A stretch of 64,000 nucleotides of DNA from Dehalococcoidia bacterium (GTDB lineage: Bacteria; Chloroflexota; Dehalococcoidia; UBA2979). The stretch is taken from assembly GCA_965261685.1 (NCBI GenBank), contig CBDHDI010000026.1, positions 423,777 through 487,776 of the forward strand. Reading direction: 5' to 3'. Position 1 is the first letter of the stretch. Each line of letters opens with the position of its first letter. The notes under the pieces are model-generated. The model worked only from the letters and a program-made list of their open reading frames with translations, had not been told where the DNA came from and searched no databases. Below are positions 1-64,000 of this stretch, one piece after another. Position numbers and translations under genes: made by a program.

Positions 1-680
1 GAGTAGCCCAGTCCAGCGACGCTGGCGCTGGCTTTGAACTCGAAGGTGAGGGTCGCGATTCTGGCGATCTTCCGGATACTCCTGAAGTCCCAGCGGCTCT
101 CGAGATAGGGGCCGTCCACCGTCACTGGATCGAAGCGGTCCACGTTGTCGTAGCCTTGGACGTAGCGAAGGTGGGCCAGGTCCACGGCGTTTTCCGTCGT
201 CTCCTGGGGATGGCCGGGGAAGCGGAGGGTCTGGATCTCGTGGCTGCTCCAGCCGGTCTGGTCGGGCTGCTCCGCGGGCAGGCTCCATTGCGGCTCCCGC
301 CCCCCAATCCCCCACCAGGCGAAGATCAGGCCGCACACGTCCTGCGTCTCGAAGACTCGCAACCTCGCGGACCTGGGTGGGGCGGCATAGGGGGTGGCGA
401 CGCAGTGGCCGGTTGCATCGAACTCAAAGCCATGGAAGGGACAGACGAGGCGGCCATCGCATATGCGCTCCCCTGCGTCGGGCCCCAGATCGGGGCCCAG
501 ATGCGGGCAAACGGCCTCGGCGACGCAGACGCGCCCGTCCTCGTCACACCAGGCGATGATGTTCTTGCCCATCCAGGTCTTCTGGATGAGCACGGCCTTC
601 CTGGATGGCCTGACGGCTTGCGATGAAATACCAGCCCTCGGGAAACGGGGAAGGCAACGGGGCGATCGCGGGCCCACCAT
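1..680 (-). CDS. Rieske [2Fe-2S] non-heme oxygenase, KshA-like; 3' end runs off window start, 5' start uncertain (M at 678-680 or 570-572)
   Basis: Manual translation of the minus-strand frame (not in the ORF track because it lacks an in-window stop) gives ...RFPRAGISSQAVRPSRKAVLIQKTWMGKNIIAWCDEDGRVCVAEAVCPHLGPDLG...CPFHGFEFDATGHCVATPYAAPPRSARLRVFETQDVCGLIFAWWG. The CxH...CxxH Rieske motifs and the similarity to 3-ketosteroid 9alpha-hydroxylase KshA are recognised from memory. Confidence 0.55.
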   Translation of the reverse strand, partial: MVGPRSPRCLPRFPRAGISSQAVRPSRKAVLIQKTWMGKNIIAWCDEDGRVCVAEAVCPHLGPDLGPDAGERICDGRLVCPFHGFEFDATGHCVATPYAAPPRSARLRVFETQDVCGLIFAWWGIGGREPQWSLPAEQPDQTGWSSHEIQTLRFPGHPQETTENAVDLAHLRYVQGYDNVDRFDPVTVDGPYLESRWDFRSIRKIARIATLTFEFKASASVAGLGY

Positions 681-768
681 GTCGGGTTGGCATCGTTCGC
701 CACTCCTCACCCGGACGGTCGGGTTGACGGCTCCCTCGCCCGCCAGGGCCCTGACTTCATCAGGAAGA

Positions 769-815
769 TCCACTGTGTAGGATGGTCCACTGTGTAGGAT
801 GATCCACTGTGTCAC
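769..815. promoter_or_regulatory. 2.75 tandem copies of 17-bp unit TCCACTGTGTAGGATGR in divergent promoter region
   Basis: tccactgtgtaggatgg / tccactgtgtaggatga / tccactgtgtcac read directly, lying between the Rieske gene (-) and the GPP34-P450 gene start (878). Confidence 0.6.
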
Positions 816-877
816 TAACTTGCGGGGCGTGACCACGCGGCCTCCGCTATTGAGACGGTGGACGGACAGTAAGACCG

Positions 878-2902
878 ATGACTCTCGCGACAGATCGTGT
901 GGCGACCCAACAGCTCACTCTGCCCGAAGAGCTCATCCTGATGCTCCTCAACGAGGAGAGCGGCTACTTTCGCCAGGTGCCCGGCCGGGACTTGAACTGC
1001 GCAATCGTCGGAGCCGCACTCGCTGAACTGTCGCTCATCTCTCGCATCGACACGGATATGGACTCCCTGATCCTGCTGGACCAGAAGGAAACGGGCGATC
1101 CCGCTCTGGCCCCGATCCTGAAGGCAATTGCAGGCGAACCAGCTCAGCGCAACGCCCAGTACTGGATCGAACGGCTCGCTCCCCGCGCGGAAGCGATCAT
1201 CGACTTGTCGCTGGAGCGCCTGGTTGACCTGAAGATCCTGGAACACCACGAGGGCGACTTCTGGACGCTGGCCCCTACTGTCTGGCAGACGGAGATGTTC
1301 GACAGCTCCGGAGAAGGCTCGGCAGTCGAATTCGTCAAGACGCGCATCAGCAAAGTGATCTTCAACAACGAGATTCCCAACCCGCGTGATGTCATCATTA
1401 TCGCCCTCATCAATACGTGCGATGTCTTCCGCTTCATGTTCCAACTCGATGACGAGTCAGAGGAGCGCATCGAGCTCGTCTGCAGGTTGGACTTGATCGG
1501 CCGCGCGATCGCCGAGGCGGTCACCCAGAACATGTCCGGACCGTTGCTTCGGCGTTCCGCCCTGAGCAAGCAGATTCCGACTGTCCCGCTGCGTAAGGTT
1601 GCGCTCCATCGGAATTTTCGCGATGGCAACCTTCCCGCGCTGTTTGCGGATCTCGCGGGGAAGTATGGCCCGGTCTATCAGATCAAGCCGCCGTTCCAGA
1701 AGCCCATGATCATTCTGGCGGGGCCTGACACGAATTACTGGGCACACCGGCACGGGCGCATGTTCCTGAGGGCCCGGGACTATCTCCAGGATTTCGAGAA
1801 GGTCTATGGCGCATCCGGGATACTGCCTGCGCTGGATGGCGCCGATCATTTCCGGTTCCGCAAGGAGCTGGCGCCGGCGTATTCGCGCGCGAGACTCGAG
1901 GGGCAGCTGGAGGATCTCTACGACCATACCCGGTCACACATGGCGACCTGGAAGGTTGGAGACGTGCTCCCCGCGTCGAGCATGTGTCGGCAATTGATCA
2001 ACGCAGAGATCTCACCGCTGGCGGTCAGCGTTGATTCGCAGGACATCATCGACGATCTGATCAAGTACAAGACACGGGCACTCAGCACTCACGTCCTGAA
2101 TGTCATGCCGAAGTTCATGCTGAAAACCCCGGGAATGAGACGCCGGTCGAAGACCATCGAAGTACTGCTGGACCGCGTCCAGAGTGTCCACACGCCCGCC
2201 CAGCGGGCCGGCTGCCCTCGCGATCTCGCGGATGACCTGCTCAGCCTGCACACGAGCGATCCGCAGTTCCTCCCGGAGTCGAATCTCCGCTTCGCGTTGT
2301 CGGCGCCGCTGATTGCCAGCGCGTACCTTGGCGATGCGCTGAGCTTCGCGCTCTACGCCATGGCGTCACAGCCCGAGCTCTACGCCAGAATCCAGCAAGA
2401 GGCCGACGCCCTGTTCGACGACGGCGATCCGGCTCGTGAGGACTTCACCGAGGACTCGATCGACGTCACTCGCCGCTTCATCATGGAGTCCATGCGCGTG
2501 CACCCGATCGTCCCGATGTCGGTGCGGAACGTGATGAATGGGTACGTGGTCGAGGACTACGAAATCCCAGAGGGGTCACGGATCTTCATCGCCCAGGCAG
2601 CCTCGCATTACATGGACGACGTCTTCCCCGACTCCAGGACATTCGATATCGACCGCTATCTGCCCGAGCGCAACGAACATCTCAGTCCGGGCTACGCCCC
2701 GTTCGGGCTGGGCACGCACACGTGTCTCGGCAGCAGGTGGATGGAGTTGCAACTGGCCGTCAACCTGTTGCTGCTGGCGCACCACTTCACGATCGAGGTG
2801 TCACCCGCGAACTACAAGCTCAAGATCAATCCGTTCCCGTCGCTCTCTCCGAAGAAGCTGAAGTTCGCCATCTCCGAGCGGAGGCGCGGGTTCCCCGCCT
2901 GA
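878..2902 (+). CDS. GPP34/GOLPH3-like domain fused to cytochrome P450
   Basis: 674-aa ORF. The N-terminus (LTLPEELILMLLNEESGYF...) is GPP34-like. The C-terminus carries the ExxR motif (ESMRVHP) and the heme-Cys loop FGLGTHTCLGSRW of P450s. Confidence 0.8.
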   Translation: MTLATDRVATQQLTLPEELILMLLNEESGYFRQVPGRDLNCAIVGAALAELSLISRIDTDMDSLILLDQKETGDPALAPILKAIAGEPAQRNAQYWIERLAPRAEAIIDLSLERLVDLKILEHHEGDFWTLAPTVWQTEMFDSSGEGSAVEFVKTRISKVIFNNEIPNPRDVIIIALINTCDVFRFMFQLDDESEERIELVCRLDLIGRAIAEAVTQNMSGPLLRRSALSKQIPTVPLRKVALHRNFRDGNLPALFADLAGKYGPVYQIKPPFQKPMIILAGPDTNYWAHRHGRMFLRARDYLQDFEKVYGASGILPALDGADHFRFRKELAPAYSRARLEGQLEDLYDHTRSHMATWKVGDVLPASSMCRQLINAEISPLAVSVDSQDIIDDLIKYKTRALSTHVLNVMPKFMLKTPGMRRRSKTIEVLLDRVQSVHTPAQRAGCPRDLADDLLSLHTSDPQFLPESNLRFALSAPLIASAYLGDALSFALYAMASQPELYARIQQEADALFDDGDPAREDFTEDSIDVTRRFIMESMRVHPIVPMSVRNVMNGYVVEDYEIPEGSRIFIAQAASHYMDDVFPDSRTFDIDRYLPERNEHLSPGYAPFGLGTHTCLGSRWMELQLAVNLLLLAHHFTIEVSPANYKLKINPFPSLSPKKLKFAISERRRGFPA

Positions 2903-2967
2903 CGCGCCACGAGGCCGGCCACGCCATCGAGGTCGCCGGCCTGTAACGCCGCTTCCCTGCTTGCCGT

Positions 2968-5456
2968 CTACGGAGAGCCCTGCTCCTGGTCGTGGCGCTG
3001 GTGCACGGCCGCGATCGCCAGGTCGAGTTCGTCCGCCATGCGGGTCACCATCGAGCGCAGCCGCATGTTCTGGTACGCGCCCCAGACCGTCATCGCCGGC
3101 GGCACCAGCACGACGGAGACGATCAGCGAGTACAGGATCGTGATCGCCGCCGTGATGCCGAACTGCTGGGACGCCGCCAGCGGCGAGGCCACCAGCACTC
3201 CGAGCCCGAGCGCCGTCGTCAGCGCAGAGCCCAACAGCGCCGAGCCAGTAGTCGCGAGCGTCCGGATCGCCGCTTGCTCCGGATCGCGCAGGCGGGAGAA
3301 CTCCTCGCGGTAGCGATGGATCACGTGGATCGTGTAGTCCACCCCGATCCCGATCGAGAACGCCGTGATGATCGACGTGACCAGTGTGTAGGGGATGCCC
3401 AGCAGCGCCATCGTCCCCAGCACGGAGATGAGGACGAGCACGATCGGCGCTACCGCGATGAACGCCAGCGCCGGCTGGCGCACCGTCGCCCAGAAGAAGA
3501 TGGCGAGGACGCCGATGGCCACCGCGACGGTGGTGCTGATCGCCTGTGTCTGCGAGTCCGTGATCTCGTCCGTGACGGTGATCGAGATGATGCTCAACGA
3601 AGTCGCCGTGACAGCATCGTCGTCGCCGGACCAGAGCTCGTCGATCTGCTCCTCGATCAGCTTGGTTGCCGCGGGATCGTGCGAGTACGCCGGGAACTGG
3701 AGCAGCATTGCGTCGCTGCCCGCCGGATCGTTGACCAGACTGCGCGCAACGGCGGGATCCCTCGCCTCGAGCTTGTCGAGAAAGTCCTGCATCAGCTCCG
3801 GATCGAGTTCCAACCCCGCGGATGCCTCCCGGAAGAGCGCTGCGAGCTCCGGGTCGTACTTGTCGCCGGGCTCCCCGCTGTGTCCTCGGTCCAGTCGCGC
3901 ACGAGCAGCCCGTACGACACCTGGATCGGTCCCGCTGCCGCCTGTGGGCGACGCTGTTCGTCCTCGAAGGCGGTCGTGAGATCATGCAGGTTCAGAAGCG
4001 TGCGGGTTTCCGAGGCCTCGGCCTTCACGAGTACGCTGGCGATCTCCGTTGAGCCGCCGACGGCTGCGTCGAGGGTCTCCAGATCCATCAGCACGGTCCC
4101 GCTGCTGGGCAGGATGTCGCGGATGCTGAAGCCTGACTCGAGCCCCGTGGCCGCGAACCCGAGCACGGTGGTCACCGCGATCACGACGACGAAGTAGGGC
4201 GCCGGCCTGCGCGTGACCGACCTCCCCAGCACCTCCGCCACACGCCCGACGCCGGGCAAGGCGTTCGAGACCAGGCGAGGCTGAGTCAACGTGCCGCGCG
4301 ACTCGCGCCGCCGGTCGATGATCATCCGGCCCGCCGGAAGCAGCGTCAGCATCACGATCAGGCTCAGCCCCACGCCCAACCCCGCGACGATGCCAAAGTC
4401 GCCAATCACCGAGATCGGAGAGAACAGGCTCGCCAACAGGCTCACGATCGTCGTGACGGCGGCCAGCGTCAGCGGGATGGTGACGTGTTGCAGTCCCATC
4501 CGCACCGCGGTCACCACCGGACCGCCGGCAGCTCGTTGCTCGCGGTAGTGCGAGACGGCCTGGATGGCATAGTCCACCGTGAGGCTGATCACGATGATCG
4601 GCACCAGCGCGGTGAGCGAGCTCGGCGGGCCGATTAACTCCAGCCCGTTCGGCCCGAGCCAGCCCTCCGCCCCGACGATCCAGATCAGCGAAAGGAACAG
4701 CCCCGACAGCGTGAGCAGCAGATCCGAGAGCGTGCGCAGGAAGACCAGGATCAGCGCCGCGATCAGCAGCAGCGCCAGTCCTATCAGGGGCGCCATCCCC
4801 TCCTCCGTGGCCTTCCGGTACTCATCCTCGACCACCACGGGCGACACGCTGCTCACGCGCAGGGGGCCTTCAGCCCCGGCCGCCAGCTGGTTGATCTGCC
4901 GTTCAGCGTCCTGGACCCCCTCGTCGCCCGTGTCGCGCAGGCGGATGGTGGCGATCGCGAGCGGCGTGCCGTCCGCATCGGTCCCGGTCATCGCGGCGAG
5001 CGCTCCGTCGATCTCAGGGGCGGCGCTGCGGGCGGAGTCGATGTCCGCCTGCGTGACCGCCGCGAAACTGTCCACCGCGAGCAGGGCCTTGAGCAGCAAC
5101 GAGGGCGCCACGATCGGGTCGCCGGGCGCCAGTAGCTCCCCCACGCCCGGGTCGCTGGCGATGCCATCGAGCAGGGCGTCCATCTGGGCGAGCCCGTCGG
5201 GGGTGAGTGCCGCCCCGCGGAAGATCAGTGTTGCGACGATGACGTCGTTGGAGTCCCCGAAGAGGTCATCGATCTCGTTTATCGCATCGGCGACGGCGTT
5301 CCCGGGGGGGAGGAACGCCAGGGCTGTGCCTTCCACCACCGGCGCGCGCCGCCCCGCCCCGGCGGCCAGCACAACGGTAATGATGACGAGGACGGCGATC
5401 GTGAGCCACGGGCGGACCGTGACCAGCCAGCCCAGCCGGGGGAGTATCTGGCTCAT
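2968..5456 (-). CDS. MMPL/RND-superfamily membrane transporter, apparently frameshifted near 3815-3900 (two ORFs 3792..5456 and 2968..3813)
   Basis: N-terminal TM helix followed by a periplasmic domain, then a 12-TM-like hydrophobic architecture across both ORFs. Extending the downstream ORF upstream in its own frame gives protein-like sequence (GDKYDPELAALFREASAGLELDPELMQDFLDK), which indicates a single gene with a frame break. Confidence 0.65.
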
Positions 5457-5574
5457 GGCGCGCTATTCTATCTAACGAGGCCACGGAGGCGGCGCTTGCC
5501 GGTACGCCTGGCTCCGCCGGCGGCCGAGCTGCTTACTGCGACTCCCCGTCCCTCGATGGCGCCGACGCTGCCGA

Positions 5575-5940
5575 CGCCACGACCTCGCGAGCGGTGAGCT
5601 GCTCGCCGAGTACGCCCTCGACTCCGCCAACGCGGACCCGCGCGGCATCTGGTCCGACGGCGACGTCATGTACGTCGCCGTCGCCAGCGAGGACACCACC
5701 GAACCACCGTCGAGGTCTCGGCTGTTCAGCGCCGCGCCACGGTCGTCATCGAGCCCGCCGACAGCGCCGGGATCGCCGACGGACACCAGGCCGCTGTCGC
5801 GGATGGCACGGTCTACGCCCTGATAGAAGGGGAGTAAGCCCCCTACACCCTCGGCGCGCCGGAGTTCGTGAACGCGCGCTCCGCGAGCTCTTCCCCGAGG
5901 GCCTACCCTCCACCACTCCGCCGGTCGCCGAGAGCGACTG
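5575..5940 (+). pseudogene. Decayed, multiply frameshifted remnant of a giant-surface-protein paralog (propeller blade + cadherin-like sandwich + C-terminal module)
   Basis: Three different frames give DLASGELLAEYALDSANADPRGIWSDGDVMYVAV, VQRRATVVIEPADSAGIADGHQAAVADG and PYTLGAPEFVNAR. Each matches the C-terminal region of the 37425..55027 gene (YDLATGELLVEYTLHSTNDDPRGLWSDGVTIWV; MQRRTNVEIHPLDANEAADGHQVALEG; PYILGAPDFVNARF). Confidence 0.5.
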
Positions 5941-6500
5941 ACGGGCCCTCCCCTCGGCGTCTGGAGTTAGCGAATCGCTGCTCAGCGTGCCCGCGCGCGT
6001 GCCAGGGCGGCACGGTCTTCGGCTGGCGGGAGGCGTCCAGCCCGACGGCTCCCGCGTCCGTGTCCGGATCTGCTGCACCCGTGTGTCGGGACGCACCGTA
6101 CGGCGCTCAGGGGTGTATCTGTACCTCTCCGCGAGATACCTTAGAACCTGCACGGTGCGGGGACAGGCGGTACATTTGCTGACACTACGGGCCTCCCGCA
6201 GGGACCGGCCTTGCCGGAGTCCGCATGAGCGAGGTTCTTTTGTACCACCGGCAGAGGCGGTTTCGGTGGGAATCCTGTGACGTCGAGTCATCGTGATTCG
6301 TCGATACCGGCCGCGGTTCATCCGGCGGCCTGCTTCATCGTCTCCGATGACTACGCCGAGCGTGGCGACGGCCTCAGGAGGATGAGGGGCGGACGCGGAG
6401 GGATCGGGCGGCAGGCTCATCGTGCAACGGCCGGCGAGACGAAGGCACGGCTGGTGGCCCCGGTGCTGCCCGATGAACGAGGTGGAAGAGGAAACTGAAC

Positions 6501-7187
6501 ATGTCGTCAACCAGGCAGATCGGGGATCACGATCTAGTCGAGCGATTCGTGGACGCTGCCGAGTATCTGAATCGTCAGCTCCACAGCGACCGTCTTGACG
6601 AGTGGACAAGCTTGGAGATGACCATCCCCCAGGTCAAGACCCTGGTGTTGCTCGACACGATCGGCCCGATGCGGATGGGGGCGCTCTCCGGCCACCTGGG
6701 TAGCGCCCTTTCCGCCACGACCAACGTGGTGGAAAGGCTCGTCGAGAGAAAGCTGGTCGAGCGCGGCTCGGACCCGGCGGACCGGAGAGTCGTGATCTGC
6801 GAATTGAGCTCCCGGGGTCGGGAGACGATCGGGCAGTTCTGGCGCGTCGGGCGGGAGCGGCTCCTGCCACTCGCCGAACTCCTCGGCCAGGACCGGCTGG
6901 CCATCGCCGTGCAGGGACTGGAGGCGATTCGCGAGGCGGAGGACGAGGTCCAGAGAGGCTCGGGCTCGGCCCAATCTGGCGATTACCCCGCCCCATCTCC
7001 GAATCTTGCGAGACCCCTCACCACCTGGTCAGAACCCCGCGCTGACCTTCCGATCGCTCGCTGCACTCTGATGATCGTGCCCGGCACCCGCTCGATCCCG
7101 CGGCGATCCGTGACATCGAGGCGTCGATCGCCGATTCGCAGGGAGCGTATCGCTAGCTGCCGCCTCTACCCTTCCGGGGGTTCGTAG
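6501..7187 (+). CDS. MarR-family transcriptional regulator (C-terminal low-complexity tail; true stop may be earlier)
   Basis: wHTH region TIPQVKTLVLLDTIGPMRMGALSGHLGSALSATTNVVERLVERKLVERGSDPADRRVVICELSSRG. Confidence 0.75.
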   Translation: MSSTRQIGDHDLVERFVDAAEYLNRQLHSDRLDEWTSLEMTIPQVKTLVLLDTIGPMRMGALSGHLGSALSATTNVVERLVERKLVERGSDPADRRVVICELSSRGRETIGQFWRVGRERLLPLAELLGQDRLAIAVQGLEAIREAEDEVQRGSGSAQSGDYPAPSPNLARPLTTWSEPRADLPIARCTLMIVPGTRSIPRRSVTSRRRSPIRRERIASCRLYPSGGS

Positions 7188-7306
7188 TACAGTCGTCCGA
7201 GGACGCCAGCGCACCCATCTCGGCGCCGCACCAGCGTCGCCGGCGAGGGCCCCACGAGGCGCGAGCGCAGCGCCGCGAACCCGGGACACGAGGGCAGGAG
7301 ACGCGC

Positions 7307-8152
7307 GTGAGCAACGATCGCCGCAGGGAGCGACGCCGTCAGCGCCAGCGCTCTCGCCGCAGCCAGCTGCGGGGCTACGACCCCGCCGGCCCGGTGGAGT
7401 TCCCCGGCATCTTCGGCTGGCTGCAACGCCGCCAGCGGGTACTCTTCGCGGTCGGCATCCTCGTGCTGGTCGTCAGCCTCGGGGGAGTCTTCATCACCTC
7501 GCAATTCGGGAACACGACGCCCGAGCCGGCCGCCACGCCCGAGGCGACCCCGACCGAGGCGGCCGCTGCCGCAGCGGATGCGACAGAGACGGCCGAGCCA
7601 ACGCCCGAGCCGACCCCGACGCCGGACGCCGACGGGGTTCTCCGCAACTACAGCGCGCCGCCGGCGATGGAGATCGATCCGGCCAACCGCTACGAGGCGC
7701 TGATCCGTACGGAGCGGGGCGACATCCGGGTGGAGCTGCTCGCCGAGGAGGCGCCGGGCTACGTCAACAACTTCGTCTTCCTGGCGCGCAACAACTTCTT
7801 CGACGGCCTCACCTTCCACCGCGTGATCCCGGGCTTCGTCGCCCAGGGCGGCGACCCCACCGGCGGCGGCGCGGGCGGGCCCGGCTACGACCTCGAGGAG
7901 GAGACGAACGACCTGCCGTTCGATGCCGGCGTGCTCTCGATGGCGAAGTCCAACAAGGTGAGCGGCTCGCAGTTCTTCATCACGCTTGAGCCGACCCCGT
8001 TCCTTGAGTCTGAGTTCACCGTCTTCGGTCGCGTGATTGAGGGCCTCGATGTCGCGCGCTCGCTGACGGCGCGCGAGGTCGCTCCGGGCGCCCCGCCCGC
8101 CGCCCGCATCCTCAGCATCGAGATCACGGAGACGCCGGGCGGGGGCGAGTAG
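7307..8152 (+). CDS. Cyclophilin-type peptidyl-prolyl isomerase with N-terminal TM anchor and Pro/Thr/Ala-rich linker
   Basis: FHRVIPGFVAQGGDPTGGGAGGPGY cyclophilin signature, a TM helix and the PEPTPTP linker. Confidence 0.85.
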   Translation: MSNDRRRERRRQRQRSRRSQLRGYDPAGPVEFPGIFGWLQRRQRVLFAVGILVLVVSLGGVFITSQFGNTTPEPAATPEATPTEAAAAAADATETAEPTPEPTPTPDADGVLRNYSAPPAMEIDPANRYEALIRTERGDIRVELLAEEAPGYVNNFVFLARNNFFDGLTFHRVIPGFVAQGGDPTGGGAGGPGYDLEEETNDLPFDAGVLSMAKSNKVSGSQFFITLEPTPFLESEFTVFGRVIEGLDVARSLTAREVAPGAPPAARILSIEITETPGGGE

Positions 8153-8153
8153 C

Positions 8154-8690
8154 GTGGCGCGCCACTACGAGGCGCCCGAGCCGATGGGGCTGGCCGAGGG
8201 CGACACCTGCCTCGCACTGCTCGAAACCGCTGCGGGCGCGATCAGGATCCGGCTGCGTCCCGACCTCGCGCCGCAGTCGGTCAACTCGTTCGTCTTCCTC
8301 GCCCGCGAGGGCTTCTACGACGGCACCACCTTCCATCGCGTGCTCCCGGGGTTCATCGCGCAGGGCGGCGACCCGACGGGACGCGGGCACGGCGGACCCG
8401 GCTATCGCCTGCCCGACGAGCTCTCCGCCGAGCCGTTCGAGGCCGGCGCGGTCGGGCTGGCGAACTCCGGGCCGGGCAGCAACGGCTCGCAGTTCTTCAT
8501 CGCGCTCGAGGACGCGTTGCACCTCAGCGAGCGCTTCACCTACCTCGGCAGCGTCGAGGATGGCGTCGAGGTGGCGCGAGCGCTCACCCCGCGCGACCCG
8601 GCCGGCGAGGGCGAGTTGCCGCCCGGCGACCTGCTGCGTTCGGTGACGATTGTCGAGTCGCCGGGAGACGGAGCGGGCGAGGGCGCATAG
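8154..8690 (+). CDS. Cyclophilin-type peptidyl-prolyl isomerase (cytoplasmic paralog)
   Basis: FHRVLPGFIAQGGDPTGRGHGGPGY. Its start sits 2 nt after the stop of the previous PPIase. Confidence 0.85.
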   Translation: MARHYEAPEPMGLAEGDTCLALLETAAGAIRIRLRPDLAPQSVNSFVFLAREGFYDGTTFHRVLPGFIAQGGDPTGRGHGGPGYRLPDELSAEPFEAGAVGLANSGPGSNGSQFFIALEDALHLSERFTYLGSVEDGVEVARALTPRDPAGEGELPPGDLLRSVTIVESPGDGAGEGA

Positions 8691-8744
8691 CCGCGGAAGC
8701 GGCCGTGCGGGCCGGGTGAAGCCGGGCGCGCGAGAGGGGTTGTC

Positions 8745-8821
8745 TGGCGACCCCGATCGGATTCGAACCGACGATCTCCACCGTGACAGGGTGGCGTGTT
8801 GGACCGCTACACTACGGGGCC
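8745..8821 (-). tRNA. tRNA-Asp (anticodon GTC)
   Basis: The reverse complement folds as a cloverleaf: GGCCCCG TA GTGTAGCGGTCCAACAC G CCACC CTGTCAC GGTGG AGATC GTCGG TTCGAAT CCGAT CGGGGTC G CCA. The anticodon loop is CTGTCAC, giving GTC. Confidence 0.85.
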
Positions 8822-8833
8822 GCTCGCTAATCG

Positions 8834-9409
8834 ATGGTAGATGCGAGCGCCGAGCAGGGTCAATCACCCGGACGCTGTGCGAGGGCCATCGCGGCTTCGG
8901 AGGCAGCCATTCCCTACTGCGAGCGCCACCCCAACACCGAGACCGAACTGCGCTGCGGACGCTGCGATGTCGAGATCTGCCCGCGCTGCATGATCCACGC
9001 GCCGGGCGGCATCCGCTGCCCGGACTGCGCGCAAATGCGCCGCCCGCCGATGTACGAACTGGAGACCTCGCACTACCTGCGGGCGGGCGGGGTCGCGCTG
9101 CTCGGCGCCGTGGCGGTCGGCGTGGCCTCGGCGCTGCTGCTGCCGCCGCGGCCGGTCGGTGGCCTGCTGCTGTTCGTGATCGCGCTGCTGGCCGGCATGG
9201 GCGCGGCCACGCTTCTCGCGCGCGCGTTCGACGTTGTGACGAACCGCAAGCGAGGGCGCGCGCTGCAGTTGCTGGCGGCGAGCGCTATTGTCGCGGCGGC
9301 ACTGCTGCGGCTGCTGATTTCCGGCGAGGTTGACCTGATCACACGGGACGCCAGCGGCATCGTATTCGCCGCGATCGGAGCGATCGTCGCCTGGAACCGC
9401 CTGGCGTAG
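8834..9409 (+). CDS. Membrane protein with N-terminal double Cys-x2-Cys zinc ribbon and three TM helices
   Basis: CERHPNTETELRCGRCDVEICPRCMIHAPGGIRCPDC followed by hydrophobic segments. Confidence 0.45.
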   Translation: MVDASAEQGQSPGRCARAIAASEAAIPYCERHPNTETELRCGRCDVEICPRCMIHAPGGIRCPDCAQMRRPPMYELETSHYLRAGGVALLGAVAVGVASALLLPPRPVGGLLLFVIALLAGMGAATLLARAFDVVTNRKRGRALQLLAASAIVAAALLRLLISGEVDLITRDASGIVFAAIGAIVAWNRLA

Positions 9410-9726
9410 CGGGCGGGCGCTACCGAGCCCGGCTAGCGAAGCCGATCGATGATCACGAGCAGCACCAGCAGGGCGCTACACACCCCGCTGATCATCGCGA
9501 TGCGCCGCAGCTCCTGGCCGATGAACGGCGCGTCACGCTCGATGAGCATACGCGGGCGGTCGCTGGAGGCCGCCCTCGCTGTGGCCGTGCCGGGAACCGG
9601 CCGCCCGGGCGGAGGCGGAGCAGGTGGCAGCGTGCGCCGGGGTCGGTTGCGCTGCCTGCGTGAGCGACGGGACATGGCGCCTCCGGGTACCTCTCCGCGA
9701 GTGTAGCGGTGTGCTGCTGCTGCGGG

Positions 9727-10590
9727 CTATCCCGGCAGCGCCGGGTCGGGCACGCGGCAGCCCTGCTCGCGAGCCGCCTCGAGGAATGCGTCGGTCACGG
9801 CGTCGGGGAGCGGGATGTCGCCCGGCGGGCGTTCGTCGTCGCGGTCGATGCCGTGGAAGTCGGAGCCGCCGAGGGCGAACAGGCCCAACCCCTCGGCGAG
9901 CGCGGCGAGCTCGCCGACGAGCTCCGGCTCGTAGTGCTTGTAGTACGCCTCGAGGCCGAACGCGCCCACAGCCGCCAGCTCCGCGGCGACGCGCGGGTAG
10001 TCGTCCGTGAACGAGGGGTGGGCGAAGACGGCGAGGCCGTCCGAATCCCGGATCATCGCGATCGCCTCGGCGGGGGCGAGCTTCGCACGCTCCGCGTAGG
10101 CGGGGCCGTTGCGGCCGATGAAGCGCTCGAACGCCTCGTCGAACGTCTGGATGTGGCCGGCTTCGAGCAGCGCCTGCGCGATGTGCGGCCGGCCGACCGA
10201 GGCCTCGCCCGCGAGTTCCTGCACCCGCGACCACTCGATCGGCGCGCCCAGCCGCTCGAGGGCGTCGATGATGCGCTGCGCCCGGTCGATGCGCCCTCGG
10301 CGGAACTCGTCGAGTTGCTCGATCAGCTCAGGCCGCTCGCGATCGACGAAGTAGCCGAGGATGTGCACCTCGGTACCGGGCACGTCGCAGGACAGCTCGA
10401 CGCCGGGCACGAGCGTGAAGCCGGGGTGGCGGGCCGCCGCGGCCTCCGCCTCGGCGAGGCCGTCGAGGGTGTCGTGATCGGTCAGCGCCATCACGCGCAC
10501 GCCCCCGCCCGCCGCGAGGTCCACGAGCTCCGTCGGCGTGAGCAGGCCGTCGGAGCAGGTCGAGTGGGTGTGGAAGTCGCCGCGGCTCAC
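9727..10590 (-). CDS. PHP-domain metal-dependent phosphoesterase (TrpH/YciV-like)
   Basis: DFHTHSTCSDGLLTP...ALTDHDTLDG PHP motifs. Confidence 0.8.
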   Translation of the reverse strand: MSRGDFHTHSTCSDGLLTPTELVDLAAGGGVRVMALTDHDTLDGLAEAEAAAARHPGFTLVPGVELSCDVPGTEVHILGYFVDRERPELIEQLDEFRRGRIDRAQRIIDALERLGAPIEWSRVQELAGEASVGRPHIAQALLEAGHIQTFDEAFERFIGRNGPAYAERAKLAPAEAIAMIRDSDGLAVFAHPSFTDDYPRVAAELAAVGAFGLEAYYKHYEPELVGELAALAEGLGLFALGGSDFHGIDRDDERPPGDIPLPDAVTDAFLEAAREQGCRVPDPALPG

Positions 10591-10600
10591 GAGGCCGACG

Positions 10601-11377
10601 TCACCACAGCGGGAGCACGCGATCGACGCGCTCGATGCTGGTCGCCCGGCCGCTGGCGCTGTCGATATCGATCAGCACGGAGTTGAAGACGCCGTCCTCG
10701 CCGGAGGCGACCGGCAGGCGGGTCGGCATGCCGGTCACGAAGCGGCTGATCACCGACTCGATGTCGTCGCCGATGACCGAGTCGCGCACGCCGACCATGC
10801 CGAGGTCGCCGACGGCGGCCGTGCCTTCGGCCAGCAGCCGCGCGTCCGCCGTCGGTACGTGGGTGTGCGTCCCGACGACCGCGGCGACGCGCCCGTCGAG
10901 GTACCAGGCGAGTGCCTGCTGCTCGCTCGACGCCTCGGCGTGGAAGTCGACGACGATGCTGCTGCCGGGCGCGATGCCCTCGAGCAGCTGGTCGGCGGCG
11001 CGGAACGGGTCGTCGACGACGGCGGGCATGAAGACGCGGCCCATCAGGTTGATCACGGTCAGCCCGTCGATCGTCCAGATGCCGCGCCCGGGCACCACGG
11101 GCGGGTAGTTGGCCGGTCGCAGCACAGGCCAGTCGCGGTTGAGGGCGGGGACGAACTCGCGCACGTCGAAGATGTGGTTGCCGGAGGTGATCACGTCGAC
11201 GCCGGCGGCGAACAGCTCGTTGGCGGTGCGCTCGGTCAGCCCTCGCCCGCGCGCGGCGTTCTCACCGTTGGCGATCACGCGGTCGATGGCGAGCGAGTCG
11301 CGCAGCCCGGGCAGCGCGGAGGCGACGATTTCGCGGCCCGGCCGGCCGACGATGTCGCCGACCATGAGGACGCGCAC
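10601..11377 (-). CDS. ymdB: YmdB-family metallophosphoesterase (2',3'-cyclic-nucleotide phosphodiesterase-like)
   Basis: MRVLMVGDIVGRPGR...ANGENAARGRGLT...GNHIFD. It lies immediately downstream of rny, as in Bacillus. Confidence 0.8.
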   Translation of the reverse strand: MRVLMVGDIVGRPGREIVASALPGLRDSLAIDRVIANGENAARGRGLTERTANELFAAGVDVITSGNHIFDVREFVPALNRDWPVLRPANYPPVVPGRGIWTIDGLTVINLMGRVFMPAVVDDPFRAADQLLEGIAPGSSIVVDFHAEASSEQQALAWYLDGRVAAVVGTHTHVPTADARLLAEGTAAVGDLGMVGVRDSVIGDDIESVISRFVTGMPTRLPVASGEDGVFNSVLIDIDSASGRATSIERVDRVLPLW

Positions 11378-11380
11378 GGG

Positions 11381-12988
11381 CTAGCGCGCGATCGCGCTGG
11401 CGCGCGTCTCGCGGACGACCGTGACGCGGATCTGGCCGGGGTACTGCAAGGTCTCCTCGACCTTGCGCGAGACGTCTCGTGCGAGCCGCGTCGCCCCGAG
11501 GTCGTCGACCTCCTCGGGACGGACGAGCACGCGGATCTCGCGCCCCGCCTGGATCGCGAACGACTGCTCGACGCCGTCGAAGGAGTTGGCGACCGCCTCG
11601 AGGGCTTCGAGGCGCTTCACGTACTGCTCGATCGAGTCGCGGCGCGCGCCGGGGCGGCTGCCCGAGATCGCGTCGGCGATGATCACGATCAGCGCCTCGG
11701 TCGTCTCGGGTGCGATCTCCTCGTGGTGGGCGTGGATGCAGTGCACGATCTCGTCACCGACGCCGAAGCGGCGCGCGATCTCCGCGCCGAGCGCGGCGTG
11801 CGTGCCCTCCATCTCGCGGTCGACGGCCTTGCCGAGGTCGTGCAGCAGCCCGCCGACGCGCACCGTCTCCACGTCCGCGCCGATCTCGTGCGCGATCGCG
11901 ACCGCGAGCCAGGAGGTCTCGACGGAGTGTCGCAACTGGTTCTGGCCGTAGGAGTAGCGGAAGCGCAGCTTGCCGAGCGTCTTCGCAACCTCCGGGTGGA
12001 GCGCCGCAACCTCGGCATCGAGGAGCGCCTGCTCGCCGGCCTCGGTCACCATCCGGTCCACCTCGCTGCGCGCCTTCTCGACGGCTTCCTCGATGCGGCT
12101 GGGCTGGATGCGCCCGTCCTGCACGAGGCGTGCGAGCGCTACGCGGGCGATCTCGCGCCGCACGGGGTCGAAGCCGACGACCGTGACGACCTCGGGCGTG
12201 TCGTCGATCAGCAGGTCGCAGCCGGTGGCGGCCTCGAAGGCGCGGATGTTGCGGCCCTCGCGCCCGATGATGCGGCCCTTCAGTTCGTCGGAGGGGATCG
12301 GGACGACGGAGACCGTCGCCTCCGAGGTGATCTCGGAGGTCATGCGCTGCATCACGGTCGCGAGGATCTTGCGTCCGCGTGTGTCGGCCTCGGCCTTGGT
12401 GGCGGTCTCCATCGCGCGCACGCGGCGCGCGGACTCGTCGCGCAGCTCGGTGTCGAGGCTGTCGAGCAGCAGGTCGCGCGCCTCCTCGGCGCTCAGTCCG
12501 GCAATCCGCTCAAGCTCGTTGCGGAAGACGGACTCCTGCTCGCGCACCCGCTCCTCTTCCACCTGGAGGCGCGCCTGGCCGGCTTCGAGTTCCTTCTCGC
12601 GGCGGTCCAGGCCCTCGGCGCGGTCGCGGATGGACTGCTCGCCGCGCTCGAGGCCCTCGGCACGGCGATCCAGCGACTCCTCGCGCTGCTCGAGGCGGCG
12701 CTCGACGCGGGCGGCCTCGCGCCGCTCCTCGCGCAGTTCCTCGTCTGCCTCCGCGCGGTAGCGGAGGCCCGCCTGGTCTGCCTCCTCGCGGTAGCGGAGG
12801 CCGGCCTGCTGCGCCTCGAGCTGCAGTTCGCGGCTGCGGTTCTCCGCCTGCTCGCGGATGAGGTTGGCGGCCTGCTCGGCGCGGCGGCGCAGGTCGCGCG
12901 CGCCGAGGCCGAGGACGGCGTAGGCGACGGCGAAGCCGATCACGAGAGCGACCACGCCCACCAGGGCGCTGAGGACGAGTGGATCCAT
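11381..12988 (-). CDS. rny: Ribonuclease Y (TM anchor, coiled coil, KH and HD domains); start taken at MDPLVLSALVGVV
   Basis: N-terminal TM helix, a long coiled coil, the KH domain (GREGRNIRAFEAATGCDLLIDDTPEVVTV) and the HD domain (LLHDLGKAVD...HHE). Confidence 0.85.
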   Translation of the reverse strand: MDPLVLSALVGVVALVIGFAVAYAVLGLGARDLRRRAEQAANLIREQAENRSRELQLEAQQAGLRYREEADQAGLRYRAEADEELREERREAARVERRLEQREESLDRRAEGLERGEQSIRDRAEGLDRREKELEAGQARLQVEEERVREQESVFRNELERIAGLSAEEARDLLLDSLDTELRDESARRVRAMETATKAEADTRGRKILATVMQRMTSEITSEATVSVVPIPSDELKGRIIGREGRNIRAFEAATGCDLLIDDTPEVVTVVGFDPVRREIARVALARLVQDGRIQPSRIEEAVEKARSEVDRMVTEAGEQALLDAEVAALHPEVAKTLGKLRFRYSYGQNQLRHSVETSWLAVAIAHEIGADVETVRVGGLLHDLGKAVDREMEGTHAALGAEIARRFGVGDEIVHCIHAHHEEIAPETTEALIVIIADAISGSRPGARRDSIEQYVKRLEALEAVANSFDGVEQSFAIQAGREIRVLVRPEEVDDLGATRLARDVSRKVEETLQYPGQIRVTVVRETRASAIAR

Positions 12989-13149
12989 CGGATGGCCTCG
13001 ATTCGAGACCCGCGCCTCCGCCGAAGCGGGTCGCGAGACATAAGTCGGCATCTGCGGCGTGGCGGCATCGCTGAGGGGCCAGTGAGCGCCCGCGCCGTCG
13101 ATGGGCACAGTCTAGCACCGCGCATGGGGGCGCGCTCTCCGAGCGAGCG

Positions 13150-13714
13150 CTACGGGCGGGCGTGGGCCGATTCGTACGTGGGTGAGGCCTGCAATGTGGC
13201 GCGGGCGCGCTGGATCGTCGCGGGGTCGAAGCCGCGGCGTGCGAGTGCAGCGACGAGGCGCTGTGCGCGCTTGCGGGCGGCGCGCGAGTCGCCGTCGGCG
13301 CCGGCGGCAGGGAGCCGCCGCAGGGCGATCCTCGCAGCCGCGAGGGCGGCGCGATCGTCGTCGTGCTCGTCCGTGGCGGTGACGGCGATCTCCTGGGAGA
13401 TGCCGTGCGAACGCAGTTCGCGCTGCAGCATCCGCGCGCTGCGCAGCAGCGATCGCGGCCGCTCGACGTAGGCGGCGGCCCAGGCGCGGTCATCGACGTA
13501 TCCGAGGGCGCGCAGGCGCCTCAGCGCGCTCGCCGTCGCGGCGGCGGTGAAGTGCCGTTCGAGGCGCTCGCGGAGATCGTGCTCGCTGCGCGAGCTGCGG
13601 CTGAGCAGCCACAGTCCGCGCTGTACGGCCTTGCGCGGATCGTCGCCGAGCGCTGCGTCGCCACTGCGGGCGGCGCGGCGACGGCGGGCCGGTGCTCGCA
13701 CGGCCTGCGCCGGC

Positions 13715-13722
<8 letters not shown>
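13150..13722 (-). CDS. recX: RecX regulatory protein
   Basis: It overlaps the recA stop. Repeated helical [17 protein letters not shown] RecX modules are present. Confidence 0.75.
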
Positions 13723-14854
<1,132 letters not shown>

Positions 14855-14917
14855 GGAGCGATCCTTCCGCGTACTCTGCGTCTCTATCGTGTCACTGTTT
14901 GCGGTACGCGGGGAGAA

Positions 14918-14933
14918 TAGAACGCAGGTTCTA
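14918..14933. promoter_or_regulatory. Cheo/LexA-type SOS box (GAAC-N4-GTTC) upstream of recA
   Basis: tAGAACgcagGTTCTa is a palindrome located 64-79 bp upstream of the recA start codon. Confidence 0.5.
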
Positions 14934-14972
14934 TAACGTCAAGCGACCCCGGGAGGCCCCGAGGAGGCCCGC

Positions 14973-15242
14973 GTGGAGACCGTCCGGCTCCCGGTGCGCC
15001 TCACGCCTCGCGCCTCCCGTGACGCGATCGCGGGCTTCGAGGGCGAGACACTGCGCGTGCGCGTCACGGCGCCGCCGGTCGAGGGGCGCGCCAACCGCGC
15101 GCTCGAGCGCCTGCTCGCGAAGCGCCTGGGCCTCCCACGCGGCGCGGTGCGCGTGGTCGTGGGGCAGACCTCGCGCAGCAAGGTCGTGGCGGTCGACGGC
15201 GTGGATGCAGTGGAGCTGCGTCGCCGCCTCGGGGACGCCTGA
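14973..15242 (+). CDS. DUF167/YggU-family protein
   Basis: 89 aa: VRLTPRASRDAIAGFEGETLRVRVTAPPVEGRANRALERLLAKRLGLPRGAVRVVVGQTSRSK. Confidence 0.75.
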   Translation: METVRLPVRLTPRASRDAIAGFEGETLRVRVTAPPVEGRANRALERLLAKRLGLPRGAVRVVVGQTSRSKVVAVDGVDAVELRRRLGDA

Positions 15243-15261
15243 GTCAGCGACGTTGTGGGTG

Positions 15262-15549
15262 TCACTCCGCCAGGGAAGACGTGGGCCAGGGGGTATGCGG
15301 GAATAGCATTTGCTGGATCACGACGATGATCGCCATCGCGATCCACGGTGTGACGTCGAACGGCCCACCCTGGGGAATGACGCGTCGCAGGGGATTCACG
15401 ATCGGATCCGCGATCGCGCTGAAGAGGCGCAACAACGGCGGGTTCTTGTGCTCGTGGTTGATCAGGAGCCAGCCAAGCGCCATGCGGGCGAGGATCGCGA
15501 GCCAGAGCACGGTCAGCAGCAAATCCGCAGTATCGAGCAGCACGTCCAC
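15262..15549 (-). CDS. YggT-family membrane protein
   Basis: 95 aa, two TM helices, and ...PIVNPLRRVIPQGGPFDVTPWIA. Confidence 0.65.
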   Translation of the reverse strand: MDVLLDTADLLLTVLWLAILARMALGWLLINHEHKNPPLLRLFSAIADPIVNPLRRVIPQGGPFDVTPWIAMAIIVVIQQMLFPHTPWPTSSLAE

Positions 15550-15670
15550 CCTGTAGCCATCCCCACTGTCCGATCGCGGTGACGTTCAGGATCCATGTTA
15601 CACGCCGTGCAGTCGCACCCGAGGGCCCGAGGCGCGGCGAGGGAGGGCGACCGAGGGAGGTCTGACCCGG

Positions 15671-15922
15671 CTAGATGCTCGAGACGAGCGCCTGCTGGAT
15701 GACGATGATGATCAGGATCGCCACCATCGGCGTGATGTCGAAGAGGCCGACGCGCGGCACCACGCGGCGCAGCGGCCCGAGGATCGGCTCCGTGATCGCG
15801 TCGAGCGTCTTCACGATCGGGCCGTCCTGATCGATCGGGAACCAGCTGACGATCGCGCGCGCGAAGATCGCGAACCAGAGCACGTTCAGCAGCATGCTCA
15901 CAATCCCGATGAGTGCAGTCAT
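15671..15922 (-). CDS. YggT-family membrane protein (paralog)
   Basis: 83 aa: AITEPILGPLRRVVPRVGLFDITPMVAILII. Confidence 0.7.
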   Translation of the reverse strand: MTALIGIVSMLLNVLWFAIFARAIVSWFPIDQDGPIVKTLDAITEPILGPLRRVVPRVGLFDITPMVAILIIIVIQQALVSSI

Positions 15923-16725
15923 TCCGCTTCCCCCAGATCCAGTGCCCTCGTGAACGCCGCCTCGATCGCATCGTCGACGGCGGCGCGAAGGCCGGCCGCT
16001 TCCAGTTCGGAGAGCGCCGCTGCGGTCGTCCCGCCCGGCGAGGTTACGGCGTTGCGCAGGGTCGCTGCGTGCTCGCCGGTCTCGATCGCGTAGCGGGCCG
16101 AGCCGGCGACGGTCGCCAGCACCAGCTCGGTCGCGTCCGGCCGCTTCATGCCGAGCCGCACCGCCGAATCCACCATCGCCTCGATCAGCAGGTAGACGTA
16201 GGCGGGGCCCGATCCGTGCAGCGCCGTTGCGAGGTCCACCGCCTCGTCGTCGGCGACCTCGACGACGGCGGTCGCGACGCCGCTCAGCACCTCGCGGACG
16301 CGGGCGAGTTGTTTGTCGCTGAGCTCGGGGGCCGCGAGGTAGACGGCGGCGCCCTCGCCGATGGCGGCGGGGAGGTTCGGCATCACGCGCACGGATGCGC
16401 GGTGCCCGCTGTGGCGCTGCACCTCGGCGAGCGGGGTGCCGGCGGCGATCGAGACGAGCACCGCGTCCGGGGGGATGGCCCCGGCGAGGCTGCGCGCCGT
16501 CGCGGCCAGGTCGTCCGGCTTGACCGCGAGCAGCACGAGGTCCGCGCCGATGCAGGCGCTCTCCGGGTCGTCGGTGACGCGCACGCCGTGCCCGGCGAGC
16601 GCGAGGCGGCGATCGGCGATCAGCTCGGCGATGGCGACCGCGGACGGCGCGGCAACGCCGGCGCGCAAGATGCCGCGCAGGAACGCCTCGCCCATGAAGC
16701 CGCCGCCGATGATCCCGATTCGCAC
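15919..16725 (-). CDS. proC: Pyrroline-5-carboxylate reductase
   Basis: MRIGIIGGGFMGEA Rossmann motif and overall ProC-like sequence. Confidence 0.85.
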   Translation of the reverse strand: MRIGIIGGGFMGEAFLRGILRAGVAAPSAVAIAELIADRRLALAGHGVRVTDDPESACIGADLVLLAVKPDDLAATARSLAGAIPPDAVLVSIAAGTPLAEVQRHSGHRASVRVMPNLPAAIGEGAAVYLAAPELSDKQLARVREVLSGVATAVVEVADDEAVDLATALHGSGPAYVYLLIEAMVDSAVRLGMKRPDATELVLATVAGSARYAIETGEHAATLRNAVTSPGGTTAAALSELEAAGLRAAVDDAIEAAFTRALDLGEAE

Positions 16726-16745
16726 GCTGCTTCCTCCGCCTGCCG

Positions 16746-17456
16746 CTACGTGCCTCGCGCTCCGAAGATCACACGCCCGAGCCGTACGACCGTCGCGCCT
16801 TCCTCAATGGCGACGGCGTAGTCGTCCGTCATGCCCATCGAAAGGCCCTCAAGCCCGTGGGCGTGGGCCAGTTCGCGCAGTTGCCGGAACACGGGCCGCA
16901 CCTGCTCCGGGTCGTCCGTGAGCGGCGCGACGGTCATCAGGCCGGCGACCGCGATGTGGCGGCGGTTCGCCGCCTCCCGCAGCAGTTCCGGTAGCTCCTC
17001 CGGAGCGACCCCGTCCTTCGAGGCCTCGGCGGCCACGTTGACTTCAAGGTAGCAGGGTAGCGGTCCGCGCGCGGAAGCGTCGCCCGCGGCCTCGAGGCGT
17101 TCGGCGCGCCGCTCGATCTCGTCGGCCAGCCGGACCGAGTCGAGTGAGTGCAGCGCGGCGATGTGGGGCAGCACGCCGCGGACCTTGTTGCGCTGCAGCC
17201 GCCCGATGAAGTGCCAGCGCGGCGCGAGGCCGCGCGCCTCGAGCGCCTCGGCCTTTGGCAGCAGTTCCTGCGCCCGGTTCTCCCCGACGTCGGTCAGCCC
17301 CGCCGCCAGCGCCTCCTCGACCAGCGACGGCGGATGCGTCTTCGTCACGCCGACGATCGTGACCTCGGCGGGGTCGCGGCCGGCGCGATCGCAGGCGGCG
17401 GCGATGTGCTCGCGCACGGCGGCGAGGCGCGATGCGATCGAGGTGGTGGTGGTCAT
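16746..17456 (-). CDS. yggS: YggS-family PLP-binding homeostasis protein
   Basis: VGVTKTHP...HFIGRLQRNK...MGMTDDY motifs. Confidence 0.85.
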   Translation of the reverse strand: MTTTTSIASRLAAVREHIAAACDRAGRDPAEVTIVGVTKTHPPSLVEEALAAGLTDVGENRAQELLPKAEALEARGLAPRWHFIGRLQRNKVRGVLPHIAALHSLDSVRLADEIERRAERLEAAGDASARGPLPCYLEVNVAAEASKDGVAPEELPELLREAANRRHIAVAGLMTVAPLTDDPEQVRPVFRQLRELAHAHGLEGLSMGMTDDYAVAIEEGATVVRLGRVIFGARGT

Positions 17457-17978
17457 GCGGCAAGGCTACGCCCCCCGAACGGCCAGCCGCCAGACACACG
17501 CCTGAAACGCAAACGTCATCGCACCGCCACACAACCGTTAACGCATCGTCATCCGGGCTCGCGAGACTGCACTGCGAGGCGACGTGGTCACTTCCGTCGG
17601 GGCCGGATGGCCTGGGGGAGCGCAGCGCCGCAGCGCCGCTACCGATCGATGGTGAGTACCTGCCCGGCGCGAGGTTCGCGGGGCAGGGCCGCAGCCGGGC
17701 GGCGTTCGCCGCCCGCAAGCCGCTCCGATGCCCGCCCCTGCCGCCACCGTCCCGCGATCGCCGTGCCTGTTGCTCGCGCGTGACTGCGTACGGGACGCAT
17801 TGGCGCTCTCCGCAGCGAGCGCCTCGGGAGTCGTTGCGAGAAGTGCCTGATTCGCGCCGAGCTGTTCAAGGACTGGCCTGACCGCCAGTACTGCGAGTGC
17901 CGCCTTCCTACGCTCGGAGGCCTGCCCTCCCTCCTTGACGAGGCCGCGGTTCCGGAGGTGTGGGTGGCTTCGTAGGTG

Positions 17979-18446
17979 CTAGCGATCGTCGGCGGGTGCC
18001 TTGAATCGGCAGCCTTGCCGGTGCCTGAGCAGGTGCGTGTGAGTGGCATTCTGGTAGACCGCGCCGCGAAGACTGCTGATCAGCTCGCGGTTGCGGAAGT
18101 CGGCGTGCAGTAGCTGGTCCTCGGAACAGAGCCGCCGAGCCCCCGATACGCGGGCGAGTGCGATGACGTGCGCATCGTCCGATTTGCACAAGTCTGCGAT
18201 CTGGCGGGTCTCAGCCTCGACCTCGCCTGGACGGACATCTTCCATGTCCTTGGCACGCGCGGCGCGAATCCACTGCTGGATCGCGCGCCTGGCGTTCTCT
18301 GACTTGTACAGCTCCTCGCGAAGGTGGCCTCCGACGACGAGCACTCCCTTCCCATCGTTAATCCAGTTCCAGAGCGGTTGGAGATCAGGGTCGACAGGAG
18401 TGCCGAAGAAGCGGTCTCGCATGTTGTTGTCGATGATCGCGCACAC
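17979..18446 (-). CDS. Hypothetical protein (possible PIN-like nuclease), first gene inside the accessory region
   Basis: 155-aa ORF with a protein-like composition. No family confidently recognised. Confidence 0.35.
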   Translation of the reverse strand: MCAIIDNNMRDRFFGTPVDPDLQPLWNWINDGKGVLVVGGHLREELYKSENARRAIQQWIRAARAKDMEDVRPGEVEAETRQIADLCKSDDAHVIALARVSGARRLCSEDQLLHADFRNRELISSLRGAVYQNATHTHLLRHRQGCRFKAPADDR

Positions 18447-18554
18447 GGTCAGTCGACGCCGAAGAACCGGCGCTGCTCCGCGAGGAAGAAGCTTCGGTAG
18501 CCCTCCGGCACATCGACGACGCGGCCCGAGGCGTCCACCTCGATGGGATTGAAA

Positions 18555-18603
18555 CTCACCCTTTCAAGGTGGAAACAGGGGTTCGAACCCCCTTGGGGGC
18601 ACC
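18555..18603 (+). tRNA. Partial tRNA-Glu(TTC): anticodon arm + T-arm + acceptor 3' strand + CCA, without 5' half (att-like remnant)
   Basis: TCACC CTTTCAA GGTGG aaac AGGGG TTCGAAC CCCCT TGGGGGC A CCA. No matching GCCCCCA acceptor 5' strand or D-arm lies upstream. Confidence 0.5.
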
Positions 18604-18769
18604 AATAACCACAAGGGTTTTTCGCCGTCCTCGTTCGGTCACCCGGCTCGAGTGGCACCAGCTTGGGGCCAAACTGGGGCCAATCTCCCGATCAAGTAGT
18701 CGAGCAGCTCGCCGCAGGATCCTGCGGTGCACAAGGGCCGCGGCTCCGCTCGGGGCATCGCCGCCGACC

Positions 18770-18960
18770 TCTCGGGCACGCCCATAGGCGACTATGGCTC
18801 GACGCGCTGCCACCTGCTCTACCGGTTCAGCCCGGAGATACGGACGGAGTTCGGTCGCTTCGAGGAGGGTTTGTCGAGGCTCTCCTGGGCGCGCTCGAAG
18901 AGCTCGCTCGGGACGGTCTGCGAGGACGCTCCCTCAATCTCGATGGTCGAACTCAGCGGA
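18770..18960 (+). pseudogene. Decayed duplicate fragment of SNF2-family helicase (motif II/III region)
   Basis: DPAVHKGRGSARGIAADLSGTPIGDYGSTRCHLLYRFSPEIRTEFGRFEEG, then (after a frameshift) GFVEALLGALEELARDGLRGRS. These are homologous to 23092..23420 (DEVHEYKGRGSAQGIAA...LSGTLMGGYSSTLFHLLYRFSPEIRTEFGRSEEG...GFVEHTVGRDDGDSLEDGRTS). Confidence 0.4.
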
Positions 18961-20072
18961 CAACTCCCTGAAGATCCTCGACCACAGCTCGTTCCACGCG
19001 TTCGTCGGCGGACCCGTGTACTCGCGGACCTCGCGTGTTACCGCGCAGCTCGGCAGTCTCCGTGTCGTGCTCGTCTTCCCAGCAATCCGCTTCGTAGGGC
19101 GGAACCTCGAACAGGTCGTCGTGGGGCTCGATCAACGTCAGACGAGTGATGAACGATCGCGGCCAGCCGTGGGTCCATGATGGCGCGGAGCTGCGGCAGC
19201 GTGTCGAGCATCCACGCCCGCGTCTCGGCGTGGCGTTCGGGCAGGTCGTGGATCGCGCCCTCACGACTTGGCGCCCTCACGACTTGGGTTGATGCTGGAG
19301 TACGTGAGGCGGCCCTGCCTGTACCACGGCCATTGCGCGTCGGGCACGTCGCCAAGTTCGGCCTCGATGCTGGCGCGGTCGGCGTGGAGCTCGTCGAAGA
19401 TGCGTTTGGTGTGAGCGGTCAGCTCGAGCCGCAGCCCGATCGCCTCGCCGAGGAGGTCGAGCTGAGCAGCCAGCCAGGGCGTGAAGTCGAGCGCCTCGTG
19501 GGCCCCAGCGCTTGCGGGCCAGCCGTCCGGCATCGCCGCCGCCGGTCTCGGGCACGGTGGCCTACTCGTCCCGCGCGCCGTGGTCGCCCGGCCGCACGTC
19601 GAAGCCGAGGCGGTCGCGGTAGAGGACGTAGTCGTCGGCGTCGAGGCCGAATCTTGTGGGACTCCGCGCGCGGTGGCGTTTGGCAGCCGCCCCAAGGCGA
19701 GTTCGTCTCTCTGGGCGTTGCGCATGACGGCGCGTGCGGGGTTCGTACCGATGGATCGGTGGTGTGCTGGCCGGTGGCAGCGGCAGGTTTGAAGCGCCAG
19801 AAGGCTCTTCGTTCGTGGCTGTCCGTGTCGGGATCACGAGACCTGCGGCCTCAGGACCGACAGCTCGGTGATCTGCGGGGCACTAGCCCCCCCAACGAGC
19901 CCGCGCCCCGACTGTTGGGCATCAGAAGTGGGTGTTGCCGAGGGCCTTCTCTGTGCATTGCGCTCCTGTCTATCTCGTTACTCGCGCTGCGTCGTGGGCG
20001 TGGCCTGGGCATCCACCTAGCCCAGGGAGTTCCGAGAGCGAAGCGGACGCATGGATCGCGACCCGGTGCCGG

Positions 20073-20420
20073 TTAGCAGGGGACCATGGCAACACCTACG
20101 TCGGCGGTCTCGGTGAGACGGCGCAGGTTCTCGGGATCGCTGGTGAGGAGGTGATCGCCGCTCTCTGCGACAAGGACCACGGTCGCGTCGATCGGGTCGG
20201 CGGTGCCGGCCTGTCCCAGCAGCGCGCCCGCATTGCGCGCAAGCCGGTCGTCCACGGCGCGGACATCGACGGCGCGGAGCAGGCGCGCCAGTCGCGCTTG
20301 GCGGCCGGCCGGGTCGCGCCACACCTGAGCGACGACGATGGCGCTCGTGCGCAGTTGATGGCCGGAGATCTGCAGGCCTCGCAGGCAGCAGAGATCCTGG
20401 GCGTCAGCGAGCGACACGCG
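20073..20420 (-). CDS. PIN-domain (VapC-like) protein, N-terminal boundary uncertain
   Basis: The C-terminal IDATVVLVAESGDHLLTSDPENLRRL is typical of PIN toxins. Upstream, LRTSAIVVAQV resembles the N-terminal Asp/Thr motif. Confidence 0.4.
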   Translation of the reverse strand, partial: RVSLADAQDLCCLRGLQISGHQLRTSAIVVAQVWRDPAGRQARLARLLRAVDVRAVDDRLARNAGALLGQAGTADPIDATVVLVAESGDHLLTSDPENLRRLTETADVGVAMVPC

Positions 20421-21091
20421 TGGTGCGCACGGCAGCGCCGATCGAGCAGCGGCGGCGCTCCTTCGCGGGCGCCGGCCGCCACGAGGGCGCGCTGATCTCG
20501 CCGGGCAGCGCGCGGGAGCGCCTGGTTGGGCCGGAGGTGCGCTGGAGCGCGACCCGCGTCGAGACCTACCGCACCTGCGCCTTCCAGTTCTTCGGCCGCT
20601 ACGGGTTGAGCCTGTACGAGGTGGAAGACGAGCTCGCGGAGGCCGATGCGGCAATCCGCGGGACCGTCATCCACGACATCATGGAGGCGGCGCTGGGCCC
20701 GCTGGTCGAGGACGACCGTCCGCTCGTCCCTGCGACGGAGAACGAGGCGGTGCGGCACATGCGTGAGCGCGGCCGGGAGCTGTGGCTGAGCGCACCGGAC
20801 TACTATCACTTCGGGCGCGCCGCGCTGTGGCGCCTCGGCTGGGAAGATGCCGCCAACGACCTCGAGCGCCTGATCCACCGAGAGGCAATACATAAGAGGC
20901 GTATGGCACGACGAGGGGCGGGACGACGAGCTGTGTCTCAACTTCGGGAAGCACAAGGAACGCCCCCTGCTGGGGGTGATCGAAGCCGACCCCGGCTACA
21001 TCGAGTGGATGCTGCGCAGCGACTTCACCCGCGAGGTCAAGGAGGCGATTCAGAGCGCCAGGGCCGGCTCACCCCCGCAGCCCCCCGATGA
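20420..21091 (+). pseudogene. Fragment of PD-(D/E)XK (RecB/Cas4-like) nuclease followed, out of frame, by a DUF3820-like FGKHKG...DPGYIEWM motif
   Basis: RVETYRTCAFQFFGRYGLSL...IRGTVIHDIMEAA. In another frame, NFGKHKERPLLGVIEADPGYIEWMLRSDF. Confidence 0.4.
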
Positions 21092-21699
21092 CTCCGCCTA
21101 GCTCGGCGACGTTGACAGCAGTTGCGGGAGTGGCCCTGAGGTAGCCGAGGAGGTAGCGCGAAAGTGCGGCCGAACAGGGTCGAGGAGGTAGAACAAATGG
21201 GCGTGCCAACTTTTCTTGGGGCGCCGGCTGTCTGCGGTACGATCGGAGCAGGTGGACGGACGCGCGCCACGTTCGCCGGTACGAAAAATGCGTCCGTCCG
21301 GTACCGCGGACCTGAGGATGGCGGAGAGGAGGAGTCGATGGCGTAGCGCACGAGACATGCGAAGGCCGCAGCGAATAGGAACCCGCCGCGGCCCCGATTG
21401 AAGCAGACGACGGAGTGGCGTAGCAGCGCCGACCCGCCGGTGGACAAGGAGGATGAAGTCCATTGCCCAAGACCTTCACGCGCGATGATAGCCCCCCGGC
21501 GGGGGAGCGCGATAGTCCCTGGCGTATCCCCCGTGAAGGGGGAGAGGCCTCACACGGCCTGACTGCGGCGGAGCAATCCCCCGCGGTGCACGCTGACGCT
21601 GATCGGCCCCGGGACCGGGCCACCGATCAGCGCCGGCAACCCGACGACCACGCAACTGCTCACCTCGCGCAATGCGCGAGCCTCAAGGGAGGCGAAACC

Positions 21700-21888
21700 A
21701 TGAACGACCACGAATTCCTGATGGTGCTCGAGGACGCGGAACTGCTGCGTATCTCGCGCAACCTGGCCCACGAACTGCTGGCGCAGGGCGACTTGCCGTC
21801 CTTCCGCCCGGGCAGTCGGATCCGGATCCCCCGCGACCGGCTCTCCAACTGGCTCACGAGCCAGCAGACGGGCGACGCTCATGAGTAG
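21700..21888 (+). CDS. xis: Excisionase/HTH DNA-binding protein
   Basis: MNDHEFLMVLEDAELLRISRNLAHELLAQGDLPSFRPGSRIRIPRDRL. A strong SD (AAGGGAGG) precedes the ATG at 21700, and the gene is directly upstream of and overlapping the integrase. Confidence 0.65.
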   Translation: MNDHEFLMVLEDAELLRISRNLAHELLAQGDLPSFRPGSRIRIPRDRLSNWLTSQQTGDAHE

Positions 21889-22866
21889 GCACGCCCTGGG
21901 CTCCGGAGTGGACCCGGACGAGATCACGACCGAGGGCTGGTTGACGCAGTGGCTCGACGAGCGGGTGAGCGACCGTGCGATCGGTCGGTCGGTCGCCCAC
22001 AACTACCGCTGGATCATCGAGAACCACCTGGTGCCCGCAATCGGTGGCGTGCGCCTCCTGGACCTCCGGGACGCCAACATCCTGAAGCTGAAGAGCGACC
22101 TCTTGCAATCCCGCAGGCCCGGGACCGTGCGGAAGATTCTCGGCCTGCTCCGCCAGGCGCTCAACTCCGCGGTCACGCAAAAGCTGATCGCCAGCAACCC
22201 GGCATCGGACGTGCCGATGCCCTCACTGGAACGCGTGCGATCCGAACGTCGCGCGCTCAGCGAGAGCGAGAGCGAGGAACTGCTCCGGGTCGCGAAAAAT
22301 ACCCCGTACGACACGGTGATCCGCTTCGCGCTCGCTACCGGTGCGCGGCAGGCAGAAGTGCTCGGCGCCACGTGGCGTGCGATCGATCTGGAGCGCGGCA
22401 CCTTCCATGTGGCACACACGTTACAGGTCGTGGGAGGTGAGTTCCGGCTGGTCGCCCCGAAGAGGGACCGCCTTCTCCGCGCGATCGAACTCTTCCCCAC
22501 GACTGTGCAACTGCTGCGTGAGCATCGCGACGCCCAGAACGCTACGCAGCTCGAACTGGGCGAGGAGTGGGAGGATCACGATCTCGTGTTCCCCGCCGGG
22601 CGCGGTCGGTACTGGCGCCGCGCCGTCTTCTACCAGGGTTACCGGGAGTTGGTCGATGCGAGCGGGATCGCAAAGCCGTGGGAGATCAACTTCCGCACGC
22701 TGCGACACACGGCGGCCAGCCAGTAGATCGCGGCAGACATCGACCCGCTGACGGTTTCGCGACGGCTCGGACACGCGTCCGCATCGTTCACGCTGGATGT
22801 CTACGGGCACATGCTGCCCGGGCAACAGGGCCCCGCAGCTGAAGCGCTCGACCACTTGATCAGGTA
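21881..22866 (+). pseudogene. int: Tyrosine recombinase/phage integrase interrupted by in-frame TAG at 22724..22726
   Basis: The N-terminal SAM-like domain and catalytic core run ...LRHTAASQ. The TAG is followed in the same frame by IAADIDPLTVSRRLGHASASFTLDVYGHMLPG, which contains the catalytic Tyr motif. Confidence 0.7.
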
Positions 22867-23091
22867 GTTGTCGATCAGGTAGTTGGCCCGCCGGGGACGC
22901 CTCGAACCTGGGATCGGGGACGGGCCACCGGCCCGGATCCCGCAGTGAGGGGAGGACAACACAGGGTAACCAGAGAGTTCGGCCGGGGCCCTCACCTCTC
23001 CCTGAGGGTCGGCCCCGGCCGAGCGGCACCAGGCAAACACCCGAACGCTAGCAGTGGCTGTCCGGCGCGGTTACGCCGGACAGCCCTGCAC

Positions 23092-24681
<1,590 letters not shown>

Positions 24682-26453
24682 CCGGGATCCACCGAAGAAG
24701 AGCGCATGAGCGGTTGCGGTTGGGTGCTCCGCTGTAGCTGGGACAATGGTTTTTGACCGAATCACGTCACAGCCACAGGGAGCACCCATTCGATGCTACC
24801 AACGAGCGACCCCGACCGGATAGACATCGCCTTCGACGACGACCGCCTGGTGGCCGATGCGGGGCTGCTCCTCCCGGCCACGCTCGCCCAGCATCTCGGT
24901 TTGCAAGAGCTCGCCGACAGCTACCTCGACCTCGGTGACGCGCCGGGCCGGGCGAACGCCGGCGACAAGCTGCTGACCCTGGTCGCCTCGGCGCTCGCGG
25001 GCGGCGAGTGCATCGACGACGCCGCTGCGTTGCGCGCCGGCGGGACGGCGAGCGTGCTCGGTTGCACCGTCAAGGCGCCGTCCACGCTCGGTGTCTTCCT
25101 GCGCAGCTTCAGCTGGGGCCACGTCCGCCAGCTCGACCGCCTCAGCCGCGAGTTGCTCGCCCGCAGCTGGGCGGCCGGAGCGGGCCCGGGCGCGGCGCCG
25201 TTCACGATCGACCTCGATTCGACGATCTGCGAGACCTACGGCCTGGCGAAGGAGGGCGCCCGGCACCACGGCTACACGGGCGTGCGCGGCTATCACCCGC
25301 TGCTCGCCGTTGCGGCCGGGACGGGTGACGTGCTGATGGCGCGGCTGCGCGAGGGCCGCGCCAACACCGCCCGCGGCGCCGCCCACTTCCTGCGTGAGAC
25401 GGTGGCGCGGGTGCGCGACGCCGGGGCGAGCGGGCAGCTCACGGTGCGCGCCGACAGCGGCTTCTACAACCACGCCGTCGTCGCCGTCTGCCGCAAGCAG
25501 GATGTCCGCTTCTCCATCACCATTCGCCAGCAGCCGAACGTACGCACGCTGATCGAGGCGATCCCGGAAGAGGACTGGACGCCGATCCCGTACTGGCTGC
25601 CGGGCGGCGCGGATGTCGCCGAGACGACCTACACGCCGTTCCAGCACAAGGAGGATGCCACCGCGGTGCGGCTCATCGTGCGGCGCGTCAAGCCGACGCC
25701 CGGCTCACAGCTCGCGCTCTTTGCGAACTATAGTTACCACGCCTTCATCACCGATCGCGCCGGGGAGCTGCTGGAGCTGGAGGCCGACCATCGCCGTCAC
25801 GCCGAGATCGAGAACACGATCCGTGACCTCAAGTACGGCGTCGGGCTGAACCATCTCCCCTCGGGCCGCTTCGGCGCGAACGGGGCGTGGCTCGCGGTGC
25901 AGGTGATCGCGCACAACCTCGCCCGCTGGACGGCGCGGCTCGGGCTCGGCGAGGGGATCGTGACGACCAGGACGCTCAGGCGGCGCTACTTCAGTGGGCT
26001 CGGTCGCCGGACGCTCGGCTCACCCATTCGCGCTGCACGCTGAGCGGCTGCTGGACCCTGCACCGAATGTGCGGGGTTTTCTGCGTCCAGGCGGGTCCAG
26101 CGGCGAGGGCGCGCGAAGCGGTTGCTGGCCCTGGGCTGGCTGGGACAATGGGTTTTGCACGAATCACGTACCAGCGACAGGGAGCACCCATTCGATGCTA
26201 CCAACGAGCGACCGTTACCGCTCCCGGCCTGACGCTCGCTCACAGCGCCAACACGGGTCCGAGGCTCGCGCCAGCATGCCCGCGCACGCCTCGCGCACCC
26301 TCGCGCCGGCGCCCTCAGCGCCCCCGAGCCGCGCTGAGCGACGCTGAGCGACGGCTCCTCGCTCCGGCACCGCCCGGCGAACGCCGGCACGCCCGCCGAA
26401 CGCTCCGGCAGCCCGGCAGCCCGCCCCTTCAAGCTTCGATCGGTGGATTCGAG
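24682..26453 (+). mobile_element. IS1380-family IS, copy 1 (1772 bp; carries an internal 114-bp extra segment near the transposase 3' end), TSD GTTAG
   Basis: Ends are CCGGGATCCACCGAAG...CTTCGATCGGTGGATTCGAG, flanked by gttag on both sides. Confidence 0.85.
24793..26043 (+). CDS. IS1380-family DDE transposase (C-terminus altered relative to other copies)
   Basis: 416 aa, identical to the other copies up to RRRYF and then divergent. Confidence 0.85.
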   Translation: MLPTSDPDRIDIAFDDDRLVADAGLLLPATLAQHLGLQELADSYLDLGDAPGRANAGDKLLTLVASALAGGECIDDAAALRAGGTASVLGCTVKAPSTLGVFLRSFSWGHVRQLDRLSRELLARSWAAGAGPGAAPFTIDLDSTICETYGLAKEGARHHGYTGVRGYHPLLAVAAGTGDVLMARLREGRANTARGAAHFLRETVARVRDAGASGQLTVRADSGFYNHAVVAVCRKQDVRFSITIRQQPNVRTLIEAIPEEDWTPIPYWLPGGADVAETTYTPFQHKEDATAVRLIVRRVKPTPGSQLALFANYSYHAFITDRAGELLELEADHRRHAEIENTIRDLKYGVGLNHLPSGRFGANGAWLAVQVIAHNLARWTARLGLGEGIVTTRTLRRRYFSGLGRRTLGSPIRAAR

Positions 26454-27698
26454 GTTAGACCGGTCGACACAGGGGGAGCCGCCGCAGGGTGCGCGGTGGC
26501 CCCCCCTTCCCGCCGATATGTGCGGGGTTTTCTGCGTCCAGGCGGGTCCAGCGGCGAGGGCGCTTGGCTCAGGCATGGGGCGCATGATCGGATCGGTTGC
26601 AGGTATCGAGCTTGAGTTGCAAGACGGATGGCAGGTGCTGGATTAGCCCTGATCCACCGAAGAAGAGCGCGCGAGCAGCTGCGGTTGGGTGCTCCGCTGT
26701 AGCTGGGACAATGGGTTTTGCACGAATCACGTACCAGCGACAGGGAGCACCCATTCGATGCTACCAACGAGCGACCCCGACCGGATAGACATCGCCTTCG
26801 ACGACCACCGCCTGGTGGCCGATGCGGGGCTGCTCCTCCCGGCCACGCTCGCCCAGCATCTCGGTTTGCAAGAGCTCGCCGACAGCTGCGTCGACCTCGG
26901 TGACGCGCCGGGCCGGGCGAACGCCGGCGACAAGCTGCTGACCCTGGTCGCCTCGGCGCTCGCCGGTGGCGACTGCATCGACGACGCCGCTGCGTTGCGC
27001 GCCGGCGGGACGGCGAGCGTGCTCGGTTGCACCGTCAAGGCGCCGTCCACCCTCGGTGTCTTCCTGCGCAGCTTCAGCTGGGGCCACGTCCGCCAGCTCG
27101 ACCGCCTCAGCCGCGAGTTGCTCGCCCGCAGCTGGGCGGCCGGGGCGGGACCAGGCGACGCGCCGCTCACGATCGGCCTCGACTCGACGCTCTGCGAGAC
27201 CTACGGCCTGGCCAAGGAGGGCGCCCGCCAGCCCGGCTACAGCGGCGCGCGCGGCTACCACCCGTTGCTCGCGGTTGCAGCCGGGACGGGTGAGGTGCTG
27301 ATGGCGCGGCTGCGCGAGGGCCGCGCGAACACCGCCCGCGGCGCCGCCCACTTCCTGCGTGAGACGGTGGCGCGGGTGCGCGACGCCGGGGCGCCGGGGC
27401 AGCTCACGGTGCGAGCGGACAGCGGCTTCTACAACCACGCCGTCGTCGCCGTCTGTCGCAAGCAGGATGTCCGCTTCTCAATCACCATTCGCCAGCAGCC
27501 GAGCGTACGCCGGCTGATCGAGGCGATAGCGGAAGAGGACTGGACGCCGATCCCGTACTGGCTGCCGGGCGGCGCGGATGTCGCCGAGACGACCTACACG
27601 CCGTTCCAGCACAAGGAGGACGCCACCCCGGTGCGGCTCATCGTGCGGCGCGTCAAGCCGACGCCCGGCTCACAGCTCGCGCTCTTCGTGAACTACAG

Positions 27699-29217
27699 CT
27701 GATATGGAGTGACCGGTTGTCAATCAGCACCGGCGGTGGTCGTGGCGATCCGGCTCCGGAACGGGGGGAGATGGACGAACGAGGGCGCTGCTTCGACGAC
27801 GTGTCACTCTGATATTCGCGGGTTGCCTGGGGCCTTGCCGCATGACCGTGCTTCGCCGGGAGGGGTCGCCGTCTACGGTCGCGGGTTGACGGCGCCGGGC
27901 GCCGCTGCCGCATAGCTGTACCGCGCGTCCTCCTGAGCCTGCCCTCGCTCATCCATCCTCTCCTGCTCCGGAGCGGCGTATCGCCAGCTCCGCCTTCGCC
28001 GCGGACCGCGCGCGTGCTGTCAGGCCGCCGCCTGCTGCCGGGCGCCGATGTTCAGCACCGCCCACAGGTAACCCGCGAGTTCACGGGCGACGGCCACGTT
28101 CGCCACGACCGACGGCTTGCCGTGATCGGCCAGCCGCCGGTGGCGGCGATAGAGCCGGGTCTGCGCGCGGTCGGCCAGCACCACGGCCCAGCCCGGCTGG
28201 CCCTCGCGGCGCTTGCGCAGCGCTGCCCCCACCCGCGGCGGGTGGCGGTAGTGCCAGGCGCTCTCCACCAGGATGCGGCGCACGTGGCTGTTCCCTGTCT
28301 TCGTGATCGGTCCCCGCCGCTGACGGGCGCCGCTGCTGTACTCGCTGGGCGTGAGCCCGAGGTAGGACATCAACTGCCGGGCGCTGCCGAAGCGCGTGAC
28401 GTCACCGAGCTCGGCGAGCACCGTCATCGCCGTCACCGTGTCGACCCCGCGGAAGCAGCGCAGCAGCCCCACCGCCTCGCGGTAGTCGTCGCTGGCGGCA
28501 CACGCGGCCAGTTCCTGCTCCAGCGTGCGCAGCCGCTCCTCCACGCCCTCGAGCGCACGCAGGTAGTCGTCGAAGGTGGCCTGCGCGGCCGGGTGCTCGA
28601 AGCGCAACGTCAGCAGCCAGCGGCGGTGCCGCAGCGTCCAGTTCCGCCCGTCGTAGGCGATGCCGCGCCGCAGCAGCAGCTTCGCCAGGCGGTGGCGCGC
28701 GCGGGTGCGGTCGGTCACGGCGTCCTCGCGCGCCCGGCAGAGGTCGCGCACCGCCTCCTGGTCGATGGTCGGGGGATGCACCGCCGTGAGCAGGTCCGCG
28801 CGCAGCAGCTCCGCCAGCTTCCTGGCGTCGCGGCGGTCCGTCTTGACGCGGTCGCCGGGCCGCCTGGGGATCAGCGCCGGCGCGATCACCCGGCATTCGA
28901 TGCCTGCGGCCTCGAGCTGGCGCTGCAGCGCGAAGCCCCCCGGCCCCGCCTCGTAGCAGGCCACGACCGGCCCCGGCGCCATGCGCTTCAGGCGCCGCGC
29001 GAGCCGCTTCACCGCGCGCAGCTCGTTCGTCAGCTGCCACTCCTCGGGTCGCTCGGCCCCCGGCGCCAGCACCGCCACGTGGATCGTCCGCGCGTGTGCA
29101 TCCATCCCTGCATATGTGGTAGTCATCTTCCTGACCGGCTCCCTTTCGTATGCGGCTCTGTGGCCTCGCGTCGTAACCCGCGAGTTTGCGAACTTGGAGC
29201 CGGTCACTCCATACGGT
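27699..29217 (-). mobile_element. IS110-family IS nested inside IS1380 copy 2
   Basis: Sub-terminal inverted repeats atggagtgaccgg / ccggtcactccat, and a CT dinucleotide at both junctions. Confidence 0.75.
28020..29207 (-). CDS. IS110-family transposase
   Basis: 395 aa with an N-terminal DEDD (RuvC-like) domain: GMDAHARTIHVAVL...VVACYEAGPGGFALQRQLEAAGIECRVIAP. Confidence 0.85.
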   Translation of the reverse strand: MTGSKFANSRVTTRGHRAAYEREPVRKMTTTYAGMDAHARTIHVAVLAPGAERPEEWQLTNELRAVKRLARRLKRMAPGPVVACYEAGPGGFALQRQLEAAGIECRVIAPALIPRRPGDRVKTDRRDARKLAELLRADLLTAVHPPTIDQEAVRDLCRAREDAVTDRTRARHRLAKLLLRRGIAYDGRNWTLRHRRWLLTLRFEHPAAQATFDDYLRALEGVEERLRTLEQELAACAASDDYREAVGLLRCFRGVDTVTAMTVLAELGDVTRFGSARQLMSYLGLTPSEYSSGARQRRGPITKTGNSHVRRILVESAWHYRHPPRVGAALRKRREGQPGWAVVLADRAQTRLYRRHRRLADHGKPSVVANVAVARELAGYLWAVLNIGARQQAAA

Positions 29218-30411
29218 CTACCATGCCTTCATCACCGATCGCGCCGGAGAGATGATGGAGCTGGAGGCCGACCATCGTCGCCACGCCGAGATCGAGAACG
29301 CGATCCGCGACCTCAAGTACGGCGTCGGGCTGAACCATCTCCCCTCGGGCCGCTTCGCCGCGAACGCGGCCTGGCTCGCGGTGCAGGTGATCGCGCACAA
29401 CCTCGCCCGCTGGACGGCGCGCCTCGGGCTCGGCGAGGGAATCGTGACGACCAGGACGCTCAGGCGGCGCTACTTCGCTCTCGCCGGACGGCTCACCCGC
29501 TCGGCCCGGCGCTGGACGCTGCACCTCCCGAAGCGCTGGCCCTGGGCCGGCCAGTGGGCAGCCGCCCTGGCGCGGTTACGGGCGCTACCGCTCCCGGCCT
29601 GACGCCCGCTCACAGCGCCGACCCGGCTCCGAGGCTCGCGCCAGCATGCCCGCGCACGCCTCGCGCACCCTCGCGCCCGCGCCCTCAGCGCCCCCGAGCG
29701 GTCCTGAGCGATGGCTCCTCGCTCCGGCACCGCCCGGCGAACGCCGGCACGCCCGCCGAACGCTCCGGCAGCCCGGCAGCCCGCCCCGTCAAGCTTCGAT
29801 CGGTGGATTCGGGCTTAGGGGGGCGTTCCCCGCTCGGCGAGCCCGCGTAGAGGTCGGGATGAGCCAGGGCGTGGCGCGCGATGATGCGTGCCAGGATGCG
29901 CAGGCCCTCGAGGCGAATCCGCTCCTGCTCGTCGCTCAACGCTCGCTGCGTCTTCACAATCGTCTCCTGCGGGCGCGCCGTGCGGCCCTCGAATCGCTGC
30001 TGCTGAGCGGGGCGCCTGTTCCACGGACTCCAGCGTCGAGCCTGGATGACTGCCAGGCAGTCCCTCCGAAGGGACTTCATCCATGAAGCTGCATCCGTCG
30101 GGAGCGGGAATGCCTATGTCCGACAGCGCGCTCTTCGTTCTCACGCTCGTCAGCTGGATCCATGCGCAGCCTTCTTCGTGGCGCGCCGTGGTGCACGTGG
30201 GACAAGATCGCGTGGACCCGGTCCTGCACGCTCGCGATGCTCCGGCAACGCCTGAACCAGACCCCGCTCGGCACTCCCCAGCCGGGGGGATCGTTCCTGC
30301 ACTCTGGCGTACACTCGTTCTACTTGGACGCAACGACCGTTCCGCCGGCCACCAGATGAAGTGCAGTGCCATGGCTCATCCGGCGGAGCTGCCTGGCAAG
30401 GAGGCACACCA

Positions 30412-32044
30412 ATGAACCTCCACCCAGACTTCACCCCCGCAGCGCTCTACGCGCGCGTCTCCAGCGATCGCCAGGACGTCGACCTCTCCGTCGCCGCCCA
30501 GTTGCGCGCGCTCCGCGACTACGCCCAGAAGAACAACTACTTCGTCGCCCGCGAGTACATCGACGGGGCCGAGAGCGGGCGCGTCGCCAACCGCCCCCAG
30601 TTCCGCCAGATGCTCGACGAGGCGAGCGGCGAGGACGCGCCCTTCGAGGAGATCCTCGTCTGGAAGTTCTCCCGCTTCACCCGCAAGCGCGAGCACGCCG
30701 TCGCCTTCAAGTCGATGTTGCGCCGCCGCGGTATCCGCGTCGTCTCCATCACCGAGCACGCCGACGACTCCCCCACGGGCAAGCTCATGGAGGCGATCAT
30801 CGAGAGCGTGGACGAGTTCTACAGCGAAAATCTCGCGCAGGAGGTGACCCGAGGGATGCGTGAGGCCGCCTCTCGCGGGTTCTTCCTCGGGCCACGCGCG
30901 CCGTTCGGCTACAGCCGCATCAAGGTCAGCGACGGGGCGCGGGAGCGCCCGACGCTGGAGGTTGACCCCGCCGCGGCTCCGGTTGTGCGCGAGATCTTCG
31001 ACAGCGTGCTGCGCGGCAATGGCCTCAAGGAGATTTGCCGCAACCTCAACGAGCGAGGTGTCACCAACCACGGCAGGCGCTGGCAGAAGAGCTCGCTCCA
31101 ATACCTGCTGACCAACGAGGCGTACGCCGGGACCGCCGTCTGGGGCCGCAGGACCAAGGAAGGCAGGACGCCTGACCCGGTGCGAGTCGAGGGTGCGTGG
31201 GAGGCGCTCGTCCCCCGCGAGATGTTCGATCGCGTGCAGCAGGCCCTCGCAAGCCGGGCGCCCGACGTGCAGCGGCCAGCCCAGGTCGGCAGCCGGTTCC
31301 TGCTGAGCGGACTGCTGCGCTGCGGAGCGTGCGGGAAGCCCTACCTCGGCCAGGGGGCGAAGAGCGGACAGTACACGTACTACGTCTGCTCGACCCTGCA
31401 CCACGAGGGCCCGGGCGCATGCGAGGCGCGCTACCTGAACGCGGAGAAGGTCGAGGAGTTCGTCGTCGAGAAGATCCGCGAACGCATTCTCACCGACGAG
31501 ATGATCACCGAGCTGGTCACCCTGGTGGCGGAGGAGATCGACACGCTCGCCGGTGAGCTCAGCAGCCAGCTGCAGGCGATTGAGTCGGAGCTCGGGGATG
31601 TCCAGAGTCGACTCGAGCGCCTGTACGACGCGCTGGAGAAGAGCACTCTCACGTACGAGGCGCTCTCGCCGAGGATCCTCTCCCTGCGTCAGCGCGAGGA
31701 CCAGCTCGCGGCGGCGCGCGAGGACGCCGCCCGTCAGCTCACGCAGCGCAAGGTCGAACTCCCCACGAGCCACGAGATCAAGGCTTACGTCGCGGACTTC
31801 CGGAGCTTCCTCGAGGAAGGGACGTTCCCGGAGCGCAAGGCGCTGATCCGCAACTTCGTGAAGGGCGTCGAGGTGGCCGGCGACGAGGCGACACTCAGCT
31901 ACACGATCCCCATGCCGGCAGGGGGCGTGACCAGCGAGCGCACCCCAGTTCTTGATTTCGTCCAGAGTGGTGGGGCGGTACTGGACAAAATCAAGAACCT
32001 TCGTCTTGCGGTTCCGGTTGGCCCTGTAGCCGTTCACTCCTTAT
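30412..32044 (+). CDS. Large serine recombinase; last ~50 codons separated by IS1380 copy 3
   Basis: Resolvase catalytic domain (AALYARVSSDRQDVDLSVAAQ), recombinase domain, zinc ribbon (CGACGKPYLGQ...YYVCS) and coiled coil. Confidence 0.8.
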
Positions 32045-33702
32045 CTCGAATCCACCGATCGAAGCTTGAAGGGGCGGGCTGCCGGGCTGCCGGAGCGTTC
32101 GGCGGGCGTGCCGGCGTTCGCCGGGCGGTGCCGGAGCGAGGAGCCGTCGCTCAGCGTCGCTCAGCGCGGCTCGGGGGCGCTGAGGGCGCCGGCGCGAGGG
32201 TGCGCGAGGCGTGCGCGGGCATGCTGGCGCGAGCCTCGGACCCGTGTTGGCGCTGTGAGCGAGCGTCAGGCCGGGAGCGGTAACGCCCGTAACCGCGCCA
32301 GGGCGGCTGCCCACTGGCCAGCCCAGGGCCAGCGCTTCGCGAGGTGCAGGGTCCAGCGCCGTGCAGAATGGGTGAGCCGTCCGGCGAGAGCGAAGTAGCG
32401 CCGCCTGAGCGTCCTGGTCGTCACGATCCCCTCGCCGAGCCCGAGCCGCGCCGTCCAGCGGGCGAGGTTGTGCGCGATCACCTGCACCGCGAGCCACGCC
32501 CCGTTCGCGCCGAAGCGGCCCGAGGGGAGATGGTTCAGCCCGACGCCGTACTTGAGGTCACGGATCGTGTTCTCGATCTCGGCGTGACGGCGATGGTCGG
32601 CCTCCAGCTCCAGCAGCTCCCCGGCGCGATCGGTGATGAAGGCGTGGTAACTATAGTTCGCAAAGAGCGCGAGCTGTGAGCCGGGCGTCGGCTTGACGCG
32701 CCGCACGATGAGCCGCACCGCGGTGGCATCCTCCTTGTGCTGGAACGGCGTGTAGGTCGTCTCGGCGACATCCGCGCCGCCCGGCAGCCAGTACGGGATC
32801 GGCGTCCAGTCCTCTTCCGGGATCGCCTCGATCAGCGTGCGTACGTTCGGCTGCTGGCGAATGGTGATGGAGAAGCGGACATCCTGCTTGCGGCAGACGG
32901 CGACGACGGCGTGGTTGTAGAAGCCGCTGTCGGCGCGCACCGTGAGCTGCCCGCTCGCCCCGGCGTCGCGCACCCGCGCCACCGTCTCACGCAGGAAGTG
33001 GGCGGCGCCGCGGGCGGTGTTGGCGCGGCCCTCGCGCAGCCGCGCCATCAGCACGTCACCCGTCCCGGCCGCAACGGCGAGCAGCGGGTGATAGCCGCGC
33101 ACGCCCGTGTAGCCGTGGTGCCGGGCGCCCTCCTTCGCCAGGCCGTAGGTCTCGCAGATCGTCGAATCGAGGTCGATCGTGAACGGCGCCGCGCCCGGGC
33201 CCGCTCCGGCCGCCCAGCTGCGGGCGAGCAACTCGCGGCTGAGGCGGTCGAGCTGGCGGACGTGGCCCCAGCTGAAGCTGCGCAGGAAGACACCGAGCGT
33301 GGACGGCGCCTTGACGGTGCAACCGAGCACGCTCGCCGTCCCGCCGGCGCGCAACGCAGCGGCGTCGTCGATGCACTCGCCGCCCGCGAGCGCCGAGGCG
33401 ACCAGGGTCAGCAGCTTGTCGCCGGCGTTCGCCCGGCCCGGCGCGTCACCGAGGTCGAGGTAGCTGTCGGCGAGCTCTTGCAAACCGAGATGCTGGGCGA
33501 GCGTGGCCGGGAGGAGCAGCCCCGCATCGGCCACCAGGCGGTCGTCGTCGAAGGCGATGTCTATCCGGTCGGGGTCGCTCGTTGGTAGCATCGAATGGGT
33601 GCTCCCTGTGGCTGTGACGTGATTCGGTCAAAAACCATTGTCCCAGCTACAGCGGAGCACCCAACCGCAACCGCTCATGCGCTCTTCTTCGGTGGATCCC
33701 GG
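32045..33702 (-). mobile_element. IS1380-family IS, copy 3 (1658 bp), TSD CTTAT (=ATAAG)
   Basis: cactcCTTAT|ctcgaatccacc ... ggatcccgg|CTTATcag. Transposase 32266..33591 (-), 441 aa. Confidence 0.85.
32266..33591 (-). CDS. IS1380-family DDE transposase (441 aa, identical in copies 3,4,5)
   Basis: Identical protein at 46487..47812 and 51757..53082. Confidence 0.9.
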   Translation of the reverse strand: MLPTSDPDRIDIAFDDDRLVADAGLLLPATLAQHLGLQELADSYLDLGDAPGRANAGDKLLTLVASALAGGECIDDAAALRAGGTASVLGCTVKAPSTLGVFLRSFSWGHVRQLDRLSRELLARSWAAGAGPGAAPFTIDLDSTICETYGLAKEGARHHGYTGVRGYHPLLAVAAGTGDVLMARLREGRANTARGAAHFLRETVARVRDAGASGQLTVRADSGFYNHAVVAVCRKQDVRFSITIRQQPNVRTLIEAIPEEDWTPIPYWLPGGADVAETTYTPFQHKEDATAVRLIVRRVKPTPGSQLALFANYSYHAFITDRAGELLELEADHRRHAEIENTIRDLKYGVGLNHLPSGRFGANGAWLAVQVIAHNLARWTARLGLGEGIVTTRTLRRRYFALAGRLTHSARRWTLHLAKRWPWAGQWAAALARLRALPLPA

Positions 33703-33903
33703 CTTATCAGCTGTACTGACCACAGAGCCCCGCCCTTCGCACGGCCCCACTGCTGCCCAGGCTCTTTCGCACCGGTCCACGAACATGGGTATGACGACCC
33801 GCTCGGGCGAAGAGGGATGCGCTAGGCTCTACGTGGCGCTCGCGTTCTGAGCAGGCGAACTGGGCCTGCCTAGCCACGCTAGGTCAATCCCGGGCCTCAC
33901 TCC

Positions 33904-34752
33904 TCATCCTCCGCGGAGGTTTCGGTGGGCGGCTGGAAGTGCTTGCTGCGCGACTTCCCGCGGGCCGGTTCGTCGGGCGCGGCGTCTTTCCGATGCGGCG
34001 GGCGCGGCGTCTTTCCGATGCGGCGGTGGCGACTCGCCGCCGTGGAGCGCCTCGAGGCCCTTGCGGTACTCCTCCACGCGCCTGCGGCCCTCGGCCCGGC
34101 GGGCGGCGATCTCCCCCTCCGTCACGAGGTAGGAGGCCGCCTCGGCGCGGATGGCGGCGGCGACGTTGGCATCGCCTTCCTCCGGCTTGAGCACCTTCAT
34201 GGAGAAGGCGGGCGTGCGCTCGCTTCCCACGGTGGCGCGCACGTAGCAGTGGTGGACCGGGAGGGAGACGATGTCCTCCTCGGAGATGCGGTCGCGGTCG
34301 AGCTCCCAGACGAGCTGGCGCGCGTCGGAGCCGGCCACCTGGAAGATGGCGAGGCAGCCGACGTTGGCGAGCAGGGTGTTGCGCATCGTGCGCGAGAGGT
34401 CGTCGAGCTTGTCGAGGCTCTGCGTGGCGAGCACGAACGACGCCCCGAACTTCCCCAATTCACTGAGCATCGACTCGTAGTCGACGCCCGGCATCGACTG
34501 CATCTCGTCCACCACCACCAGGGCGCCGCGCCGCCGTTCCGGAGGCCGGTCGCCCTGCTCGCGGATGACGGCGTCGACGAGGTTGAGGATGGATGAGCCC
34601 ACGAGGGCGGCGACATCGCGCCCGGCCGTGCCCTGGGCGGTGGAGACGAAGAGGATGCCGCCGTCGAGGATCGTGCGCCTGAGGTCGATGGTGGAGCGGG
34701 GCTGGCCGAGGATGGCGCGCGCCCGCTTGGAGGAGCCCTCTACGCCCTGCAT
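33904..34752 (-). pseudogene. C-terminal fragment of a type IV coupling protein (TraD/TraG/VirD4-like) ATPase
   Basis: ALVVVDEMQSMPGVD...GKFGASFVLATQSLDKLDD. This resembles the Walker B and following region of T4CP/FtsK-like ATPases; the N-terminal roughly two thirds are absent. Confidence 0.45.
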
Positions 34753-35183
34753 GAGGGCGTCTACCTCCCCTACATCCTCGGCGCGCCGGACTTCGTCAAC
34801 GGCGAGTTCGGCGATCTGTTCGCCGACGGGCTCCCGGTCATGGCGCCGCTGGTCGCCGGCAGCAACGGACCGCCCTCGGCGGACCCGTTCGGTGATGAGC
34901 TGGACGGCGCTGGGCCGCAGCCGTGGCCGGAGTGCCTGCGCGGCGACGTCGCCGAGGGCTTCAGTCTCGTCGTCTTCGAGGGGGGCAGTGTCGAGCAGTT
35001 GGTCGCCTGCGCCCAGCAGCGGGCCGTCACGGCAGTCTATGTCCTCGCCGGCGGCGAGTGGGTGTCCTACATCCTCGGAGCCCCGGAGTTCGCGAACCAG
35101 TCGTTCCTCGATCTGTTCGCCGACGGCCTTCCTGCTATCACACCACTGGTCGCGAAGGGTCCGGTGCCTGCGGCTGATGCGAG
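34746..35183 (+). pseudogene. 3'-terminal fragment of a giant-surface-protein paralog (two C-terminal modules), truncated by IS256
   Basis: YLPYILGAPDFVNGEFGDLFADGLPVMAPLVAGSNGPPSADPFGDELDGAGPQPWPECLRGDVAEGFSLVVFEGGSVEQLVACAQQRAVTAVYVLAGGEWVSYILGAPEFANQSFLDLFADGLPAITPLVAKGP. This matches the last ~145 aa of 53309..55027. Confidence 0.6.
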
Positions 35184-36549
35184 GGTCACGTCCCGCAAGT
35201 TGGTGTCACAGTGCACCATCCTTATCAATTGCTAGCTGGCAGCTTGCAGCAGCACCTCCTCGCCTGAAGTGACCTCGCGCCCGGGCGGGTGCAGCAGCGT
35301 CACCATCGTCATGTAGCGCCTCGCCACGGCCCACTCGTCGTGCTGCTCGGCCAGCAGCGCGCCGACCAGCCGCACGACCGCGGCGCGGTTGGGGAAGATG
35401 CCGACCACGTCGGTGCGCCTGCGGATCTCGCGGTTGAGGCGCTCCTGCGGGTTGTTCGACCAGACCTGCTTCCAGTGCGCGACCGGGCAGGCCGTGAACG
35501 CCAGGACATCCGGCGCCGCCTCGGCGAGCATCGCCGCGGCCGCGGGGAAGCGCGCCTCCAGTTGCTCCACGACGCGGGCGTGCTGGGCGTGCACCGCCTC
35601 CGCCGACGGCTGTTGGAAGATCGTGCGCACCGTCGTCGCCACTAGCCCCTCGGCGCTCTTCGGTACCCGCGTCAGCACGTTCCTCATGAAGTGCGTGCGG
35701 CAGCGCTGCCACGAGGCGCCGCCGAAGACGGTCGCGATCGCCGCCCTGAGGCCCTGGTGGGCGTCGGAGGTCACGAGCTCCACGCCGGAGAGCCCGCGCG
35801 CCACCAGCCCGCGGAGAAATGAGAGCCAAGACGCCCCGTCCTCGCTCGTGCCGACGTCAATGCCCAGCACCTCACGCTTGCCGTCGGCGTTGACGGCCGT
35901 GGCGACGACGACGCTGACCTGGGCGATACGGCCCTCCTCGCGCACGCGCTGGGTGAGCGCGTCGAGCCAGAGGTAGCGGTACGGACCGCCGTCGAGCGGC
36001 CGCTCGAGGAAGCTCGTGACGACGCTGTCGAGCTCGGCGCAGATGCGCGAGACCTGGCTCTTGGAGATGCCCTCGCAGCCGAGCGAACGCACGAGGTCGT
36101 CGACGCGGCGGGTCGAGACGCCCTCGACGTAGGCCTGCTGCACAACCGACAGCAGCGCGCGCTCAGCACGGCGCCTGGGCTCGAGCAGGGCGGGGAAGTA
36201 GCTGCCCTGGCGCAGCTTCGGGATCTGCAGCTCGATGCTGCCGGCGCGCGTGTCCCAGCGCCTCGGCCGGTAGCCGTTGCGCCGGGTGATGCGCTCGGGG
36301 CTGCGCTCGCCGTAGGCGGCGCCGGCCTGCTCTGCGACCTCGGCCTCCATCACCGCCTCGGCGAGCACCGCGACCGCCTCACGCAAGAAGTCGAGGTCAC
36401 CCCCGGCCGCCTGCTTGCGGAGCAACTCCAACAAGTTCACGCTCTCCCTGACCACCGTAGTCCTCCTTCACGTGACTAACTCCTGTGTGAAGGATGGCGC
36501 GGTGGTCTCCTACGTCCACCTCTGTGACACCACTTGCTGGGACGCTACT
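35184..36549 (-). mobile_element. IS256-family IS, copy 1 (1366 bp) with perfect 8-bp TSD GATGCGAG
   Basis: Ends are GGTCACGTCCCGCAAGTTGGTGTCACAG ... CTGTGACACCACTTGCTGGGACGCTACT, and gatgcgag directly flanks both ends. Confidence 0.85.
35232..36455 (-). CDS. IS256-family (Mutator-type) transposase, 407 aa
   Basis: Identical to 57440..58663. Confidence 0.9.
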   Translation of the reverse strand: MVRESVNLLELLRKQAAGGDLDFLREAVAVLAEAVMEAEVAEQAGAAYGERSPERITRRNGYRPRRWDTRAGSIELQIPKLRQGSYFPALLEPRRRAERALLSVVQQAYVEGVSTRRVDDLVRSLGCEGISKSQVSRICAELDSVVTSFLERPLDGGPYRYLWLDALTQRVREEGRIAQVSVVVATAVNADGKREVLGIDVGTSEDGASWLSFLRGLVARGLSGVELVTSDAHQGLRAAIATVFGGASWQRCRTHFMRNVLTRVPKSAEGLVATTVRTIFQQPSAEAVHAQHARVVEQLEARFPAAAAMLAEAAPDVLAFTACPVAHWKQVWSNNPQERLNREIRRRTDVVGIFPNRAAVVRLVGALLAEQHDEWAVARRYMTMVTLLHPPGREVTSGEEVLLQAAS

Positions 36550-37091
36550 GATGCGAGTCAAACCGGCGCGGCAAGCCGGTAGCGGTTCACCCACACAGAC
36601 TCAGCAACCATGGCGCGCCTCTCGGCCAATCAGCAGGGCGGCTCTGATGCGCGCGCAACGGCTCGATCTCCGACTACACGAGTGACGGGGTGCGGGCGAG
36701 AGAGAGACTCACAACAACTCACCATTGCGACTCAATAGCTGACAGATAACTCATACATAAGTACTCTCTTTGTGCTCTCATGGGTTACGTGATGAACATG
36801 GACGCCGTAACTCGCGCGATTGCGCGGACAGCAACTGGAATTGTTGCCGCTTCGAGTGCGCGCACGCGGATGACCAGCGCGGCCACGGTTGCGGTGGCGG
36901 CGCGTCCCAACCGACCTGCCACCGGAGCGCCGACGATCAGCGGGACGGCGCAGGTCGGCGAGACGTTGACGGCGGACGTCTCCGCGATCGCCGACGCGGC
37001 CTGAGCAATGCGGTCTACGAGTACTAGCAGGGTGATGAAAAACCCCTGAGGGCGCAGGAATGGAGCGTTCGGAGCACTGCGGAGTTTCGAG

Positions 37092-37113
37092 AACCCCTTG
37101 TATACAAAGGGTT
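37092..37113. promoter_or_regulatory. Imperfect 22-bp palindrome AACCCCTTGTATACAAAGGGTT (core TTGTATACAA) ~310 bp upstream of giant gene
   Basis: Read directly. It lies downstream of a short AT-richer patch (~36700-36790) in an otherwise 70% GC sequence. Confidence 0.3.
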
Positions 37114-37424
37114 CCTCATGCGCCGCAATCAGCCGATTCAGGGCGGAGACCGCCCCGGGAAGACTTTTTCAGCAGCCTGCTAGTGGCTGGTCGGCGGTCT
37201 GGTTACCGAGATCACGGGCGCGAACGGTTCGGCCTCCCCCGCGGTCAAACGCAGCATTCCGATCAGATCGCGATGGCGAACGGATCGGCTGACCGAGCCG
37301 GCCGGCGGAAGGTCCGGTCGCGCGAGCAGGAAGGACTCATGACGCAGGCAACCGGAGACCGGGGCGGCGCCCCTGATGGTCACCCTCCCTCCACGGCGCT
37401 CATGCTCGACGTGTTGTCAGGCCA

Positions 37425-40400
37425 ATGCTCCGCATCGCCCGGATAGTCGCTGTGCGCTCGATGATTGGCGCGCTGGGCGCGCTGGTCGCGCTGCTGGCCA
37501 GCCTCGATTCTGCGCATGCCGACCCGGCCTGCGCGCTTCCGCCCATTGGCCTCGACAGCGCCCTGGACGAGGGTGGTGCGGGCATCATCCTGACCTGGCA
37601 AGCGTCGCCCTGCGACCCGGACGGGTACGCCATCTATCGCCGCGACATGAACGACGCCGGGGCCAGGATGCTGCGCCACGCCACCGTGCCGGGCGACGCG
37701 CTCTCTTATCTCGACGCCGATGTCTCGGCTGGCGTCACCTACCGATACCGGGTCAGGTCCAACGACAGCGGTCGCCGCTCAGACTTCACCGATATCACGA
37801 CGCCATCGGCGTCCCGCGCATCGCAAGCCTCGACCGACGCCGAGCTGAGCGCGCTCAGCCTCAGCCCCGGGACGCTGGATCCCGCCTTCGACCGGATGAC
37901 GGACTCCTACACGGCGTCGGTCGAGCATCTGCAATCTCCGATCACACTGATCGCCACGGCGTCCGATCCGGTCAACGCCAGGGTCGAGTTCCTGGACGGC
38001 GACGACATGCCGCTGGCGGACGCCGACGGCAACACGGCAGGCCACCAGGTGGACCTCGCCGTGGGCGAGAACACGAGCAAGATCAAGGTGACCGCTGAGG
38101 ATGACTTGACCACTCGGACGTACACGCTGGTCGTGACCCGCGCCGGGCCGAACACCGACCTCAGCGATCTGCGGGTGAACGGCGTCAGCGTGCCCGGATT
38201 CGACTCGGACGTTAAGTACAAGTCGTCCGGCGTGCAGCGCGGCGTGGCCGCATCGGTGGCGCAAGCGACGATCGAGGGCGTCACCGACGATCCCGACGCC
38301 GCGGTTGCCTACCTGGGCACGGACGCCGACGAGATGACCGACGGCCACCAGGTGAACCTCAGCGAGGGCCGGAACGAGATATCGATCGTCGTCACCGCGG
38401 CCGACGGCGTCACGACGAGGACCTACCTGCTGAGCGTCAACCGGGGCTCGGACGCGCCCTTCGGTTGGAGGGCGCAGGACGACTTCGACACCCTGGTGGC
38501 GGCCGGGAACAACTCACCCGTGGGCCTCTGGTCGGACGGCACGACCATGTGGGTGGCGGAAGACCACGATCCGCTCGAACGGCTCTTCGCGTACGCGCGC
38601 GACACCAGGTTGCGCGATCCCGACAAGGACTTCGAAACCCTGCGGGCGGCTTCGAACACGAACGTCCGGGGCATCTGGTCGGACGGCATGACCATGTGGG
38701 TGGCGGACAGCTATGACGAAAAGCTCTACGGCTACGCGATGGATACGCGGCAGCGGGCCTCGGGCAAGGACTTCAACTCGCTGGAGGCGGCCGACAACAC
38801 CGATCCCGGGGACATTTGGTCTGACGGCGAGACCATCTGGGTGGTGGAGAAGAGTGACCCAAAGCTCTATGCCTATCGGCTCGCCACCGGTGAGCGGGAC
38901 TCGGCCAAGGACTTCAACACCCTGGCCGGCGACCATTCCGCTCGCAATGCTATCTGGTCCGACCGCACGACCATCTGGATCGGAGACAGCGCGAGAGAAG
39001 AACTCTACGCCTACGACCTGGCTACCGGGAAGCGCGATCGCGGCAGCGACTTCAACACCCTGAAAGCAGTCCGCAACACACACATCCGCTACATCTGGTC
39101 CGACGGTACGATCATGTGGGTATCAGACCGGAGAGATGGCAAGCTCTACGCCTACAACATGCCCGGCAACGCGGACCTGAGCGGGCTCAGTCTCAGCGCC
39201 GGGACATTGGAGCCGGCGTTCCACCGGGTGACGACGTCATATGCGGCGTCGGCGCCGAACGCCGTGTCCACGATCACGGTGACCGCGCCGGCGTCCGATG
39301 CCGGCCAGGCCACGGTTGAGTTCCTCGACGCCTCGGACGAGACGCTGGCGGACGCCGATCTCAACACTGCGGGACACCAAGTCGCCCTCGCCCCGGGTGA
39401 GAACACGATCAAGATCAAGGTCACCGCCGAAGACGGCGCCACGACCCGGACCTACACCCTCGTGGTCACCCGACAGGGGCCGCTGGAGGTGAGCTTCGGA
39501 TCGTCCTCGTTCCGCGTCGCAGAGGGTGGCTCTGTCACGGTGACGGCCGTTCTGGAGCGGGCGACCGAGCGTGACGTGGCGGTCCCGCTGATCGTCACAG
39601 CCGGGAGCGGCGTCAGCGACGATGACTACTCAGGCGTGCCGGAGAACCTGATAATCGCTCGCGGTTCGTTTTTCGCGACCTTCAGTTTCAAGGCCGAGGG
39701 CGACGTCGTCGTCGAGGACGACGAGGTCGTCACCGTGTCGTTCGACACGTTGCCCGATGGCCTGACCGCGGGTACTCCGACAACGACCACGGTCACAATC
39801 GAAGACGACGACGAACCGAACTGGTTGGTCTCGGTGGTTCCGGCGTCGATCGCCGAGGCGAACGAGTCAGCGGCAACGGTGTCGGTGAGCAGCGGCGGCG
39901 TGACGTTCACCGCTGACAGGACGATCAGCCTCAATTTCGTGGGCACGGCGACCGAAGCGGTGGACTACGAGGTCGCGGCCAAGACGTTGACCCTCGCGGT
40001 CGGAGAGCACACGGTCGCGACCACGGTCAGCGCGCTGGACGACAGCGTCTCGGACCTCGACGAGCAGATCCTGGTCAGGGCGACGCTGGACGGCGCCAGG
40101 ATCGGCGCTCAGCAGACGATCACCATCGCCGACGACGACGAGGCGTCCGACGGGATCGTGCTCGAAGTTGCGCCCAACCGGGTCAACGAGGACGCGGGCG
40201 TTACGACCCTGACGGTGACCGGCACGCTCAACGGTTCGGCGCTGACGACCGACACGCTGGTGTCGCTCATGCTCGCTGCCGGCACCGCGACCGTGACCAC
40301 CGACTACACGGTCAGCTCGAACACGGCCACGCTCACGATCCCGGCGGCGGCGACATCGGGGACGGCCAGCTTCCGGCTGACCCCGGTCGACGACGCGATC

Positions 40401-43400
40401 GACGACGACGACGAGACCGTGACGATCGCGGCGTCGACGATGTCGGCCCTGACGCTGTCGACGTCGTCGCTGACCGTCACGATCGCCGACGACGACGAAC
40501 CGAATACCGCGCCCGTCTTCCAGCCTCCGTCCCCGACGCGCAGCGTGGACGAGAACAGCGCAGCAGGCGTCGCCGTGGGCGCGCCGGTGACCGCGATCGA
40601 CGCCGACAACGACCGGCTGAGCTACTCGCTGGGCGGCGCCGGCGCGACCGCGTTCCGGATCGATGAGGCCAGCGGACAGCTGCGCACGGTCTCGGGGGTT
40701 GACTACGACCATGAGGCGGCCGACCGCTACGCCGTGACGGTCACCGCCGACGACCTGCGCGGGGGCGTCGGCAGGGCGTCGGTGACGATTCACGTCAGCG
40801 ACCTGGACGAGCCGCCGCCCGCCCCCGCCGAGCCAACCGTGACGCCCACGGTCGGCGAAACGGACGGCCTGGAGGTGTTCTGGATTGCCCCCAGCGCGAG
40901 CGGCCGCCCCACGCTGAGCGGCTACGAGCTGCGCTATCGAGCGGGCGGCGGCTCGTGGGTCGGCTGGAACCACGCGGGCACGGGCATCGTCGCCACGCTC
41001 GACGGGCTCAAGGCTGGTACCCGTTACGAAGTCCAGGTGCGCGCCGGCAACCATGAGGGCTGGAGCAGCTGGTCGCAATTGGGCGCGGGCTCGACCAACA
41101 CTGCGGACGACATCTGTTCGGCTGACGGCCCGACCCCGACCAGGATCACGGTCAGTTCGGTGCCGATTGTGATCGCCTCGACGACGGACGACTACTTCGT
41201 CCTCTACGTCACCCACGAGTTGGACGGCGCCGAAATCTGGACGCCGGTCTCGGTCACCCGGGGCAACGCCGGCAGCACCACGCTCGCCGAGCAGGTCAGC
41301 CCGCTGCCCGCCTCGCGCTACCGGGTCGAGCGCTACTCCGTCTCCGACCCGGCCGACATCGACGGCGACTGTATCGACGACCTCGCCGAACTCGACGCCC
41401 TGGGCCGCTTGAACCCGCTCAACCCCGCACCCCAGATCGCGATCACGGACGGCGCGACGGCGATCCCCGACCGCTCGACCTTTGAGACGCTCGCCTTCTC
41501 CGAGCAGACCGCCGGGCATGAGTATGTCAAGTTCGCGCTGCTCGACATGGACACCGACGAGCCGCTGCTCTACTGGATCAACTCCAAGACCCACCGGCGC
41601 CACCCGATCGCCTTCTTCCTCGAGACGATCGGCCACGCGGGGCCGCACCTGCCTTGGTCGATCCCCGGCGAGGTCGTCTACAACCCCAACCTAACGGCGA
41701 CCGACGGCACGCGCGGCGTCTACTACTTCTGGCTGCTGCACTACGACGCCCGCTTCACGCCCGCCTTCCTGGAGCGCGTCTACGCGCTGCTCAGCTCGGC
41801 CATGCCGCTGCTCGACGACGACCTGCCGATGTACATCCCCAACCAGCGGCTCGGCAGCTATCGGGCCGATCTGGATACGCTCAGGGACTCGCGGATCCCA
41901 CTGCTCTTCAACGAGGACGTCTTCGGCAACGCCGACTTCCTCGCCCTCAACCACGGCGTCGGCTACGGCCGCCTGCGGGTGATGGCGCCGGGCGAGCGTC
42001 CCAACCCGCGCAACGTCGTGATCTACGAGACGCTGCCCAACGAGTTGCCGCGCGTCGCCGGGATCATCACCGGCGTGCCCCAGACTCCGCTCTCGCACGT
42101 CAATCTGCGCGCCGTCCAGGACGGCGTCCCCAACGCCTACATCAAGGAGCCGCTGGAGGACGACGAGATCGACGACCTGGTTGATCGCTTCGTCCGCTAC
42201 GAGGTGACAGCCGAGGGCTACGAACTGCGCGCCGCCGCCAAGGCCGAGGTCGACGCTCACTTCGCCCGCTCCCGACCCGCCCATGTGCAGACCCCGGAAC
42301 GCGACCTCACGGTCACGGCGATCAGCGCGCTCAGCGAGATCGGCTTCGACGACTGGCGCGCGCTCGGGGTCAAGGCCGCCAACGTCGCCGAACTGGGCAA
42401 GCTCGGCTTCCCCGAGGGCGCCGTGCCCGACGGCTTCGCCATCCCTTTCTACTTCTACGACGAGTTCATGCAGCACACCGCCCTGGGCGAGGAGACCGTC
42501 TTCGGCAAGGGCAAGGGCGCCGACGAGGACAAATTCACGCTGCCGGCCGAGACCAAGCTGATCGATGCCGTCCAGGCGATACTGGCCCACCCCAAGTTCC
42601 AGACGGACTTCGAGATCCAGGACGAGATGCTGGATGACCTCCGCGACGCGATCGAGGACGCCCAGAGCCCGCAGTGGATCATCGACGCCCTGACCGCCAT
42701 GCACGCGACGTATCCGCAGGGGCAATCGCTGCGCTACCGGTCGAGCACGAACAACGAGGATCTGCCGGGCTTCAGCGGCGCCGGGCTGTACGACTCCAAC
42801 ACCCAGAAGCCCGACGAGACCGTCGAGGACGGGATCGACAAGTCGCTCAAGCAGGTCTTCGCCAGCCTGTGGAACTTCCGGGCGTTCACCGAGCGGGAGT
42901 TCCATCGCATCGACCACCTGGCCACCGCGATGGGCATCCTCGTCCATCCCAACTACTCCGACGAGCGGGCCAACGGCGTGGCCGTGAGCTTCGACCCGAT
43001 TCGCGGCTACAGCAACTACTACTACCTCAACACCCAGCTCGGCGAGGACCTGGTCACCAACCCCGAGGCCGACTCCGAACCAGAGGAAATCCTGCTGCAC
43101 CGCAGCGGCGACTTCTACGAAGTCCTGGCGACCTCCAACCAGATCGAACCGGGCGCGCTGTTGATGACCGACCTGCAGATGAAGCAGCTGGCCGAGCACC
43201 TGACCGTGATCCACGACCACTTCGCCCGGCTCTATCCGGCCCGACCCTACGCAATCGAGATCGAGTTCAAGATCACCGAGGCAGACATCCTCGCGATCAA
43301 GCAGGCCCGGCCCTGGGTCTACGGCGCTGCGACCTCCTCCTCGCCGCTCACTGGCCCTGCGACCGTCGGCTACGAGGAGAATCGGGCCTCCCGTGTGGCC

Positions 43401-46265
43401 GCCTACTCGGCGTCCTCCGAGGCGGACCTGGAGTTGGTGGGTTGGAGCCTGTCGGGCCCCGACGCCGGCTCCTTCCGCATCGACGAGCCCGGCGGCGTAT
43501 TGCGCTTCGACCTCCCCATCGTGGCCCCCAATCTCTTCTCTCCTCAGCCGGACTACGAAGCCCCGACCGACACGGGGAGCGACGGCGCCTACGAGGTGAC
43601 CGTCGAGGTAAGCGACGGCGTCACCACCCACTCGCTGGACGTGGCGGTGACGATCACCGATCAGGACGAAGCGGGGACGCTGACCCTGTCCCCGACCCGG
43701 CCCCGGCAGGGCGAACCCGTGACGGCGACGCTGGCCGACCCTGACGGCGTGACCGGGACGATCACCTACGAGTGGGAGCGCTCGGCGGGCCGCAACGCGT
43801 GGGTCACCATCGCCGGCGCGACCTCTGCCAGCTACTCGCCGGTCGCCGCTGACGCCGCGCACTACCTCCGAGTGACGGCGTCCTATACCGACGGTCACGG
43901 CTCCGGCCAGACCGCCCGGACGGTGACACCCAACGTGGTGCTGGCGCGAACACTGAGCCGGCTTGAGGTAGTCACGACCTCCTCGAGACAGCTGTATCCC
44001 GCGTTCGACCCCGGGACGCTCCACTATGCCGTGGGTTGCGTCGCAGCGGACACGCTGCGCCTGACGCTATCGACGACGGACGCCGATACCCGGCTGGCGG
44101 TCGACGGCGTCCAGTACGCCAATCAGAACGCAATCGTCGAGTTGACGGGCAAAGGCGGCGAGAGCGACATCCTGATCACGCTCAGCGGTGGTAGCGACGG
44201 CGCAAGCACCACCTATACGCTGCACTGCCTCGCCGAGGATTTTCCGACGATCACCGTGACAAGACTGGACGGCGCGTCGGAGTCGTTGATGACCATCTCA
44301 TATGGGCAGTACCTCGCGATCATCGATCACAACGGGGTACCTCGGTTCCGGGGGCAGGGGCGAGGACATTTCAGGGCGTACCCGGACGGCGGGTATCCAT
44401 ATGCGGTATACGTCCACGCGGACTCTGCATATACCGTGTACGACGAAACTTTCAACGTAGTCCAGAGTGGGATCACAACGGTCAATCTCCACGACACGAA
44501 CTCGCACGACTTTTTCATCAAACCGAACGGTGATTACGTGCTGATAGCGTATGAGCCTGCGGTGCGCGATCTGAGCTTCATATCTGAACAATTTGGTCTG
44601 ACGAACGAGGACGGCGAACCATACGGTACCGCCGAGGACGTGAAAGATTCAGTGATCCAGGTGGTAACGCCTGCCGGGCAAGAAGTGTTCCTGTGGAGCT
44701 CCTGGGATCACATGGCGATCGAAGACTGCACGCAACATCGCTTCCCCGGTGATTACGCGCACATCAACTCAGTACAGGCCGCGGATGGGGACATCATCGC
44801 TTCATTCCGGGGCTGCTCGAAGGTGTTGAGGATCGATGGGACCAGCGGTGATGTGATCTGGCGGCTGGGCAGGAGCAATCTGAGTACAGAGGAGTGGGAG
44901 AGCCGCAGCATCGGTCCGCCGCCGCTGAAGATCGTTGGCGACCCCTATGGGGAGTTCTGTGGGCAGCATGCGGCGCGGTTGCTGGACAATGGCCACCTCA
45001 TCCTCTTCGACAACGGCGTGCAGTGCCTTGAAGATCCACGAACAGGCGGGACGGAACGAGTCGGCGGTCAGTTCAGCAGAGTCGTTGAGTACGCCATCGA
45101 TCTGAAAAACGGCGAAGCGATCTTCCAGCGTCACGCCTTCTTGCACGGCAACATGAACCACCTGTCCTACGCGATGGGTCAAGCCGATGCGCTGGACAAC
45201 GGCAACTGGTTGATCACCTGGGGCCGGGGCGCCAGAGTCCGCGATCCTCAGGATCCCGATCCTCCTGACGTGTCGGCAACGCAGGTGAATCCGGCGACCG
45301 GAGTCGAAGAACTCACGGTCGTCGCCAGGATCGACGGCGATGTCCAGACAGAAGGCCGGATGTACCCTGTGGCCCCGGTGGCGCTGGCCACCGAACCCAT
45401 CGCCCTGACGGCCGAGTTCCCCGCGAGCACGTACACATCAATCTTCCATCTCGGCGTCACGGACTCGCCGCAGGTCGTCGTGGCCTTCAGCCGCCCGATC
45501 GTCGACTTCGACGACACCACCCCATCGCTCACCGTCCGCGGCGCGGAAGTCGCGAGCGTCAGCCCGCACGTCGTCGCCGGCGAGCCGGCTTACGCCTACC
45601 TGTTCACGCTGACGCCGGACGGCGACGGCGCGATCACGCTCACGCTGCTTGCCAACCGGAGTTGCTCCTCGGGAGGCATCTGTACCGCGGACGGCGCAAT
45701 GCTGTCGGAAGTCCCCGGCACGTACACGATCGAAGCGCCGGTGCGCGTCTCCTTCGAGCAGACGAGCTTCACGGCATCGGAAGGCGCGTCAGCCTCGATC
45801 GTGGTGAGCCTGAGCGCGCCGAGCGGGCCCTTCGGGCTCACCATCCCGATCGTGGTCACAGGCGGCACGGCGTCCGCGGACGAGTACAGCGCCCCGGAAC
45901 AGGTGGTCTTCAGCAGCGGTAGCGACCGGCAGGCCGTTTCCATTCCGCTTGGCGACGACGCGCTGATCGAAGGCGACGAGACCATTGCGCTCGCTTTCGG
46001 CGACTTGCCCCCAGGCGTCACGCCGGGAACCAACGCCACGACGACCGTGACGATCACGGATGCAGACAGCGCGGCGTTCGAGTTCGCGATCTCTGACGAC
46101 GAGGTGGGGGAAGGCGCCACGGTGGAGCTGACCGTCACCCTCGATGGCGACGCCACCTTCGCGACCGCGCAGACGATTAACCTCACCTTCCCGGGCGGCG
46201 CAGCCACCGCGGGAGTCGATTTCACCGTCGCAGATTCCCGGGGACAAACGCTGACGGCCCCTTAT
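37425..46265 (+). CDS. Giant secreted modular surface protein, segment A (2,947 codons): signal peptide, FN3, cadherin-like beta-sandwich, propeller repeats, Calx-beta, cadherin, FN3, PPDK_N-like ATP-grasp, Ig-like, ASST-like propeller, Calx-beta; interrupted by IS1380 copy 4
   Basis: Signal peptide MLRIARIVAVRSMIGALGALVALLASLDSAHA. Domains were assigned by motif recognition (see findings). Confidence 0.8.
38520..39170 (+). repeat. ~13-14 tandem ~47-aa 'GxWSDGxTMWVxD...KLYAYxxxTGxRxxxxDFxTL' repeats (predicted beta-propeller blades), coding
   Basis: GLWSDGTTMWVAEDHDPLERLFAYARDTRLRDPDKDFETL / GIWSDGMTMWVADSYDEKLYGYAMDTRQRASGKDFNSL, and so on. A second array lies at 53480..54170. Confidence 0.7.
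41480..43320 (+). other. Embedded PPDK_N / PEP-synthase-like ATP-grasp (PEP/pyruvate-binding) domain within the giant protein
   Basis: LGVKAANVAELGKLGFPEGAVPDGFAIPFYFYDEFM (cf. GGKxAxLxE...VPxGF), RYRSSTNNEDLPGFSGAGLYDS (cf. RSSATAEDLPxASFAGQ), LKQVFASLWNFRAF, and MGILVHPNYSDERANGVAVSFDP (cf. MAVxVQxMVxxxxSGVxFTxDP). Confidence 0.6.
44230..45300 (+). other. Arylsulfotransferase (ASST)-like beta-propeller domain preceded by cadherin-like beta-sandwich
   Basis: LHDTNSHDFFIKPNGDYVLIAYE...HINSVQAADGDIIASFRGCSKVLRIDGTSGDVIWRLG...HAARLLDNGHLILFDNG. Recalled similarity to the ASST family (PF05935). Confidence 0.45.
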
Positions 46266-47923
46266 CTCGAATCCACCGATCGAAGCTTGAAGGGGCGGGC
46301 TGCCGGGCTGCCGGAGCGTTCGGCGGGCGTGCCGGCGTTCGCCGGGCGGTGCCGGAGCGAGGAGCCGTCGCTCAGCGTCGCTCAGCGCGGCTCGGGGGCG
46401 CTGAGGGCGCCGGCGCGAGGGTGCGCGAGGCGTGCGCGGGCATGCTGGCGCGAGCCTCGGACCCGTGTTGGCGCTGTGAGCGAGCGTCAGGCCGGGAGCG
46501 GTAACGCCCGTAACCGCGCCAGGGCGGCTGCCCACTGGCCAGCCCAGGGCCAGCGCTTCGCGAGGTGCAGGGTCCAGCGCCGTGCAGAATGGGTGAGCCG
46601 TCCGGCGAGAGCGAAGTAGCGCCGCCTGAGCGTCCTGGTCGTCACGATCCCCTCGCCGAGCCCGAGCCGCGCCGTCCAGCGGGCGAGGTTGTGCGCGATC
46701 ACCTGCACCGCGAGCCACGCCCCGTTCGCGCCGAAGCGGCCCGAGGGGAGATGGTTCAGCCCGACGCCGTACTTGAGGTCACGGATCGTGTTCTCGATCT
46801 CGGCGTGACGGCGATGGTCGGCCTCCAGCTCCAGCAGCTCCCCGGCGCGATCGGTGATGAAGGCGTGGTAACTATAGTTCGCAAAGAGCGCGAGCTGTGA
46901 GCCGGGCGTCGGCTTGACGCGCCGCACGATGAGCCGCACCGCGGTGGCATCCTCCTTGTGCTGGAACGGCGTGTAGGTCGTCTCGGCGACATCCGCGCCG
47001 CCCGGCAGCCAGTACGGGATCGGCGTCCAGTCCTCTTCCGGGATCGCCTCGATCAGCGTGCGTACGTTCGGCTGCTGGCGAATGGTGATGGAGAAGCGGA
47101 CATCCTGCTTGCGGCAGACGGCGACGACGGCGTGGTTGTAGAAGCCGCTGTCGGCGCGCACCGTGAGCTGCCCGCTCGCCCCGGCGTCGCGCACCCGCGC
47201 CACCGTCTCACGCAGGAAGTGGGCGGCGCCGCGGGCGGTGTTGGCGCGGCCCTCGCGCAGCCGCGCCATCAGCACGTCACCCGTCCCGGCCGCAACGGCG
47301 AGCAGCGGGTGATAGCCGCGCACGCCCGTGTAGCCGTGGTGCCGGGCGCCCTCCTTCGCCAGGCCGTAGGTCTCGCAGATCGTCGAATCGAGGTCGATCG
47401 TGAACGGCGCCGCGCCCGGGCCCGCTCCGGCCGCCCAGCTGCGGGCGAGCAACTCGCGGCTGAGGCGGTCGAGCTGGCGGACGTGGCCCCAGCTGAAGCT
47501 GCGCAGGAAGACACCGAGCGTGGACGGCGCCTTGACGGTGCAACCGAGCACGCTCGCCGTCCCGCCGGCGCGCAACGCAGCGGCGTCGTCGATGCACTCG
47601 CCGCCCGCGAGCGCCGAGGCGACCAGGGTCAGCAGCTTGTCGCCGGCGTTCGCCCGGCCCGGCGCGTCACCGAGGTCGAGGTAGCTGTCGGCGAGCTCTT
47701 GCAAACCGAGATGCTGGGCGAGCGTGGCCGGGAGGAGCAGCCCCGCATCGGCCACCAGGCGGTCGTCGTCGAAGGCGATGTCTATCCGGTCGGGGTCGCT
47801 CGTTGGTAGCATCGAATGGGTGCTCCCTGTGGCTGTGACGTGATTCGGTCAAAAACCATTGTCCCAGCTACAGCGGAGCACCCAACCGCAACCGCTCATG
47901 CGCTCTTCTTCGGTGGATCCCGG
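46266..47923 (-). mobile_element. IS1380-family IS, copy 4 (1658 bp), TSD CTTAT, inserted in giant gene
   Basis: gccccTTAT|ctcgaatcc ... ggatcccgg|CTTATgcg. Transposase 46487..47812 (-). Confidence 0.85.
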
Positions 47924-47928
47924 CTTAT

Positions 47929-50900
47929 GCGCTCACCCTGCCCGCGGGCTCCAGCTCGGTGGCGGCCACGATCAGCATCGTTGACGACGCCGAGGAAGAA
48001 GGCAACGAGACCATCGTGGTCAGGGCCCGGCATGGAGCCGATGCCGTTGGTGACCTCCAGGTCATCAAGATCCTGGCCAACGACGAACCCATCATCGGCA
48101 ACACCCTGCCAGTGTTCAGGGATGGTCAGTTTGCGGCACGATCCATTGCCGAGAACACCGGGCCGAACATGGACATCGGCACCCGGCTCGAGGCAAGGGA
48201 TGTCGATCCGGGGGACACGCTGACGTACTCGCTGGGCGGCACGGACGGTGGCTTCTTCACCGTCGTCCGGACCAGCGGTCAACTCCAGACCCGGTCCGGC
48301 ATCACCTACGACCACGAGGCGCGGTCGAGCTACCGCGTGACCGTGAGCGTCTCGGACGGCGCGGCCACTGCATCGATCGACGTGACGATCGCGGTGACCG
48401 ATGTGGACGAACCGCCCGATGCGCCTGTCGTGCGGGTGGGCAGCGCGTCGCCCGTCAGCCTCAATGTGATGTGGCTGGCGCCCGCCACCCCCGACCGCCC
48501 CGCAGTCAGCAACTACGACGTGCGCTACAAGCTGGACAGCGAAACGACGTTCATCGACGGCCCTCAGGATGTGAGCGGGACGAGCACGACGATTGCTGGT
48601 CTGCTACCAGCCTCCAGCTACGACGTGCAGGTGCGAGCGACGAACGCTGAGGGCGACGGAGCCTGGTCGGCGTCGCAACCGGGCGAGACGGCCGTGCTGC
48701 CGGCGGTCACGCTGATCCTGAGTGCATCTTCGATACCCGAGGACCGCGGGATGAGCACGGTGACCGCGACCGTGTCACCGGCCTCGCCTGCACCCTTCTC
48801 CGTGGAGATCTGGGCAGCGGCCGTCCCGCCGATCCCGGGCCAATTCGAGACCAGCCTGAATAACATCCTCAGCTTCGCGGCGAACGCGACGCAGAGCACC
48901 GGCCAAGTGGTGATCACGGGCCTCGTCGCGACGGTGGTGAACGTAACCGGCACCGTGTCGCCGGCCGGCGTCCTGGTGAAACCGCCGGCCCGCGTCCAGC
49001 TGCGAATCACAGATGTGGACCCCGCAGTGACAGTGCGCTTCGGGAGTGCCACCTACAACGTGCCCGAGGGGGGCATCCGACGCATCAGCGTGCTCCTGGA
49101 CGAGGACCCGGAGCGCACAGTGGTCATCCCCATCACGAAGACCAACCAGGGCGGAGCGCGCAGCGGCGACTACTCCGTCGACCCTGACCCTACCAACGTG
49201 ACGTTCAACGCCGGCGGAGACCTGACGCAGACCTTCACCTTCACCGCCACCGCTGACACGGACGACGACGATGGCGAGAGCGTGTTGCTGAGCTTCGGCA
49301 CTCCCTTGCCCACGCGTGTGTCCACCCTCGCGCCCATCCAGAGCACGGTCAGCATCATCGACGACGACGATCCGGAGGTAACCGTTAAGTTCGGCGCATC
49401 CTCGATCAACGTGGGTGAGGGCGACAGCGCCACCATCACCGTGACCATCAGCGCCGACCCGGAGCGCACCGTGGTCATCCCGATCACGAAGACCGGGGAG
49501 CACGGCGCCACCGCGCAAGGCGAAACGGGCGCCGACTACTCGGGCGTCCCGAACAGCGTGATCTTCACCGCCAGCGGGTCGCAGACCTTCACCCTCACGG
49601 CGACGCAGGACCGCATTGACGACGACAACGAGGTGGTCAAGCTGGGCTTTGACACCGACAAGCTGCCGCCGGGCGTTACTGCCGAGAGTCCCACCACGCA
49701 GACGATCAACATCGGCGACGACGACAAGCGCGGCGTGACGGTCACGCCGGACGAGCTGGGCGTCAACGAGGACATGTCAGGCACCTACACGGTGGTGCTG
49801 GACACGCAGCCCACGGCGAACGTGACGGTGACGCCCAGGACGACGAGCAGCGAAGTGACGCTCTCCGGCGACCTCATGTTCACGCCGACCGACTGGGACA
49901 CTGCCCAGATGGTCACCGTCACGGCGGGGAACGACGCCGACACGGTGGCTGAGACGCTGACTGTCACGCACACGACGCGCGGCGGCGACTACGACATGCT
50001 GGCGACCGCCAGTGTCGCGGTGACGTTGGTGGACGACGACATTGCCGGCGTCGCGATCAACCCTTCGAATCTGGAGATTGACGAGGGATCGGAAAAAACG
50101 TTCACCGTCAAGCTGATCACCGAGCCCGGTAACGTCGTGACTGTCACGATGAGCTCCCGCGACGCGGCCGTGGCGACCGTCAGCGACGACTCGCTGACCT
50201 TCACGACCGGCGACTGGAGCACGGAGCAGGAGGTGACCGTCGCGGCTGCGCAGGACGACGGCGCGGCGAACAACGACACGATGATCACCTTTGGCGTGAG
50301 CGGCTACGGAAGCGTTACGGAGGCTGCACCCGTCACGGTCACCGTGGAGGACGACGACGAGCGCGCCGTGACGATCAGCGTGAGCGCGCTCACGGTGGAG
50401 GAGGAAGCGGCCACCGCCGACCCGCCGACCAACACCTACACGGTGGTGCTGGACACGCAGCCGGAGCAAGGGGAAGGCAACGTGACCGTCGCCATCACCT
50501 CCGACAACGACGACATCAGGACTAACGGCGGCAGCGCCACGTCGGCGAGCCCGTACAACCTGACCTTCACGTCCACCAACTGGGACCAACCGCAGACGGT
50601 GGCGGTCACGGCGATCAACGACCTCGACGGCTGGAACGAGGAAGCGACGCTCACCCACGCCGTGAGCGGCGCGGACTACGGCGCCGTGAACGCCGGTGCC
50701 GTCGGTGTCACGGTGACGGACAACGACCTGCTCGGCCTGCGCGTCAGCCCCGCCGAGTACACCACCGAACGCGTGGACGTGACTGAGGGCACGACGTATA
50801 GCTACACGTTGGCGCTCCTGACGGTCCCGCTGGGCGACGTCACCGTCGACATCACCTCCAACAACCCGGACGTGACCGTGGACCCGACGAAGTTGACGAT

Positions 50901-51645
50901 CCTCGCCGCCCAGTGGAACGCCCCGCACACGGTCAAGATCACCGTGGCGGCCGACGCCGACGGTGAGGACGAGCCGGCGACGCTGTCGCACACCCTGAGC
51001 GGCTACGGAACGTACACCACCGGCCCCGATTTCCTGGTGCAAGTGCTGGACCGGAACGAGCCCGGCGTGTTCATCGAGCCGACGACGCTGGCGATCACCG
51101 ACGGCTTTACCGACGCGTACTCAGTCTGGCTGCGCACGGAGCCCAGCGGCACCGCAACGGTTCGGGTAGCGGGCCACGCGGGCACGGATGTGACGGTGAT
51201 GCCGGAGAGCCTCACCTTCAGTTCCTCGGACTGGAACGTGCCGCAGGCCGTCACGGTCACGGCTGCGGAGGATGAGGACGCGGACAACGACACGGTGACG
51301 CTGACGCACACCGTGAGCGGCTACGGCACGGTCACCACCACCGATGCTGTCACGGTGACCATCGTGGACCGCGACGAAGAGGGAATCACGGTCACGGACG
51401 TGACGCCCCCGCTGGAGGACCCCAACGAGGGCGATACCCCAGCCACGGGCACGTACACGATCGTGCTGGACACGCAGCCCAGCGGCGAGGTGATGGTCGC
51501 CATCACCTCCAACAACCCGGACGTGACGGTGATGCCGGAGAGCTCCATCTTCACGACCTCGGACTGGAACCAGTCCCAGACGGTCACCGTCACGGCCGCG
51601 GGTGACGCGGACGCAACGGACGACACGGCGACCCTGACCCATAAG
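47929..51645 (+). CDS. Giant surface protein, segment B (1,239 codons): Calx-beta continuation, cadherin, FN3, Calx-beta x3, six ~105-aa tandem repeats; interrupted by IS1380 copy 5
   Basis: Frame-compatible with segment A once the 1658-bp IS plus 5-bp TSD are removed; the join reads ...TLTAPY|ALTLPAGSSSVAATISIVDDAEEEGNETIVV (Calx-beta-like). Confidence 0.8.
49727..51640 (+). repeat. Six tandem ~105-110-aa coding repeats (GVTVTPxxLxVxEGxSxTYTVVLDTQPxxxVTVxxxS...DTxTLTHTVSG...VTVTxDDD)
   Basis: Periodicity visible in the translated sequence; repeats start near 49741, 50050, 50370, 50735, 51066 and 51381. Confidence 0.6.
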
Positions 51646-53303
51646 CCGGGATCCACCGAAGAAGAGCGCATGAGCGGTTGCGGTTGGGTGCTCCGCTGTA
51701 GCTGGGACAATGGTTTTTGACCGAATCACGTCACAGCCACAGGGAGCACCCATTCGATGCTACCAACGAGCGACCCCGACCGGATAGACATCGCCTTCGA
51801 CGACGACCGCCTGGTGGCCGATGCGGGGCTGCTCCTCCCGGCCACGCTCGCCCAGCATCTCGGTTTGCAAGAGCTCGCCGACAGCTACCTCGACCTCGGT
51901 GACGCGCCGGGCCGGGCGAACGCCGGCGACAAGCTGCTGACCCTGGTCGCCTCGGCGCTCGCGGGCGGCGAGTGCATCGACGACGCCGCTGCGTTGCGCG
52001 CCGGCGGGACGGCGAGCGTGCTCGGTTGCACCGTCAAGGCGCCGTCCACGCTCGGTGTCTTCCTGCGCAGCTTCAGCTGGGGCCACGTCCGCCAGCTCGA
52101 CCGCCTCAGCCGCGAGTTGCTCGCCCGCAGCTGGGCGGCCGGAGCGGGCCCGGGCGCGGCGCCGTTCACGATCGACCTCGATTCGACGATCTGCGAGACC
52201 TACGGCCTGGCGAAGGAGGGCGCCCGGCACCACGGCTACACGGGCGTGCGCGGCTATCACCCGCTGCTCGCCGTTGCGGCCGGGACGGGTGACGTGCTGA
52301 TGGCGCGGCTGCGCGAGGGCCGCGCCAACACCGCCCGCGGCGCCGCCCACTTCCTGCGTGAGACGGTGGCGCGGGTGCGCGACGCCGGGGCGAGCGGGCA
52401 GCTCACGGTGCGCGCCGACAGCGGCTTCTACAACCACGCCGTCGTCGCCGTCTGCCGCAAGCAGGATGTCCGCTTCTCCATCACCATTCGCCAGCAGCCG
52501 AACGTACGCACGCTGATCGAGGCGATCCCGGAAGAGGACTGGACGCCGATCCCGTACTGGCTGCCGGGCGGCGCGGATGTCGCCGAGACGACCTACACGC
52601 CGTTCCAGCACAAGGAGGATGCCACCGCGGTGCGGCTCATCGTGCGGCGCGTCAAGCCGACGCCCGGCTCACAGCTCGCGCTCTTTGCGAACTATAGTTA
52701 CCACGCCTTCATCACCGATCGCGCCGGGGAGCTGCTGGAGCTGGAGGCCGACCATCGCCGTCACGCCGAGATCGAGAACACGATCCGTGACCTCAAGTAC
52801 GGCGTCGGGCTGAACCATCTCCCCTCGGGCCGCTTCGGCGCGAACGGGGCGTGGCTCGCGGTGCAGGTGATCGCGCACAACCTCGCCCGCTGGACGGCGC
52901 GGCTCGGGCTCGGCGAGGGGATCGTGACGACCAGGACGCTCAGGCGGCGCTACTTCGCTCTCGCCGGACGGCTCACCCATTCTGCACGGCGCTGGACCCT
53001 GCACCTCGCGAAGCGCTGGCCCTGGGCTGGCCAGTGGGCAGCCGCCCTGGCGCGGTTACGGGCGTTACCGCTCCCGGCCTGACGCTCGCTCACAGCGCCA
53101 ACACGGGTCCGAGGCTCGCGCCAGCATGCCCGCGCACGCCTCGCGCACCCTCGCGCCGGCGCCCTCAGCGCCCCCGAGCCGCGCTGAGCGACGCTGAGCG
53201 ACGGCTCCTCGCTCCGGCACCGCCCGGCGAACGCCGGCACGCCCGCCGAACGCTCCGGCAGCCCGGCAGCCCGCCCCTTCAAGCTTCGATCGGTGGATTC
53301 GAG
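51646..53303 (+). mobile_element. IS1380-family IS, copy 5 (1658 bp), TSD ATAAG, inserted in giant gene
   Basis: ccATAAG|ccgggatccacc ... gattcgag|ATAAGgcc. Transposase 51757..53082 (+). Confidence 0.85.
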
Positions 53304-53308
53304 ATAAG

Positions 53309-55027
53309 GCCAGCGGCAGCGATTACAGCGCCACCGCCGCCCTCATGGTCACCGTCACCGACCTGGACGACCCGCCGACCACCAGCACTAGCACCGGCGG
53401 CGGTGGCGGTGGTCCCTCCGGCCCCGCGCCGAGCAAGGTCGAGTTCGAGTGGAACGTGACCCGCGACATCGAGCAGCTCGACAGCGGCCACGACTCCCCA
53501 ACGGGCGCCTGGTCGGACGGCACGCTGCTCTGGATCGCCGAGAACGGCGACGGGGCTGACGACGCCGTCTACGCCTACGACCTCGCCACGGGCGAGCGCC
53601 TCGAGGAGCGTGAGTTCGAACTCCACGAAACCAACCGCGCGCCGCGCGGCCTGTGGTCCAACGGCAAGACCGCCTGGGTCGCCGATAGCGGCCAGAACCG
53701 CCTCTTCGCCTACGACCTCGAGAGCGGCGAACGCGACGAAGAGCGCGAGGTCGAGCTCGACACGCGCAACCGCGACCCGCGCGGCATCTGGTCCGACAAG
53801 GAGACGATGTGGGTGCTCGACGGCGGCAAGAACGCGCTCTTCGCCTACGACCTCGCCACCGGCGAGCTGCTGGTCGAGTACACCCTGCACTCCACCAACG
53901 ACGACCCGCGGGGTCTCTGGTCCGACGGCGTCACCATCTGGGTCTCCGACCACGGCGCCAAGCGCATCTTCGCCTACCGGGTCGTGGCGCAGGACGCCGA
54001 GACCGCGACCGAGGACGAAGACGACGCGGCCGAGGAAGAGGCGCTCCTGCTCGATCGTGCCCGCGACGAGGAGTTCACCGAACTGAGCCGGGCCAGCAAC
54101 AACAGCCCGCGCGGCATCTGGTCCGACGGCGAGGTGATGTACGTCGCCGACGAGAGCGACGGCAGGGTCTACAGCTACAACCTGCCTGACGCCATCGACG
54201 CACGCCTCGCCTCGCTCACCCTCAGCGGCGTCGACATCGGGGAGTTCGATCCTGGCGCCATCGACTACCAGGGCGTCATCGCCGAGGGCGTGACCGAGAC
54301 GACGGTCGAGGCCGCAGCGATGCAGCGCCGCACGAACGTCGAGATCCACCCGCTCGACGCCAACGAGGCTGCCGACGGCCACCAGGTGGCGCTGGAAGGC
54401 CTGGACGCGATCACCGTCACCGTCACCTCGGCCGACGGCAGCCGCACCCGCGTCTACCGCGTTCGCCTCGGCGAGGAGGCGGCGAGCTGCCTGCGCGGCG
54501 ACATCGCCGAAGGCTTCAGCTTTGTGGTCCATGAGGGCGGCCCGGTCGAGGAACTGGTGGCCTGCGCGGAGAGCCGGGATGTGGTCGCGCTCTACGCGCT
54601 GCACGAGGGCGTCTACATCCCGTACATCCTTGGTGCGCCGGACTTCGTCAATGCGCGGTTCACGGAGCTGTACGCCGACGGCGTGCCCGCTCTCACACTG
54701 CTGATCGCCGGGAGCAACGGGCCTCCCAGTGAGGATCCGCTGGGCGATACCGGCATGCCACAGCCCTGGCCCGAGTGTCTGCGGGGTGAGATCGCGGAGG
54801 GGTTCAGCCCGGTGCTCTACGAGGGCGGCAGCGTCGACGACCTGGCGGCGTGCGCGCAGGGCCGAGGAGTCACAGCCGTGTATACCCTCGCGAGCGGGGA
54901 GTGGATCTCGTACATCCTCGGCGCACCTGAGTTCGCGAACCAGGCCTTCCGGGAATTGTTCGCCGAGGGGCTGGCCGCCGTCACGCCGCTGGTCGTCAGG
55001 AGCGAGGGACCTGCCGCAGGTAACTGA
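53309..55027 (+). CDS. Giant surface protein, segment C (572 codons): linker, second propeller-repeat array, cadherin-like beta-sandwich, 2.5 copies of novel Cys-containing C-terminal module
   Basis: The join reads ...ATLTHK|ASGSDYSATAALMVTVTDLDDPP. The C-terminal modules are CLRGDIAEGFSFVVHEGGPVEELVACAESRDVVALYALHEGVYIPYILGAPDFVNARFTELYADGVPALTLL, repeated. Confidence 0.8.
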   Translation, partial: ASGSDYSATAALMVTVTDLDDPPTTSTSTGGGGGGPSGPAPSKVEFEWNVTRDIEQLDSGHDSPTGAWSDGTLLWIAENGDGADDAVYAYDLATGERLEEREFELHETNRAPRGLWSNGKTAWVADSGQNRLFAYDLESGERDEEREVELDTRNRDPRGIWSDKETMWVLDGGKNALFAYDLATGELLVEYTLHSTNDDPRGLWSDGVTIWVSDHGAKRIFAYRVVAQDAETATEDEDDAAEEEALLLDRARDEEFTELSRASNNSPRGIWSDGEVMYVADESDGRVYSYNLPDAIDARLASLTLSGVDIGEFDPGAIDYQGVIAEGVTETTVEAAAMQRRTNVEIHPLDANEAADGHQVALEGLDAITVTVTSADGSRTRVYRVRLGEEAASCLRGDIAEGFSFVVHEGGPVEELVACAESRDVVALYALHEGVYIPYILGAPDFVNARFTELYADGVPALTLLIAGSNGPPSEDPLGDTGMPQPWPECLRGEIAEGFSPVLYEGGSVDDLAACAQGRGVTAVYTLASGEWISYILGAPEFANQAFRELFAEGLAAVTPLVVRSEGPAAGN

Positions 55028-55434
55028 TCTCCCTGTGCGCAACCTGCGTCTGCTGAACGAGACGGGCTACGGCGCCTGGACAGCCGCGCAAGCGGCGGCA
55101 AGTCGCGGCCACACGGGAAGAGGCCGGGCTGGAATGACGGGAATCGCCTATCGGCTCAGGGCGAGCAGGCTCACGGTCCACGAATAGCGCAGCTTTTCGT
55201 GTGGATTGGAAAACCGAGAACTCCGTCTCGAACCAGACGATCGTCGGTATGAAGCTGCGGTCGTGCCAAAAGGGTGCGCCAGGTTGTATCTGGCGCTCTT
55301 GTTCTGAGCGCAGCGGCAGCCTCGCTCCCGCGGTGCCGGGCCACGACTCGGGAGCCCAGCCGGCGCCGCATCCACGGCATGGGCACATGCTCGCAGAACC
55401 GATTCGGCTAGCAAAGCAGGTCGGCCGTCAATCG

Positions 55435-56779
55435 CTAGTCGATGAAGTCGAGTCTCCCTGACCGCGCTGAGCAGTCCCAGGTACCGCTAGGGTCCTTGTG
55501 ACGCCGTAGTTGCGTCCCTGGTCTCTTACGCCGGAAGCGCCTGCCACACATCGGGCAGACCACGACGTACCGAGCTTCACTTGAGCTTGTGCGACTTCGC
55601 CGGGGAGACCTCGACCGCCCGGTGCTGCGGCGAGCCGACGGGAGTGCTGGGATCGCTCCCGCCTCTGGGAATTCGATAGCGTAGCTCGGAGTGAACGGCT
55701 GGGTTGTGACCCGGGCCGACTCGATGCGGTCAAGCCTGTACGCTCGGTGCTCACGGCTCTCCGCCCGAAGGGCGTGGAGAAGGACGTTCCCTGCCCGTGA
55801 CTGCCTCAGGGAGTACGGCTCAATCAGCCGATTCCCACCCTGGTACCCAAGATCAACGAGCAAGCGGTTCACAGCCGCAAACCGGACGGGTTCGATGCGG
55901 TTCCCCAACCCCGTCGTCCAGAAGGTCGGTGGCGGTGTCCAGAGATCGTCCTCCGCCGCCAGCGGTACGGGCTCAGGGGACTCTTCACCGTTGAGCCAGG
56001 CGAAGAGCCGCGGCAACTCGGACCAGAAGTGGTCGAAGTCCGGGAGGGCTCTCAACTGGTGGTCGAGCATATTCGCCCACTCGGTTTCGAGTTCGTCGAA
56101 CATCGGGGAGGTCCGGATGCTCTCGACTGAAGGGATGGCGATCCCTTTCGACGAGCACTTCTCGGCCAGGATCTCGCGGACGAGTGCGGCGTAGGGCAAG
56201 AAGTCCGGCCGACGGAAGAGGTTGACGATGTCGTAGAGGTCCCGAGGTCTCGACCGCTCGCCCATCGCGCGCAGCTTCTCGGCGAAGACCTCTTCGAAGC
56301 CGTAGCAGCGAACTTGCACCGGCTCGGGTAGTGCATCGGGATAGTCGTGGCTGATCGACCTCAGGACCGACGGCCGCACCACGACTTCGTCTGTGGTCAG
56401 GTCGAGCTTGATGCTCGCGGGACCGGGCGCGTTGCGCGGCCCGCGATAGTAGAGTCGCCCTTCTGCCGATGCTCCGGACGGACGGCTCCTGCAGATGGGT
56501 GGTCGCACCGCGAAGTCGATGCCGGACTCCTGACTGACACGGTCGAGTACACGCTCGACCGCCGCGAGCACCTCTTCCGGCTCGATCGGCCCGTCTTCAA
56601 GAACCGTGAAGTCGAGGTCCTCGGAGAACCGGTACGTCTCGATGTAGCACTTCTTCAGGCACGTGCCGCTTGAAAACCCACGTCCGGCCGAGCAATGAGT
56701 CGGCCCCAATACCCCAGAGCACCCACCCGAGCACGTAGTCCTTCTCGACTACGTCCTCGCGGAGACCCCACGTGCGCAC
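55435..56779 (-). pseudogene. abiEii: AbiEii/AbiGii-family nucleotidyltransferase toxin with -1 frameshift (~56620-56630) and C-terminal WYL-like domain + zinc-ribbon extension
   Basis: Frame A gives VEKDYVLGWVLWGIGADSLLGRTWVFK. Frame B then gives GTCLKKCYIETYRFSEDLDFT, the canonical NTase motif. A one-base loss in a G run accounts for the shift (gtt ttc aag [g]gc ggc acg...). C-terminus: NVLLHALRAESREHRAYRLDRIESARVTTQPF (WYL-like) and VVVCPMCGRRF...C. Confidence 0.65.
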
Positions 56780-56805
56780 CCGGTCGTAGATATCGGCTCG
56801 CCCGA

Positions 56806-57345
56806 TTACAAGTGAGCCTCGTTAGCGGGAGCAAGCCGTGCGCTGTTCACCCGGAGATTCCAACGCGAGACGATCCGGCCTTCCCTCGGGCCAGCAGGAT
56901 CGAGCCAGCTCAGCCCGCGAGTGATCCGGCTGCGACATGCGCCGATAAAGCTGGCGTCCGCAAGCTGCTGTCGCTCCGCCAGGTACCCGAGGCGCTTGAA
57001 TACGGTCCCGCGGCCCAGGCGGTCGCCGTACTGCAGGAGACGCGCTGGATCGGCATCGGCACTCTCGAAGTATGTACCGAGGACTTCGGATGCATGCAGC
57101 GCACCTCCCGCCGCGCCCGGCACGTCGAGAACATCGATGACGGTGCGGTGCGGGTCGGACACATCGACCGGCACCTGTCGGCGCCAGACACGCCGCGTGC
57201 CGAACAGTGCCTCCATGGGCACGCTCCGGATGGTGAAGTCTGTACCCTGAACCGACTGTCGGCTCGGCGTGACCTTCTTACCGGAGACGACGTAGATGAC
57301 ACTGAAGATCTGGTCGGTCAGTCCCCAGTGCTCTGCGGCGCTCCA
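56806..57345 (-). pseudogene. abiEi: abiEi antitoxin, C-terminal part (gene split by IS256 copy 2)
   Basis: ...AEHWGLTDQIFSVIYVVSGKKVTPSRQSVQGTDFTIRSVPMEALFGTRRVWRRQVPVDVSDPHRTVIDVLD. Confidence 0.65.
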
Positions 57346-58710
57346 AGTAGCGTCCCAGCAAGTGGTGTCACAGAGGTGGACGTAGGAGACCACCGCGCCA
57401 TCCTTCACACAGGAGTTAGTCACGTGAAGGAGGACTACGGTGGTCAGGGAGAGCGTGAACTTGTTGGAGTTGCTCCGCAAGCAGGCGGCCGGGGGTGACC
57501 TCGACTTCTTGCGTGAGGCGGTCGCGGTGCTCGCCGAGGCGGTGATGGAGGCCGAGGTCGCAGAGCAGGCCGGCGCCGCCTACGGCGAGCGCAGCCCCGA
57601 GCGCATCACCCGGCGCAACGGCTACCGGCCGAGGCGCTGGGACACGCGCGCCGGCAGCATCGAGCTGCAGATCCCGAAGCTGCGCCAGGGCAGCTACTTC
57701 CCCGCCCTGCTCGAGCCCAGGCGCCGTGCTGAGCGCGCGCTGCTGTCGGTTGTGCAGCAGGCCTACGTCGAGGGCGTCTCGACCCGCCGCGTCGACGACC
57801 TCGTGCGTTCGCTCGGCTGCGAGGGCATCTCCAAGAGCCAGGTCTCGCGCATCTGCGCCGAGCTCGACAGCGTCGTCACGAGCTTCCTCGAGCGGCCGCT
57901 CGACGGCGGTCCGTACCGCTACCTCTGGCTCGACGCGCTCACCCAGCGCGTGCGCGAGGAGGGCCGTATCGCCCAGGTCAGCGTCGTCGTCGCCACGGCC
58001 GTCAACGCCGACGGCAAGCGTGAGGTGCTGGGCATTGACGTCGGCACGAGCGAGGACGGGGCGTCTTGGCTCTCATTTCTCCGCGGGCTGGTGGCGCGCG
58101 GGCTCTCCGGCGTGGAGCTCGTGACCTCCGACGCCCACCAGGGCCTCAGGGCGGCGATCGCGACCGTCTTCGGCGGCGCCTCGTGGCAGCGCTGCCGCAC
58201 GCACTTCATGAGGAACGTGCTGACGCGGGTACCGAAGAGCGCCGAGGGGCTAGTGGCGACGACGGTGCGCACGATCTTCCAACAGCCGTCGGCGGAGGCG
58301 GTGCACGCCCAGCACGCCCGCGTCGTGGAGCAACTGGAGGCGCGCTTCCCCGCGGCCGCGGCGATGCTCGCCGAGGCGGCGCCGGATGTCCTGGCGTTCA
58401 CGGCCTGCCCGGTCGCGCACTGGAAGCAGGTCTGGTCGAACAACCCGCAGGAGCGCCTCAACCGCGAGATCCGCAGGCGCACCGACGTGGTCGGCATCTT
58501 CCCCAACCGCGCCGCGGTCGTGCGGCTGGTCGGCGCGCTGCTGGCCGAGCAGCACGACGAGTGGGCCGTGGCGAGGCGCTACATGACGATGGTGACGCTG
58601 CTGCACCCGCCCGGGCGCGAGGTCACTTCAGGCGAGGAGGTGCTGCTGCAAGCTGCCAGCTAGCAATTGATAAGGATGGTGCACTGTGACACCAACTTGC
58701 GGGACGTGAC
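57346..58710 (+). mobile_element. IS256-family IS, copy 2 (1365 bp) with perfect 8-bp TSD GCGCTCCA, inserted in abiEi
   Basis: gcgctcca|AGTAGCGTCCCAGCAAGTGGTGTCACAG ... CTGTGACACCAACTTGCGGGACGTGACC|gcgctcca. Transposase 57440..58663 (+). Confidence 0.85.
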
Positions 58711-59049
58711 CGCGCTCCACCCTCCGATGTAGCCTGGAGTGAACAGGGTTGCGGCCACGATCCATGGATCTTCTCGCCACTCGCTCGGCTCGGAGGCCTC
58801 AAGCGGGACTGCGATGTACCAGCCTGGGCGCACACGCGAGAGCCACCCGCCAGCAGCGAGCGCTGCAAGGAGACGGCGCGTCGGTGCGATCTCCGTACCG
58901 AGCGCCGACGCTGCCTGGGTGGCATTGAACGGACCAGGGAATCTCCGATGAAGCACGGCCAGGTGCGCTCGCCGCCGACGCCCGAGGCCGGCCGCCAGGG
59001 TGCCCTCGCGATACATCAGAACTGGATTGTCTTCTGTGAGACTGGACAC
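58711..59049 (-). pseudogene. abiEi: abiEi antitoxin, N-terminal wHTH part
   Basis: LHRRFPGPFNATQAASALGTEIAPTRRLLAALAAGGWLSRVRPGWYIAVPLEA...EDPWIVAATLFTPGYIGGWSA. It joins the C-terminal part in frame across the TSD (GGWSAAEHW). Confidence 0.65.
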
Positions 59050-59318
59050 TTTGCCCTCGCAATGTAGGTCAGTACATCAGAGGACGTGACTTTTCTTCCG
59101 TAGAGTGAACTGTGGACTCTCAGTATACCGAGGCACTCCTCCAGAACAACGACCCGAGGTCCCGACGCTCACCGCGAACGAGCTCGAATCCGGTAAGGAT
59201 GCCGCCCACGGCGCTCTTCCGGCTCACCCCAGGAACTCCGGGCCAAGACATCGGCGAGGCGGTGCTGGAATGTCGGTATTTATTGACATCATCCGACGTA
59301 TCAAAGCACTATCGGGCC

Positions 59319-59623
59319 ATGAGCAAAGCGGGCACGGAAGAGATCCTCGACCTCGTGCGAGAGGCCGGGCTGGTACGTCCGCGCGACCTCGAGTCGGCCG
59401 GCGTTCCGGGAGGCTCCCTCGCGCAACTGGCGCAGAGAGGTCTGCTGGAGAGGCTCGGCCGTGGCCTGTATGCGGCGCCCGGTGCCGCACCAAGTGAGCA
59501 CCGCTCGCTCGCGGAAGTCTCGAAGCGGACGCCACGAGGGGTAGTTTGCCTGCTCTCGGCACTGCGGTTCCATGGACTCACTACCCAGGCGCCACCCGAG
59601 GTCTGGCTGGCGATCGGCCCTAA
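59319..59623 (+). pseudogene. Second abiEi-like antitoxin N-terminal domain gene, 3' end disrupted by IS5 insertion
   Basis: MSKAGTEEILDLVREAGLVRPRDLESAGVPGGSLAQLAQRGLLERLGRGLYAAPGA...VVCLLSALRFHGLTTQAPPEVWLAIGPK. No cognate abiEii lies downstream. Confidence 0.55.
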
Positions 59624-60799
59624 GGATGGTCTGAACAACTCGCCTGAGCGCGTGAGCGGATGCGATCATGGGCGGACCCGGAGAGGGGCGCCCCATGCAG
59701 CAGCGTTCGTTCGGCAGCGTCGAGTACGAGCACAAGAAGGTCAAGACGAGGCGGCAGACGTTCCTCGAGCGCATGGACAGGCTCGTCCCCTGGGCTGAGC
59801 TGGAGCAGCGCATCACGCCCGTCTACCCGAAGCCGGGCCGCGGACGCCGCCCCTACCCGCTGCGCGTGATGCTGCGCATCCACTGCCTGCAGCTCTGGTT
59901 CAACCTCAGCGACCCCGGCATGGAGCAGGAACTCTACGACTCCCGCTCGATGCTCGAGTTCGCCGGTCTCAGCCTCTCCGAGCCGATTCCCGATGAGACG
60001 ACGGTCCTCCATTTCCGCCATCTGCTGGAGCGTCATCAGCTGGGAACGGCGCTGTTCGCGACCATCAACGCGCATCTCGCAGCGCGCGGTCTGCAGGTGC
60101 GCGAGGGCACGATCGTGGACTCCACGATCATCAGCGCGCCGTCATCGACGAAGAACCGGGAGCGTGCGCGCGACCCCGAGATGCACCAGACCAGAAAGGG
60201 CCGGCAGTGGTACTTCGGGATGAAGCTGCACAGCGGCACGGATGCGCGGACGGGGCTGGTCCACAGCGTGCACACGACGGCGGCGAACATCGCCGACGTG
60301 ACCGAGGTGCACCGCCTGTTGCACGGCGCTGAGAGCGCGGTGTGGGGTGATGCCGGCTACCAGGGAGTGGAGAAGCGCCCGGAGCACGCGGGTTCGGAGG
60401 TGAGCTGGCAGGTGGCGATGCGCCCGGGTCTCAGGCGGCTGCTGCCGCCGGGCGGCGCTGAGGCACAGGCGGAGCGGCGCAAGGCCTCAGTGCGAGCGAA
60501 GGCGGAGCATCCGTTTCTCTACGTGAAGCGGCACTTCGGGTACGCGCAGGTCCGCTACCGGGGTCTTGAGAAGAACCGCCAGCGGCTCGCGCTGCTGCTC
60601 GGTTTCGCGAACCTGTTGCGAGCCGAGCCTCAGCTCGCCTGATCGCGGGAGCGCTGCGTCCGGAATCGCCCGCCGAAGCGCTTCCGGAGCGACATGGAGG
60701 CGAGACCACCCCCTGAACCGCGGTATCGGCCCCCACAGCGCGGCGCGGTACGCCGATCGACCCGCACCGCGCCCGATACGCCACCTGTTCAGACCATCC
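59624..60799 (+). mobile_element. IS5-family IS (1176 bp) with perfect 14-bp terminal IRs GGATGGTCTGAACA and 4-bp TSD CTAA
   Basis: ggccCTAA|GGATGGTCTGAACAactcg ... ctgTTCAGACCATCC|CTAAggaac. The transposase is 59695..60642 (+), about 316 aa, DDE IS5-type. Confidence 0.8.
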
Positions 60800-61197
60800 C
60801 TAAGGAACTCTGCACCGTACTGAGCGATGAGCTCCTCGGTGGTTCGGGGGCCTCGTTCGCCTGATCCGTGCCCCCCGGCCTCGTTGGTCAAGTCGGGGTA
60901 CACGTCGATGACGGCGGCTTCGACCTCGAACGCGACGCTAGGATCCTGGATTCCATGCCGGTGGACTACATGCTGCACCTCGAGGCCCTCGACTTGGATC
61001 TCCTCGATGCGCTGCTCCTTCAGACTGCGAGAGTCTTCATCCTGTATTTCGGAGTAGTCGCCCCGCGCATGTTGGAAGATGCGATCGCCTGTCCCCTTGC
61101 CCACGTAGAAGGTTTCGCCATCCCGGGGATCGATTAGGCGATACACATAGTGGGCCAATTGCTCAGCCACTCCTGGCGGAAAGCTGTCTATCGGCAT
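60800..61197 (-). CDS. GIY-YIG nuclease-domain protein; 3' end abuts/enters the IS5 right end, so true C-terminus uncertain
   Basis: MPIDSFPPGVAEQLAHYVYRLIDPRDGETFYVGKGTGDRIFQHARGD (GIY/YVY...YVGKG motif). Confidence 0.5.
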
Positions 61198-61345
61198 TCG
61201 CTCGCTCCTACCCGTCGCTGGACGGCGTCTCCGCTGCGGAGTGAATGGGCCGAACGGATCATAGTCGAGCGGGGCGCCGAGAGGCGGGGAGACCGTGGCA
61301 GCGGAGCGGCTTGGCAAGGTTTGGCAAGCAGGCTAGCCTTGCAGC

Positions 61346-61585
61346 ATGAGCACGATGAACATCTCGCTGCCCGAAGGCCTCAAGGGCTTTGTGGACCAAC
61401 AGGTCAGATCCCGCGGCTACAGCTCGTCGAGCGAGTACCTCCGCGAACTGATCCGCAAGGATCAGGATCGGCAAGCCCTGCGCGGGCTGCTCCTCGAGGG
61501 CGCGGCGTCGCCACCCGCGGTCACTGCCGATGCGGAGTACTTCGACCAGTTGCGCGACCGGGTTCGCGAAGCCCGCCAGGGGTGA
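61346..61585 (+). CDS. parD: ParD/CopG-family RHH antitoxin
   Basis: MSTMNISLPEGLKGFVDQQVRSRGYSSSSEYLRELIRKDQDRQAL. Confidence 0.75.
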   Translation: MSTMNISLPEGLKGFVDQQVRSRGYSSSSEYLRELIRKDQDRQALRGLLLEGAASPPAVTADAEYFDQLRDRVREARQG

Positions 61586-61911
61586 TCGGCAAACCTGTCG
61601 TACTTCGGCGGCGGGCGCAGCGCGATGTCGACGAGGCCGTCGAGCACTATATTGCGGAGGCGTCGACGGCAGTCGCGTCGGCCTTCATCGACGCGCTGGA
61701 GGACGCCTTCCGGCGCGTCGGTGAGCACCCTGCAAGCGGCTCGCCGCGCTACGCCTCCGAACTGAATCTTCCCGGCCTCCGCTCGTGGATCGTGACGGGG
61801 TTTCCGCACCTGATCTTCTACGTCGAACGGGAAGCGGACATCGACGTGTGGAGGGTTCTGCACGGGGCGCGAGACGTTCCCGCGTGGCTGCGGGAGCCGC
61901 CCGGAGACTGA
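61582..61911 (+). CDS. parE: ParE/RelE-family toxin (GTG start overlapping parD stop)
   Basis: ...AEASTAVASAFIDALEDAFRRVGEHPASGSPRYASELNLPGLRSWIVTGFPHLIFYVEREADIDVWRVLHGARD. Confidence 0.7.
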   Translation: MIGKPVVLRRRAQRDVDEAVEHYIAEASTAVASAFIDALEDAFRRVGEHPASGSPRYASELNLPGLRSWIVTGFPHLIFYVEREADIDVWRVLHGARDVPAWLREPPGD

Positions 61912-61980
61912 CGATGGGGCTCTTGGCCCGTCGCACCGGGACGAGGACGACACGACACCGCCCTCCCTGAACCGTCGGCG

Positions 61981-62304
61981 CTAGATCACCGCCTCGAAGC
62001 CGGTGAACTCGCCGGTGGCTTCTTCCCAGCGGTACTCGACGTCGTGCACGACGGCCATGCGCGGGCCCTCGCGCAGGCGCTCGATGAAGCGGCGCAGCGT
62101 CGGCTCGTCCGCCTCGGCCTGCACCTCGACGCTGCGGCCGTCGGGCAGGTTGCGGGCGTAGCCGTCGACGGTGAGGCGCAGCGCCTCGTCGGCGCAGAAG
62201 GCGCGGTAGCCCACGCCCTGGACGCGGCCGATCGCCTTCGCGATGAGTCGCCGGGGGCGGCGCGGATCGGCGAGGATCCCGCCCTCGCCCGCGCCGCTGC
62301 TCAC
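61981..62304 (-). CDS. acyP: Acylphosphatase (true start probably internal)
   Basis: VQGVGYRAFCADEALRLTVDGYARNLPDGRSVEVQAEADEPTLRRFIERL. Confidence 0.7.
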   Translation of the reverse strand: MSSGAGEGGILADPRRPRRLIAKAIGRVQGVGYRAFCADEALRLTVDGYARNLPDGRSVEVQAEADEPTLRRFIERLREGPRMAVVHDVEYRWEEATGEFTGFEAVI

Positions 62305-62313
62305 CGCGAGCGC

Positions 62314-63993
62314 CTAGCCGGCGGTGAGACCGCGCACGACACCGCGCACGATCTCCTCGGGCACGTCGCCGCGCACGACCGGGCGGCCGATCTCCTCGAG
62401 CAGCACGAAGCGCAGCCGTCCGGCCTCGACCTTCTTGTCGAGGAGCATCGTCTCCATCACGGCCTGCGTGTCGACGCCCGGCGCGGCCAGCGGCAGGCCG
62501 AGCGTGCGCAGCACGTCCGCCTGGCGGGCGACGACCTCGTTGTCGAGGATGCCCATCTGCTCGGCGATGCGCGCCGCGCCCATCATGCCGACGGAGACCG
62601 CCTCGCCGTGGAGGTAGTCCTCGTAGCCGGTCACCGCCTCGATCGCGTGGCCGATGGTGTGGCCGTAGTTGAGGATCGCGCGCAGCCCGCGCTCCTTCGG
62701 ATCGGCGGAGACGATCAGCGCCTTCAGCCGAGAGGATCGCGCGATCACGTTCGTCAGCAGCTCGCGGTTCGGCTGCGCATTACCGAGGTCACCGGCGTGC
62801 CGCTCGATCTCGCCGAGCAGCAACGGGTCGAGGATCAGCGCGTGCTTGACCACCTCGGCCAGTCCCTCGGTGAAGGCGCGGCGCGGCAACGTGCGCAGCA
62901 GGTCGATGTCGGAGAGGACGGCGCGCGGCTGGTGGAACGCGCCGACGAGGTTCTTGCCGCCGGGCAGGTCGACCGCGACCTTGCCGCCGATCGCCGCGTC
63001 GTTCATCGCCAGCACGGAGGTCGGCACCTGCACGAACGGCATCCCGCGCAGGTACGTCGCGGCGACATACCCCGCGAGGTCGCCGACCACGCCGCCGCCG
63101 AACGCGATCACCACGTCGCGCCGCTCGGCGCGGGACTGCGCAAGCCAGCCGTAGATCTCCTCGGCGGCGCGCAGGCTCTTCGAGGTCTCGCCCGGCGGGA
63201 CCACGTACGAGGCGCCGCGGTAGCCGCCCGTGTCGAGCGCCTCGACCAGCTGCTGCCCGTGCGCCTCCATCACCGCCTCGTCGGCGACGACGTAGACGGA
63301 GCCCTCGAGGCCCAACAGGCGCAGCCGCTCCGGCAGCCGCATCAGCTCGCCCGCGCCGACCCAGATCGGGTAGCGCTCTGTGCCCGTATCGACGATCGCG
63401 GCCGGGCCGGCAATGGGCTGGGCGCTGCCCAGCCGCTCGAGGCGGCGCGCGCCGCCGGCGTGCACGTTCGGGCCGCCGGACCAGGCCTGCAGGATGCGGT
63501 CCGCCACCGCGTCGGGCGTGAGGCCCTGCGCGGGCGTCCAGAGATCGGCCTGGCTGTAGTGGATGCGCCGCTCGTCGCTCAGCTCCTGCAGCCGGCCCTC
63601 GAGGTCCTCGCCCAGCAGCGGGCGCTCCGTCGAGTCCGGCTCCTCGCGCAGGCGGCGCGCGATCTCGGCGGGCGCGGCGTCCAGCCAGCAGATCATTCCG
63701 TGCTCACCGAGGGCGCGACGCGAGCGGGCGCTGAGGAAGGCCCCGCCGCCGAGCGAGATCACGGCCGGCGTGCGCCGGGCGGCCTCGGCCACCACGCGCT
63801 CCTCGATCCTGCGGAAGGCGAACTCGCCGCGAGAGGTGATCAGCTCCGCCGGCGTCTTGCCCTCGAGCTCGGTCACGAGGTCATCGGTGTCGATCAGCGG
63901 CCAGCCGAGGCGGGCGGCGAGGATCGCGCCGACCGAGGACTTGCCGACGCCGCTGATGCCGACCAGCACGATCTGCCGCATCGGCGCGTCCAC
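62314..63993 (-). CDS. aroKB: Bifunctional shikimate kinase / 3-dehydroquinate synthase (AroK-AroB fusion)
   Basis: N-terminal LVGISGVGKSSVG P-loop (shikimate kinase). The C-terminal DHQ synthase motifs GGGVVGDLAGYVAATYLRGMPFVQVPTS...NYGHTIGHAIE. Confidence 0.85.
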   Translation of the reverse strand: MDAPMRQIVLVGISGVGKSSVGAILAARLGWPLIDTDDLVTELEGKTPAELITSRGEFAFRRIEERVVAEAARRTPAVISLGGGAFLSARSRRALGEHGMICWLDAAPAEIARRLREEPDSTERPLLGEDLEGRLQELSDERRIHYSQADLWTPAQGLTPDAVADRILQAWSGGPNVHAGGARRLERLGSAQPIAGPAAIVDTGTERYPIWVGAGELMRLPERLRLLGLEGSVYVVADEAVMEAHGQQLVEALDTGGYRGASYVVPPGETSKSLRAAEEIYGWLAQSRAERRDVVIAFGGGVVGDLAGYVAATYLRGMPFVQVPTSVLAMNDAAIGGKVAVDLPGGKNLVGAFHQPRAVLSDIDLLRTLPRRAFTEGLAEVVKHALILDPLLLGEIERHAGDLGNAQPNRELLTNVIARSSRLKALIVSADPKERGLRAILNYGHTIGHAIEAVTGYEDYLHGEAVSVGMMGAARIAEQMGILDNEVVARQADVLRTLGLPLAAPGVDTQAVMETMLLDKKVEAGRLRFVLLEEIGRPVVRGDVPEEIVRGVVRGLTAG

Positions 63994-64000
63994 GCCCGAG

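Follow-up and report, generated by a model that had tools for sequence, protein, structure and literature searches.

Two recent IS1380-family insertions very probably split one giant secreted-protein gene of an IS-rich island into three reading frames

In the window, the whole 64-kb stretch of DNA analysed here, three consecutive reading frames are very probably the remains of a single giant gene, a secreted modular mosaic of adhesin and enzyme parts, carried as cargo by an IS-rich integrated mobile island and cut by two recent transpositions of an IS1380-family element. Joining segment A (37425–46265, plus strand; codons 1–2947), segment B (47929–51645, plus strand; codons 2948–4186), and segment C (53309–55027, plus strand; codons 4187–4758 and the stop) by in-silico excision of 46266–47928 and 51646–53308 yielded 14,277 nt, a multiple of three, encoding 4,758 residues and a terminal stop with zero internal stops. 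The first-pass annotation of this DNA had proposed such a gene of ~4,758 codons, left in three pieces by two IS1380 copies and originally one ORF of ~14.3 kb, and excision and translation reproduced all of its numbers. It had also ascribed the occupation of frames 0, 1, and 2 to additions of 1663 bp, which the insert lengths bear out: each copy of 1,658 bp and its 5 duplicated bp add 1,663 bp, or 1 modulo 3, and the pieces therefore lie in successive frames. Because two exact excisions restore an open frame of 4,758 codons, a chance origin is excluded.

The continuity of domains across both joins, likewise part of the original proposal, held up on comparison, and the junction sequences were those it had given. 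At join 1 (residue 2947), DFTVADSRGQTLTAPY runs directly into ALTLPAGSSS, and a Calx-beta match covers residues 2885–2979 across the junction (E 4.9e-4; 20.5 bits against a cut-off of 27, hence sub-threshold when taken alone). At join 2, where ATLTHK continues as ASGSDYSATA, the junction falls within copy six of a ~110-aa repeat, which aligns over its full length with the other five copies once the IS is excised, and the motif TLTH-x-SG is restored.

Segment A opens with a signal-peptide-like N-terminus (the signal peptide and the start codon, M1 or M13, were judged by eye from the sequence), followed by an fn3 domain, three Cadherin-like domains with a WSDG beta-propeller-like repeat block, Calx-beta, cadherin, and fn3 domains, and then by a dikinase-like core (residues ~1230–1970), a cadherin domain, an arylsulfotransferase module (residues 2360–2606), and Calx-beta. 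Segment B supplies the rest of a Calx-beta-like domain, cadherin, fn3, and Calx-like domains, and ~110-aa repeats; it is without a signal peptide of its own, and its first in-frame start is a GTG at 47959. Segment C completes the sixth ~110-aa repeat and continues through a Gly/Pro linker, a WSDG propeller-like block, and a Cadherin-like domain to a ~90-aa C-terminal domain that occurs twice. Pfam E-values for the giant protein were 4.1e-38 for PF12733, 9e-26 for PF03160, 2.5e-24 for PF00041, and 6.2e-20 for PF00028.

Both interrupting elements are 1,658 bp long. Copy 1 lies on the minus strand (46266–47923), with its transposase ORF (46487–47812, minus strand) antisense to the giant gene, and copy 2 lies on the plus strand (51646–53303; transposase ORF 51757–53082, plus strand). 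They are exact reverse complements at 100% identity, and thus inverted rather than direct, an orientation left unstated in the first-pass annotation. A third copy, 100% identical and flanked by ATAAG in IS orientation, occupies 32045–33702 on the minus strand, where it interrupts a serine-recombinase ORF at its 3' end. In ISfinder, the IS1380 family consists of single-ORF elements of ~1.5–2 kb with terminal inverted repeats, ISEcp1 and IS1380 being examples. Insertion in this family produces target-site duplications of 4–5 bp. The present element resembles them in having one DDE transposase ORF, imperfect terminal inverted repeats (CCGGGATCCACCGA / CTCGAATCCACCGA, 11/14 positions matching), and a 5-bp target duplication. 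Its single 441-aa transposase scored 192.8 bits against PF13701 (cut-off 34.7) and 329.2 bits against NF033539 (cut-off 180), covering model positions 2–419 of 419. The closest annotated relative found, an IS1380-family transposase on a Pseudonocardia plasmid, shares only 57% amino-acid identity, and we therefore treat the element as unnamed.

What may set this element apart within its family is a strict, oriented pentamer target. Copy 1 is flanked by CTTAT at 46261–46265 and 47924–47928, and copy 2 by ATAAG at 51641–51645 and 53304–53308; as ATAAG is the reverse complement of CTTAT, both share one target oriented relative to the IS. Five-bp direct repeats surround 3/3 full copies, and each of the three identical copies has ATAAG as its target when read in IS orientation. 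Pentamers so oriented number just 12 in the 64 kb, six of them being the duplications themselves. The giant gene has three ATAAG/CTTAT sites (reconstructed nt 281, 8837, and 12554), two of which are occupied. Diverged IS1380 copies, one of them in another genome, are flanked by GTTAG, CTTAG, and [A/C]TTAG, so that the target across diverged copies reads NTWAG. The duplications are perfect at both insertions, as first described; they are, however, weaker evidence than they appear, because three identical copies all carry the same pentamer. We also considered that the pentamer might belong to the IS, with no duplication at all, and rejected this: the pentamer is present exactly once at each empty site, and the frame is restored only by removing 1,663 bp.

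These empty sites come from a metagenome contig (L001) that is 98–99.7% identical to the window and colinear with it across the gene and both flanks, leaving out 318 nt of segment B (window 49925–50242) that lie beyond the retrievable part of the contig; its homology begins at the inner edge of the third IS1380 copy. L001 matches the excised sequence at 80/80 nt at junction 2 and at 79/80 nt at junction 1 (one homopolymer deletion), with a single pentamer at each. Whether un-inserted alleles exist in relatives had been raised at the outset; since L001 carries both sites empty, sequence comparison establishes one, and the colinearity excludes rearrangement. The L001 assembly has 4x coverage and contains indels, with 29 gaps across 10.8 kb; its predicted genes are broken up, one product having 3,655 aa and another 2,328 aa accompanied by smaller pieces. 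Puzzlingly, the contig contains ~1.6 copies of the unit; the upstream copy encodes a single 3,655-aa product that passes through join 2 and ends at the 3' end of the gene. Join 1 is also uninterrupted in five more relatives (L003–L007) and join 2 in one of these (L004), while a search of JGI metagenomes for the exact filled and empty junction-1 sequences found neither. Exact-product look-ups for ORF A and for the transposase in a gene-position collection gave no match. For the giant gene compared with L001 and another relative, L002, dN/dS is ~0.45, and all 10 differences across the last 3.1 kb at the 3' end are non-synonymous; the small counts and the errors in L001 preclude a reading of either result. 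The view that the insertions are very recent is borne out by the three identical copies, the perfect duplications, the lack of secondary lesions in the 14.3 kb, and the nearly identical empty-site allele. Given the three identical copies and the presence/absence difference from L001, the element appears to be active.

Very probably, this one element transposed twice, independently and recently, into two of the only three suitable pentamers of the gene, each insertion duplicating 5 bp in an orientation set by the asymmetric target and leaving the pieces in frames 0, 1, and 2. Piece A keeps the putative export signal and both enzyme-like modules, gains 117 IS-encoded residues at its end (the present ORF extends to 46619), and loses the C-terminal 1,811 residues, including a C-terminal cassette common to >1,200 other proteins. 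Pieces B and C are probably dead, since they have neither an export signal nor a recognisable promoter; a promoter scan near the IS ends found no sigma-70-like sites. Truncated piece A, by contrast, could still work, because many natural family members are only ~800 to ~2,400 aa long. We infer that the giant gene is now a fresh pseudogene or a truncated allele.

We consider it distinctly improbable that the insertions were not simply destructive, whether because piece A is a functional, shorter, un-anchored protein or because the inverted IS pair and the 3.7-kb segment B form a composite transposon that moves cassettes. Such an outcome would suit the retention of the signal peptide and both enzyme-like modules in piece A, the short family members, the variable cassette boundaries among orthologues, the bounding of segment B by inverted identical IS copies, and the finding that relatives of the giant gene likewise lie among IS1380 and IS256 copies. 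However, cassette breakpoints in relatives (residues ~1969, ~2022, ~2764, and ~4226) differ from the IS sites at 2947 and 4186, and the negative promoter scan likewise counts against it. A composite transposon around segment B was rejected, as each IS has its own duplication and the segment sits in native place, order, and orientation, colinear with L001, whereas a composite transposon would show a single duplication around the whole IS–segment–IS unit at a new location. If composite movement were nevertheless real, it would offer an IS-driven route to cassette mosaicism in this giant-protein family, and it is possible that target-specific IS1380 elements contribute to the shuffling of cassettes among such genes.

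Two further readings are scarcely credible. An assembly artefact, in which mis-joins of collapsed repeats placed IS copies in a gene that is really intact, draws on the presence, within 22 kb, of three 1.66-kb repeats that are 100% identical, a classic assembly hazard, but a mis-join makes no 5-bp duplication of a pentamer that is single at the empty site, as seen twice here with the correct IS termini abutting, nor does it account for the same oriented ATAAG target at a third, unrelated site or for related pentamers around diverged copies, one in another genome. The three ORFs could alternatively be separate genes, or a chimera produced by recombination between IS copies of different paralogues, with no original single gene; the family shows strong mosaicism (in L002 the match to residues 1–1969 is followed directly by the C-terminal cassette, L004 is without the arylsulfotransferase module, and L003 has the C-terminal cassette in a separate overlapping ORF), and recombination among identical IS copies with the same flank would leave no trace in the duplications, yet excision restores frame and domains exactly, L001 is colinear through both joins at 98–99.7% identity, and its 3,655-aa product runs through join 2.

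The interruption of one giant gene by two insertions is thus a real and recent IS disruption, an ordinary kind of event that does not overturn current understanding. IS elements are well known to disrupt genes, and sponge symbionts are well known to encode giant multidomain "eukaryotic-like" proteins. The locus provides a clean, datable case in which the spread of IS elements has eroded, or remodelled, a very large gene for a surface or secreted protein in a symbiont-like genome. It also provides an example of an IS1380-family element whose oriented pentamer target seems unusually strict, which implies that long GC-rich genes are exposed to it at no more than a handful of AT-rich sites. The reconstruction also serves as a full-length reference for a mosaic family, at a locus where annotation pipelines would report three unrelated fragments, and it draws attention to a very abundant, uncharacterised secreted dikinase-like module, the only part that we regard as worth following up.

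In this conserved core of ~740 residues, an N-terminal domain is followed by a phospho-histidine-carrier-like domain and then by a PPDK_N ATP-grasp domain (PF01326; residues 1647–1964, 75.3 bits against 27). Homologues of the core fall into >1,700 protein clusters from sponge-associated Chloroflexota and Acidimicrobiia. The RSS..EDLP..AG motif of the ATP-grasp domain is invariant in a 21-sequence alignment, as is one His of the phospho-histidine-like domain among the aligned homologues. Neither Pfam (PF00391, the swivelling phospho-histidine domain) nor a PDB profile search recovered the latter domain at the sequence level, its assignment coming from fold comparison only; the best NCBIfam score for the core was 65 bits, against an equivalog cut-off of 598. 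With PEP synthase, PPDK, and rifampin phosphotransferase, the core shares the nucleotide-binding ATP-grasp domain PF01326. The known PEP-utilising dikinases run from the ATP-grasp domain through the substrate/His domain to a C-terminal domain. Unlike them, the core has a permuted order in which the His-like domain precedes the ATP-grasp domain, has neither a PEP/pyruvate TIM-barrel domain nor a PEP-utilizers_C domain, and is embedded in a signal-peptide-bearing protein with adhesion domains. Conceivably, although we think it unlikely, the core belongs to a class of exported phosphotransferases, permuted and of dikinase type, that has not been described before and that acts on host matrix or on small molecules of host or microbial origin.

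The second enzyme-like module matched PF05935 and PF14269 (66.2 bits against 24.2, and 42.2 against 27, respectively) and the PDB sulfotransferase 9kf4 (E 5.8e-11). The Pfam match that it shares with bacterial PAPS-independent arylsulfotransferases (ASST) suggests a putative member of that class. Known ASST are stand-alone periplasmic enzymes, whereas here the module is part of a 4,758-aa protein.

Homology of the 4,758-residue protein was assessed through two sub-queries, and its cassettes each recur in >1,200–1,700 uncharacterised proteins from sponge-symbiont-like metagenome genomes. The "unusual domain mix" noted at first is therefore unusual when set against characterised proteins but not within this community, where each cassette is very common among metagenome-assembled genomes. 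Relatives come from Candidatus Poriferisodalis, Poriferihabitaceae, and Tepidiformaceae/Dehalococcoidia genomes with accessions of the same naming scheme. Those RecA hits of the window that bear names are Dehalococcoidia/Chloroflexota, relatives of the giant gene lie in Tepidiformaceae metagenome genomes, and the Chloroflexota host (Dehalococcoidia/Tepidiformaceae-like) is probably sponge-associated. The protein family was not found in the literature on Poriferisodalis, on PF01326 with sponge, or on Tepidiformaceae with sponge. A class of eukaryotic-like proteins of sponge symbionts has been defined by PF00028, PF12733, PF00041, and PF03160 at E < 1e-5 (PMC11706023). The giant protein has the same cadherin, fn3, and Calx-beta Pfam domains within that threshold, and the window also contains a GPP34-P450 fusion gene of the kind highlighted in that study. 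It differs from typical members in being far longer and in carrying two enzyme-like modules, and its host looks like Chloroflexota, whereas the class was studied in Actinobacteriota.

The insertions in the giant gene are part of a burst of IS movement at this locus. Compared with the sister allele, the ~21-kb unit has gained two IS1380 elements, two IS256 elements, and one MITE, and the third identical IS1380 copy stands at its edge. The IS256-family element at 35184–36549 (minus strand) encodes a 407-aa Mutator-type transposase and has an 8-bp target duplication, GATGCGAG; a second, identical element lies inverted at 57346–58711 (plus strand) with its own 8-bp duplication, GCGCTCCA, and both are absent from L001. 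A composite transposon formed by this pair around the gene was rejected, each IS having its own duplication and L001 being colinear. The MITE-like insertion (152 nt; 37028–37179) is bounded by 15-nt terminal inverted repeats, has CTAG as its target duplication, ends 245 nt upstream of the start codon of the giant gene and is absent from L001 and L002. One terminator-like hairpin (55276–55296) was not above chance. No convincing attachment-site repeat of the tRNA 3' end turned up that might mark the island boundaries. Between flanking housekeeping genes, the island lies beside a tRNA gene (18533–18604) and contains a tyrosine integrase, a serine recombinase, a TrwB-like protein, AbiEii, and IS110, IS5, IS256, and IS1380 elements, and the orthologue in L002 adjoins TraC/TraG-like conjugation genes.

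The ORF list of the window places three long ORFs on the plus strand (A, 37425-46619; B, 47959-51720; C, 53345-55027), with two 441-aa ORFs on opposite strands between them. A repeat search recovered a perfect inverted repeat of 1,670 nt (46260-47929 versus 51640-53309); after reading its borders, we removed 46266..47928 and 51646..53308 in silico, and the remaining 14,277 nt translated into 4,758 residues with a terminal stop only. The first-pass annotation had proposed that the giant gene (37425-55027) was a single ORF before two insertions split it, and the absence of internal stops from the excised product confirms this. The sequence at both joins (residues 2947 and 4186) is identical to the version it had offered, and its coordinates, its arithmetic (1,658 + 5 = 1,663, or 1 mod 3) and its assignment of the segments to frames 0, 1 and 2 are all correct. 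The inserts are, as claimed, identical: each is 1,658 bp, one being the exact reverse complement of the other, with target duplications CTTAT/CTTAT around copy 1 (46266-47923) and ATAAG/ATAAG around copy 2 (51646-53303). The predicted domain continuity also held at both joins. A Calx-beta match, weak alone (E 4.9e-4), runs over residues 2885-2979 across the first, and the second falls within the conserved TLTH-x-SG motif in the last of six ~110-aa repeats, which aligns with the other five along its whole length once the insert is excised; this continuity further supports insertion into a once-intact gene.

A search for homologues of residues 1230-2650 retrieved P0001, a 98 % identical protein encoded on a metagenome contig (L001; ENA ERZ25069191 ctg566873_4x_c, 34.4 kb, 4x coverage), of which 20.8 kb were compared. 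This contig is colinear with the window over the gene and both flanks: window 33703-35183 aligns with L001 7769-9249 (99.2 % identity), 36548-37027 with 9240-9723 (98.1 %), 37180-46265 with 9720-18795 (97.9 %), 47924-49924 with 18791-20796 (99.4 %), 50243-51645 with 1-1403 (99.6 %) and 53304-57345 with 1399-5441 (97.3 %), the exception being 318 nt of segment B (49925-50242) that lie beyond the compared 20.8 kb. An 80-nt probe over each reconstructed join matched L001 at 80/80 positions for junction 2 and 79/80 for junction 1, where the mismatch is a single deletion within a homopolymer, as is typical of long-read contigs at low coverage. Each empty site holds a single copy of the pentamer, so that an un-inserted allele, which the earlier annotation had suggested looking for, does exist. 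The upstream gene copy in L001 reads through join 2, and its gene call is a single product of 3,655 aa finishing at the 3' end of the gene. By tblastn, residue 2947 is crossed uninterrupted in five distant relatives from Tepidiformaceae/Dehalococcoidia genomes (L003-L007), one of which, L004, also crosses residue 4186 uninterrupted. Both the original observation and its interpretation are thus right.

In L001, a ~21-kb unit (giant gene, AbiEii, AbiEi, Fic, TrwB-like) is present head to tail in ~1.6 copies, an arrangement that may reflect a circular element, a tandem duplication or an artefact of low-coverage assembly; the window has no equivalent of its Fic gene (L001 6668-7567). Homology with the window ends on the left at 33703, exactly the inner edge of a third IS1380 copy, and on the right at ~59626, just before an IS5-family transposase (59668-60642), and the unit common to both is thus bounded by IS elements in the window genome. 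Any recombination between IS1380 copies would be masked by their identical flanks.

The 441-aa product of the inserts scores 192.8 bits against PF13701 and 329 bits against the NCBIfam IS1380-family transposase equivalog (cut-off 180). Its closest annotated relative among plasmid records, a Pseudonocardia IS1380-family transposase, shares only 57 % identity, indicating that the element is an unnamed member of the family. Beyond the two copies in the gene, the window contains a 100 % identical third copy (32045-33702), a rearranged copy (24682-26453) with an internal loss of 106 nt and a gain of 220 nt, and, adjoining the latter, a ~94 % identical copy (26651-29811) interrupted by an IS110-family element (~27696-29218; transposase ORF 28020-29207, minus strand). 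Read in transposase orientation, ATAAG lies on both sides of all three identical copies; the diverged window copies have the targets GTTAG and [A/C]TTAG, and a 90 % identical copy in a related genome (L002, 17870-19516) has CTTAG. Taken together, these flanking pentamers indicate that the element prefers an oriented NTWAG and that its currently active variant uses ATAAG. Only 12 ATAAG/CTTAT pentamers occur in the 64-kb window (69 % GC), and six of these are the IS duplications themselves. The reconstructed gene has three (nt 281, 8837 and 12554), two of them occupied, and the opposite orientation of these two accounts for the opposite orientation of copies 1 and 2. We consider this strict oriented target a modest point of interest.

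The insertions are recent, as previously suggested, given the identical copies, the lack of any other lesion in 14.3 kb and a sister allele about 98-99.7 % identical. An apparently active IS spreading through a mobile island has disrupted a long gene at the few AT-rich target sites that it offers; such disruption is an ordinary phenomenon. ORF A now stops 117 codons into IS copy 1 and retains the predicted export signal and both enzyme-like modules, while ORFs B (GTG at 47959) and C (ATG at 53345) carry no export signal. A scan around the IS ends revealed no sigma-70-like promoter. Comparison with L001 and L002 gives a dN/dS ratio of about 0.45, with errors in L001 inflating both terms, and about 0.44 over the 5' 10.8 kb, where L001 is likewise error-prone; this high value would fit a fast-evolving surface protein. 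In the 3' 3.1 kb (window 50243-55027 versus L001 1-3122), all 10 nucleotide differences, in 9 codons, are non-synonymous, too few to interpret.

Relative to L001, three more insertions lie in the window. Two identical, inverted IS256-family elements, both absent from L001, occupy 35184-36549 and 57346-58711, with their own 8-bp duplications (GATGCGAG and GCGCTCCA, respectively). The third, at 37028-37179, resembles a MITE: it is 152 nt long, has terminal inverted repeats of 15 nt (CAGGGTGATGAAAAA / CAGGCTGCTGAAAAA) and a CTAG duplication, and ends 245 nt upstream of the giant gene start codon; it was not found in L001 or L002, nor as a second copy within the window. Composite transposon action by either IS pair is rejected, because every IS is flanked by a separate duplication and the DNA in between keeps its native order. 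Downstream of the giant gene lies an AbiEii toxin gene that includes a WYL-like region (55435-56709, minus strand). The ORF adjoining it is broken by the second IS256 copy and corresponds in L001 to a 278-aa gene, presumably the partner antitoxin.

In the full protein, a Pfam scan detected five Cadherin-like, five Calx-beta, two fn3 and two cadherin domains, together with PPDK_N (residues 1647-1964) and, above threshold, an arylsulfotransferase (2360-2606) that also matches a solved sulfotransferase (E 5.8e-11). Judged by eye, the N-terminus looks like a Sec signal peptide (MLRIARIVAVRSMIGALGALVALLASLDSAHA/DP boundary); the L001 gene call begins at the equivalent of M13. WSDG repeats form two blocks (~340-580 and ~4230-4470) with faint beta-propeller matches, the six ~110-aa repeats (3548-4208) matched no Pfam family, and the final ~190 residues comprise an unknown domain in a tandem pair. 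The mix of domains that the first-pass annotation called unusual is not idiosyncratic: the core and the C-terminal cassette each occur in more than 1,200 clusters. Homologues of the ~740-residue core (residues ~1230-1970), at 50-70 % identity, make up at least 1,729 protein clusters, some being only ~800 aa with nothing further attached (P0112 and P0027 are ~800-aa stand-alone examples), and the cassette, of ~530 residues, occurs in at least 1,268 clusters, where it follows a wide variety of N-terminal domains. Other lineages also combine PPDK_N with arylsulfotransferase (P0010-P0013). L002 matches residues 1-1969 and passes directly to the C-terminal cassette, and L004 matches residues 1-2022 followed by a 2764-4207-like region; by sequence comparison, the orthologues are cassette mosaics. 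The L004 orthologue (4116-16200 of OZ253575.1, a Tepidiformaceae metagenome genome) is 91-94 % identical and lacks the arylsulfotransferase module. It lies in three ORFs (721, 2,817 and 424 aa), with a frameshift near 6260-6281, a break near 14719-14926 and no IS, reflecting either real decay or assembly error.

The ATP-grasp part of the core matches PEP synthase (E 1.3e-8) and retains the RSS..EDLP..AG motif, invariant in a 21-sequence alignment. The core falls outside the PEP synthase, PPDK and RPH orthologous groups (NCBIfam, 65 bits versus 598). An AlphaFold model of the core from the same alignment was mediocre (mean pLDDT 63.5; 70-90 over residues 100-390), and the output of the fold comparison did not specify the matched part of the model; secondary structure and sequence pattern suggest that the match falls on the segment with the invariant QTPLSHxNLRA (His1558). 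This putative phospho-histidine-like domain was picked up by the fold comparison and went undetected by sequence methods. The core may act as a permuted dikinase, with phosphate passing from ATP-grasp to phospho-His to acceptor. A very abundant, uncharacterised and apparently exported dikinase-like module is of modest interest.

Housekeeping genes (recA, RNase Y, proC, MMPL) and a GPP34-P450 fusion gene fill the first 18 kb of the window, followed by a tRNA gene (18533-18604), an island at ~19-61 kb and, past it, aroK/aroB at 62.3 kb. The island encodes a tyrosine integrase, a helicase, a serine recombinase, a TrwB-like fragment and the AbiEii toxin, and bears nine IS copies of four families; a search for an attachment-site repeat of the tRNA 3' end to mark its limits gave no convincing candidate, and the L002 orthologue adjoins TraC/TraG-like conjugation genes. 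The host is, on sequence evidence, a Chloroflexota bacterium: among the RecA matches (best, 94 %), those that bear names are from Dehalococcoidia/Chloroflexota (76-77 %), and Tepidiformaceae metagenome genomes contain the closest genomic relatives of the giant gene. Sponge association is suggested by the names given to related genomes (Candidatus Poriferisodalis, Poriferihabitaceae) and by the GPP34 marker. The giant protein adds a new member to the "eukaryotic-like" cadherin/fn3/Calx-beta class known from sponge symbionts (PMC11706023). GPP34 proteins are a reported marker of sponge-symbiotic Actinobacteriota (PMC11706023), whereas the gene here, which links a GPP34 (Golgi phosphoprotein 3) domain with a cytochrome P450 in one ORF (878-2902, plus strand, 674 aa), lies in an apparent Chloroflexota genome.

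Follow-up and report, generated by a model that had tools for sequence, protein, structure and literature searches.

A decayed abiE operon with a WYL-bearing, long-form AbiEii in an insertion-sequence-riddled island of a Dehalococcoidia genome

In the stretch of DNA analysed here (the window, 64,000 nucleotides of a contig from a Dehalococcoidia bacterium), we identified what is very probably a recently decayed, canonical two-gene abiE operon, belonging to a widespread group in which the nucleotidyltransferase (NTase) AbiEii takes a long form, with a WYL domain, an arginine-rich linker and, in some members, a C2HC tail. Three lesions affect the pair: an IS256-family element within abiEi, a 2-bp deletion in the motif I glycine codon of abiEii and a change of the abiEii start codon from GTG to GTA. 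Judged from the sequence, the pair is pseudogenised; both genes are dead and predicted to be non-functional. An earlier reading made without database searches (the sequence-only reading) had proposed an AbiEi/AbiEii module inactivated by more than one lesion; Pfam and PADLOC matches support the assignment, and the lost start codon adds a third lesion to those it had described. Coordinates of all features are given in Table 1.

Table 1 Features of the abiE locus and its flank, in window positions.
Feature	Position	Strand	Details
C2HC tail, predicted metal-binding	55438..55569	-	YVVVCPMCGRRFRRKRPGTQLRRHKDPSGTWDC...; ligand cluster C-x2-C-x14-H-x8-C at 55471-55557
Arg/Ser-rich linker, predicted disordered	55570..55638	-	pLDDT below 50
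WYL domain	55693..55890	-	PF13280 above gathering score; PADLOC WYL models
abiEii 3' segment, shifted frame	55435..56669	-	Runs to stop TAG at 55435-55437
NTase core (PF08843)	about 56023-56667	-	E 1.5e-34, 120.4 bits vs threshold 22.5 on window ORF
Motifs III/IV	56230-56280	-	EKLRAMGERSRPRDLYD
Motif II	56608-56634	-	YRFSEDLDF
abiEii 2-bp deletion site	between 56669 and 56670	-	GG of Gly48 codon, K-G-G-T motif I; shifts frame
abiEii 5' segment, original frame	56670..56809	-	VIGRADIYDRVRTWGLREDVVEKDYVLGW...TWVFK
abiEii lost start codon	56807..56809	-	GTA here, GTG in L001 and L083
abiEi 3' fragment	56806..57345	-	C-terminal domain; stop TAA at 56806-56808
8-bp target-site duplication, perfect	left 57338-57345; right 58712-58719		GCGCTCCA
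IS256-family element, copy 2	57346..58711	+	1,366 bp; absent at orthologous site in L001 and L083
IS256 terminal inverted repeats, imperfect	within about 57346-57373 and 58684-58711
IS256 transposase ORF	57440-58663	+	PF00872 E 4e-131; NCBIfam IS256 equivalog NF033543, 344 bits vs cut-off 150
abiEi 5' fragment	58712..59016	-	ATG at 59016; wHTH part, residues 1-102; terminates in right target-duplication copy
AbiEi_4-type gene, divergent	59318..59626	+	PF13338 E 6e-12; intact L001 orthologue 200 aa
IS5-like element truncating AbiEi_4-type gene	59627-60799		CTAA on both flanks

Inactivation of the abiE pair

The lesions were defined by comparison with two intact relatives, L001—which contains intact orthologous DNA at 93.5% identity across 2.6 kb—and L083, which is also intact at the lesion sites. 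When the insertion element and one copy of its target repeat were excised in silico, the junction ...GYIGGWSAAEHWGL... was recovered within an abiEi of 837 nt, which is also the length of its intact orthologue. This confirms the earlier proposal that IS256 copy 2 had split abiEi, leaving a perfect 8-bp duplication and a restorable frame. The restored protein, of 278 aa and with 95% identity to its L001 counterpart, matches PF09407 (AbiEi_1) at 23.0 bits versus 22.2 and the PADLOC AbiEi model PDLC02271 at E 3.6e-77. All three hallmarks of IS256 are present (an IS256-type transposase, terminal inverted repeats and an 8-bp target duplication), and the element resembles its family in its Mutator-type DDE transposase, its size of ~1.37 kb, its inverted repeats and its duplications, with no notable difference. 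Copy 1, at 35184-36549, is 100% identical to the copy in abiEi, and both are flanked by 8-bp target duplications.

Lying where it does, the element cuts abiEii off from the operon promoter. A scan of 55200-59400 for sigma-70 promoters found none, and the DNA upstream of abiEi held only weak palindromes, from which no operator could be defined.

In abiEii, the gene strand reads AAG-C-GGC where both intact relatives read AAG GGC GGG, and re-insertion of GG yields a 1,377-nt ORF, the same length as the L001 orthologue. The sequence-only reading had correctly placed EKDYVL and YRFSEDLDF out of frame with each other; the single-base deletion that it located at 56620-56630 proved to be one of 2 bp, between 56669 and 56670. 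AbiEii homologues all begin MIGRA... at the codon that is GTA here, and the 4-nt stop/start overlap of abiEi and abiEii, GTGA in L001, has been turned into GTAA in the window.

It is unlikely that the frameshift stems from an error of sequencing or assembly, with abiEii intact and abiEi alone disrupted. The lost GG belongs to a GGG run, so that an assembly error is possible in principle, and the public contigs related to this one come from long-read assemblies of low coverage (3-4x); however, the change is of 2 bp, whereas homopolymer errors are more usually of 1 bp, and the abiEii start codon was lost independently, by substitution. Moreover, the giant-gene ORFs of 9.2 kb and 3.8 kb in the window are free of frameshifts and there are 0 gaps in the alignment of the 3.7-kb segment 47924-51645 with L001, so the consensus indel error rate looks low. 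JGI metagenome contigs, scanned for the deletion site with and without the missing GG, gave 0 matches.

Decay of the locus appears recent, as suggested by low dN/dS values (0.11-0.18): 0.18 for abiEi, 0.11 for abiEii and 0.15 for the abiEii tail. The operon sits in an IS-riddled mobile island, ~28 kb of which holds six insertion sequences, the one in abiEi among them; IS DNA accounts for ~19% of the window. Against the L001 contig, to which the DNA is 97-100% identical, five IS copies have been gained in these ~28 kb, and the sixth, IS5-like, interrupts the gene neighbouring abiE. Insertions in the island also disrupt other genes, including a giant surface-protein gene struck twice.

The nucleotidyltransferase and its C-terminal extension

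The window gene appears to be a member of the AbiEii family by descent, not functionally: it encodes every catalytic motif residue, but motif I is out of frame with motifs II-IV. These motifs (hG[GS]; RxxxDhD; KLxAxxxR; RDxxD) are required for AbiEii toxicity, as established by mutagenesis (PMC3985639), and their residues G48 and G49, R61, S63, D65 and D67, K179 and R186, and D191/D194 are invariant among 55 homologues. Within R61-F-S63-E-D65-L-D67, the invariant S63 is a putative phospho-acceptor, placed by motif alignment with R63/T65/D67/D69 of Streptococcus agalactiae AbiEii; motif II phospho-acceptors have been reported at T65 of AbiEii and S78 of MenT3.

For fold comparison, we used an AF2 model (pLDDT 81) of an intact homologue, P0001, 96% identical, rather than the broken window gene. 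PADLOC AbiEii model PDLC02317 matches residues 1-385 of this protein at E 8.5e-128. Its N-terminal 300 residues find their best structural matches in MenT4 (6y56) and MenT3/TglT (Foldseek probability 1.00, E 6e-7 to 1e-5), with a TM-score on the target of 0.57-0.60 and an identity of only 11-21%; 6y56 is also the only PDB match at sequence level. No NCBIfam model matches AbiEi, AbiEii or the tail.

Beyond the NTase core, the extension of ~175 aa holds a WYL domain and a conserved C-x2-C…H…C cluster. The WYL assignment made here in the sequence-only reading holds: PF13280 scores 23.4 bits on the full ORF and 25.4 bits on the tail alone, above its gathering score of 21.8, the PADLOC WYL model PDLC01652 matches at E 8.5e-6, and the region aligns to positions 310-391 of PDLC02317. 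The WYL part of the P0001 model (pLDDT 91-97) is predicted to form an Sm/SH3-like beta-barrel, and the C-domain matches the WYL domains of DriD, PafBC, BrxR and CapW at 1.5-2.2 Å over 70-78 columns, with 18-26% identity; individual superpositions gave 1.9 Å over 78 columns for DriD (7tzv/9cu3), 1.8 Å over 74 for BrxR (7qfz) and 1.5 Å over 76 for CapW (7tb5). Invariant residues in this region comprise R310, N315, Y323, R328, E331, P332, Y333, R356 and Y358. The eponymous W-Y-L triplet is L-L-H here.

The tail is under purifying selection. Its cysteine cluster, which the sequence-only reading had assigned to a zinc ribbon, is real and conserved—the pattern C-x2-C-x10-16-H-x5-9-C occurs in 82 of the 83 homologues that are 440 aa or longer and recurs in distant phyla—and about half to two-thirds of long-form members carry a C2HC tail. 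The ribbon assignment found no support, as Pfam zinc models stay below threshold on the tail (zf-C2H2_4 at 14.8 bits vs 27; Zn_ribbon_recom at 13.5 vs 25.3). A PDB profile search with the tail returned C2H2 fingers only at E >=0.14, and Foldseek found no match for it. In the P0001 model the tail (pLDDT 91-96) is all-beta, and its lack of a helix argues against a classical C2H2 finger. A predicted ‘C2HC metal-binding knuckle’ is thus the furthest label that the evidence carries.

Distribution of the long form and its known relatives

The long form is common. All of the best 120 database homologues have it (386-478 aa), and it is spread over more than ten phyla, with abiEi immediately preceding it in almost all related loci for which upstream sequence is present. 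In an exhaustive search of cluster representatives, the tail matched 666 clusters at 50% identity, the matches listed from these being either fragments or proteins of ~380-490 aa with the match at the C-terminus. When only the C-terminal 172 aa were used to query a word index, the search retrieved short proteins alone, and alignment showed these to be fragments of family members, either truncated at the N-terminus or frameshifted; neither this search nor that of the representatives revealed the tail in any other architecture. PDLC02317 spans both NTase and WYL, and a WYL-DUF1814 fusion had already been catalogued by Makarova et al. 2014 (PMC4012209) as ‘AbiGII-like nucleotidyltransferase (DUF1814)’-WYL. 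The architecture is therefore not the unusual one that it had been taken for from the sequence.

These findings bear on a quite improbable reading of the locus as a rare or novel AbiEii-WYL-zinc-ribbon fusion that selection against a toxic module has silenced twice. The WYL match and the cysteine cluster are real, and our literature search brought up no experimental study of the fused form or of what its tail does. Loss of an antitoxin beside an active toxin would be harmful, which makes an ordering or selection of the lesions plausible, and a toxin deprived of its antitoxin may have been selected against. However, the fusion is common and catalogued, and this IS256 element and members of other IS families inserted at no fewer than five further sites in the island. 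Because this burst of transposition also struck elsewhere, no special selection is needed to explain the insertion in abiEi; with six elements in ~28 kb and other genes broken too, the earlier suggestion that the lesions reflect selection for silencing becomes unnecessary.

There is almost no probability left that the extension is an overlapping gene in its own right or became fused through the frameshift, and we reject this reading: in intact homologues from many phyla, one ORF of 450-478 aa encodes the NTase, the WYL domain and the tail, PDLC02317 covers the NTase and WYL parts together, and the frameshift falls at codon 48, at the N-terminal end and far from the NTase-WYL junction. Programmed ribosomal frameshifting, with the gene expressed, was likewise rejected as exceedingly improbable, given that every homologue, the two closest alleles included, is single-frame at the deletion site, that the same frame change is seen in no independent lineage, that the start codon is gone and that an IS interrupts the operon.

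Among characterised systems, S. agalactiae AbiE (PMC3985639, Dy et al. 2014; Arrowsmith et al. 2026 preprint) is likewise a two-gene operon, as in the intact relatives with their 4-nt overlap, and shares the AbiEi wHTH and C-terminal domain and the DUF1814 (COG2253) NTase motifs I-IV. Its AbiEii, in contrast, has no WYL domain, basic linker or C2HC tail; the AbiEii relatives of this plain kind that we found are about 267-274 aa long. The Mycobacterium tuberculosis toxins MenT4 (Rv2826c, PDB 6y56) and MenT3/TglT (Rv1045) are each paired, like AbiEii, with a COG5340-type antitoxin but, unlike long-form AbiEii, have no C-terminal WYL or zinc module. The fusions of Makarova et al. 2014 (PMC4012209) and PDLC02317 (396 positions) show the same domain combination; neither includes the C2HC tail, of which PDLC02317 stops short, or any experiment. 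Finally, the WYL domains of DriD, PafBC, CapW, BrxR and PIF1 share the beta-barrel, whereas that of AbiEii has as its partner neither an HTH nor a helicase but a toxin NTase, to whose C-terminus it is joined. The transcription factors DriD, PafBC and CapW bind ssDNA through WYL, and the Thermotoga elfii PIF1 helicase is an enzyme in which WYL serves as an accessory module for ssDNA binding.

A possible role for the extension in intact systems

By analogy with S. agalactiae AbiE and M. tuberculosis MenAT, AbiEi of an intact system would repress the operon and would neutralise AbiEii by inducing autophosphorylation of motif II Ser63 (R-F-S-E-D-L-D); free AbiEii would add nucleotides onto tRNA 3' ends, halting translation. 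The autophosphorylation step may not apply to long-form AbiEii, since for MenT4, the nearest solved structure, phosphorylation by the antitoxin is reported not to occur (bioRxiv 10.64898/2026.01.19.700257).

Basic and aromatic residues are conserved in the WYL region, and from solved WYL proteins we infer a role for the tail in nucleic-acid binding. Together, WYL, basic linker and zinc knuckle would make up a binding module for single-stranded nucleic acid, and would either tether the RNA substrate or sense ssDNA or RNA derived from infection. At least one WYL protein binds c-di-GMP, not nucleic acid (PMC11880434). More specifically, and only tentatively, WYL, linker and C2HC tail might be a sensor built into the toxin, such that single-stranded nucleic acid arising from infection, or else a nucleotide signal, would activate AbiEii or free it from the control of AbiEi. 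This is a hypothesis on the family, not a property of the dead copy in the window.

The window copy itself matters little, being a pseudogenised example of a common defence or toxin-antitoxin module in an island that insertion sequences are fragmenting. What it yields at the level of the family is a very large, phylum-spanning long form with a conserved WYL domain and often a C2HC tail as well. How AbiE toxins are activated in phage infection is still called elusive (bioRxiv 10.64898/2026.01.19.700257), and intact long-form members are reasonable candidates for a toxin-borne nucleic-acid-binding module that may act in sensing or substrate choice. If the sensor hypothesis were true, it would address how phage infection switches these toxins on.

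Lesions in the abiE operon

The abiE locus is an ordinary, recently pseudogenised representative of an AbiEii subfamily that is both known and very common. The sequence-only reading of it was largely right, its errors lying in the details of a frameshift and in the claim of an unusual architecture. The reading frame of the antitoxin gene abiEi is broken directly after ...GYIGGWSA by an insertion sequence with a perfect 8-bp direct repeat on either side (GCGCTCCA at 57338–57345 and 58712–58719). This element also separates the toxin gene abiEii from the operon promoter. Its product, a 407-aa Mutator-type transposase, matches PF00872 (E 4e-131) and the NCBIfam IS256 equivalog NF033543 (344 bits, cut-off 150), and the other, 100% identical copy in the window has its own 8-bp duplication (GATGCGAG). 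Removal of the element and one repeat copy yields an 837-nt frame encoding a 278-aa AbiEi recognised by Pfam AbiEi_1 (23.0 bits, threshold 22.2) and PADLOC AbiEi (E 3.6e-77), confirming that an IS256 copy had split a restorable abiEi with a perfect target-site duplication.

Features of the abiE operon and associated insertion sequences (window positions)
Feature	Positions	Strand	Remarks
Two-gene abiE operon	59016 to 55435	minus	
abiEi start codon ATG	59016	minus	
Insertion sequence in abiEi, 1,366 bp	57346–58711		imperfect terminal inverted repeats
WYL domain of AbiEii	55693–55890	minus	Pfam PF13280, PADLOC WYL models
Arg/Ser-rich linker of AbiEii	55570–55638	minus	predicted disordered
Metal-binding tail of AbiEii	55438–55569	minus	Y-V-V-V-C-P-M-C-G-R-R-F...L-R-R-H-K-D...C
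IS1380-like copies (DDE_Tnp_1_4)	32039–33708, 46260–47929, 51640–53309		100% identical
IS256 copies	35184–36549, 57346–58711		identical
IS5-like element	59627–60799		flanked by CTAA; interrupts divergent AbiEi_4-type gene

The abiEii gene is spread over two frames, with a 5′ piece ending ...EKDYVLGWVLWGIGADSLLGRTWVFK and a 3′ piece beginning GTCLKKCYIETYRFSEDLDF... and stopping at 55435. Two metagenome contigs that carry the orthologous DNA intact, L001 (ENA ERZ25069191 ctg566873_4x_c, 34.4 kb) and L083, served as reference; the window abiE is 93.5% identical to L001 across 2.6 kb, and the intact AbiEii of L001 (P0001) shares 96% identity with the repaired protein. Instead of the single-base deletion proposed at 56620–56630, comparison with both contigs placed a 2-bp deletion between 56669 and 56670 (AAG GGC GGG ACG, K-G-G-T, in relatives versus AAG-C-GGC-ACG in the window). 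It hits a glycine codon in catalytic motif I; mutating this glycine in Streptococcus agalactiae AbiEii abolishes toxicity (PMC3985639). Re-adding GG gives a 1,377-nt ORF, exactly the length of the orthologue. In all homologues the protein starts MIGRA..., and its GTG start codon forms the overlap GTGA with the stop of abiEi; window positions 56806–56809 read GTAA, which keeps that stop and destroys the abiEii start. The module, described as doubly inactivated, is thus inactivated by three lesions.

That the frameshift is a sequencing or assembly artefact seems improbable, given that it is a 2-bp change, that the abiEii start was lost independently through substitution, that the 9.2-kb and 3.8-kb ORFs of a giant gene in the window are open throughout with zero frameshifts, and that segment 47924–51645 (3.7 kb) aligns to L001 without gaps. 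Even were it artefactual, the operon would be disrupted by the insertion and the lost start.

Close abiEii alleles from public metagenomes (P0003, P0121, P0126) and locus L083 likewise show truncations or frameshifts, whose positions differ: P0121 has a scrambled N-terminus and P0003 stops before the metal-binding tail. This could reflect repeated decay in the lineage or errors of low-coverage long-read assemblies.

The AbiEii-WYL long form

Beyond its nucleotidyltransferase core (PF08843, E 1.5e-34), the AbiEii ORF runs on for ~175 aa in three parts. The proposed WYL domain was borne out by PF13280 (23.4 bits for the full ORF, 25.4 bits for the tail alone, gathering score 21.8), and PADLOC WYL models match the same region. 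AlphaFold models of intact relatives predict a five-stranded barrel here (pLDDT 91–97). Superposition of this barrel on known WYL domains gives 1.9 Å over 78 columns for DriD (26% identity), 1.8 Å over 74 for BrxR and 1.5 Å over 76 for CapW. As for the suggested zinc ribbon, the Cys/His cluster is conserved: its four putative ligands (C-x2-C...H...C) recur in 82 of the 83 homologues that are 440 aa or longer, and also in distant phyla. No Pfam zinc-ribbon or zinc-finger profile reached threshold, PDB C2H2 fingers matched only at E ≥0.14 in profile searches, and the predicted fold, all-beta and helix-free, matched no PDB structure; we therefore label it a C2HC metal-binding knuckle and not a zinc ribbon.

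The architecture, thought unusual, proved commonplace on database search. The best 120 matches to the repaired protein are all 386–478 aa long (identity 58–96%; query coverage 74–100%, nearly all ≥83%), are named ‘nucleotidyl transferase AbiEii/AbiGii toxin family protein’ at source and in many cases carry precomputed PF08843 and PF13280. Searched by itself, the tail has 666 matching clusters at 50% identity, those among the matches listed being the same AbiEii family or its fragments. The PADLOC AbiEii model PDLC02317 (396 positions) covers both nucleotidyltransferase and WYL, and a WYL fusion to ‘AbiGII-like nucleotidyltransferase (DUF1814)’ has been listed explicitly (Makarova et al., 2014; PMC4012209); the experimental AbiE/MenT papers that we consulted do not mention the fusion. 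In a scan limited to a single genome for each species, the long form turned up in Chloroflexota, Actinomycetota, Planctomycetota, Verrucomicrobiota, Nitrospirota, Acidobacteriota, Ignavibacteriota, WOR-3 and alpha-, beta-, gamma- and deltaproteobacteria. Around half of the scanned loci have the C2HC tail (457–493 aa) and half stop shortly past WYL (~390–417 aa); plain AbiEii of ~267 aa occurs in Bacteroidota. Nearly all loci with upstream sequence have an abiEi homologue directly upstream on the same strand, so the long form has remained inside the standard two-gene system.

Insertion sequences and the surrounding element

Window 31967–59626 is collinear with L001 as a circular permutation, at 97–100% identity outside the abiE cassette (55273–59640), and looks like a mobile element that has become integrated or rearranged. 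Relative to L001 it has gained three identical 1.67-kb IS1380-like copies, two IS256 copies and one IS5-like element; the five identical copies (IS1380-like and IS256) are all absent from the orthologous sites. IS DNA makes up ~19% of the window. Since the abiEi insertion is one event of this general burst, selection to silence a toxic module, earlier suggested as a possible cause of the lesions, is not needed to account for it. Low dN/dS against L001 (abiEi 0.18; abiEii 0.11, with 0.08 for the nucleotidyltransferase part and 0.15 for the tail) indicates that divergence occurred mostly under purifying selection, that the lesions are recent and that the tail was functional. Together with the contrast between the cassette (84–97% identity to L001) and the adjoining backbone at 53304–55272 (99.5–100%), it points to allelic replacement of a defence cassette on a near-identical backbone.

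Older IS copies lie within 24680–29821 (partial copies ~94% identical), giving an IS-rich span of 24680–60799. A large serine recombinase gene (30361–32283) sits at the left edge of the collinear stretch, and a TrwB-like gene occupies 33904–34752. Two IS1380-like insertions divide the giant surface-protein gene (37425–55027, plus strand, ~4,750 aa, with Cadherin-like, fn3 and beta-propeller-type repeats) into three ORFs; its L001 orthologue exceeds both locus ends and may be much longer. The L001 contig name ends in _c, perhaps denoting a circle, opened at L001 7210–8553, where a Fic gene and the AbiEi_4 gene 3′ end, both missing from the window, reside. The divergent AbiEi_4-type gene (59318–59626, plus strand; PF13338 AbiEi_4 and AbiEi_3_N), a second gene of AbiEi type with no toxin gene adjacent, is intact in L001 (200 aa) and cut by the IS5-like element in the window. 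Adjoining that element’s right end is a LEM-3-like GIY-YIG nuclease ORF (60800–61317, minus strand), followed by a ParD/ParE type II toxin-antitoxin pair (61346–61911, plus strand) and a chromosomal shikimate kinase/3-dehydroquinate synthase (AroK/AroB-type) fusion (62314–63993).

Proposed working of the intact system

Judging from the homologous S. agalactiae AbiE and Mycobacterium tuberculosis MenAT, AbiEi would repress the operon and neutralise AbiEii, probably by triggering autophosphorylation at the motif II serine (S63 in R-F-S-E-D-L-D, invariant across the AbiEii family alignment), and unbound AbiEii would lengthen tRNAs at their 3′ ends, blocking translation. Solved WYL domains bind ssDNA (DriD, PafBC, CapW) or ssRNA (WYL1), and on PIF1 helicase such a domain serves as an accessory module for ssDNA binding. 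In the AbiEii family, invariant basic and aromatic WYL residues (R328, Y333, R356, Y358), together with the Arg-rich linker and metal knuckle, suggest that single-stranded nucleic acid is bound, and the extension may either tether the RNA substrate or sense an infection signal. A nucleotide ligand is possible, because one WYL protein binds c-di-GMP (PMC11880434). The locus itself is of low interest; the interest that remains lies in the tail of the AbiEii long-form family.
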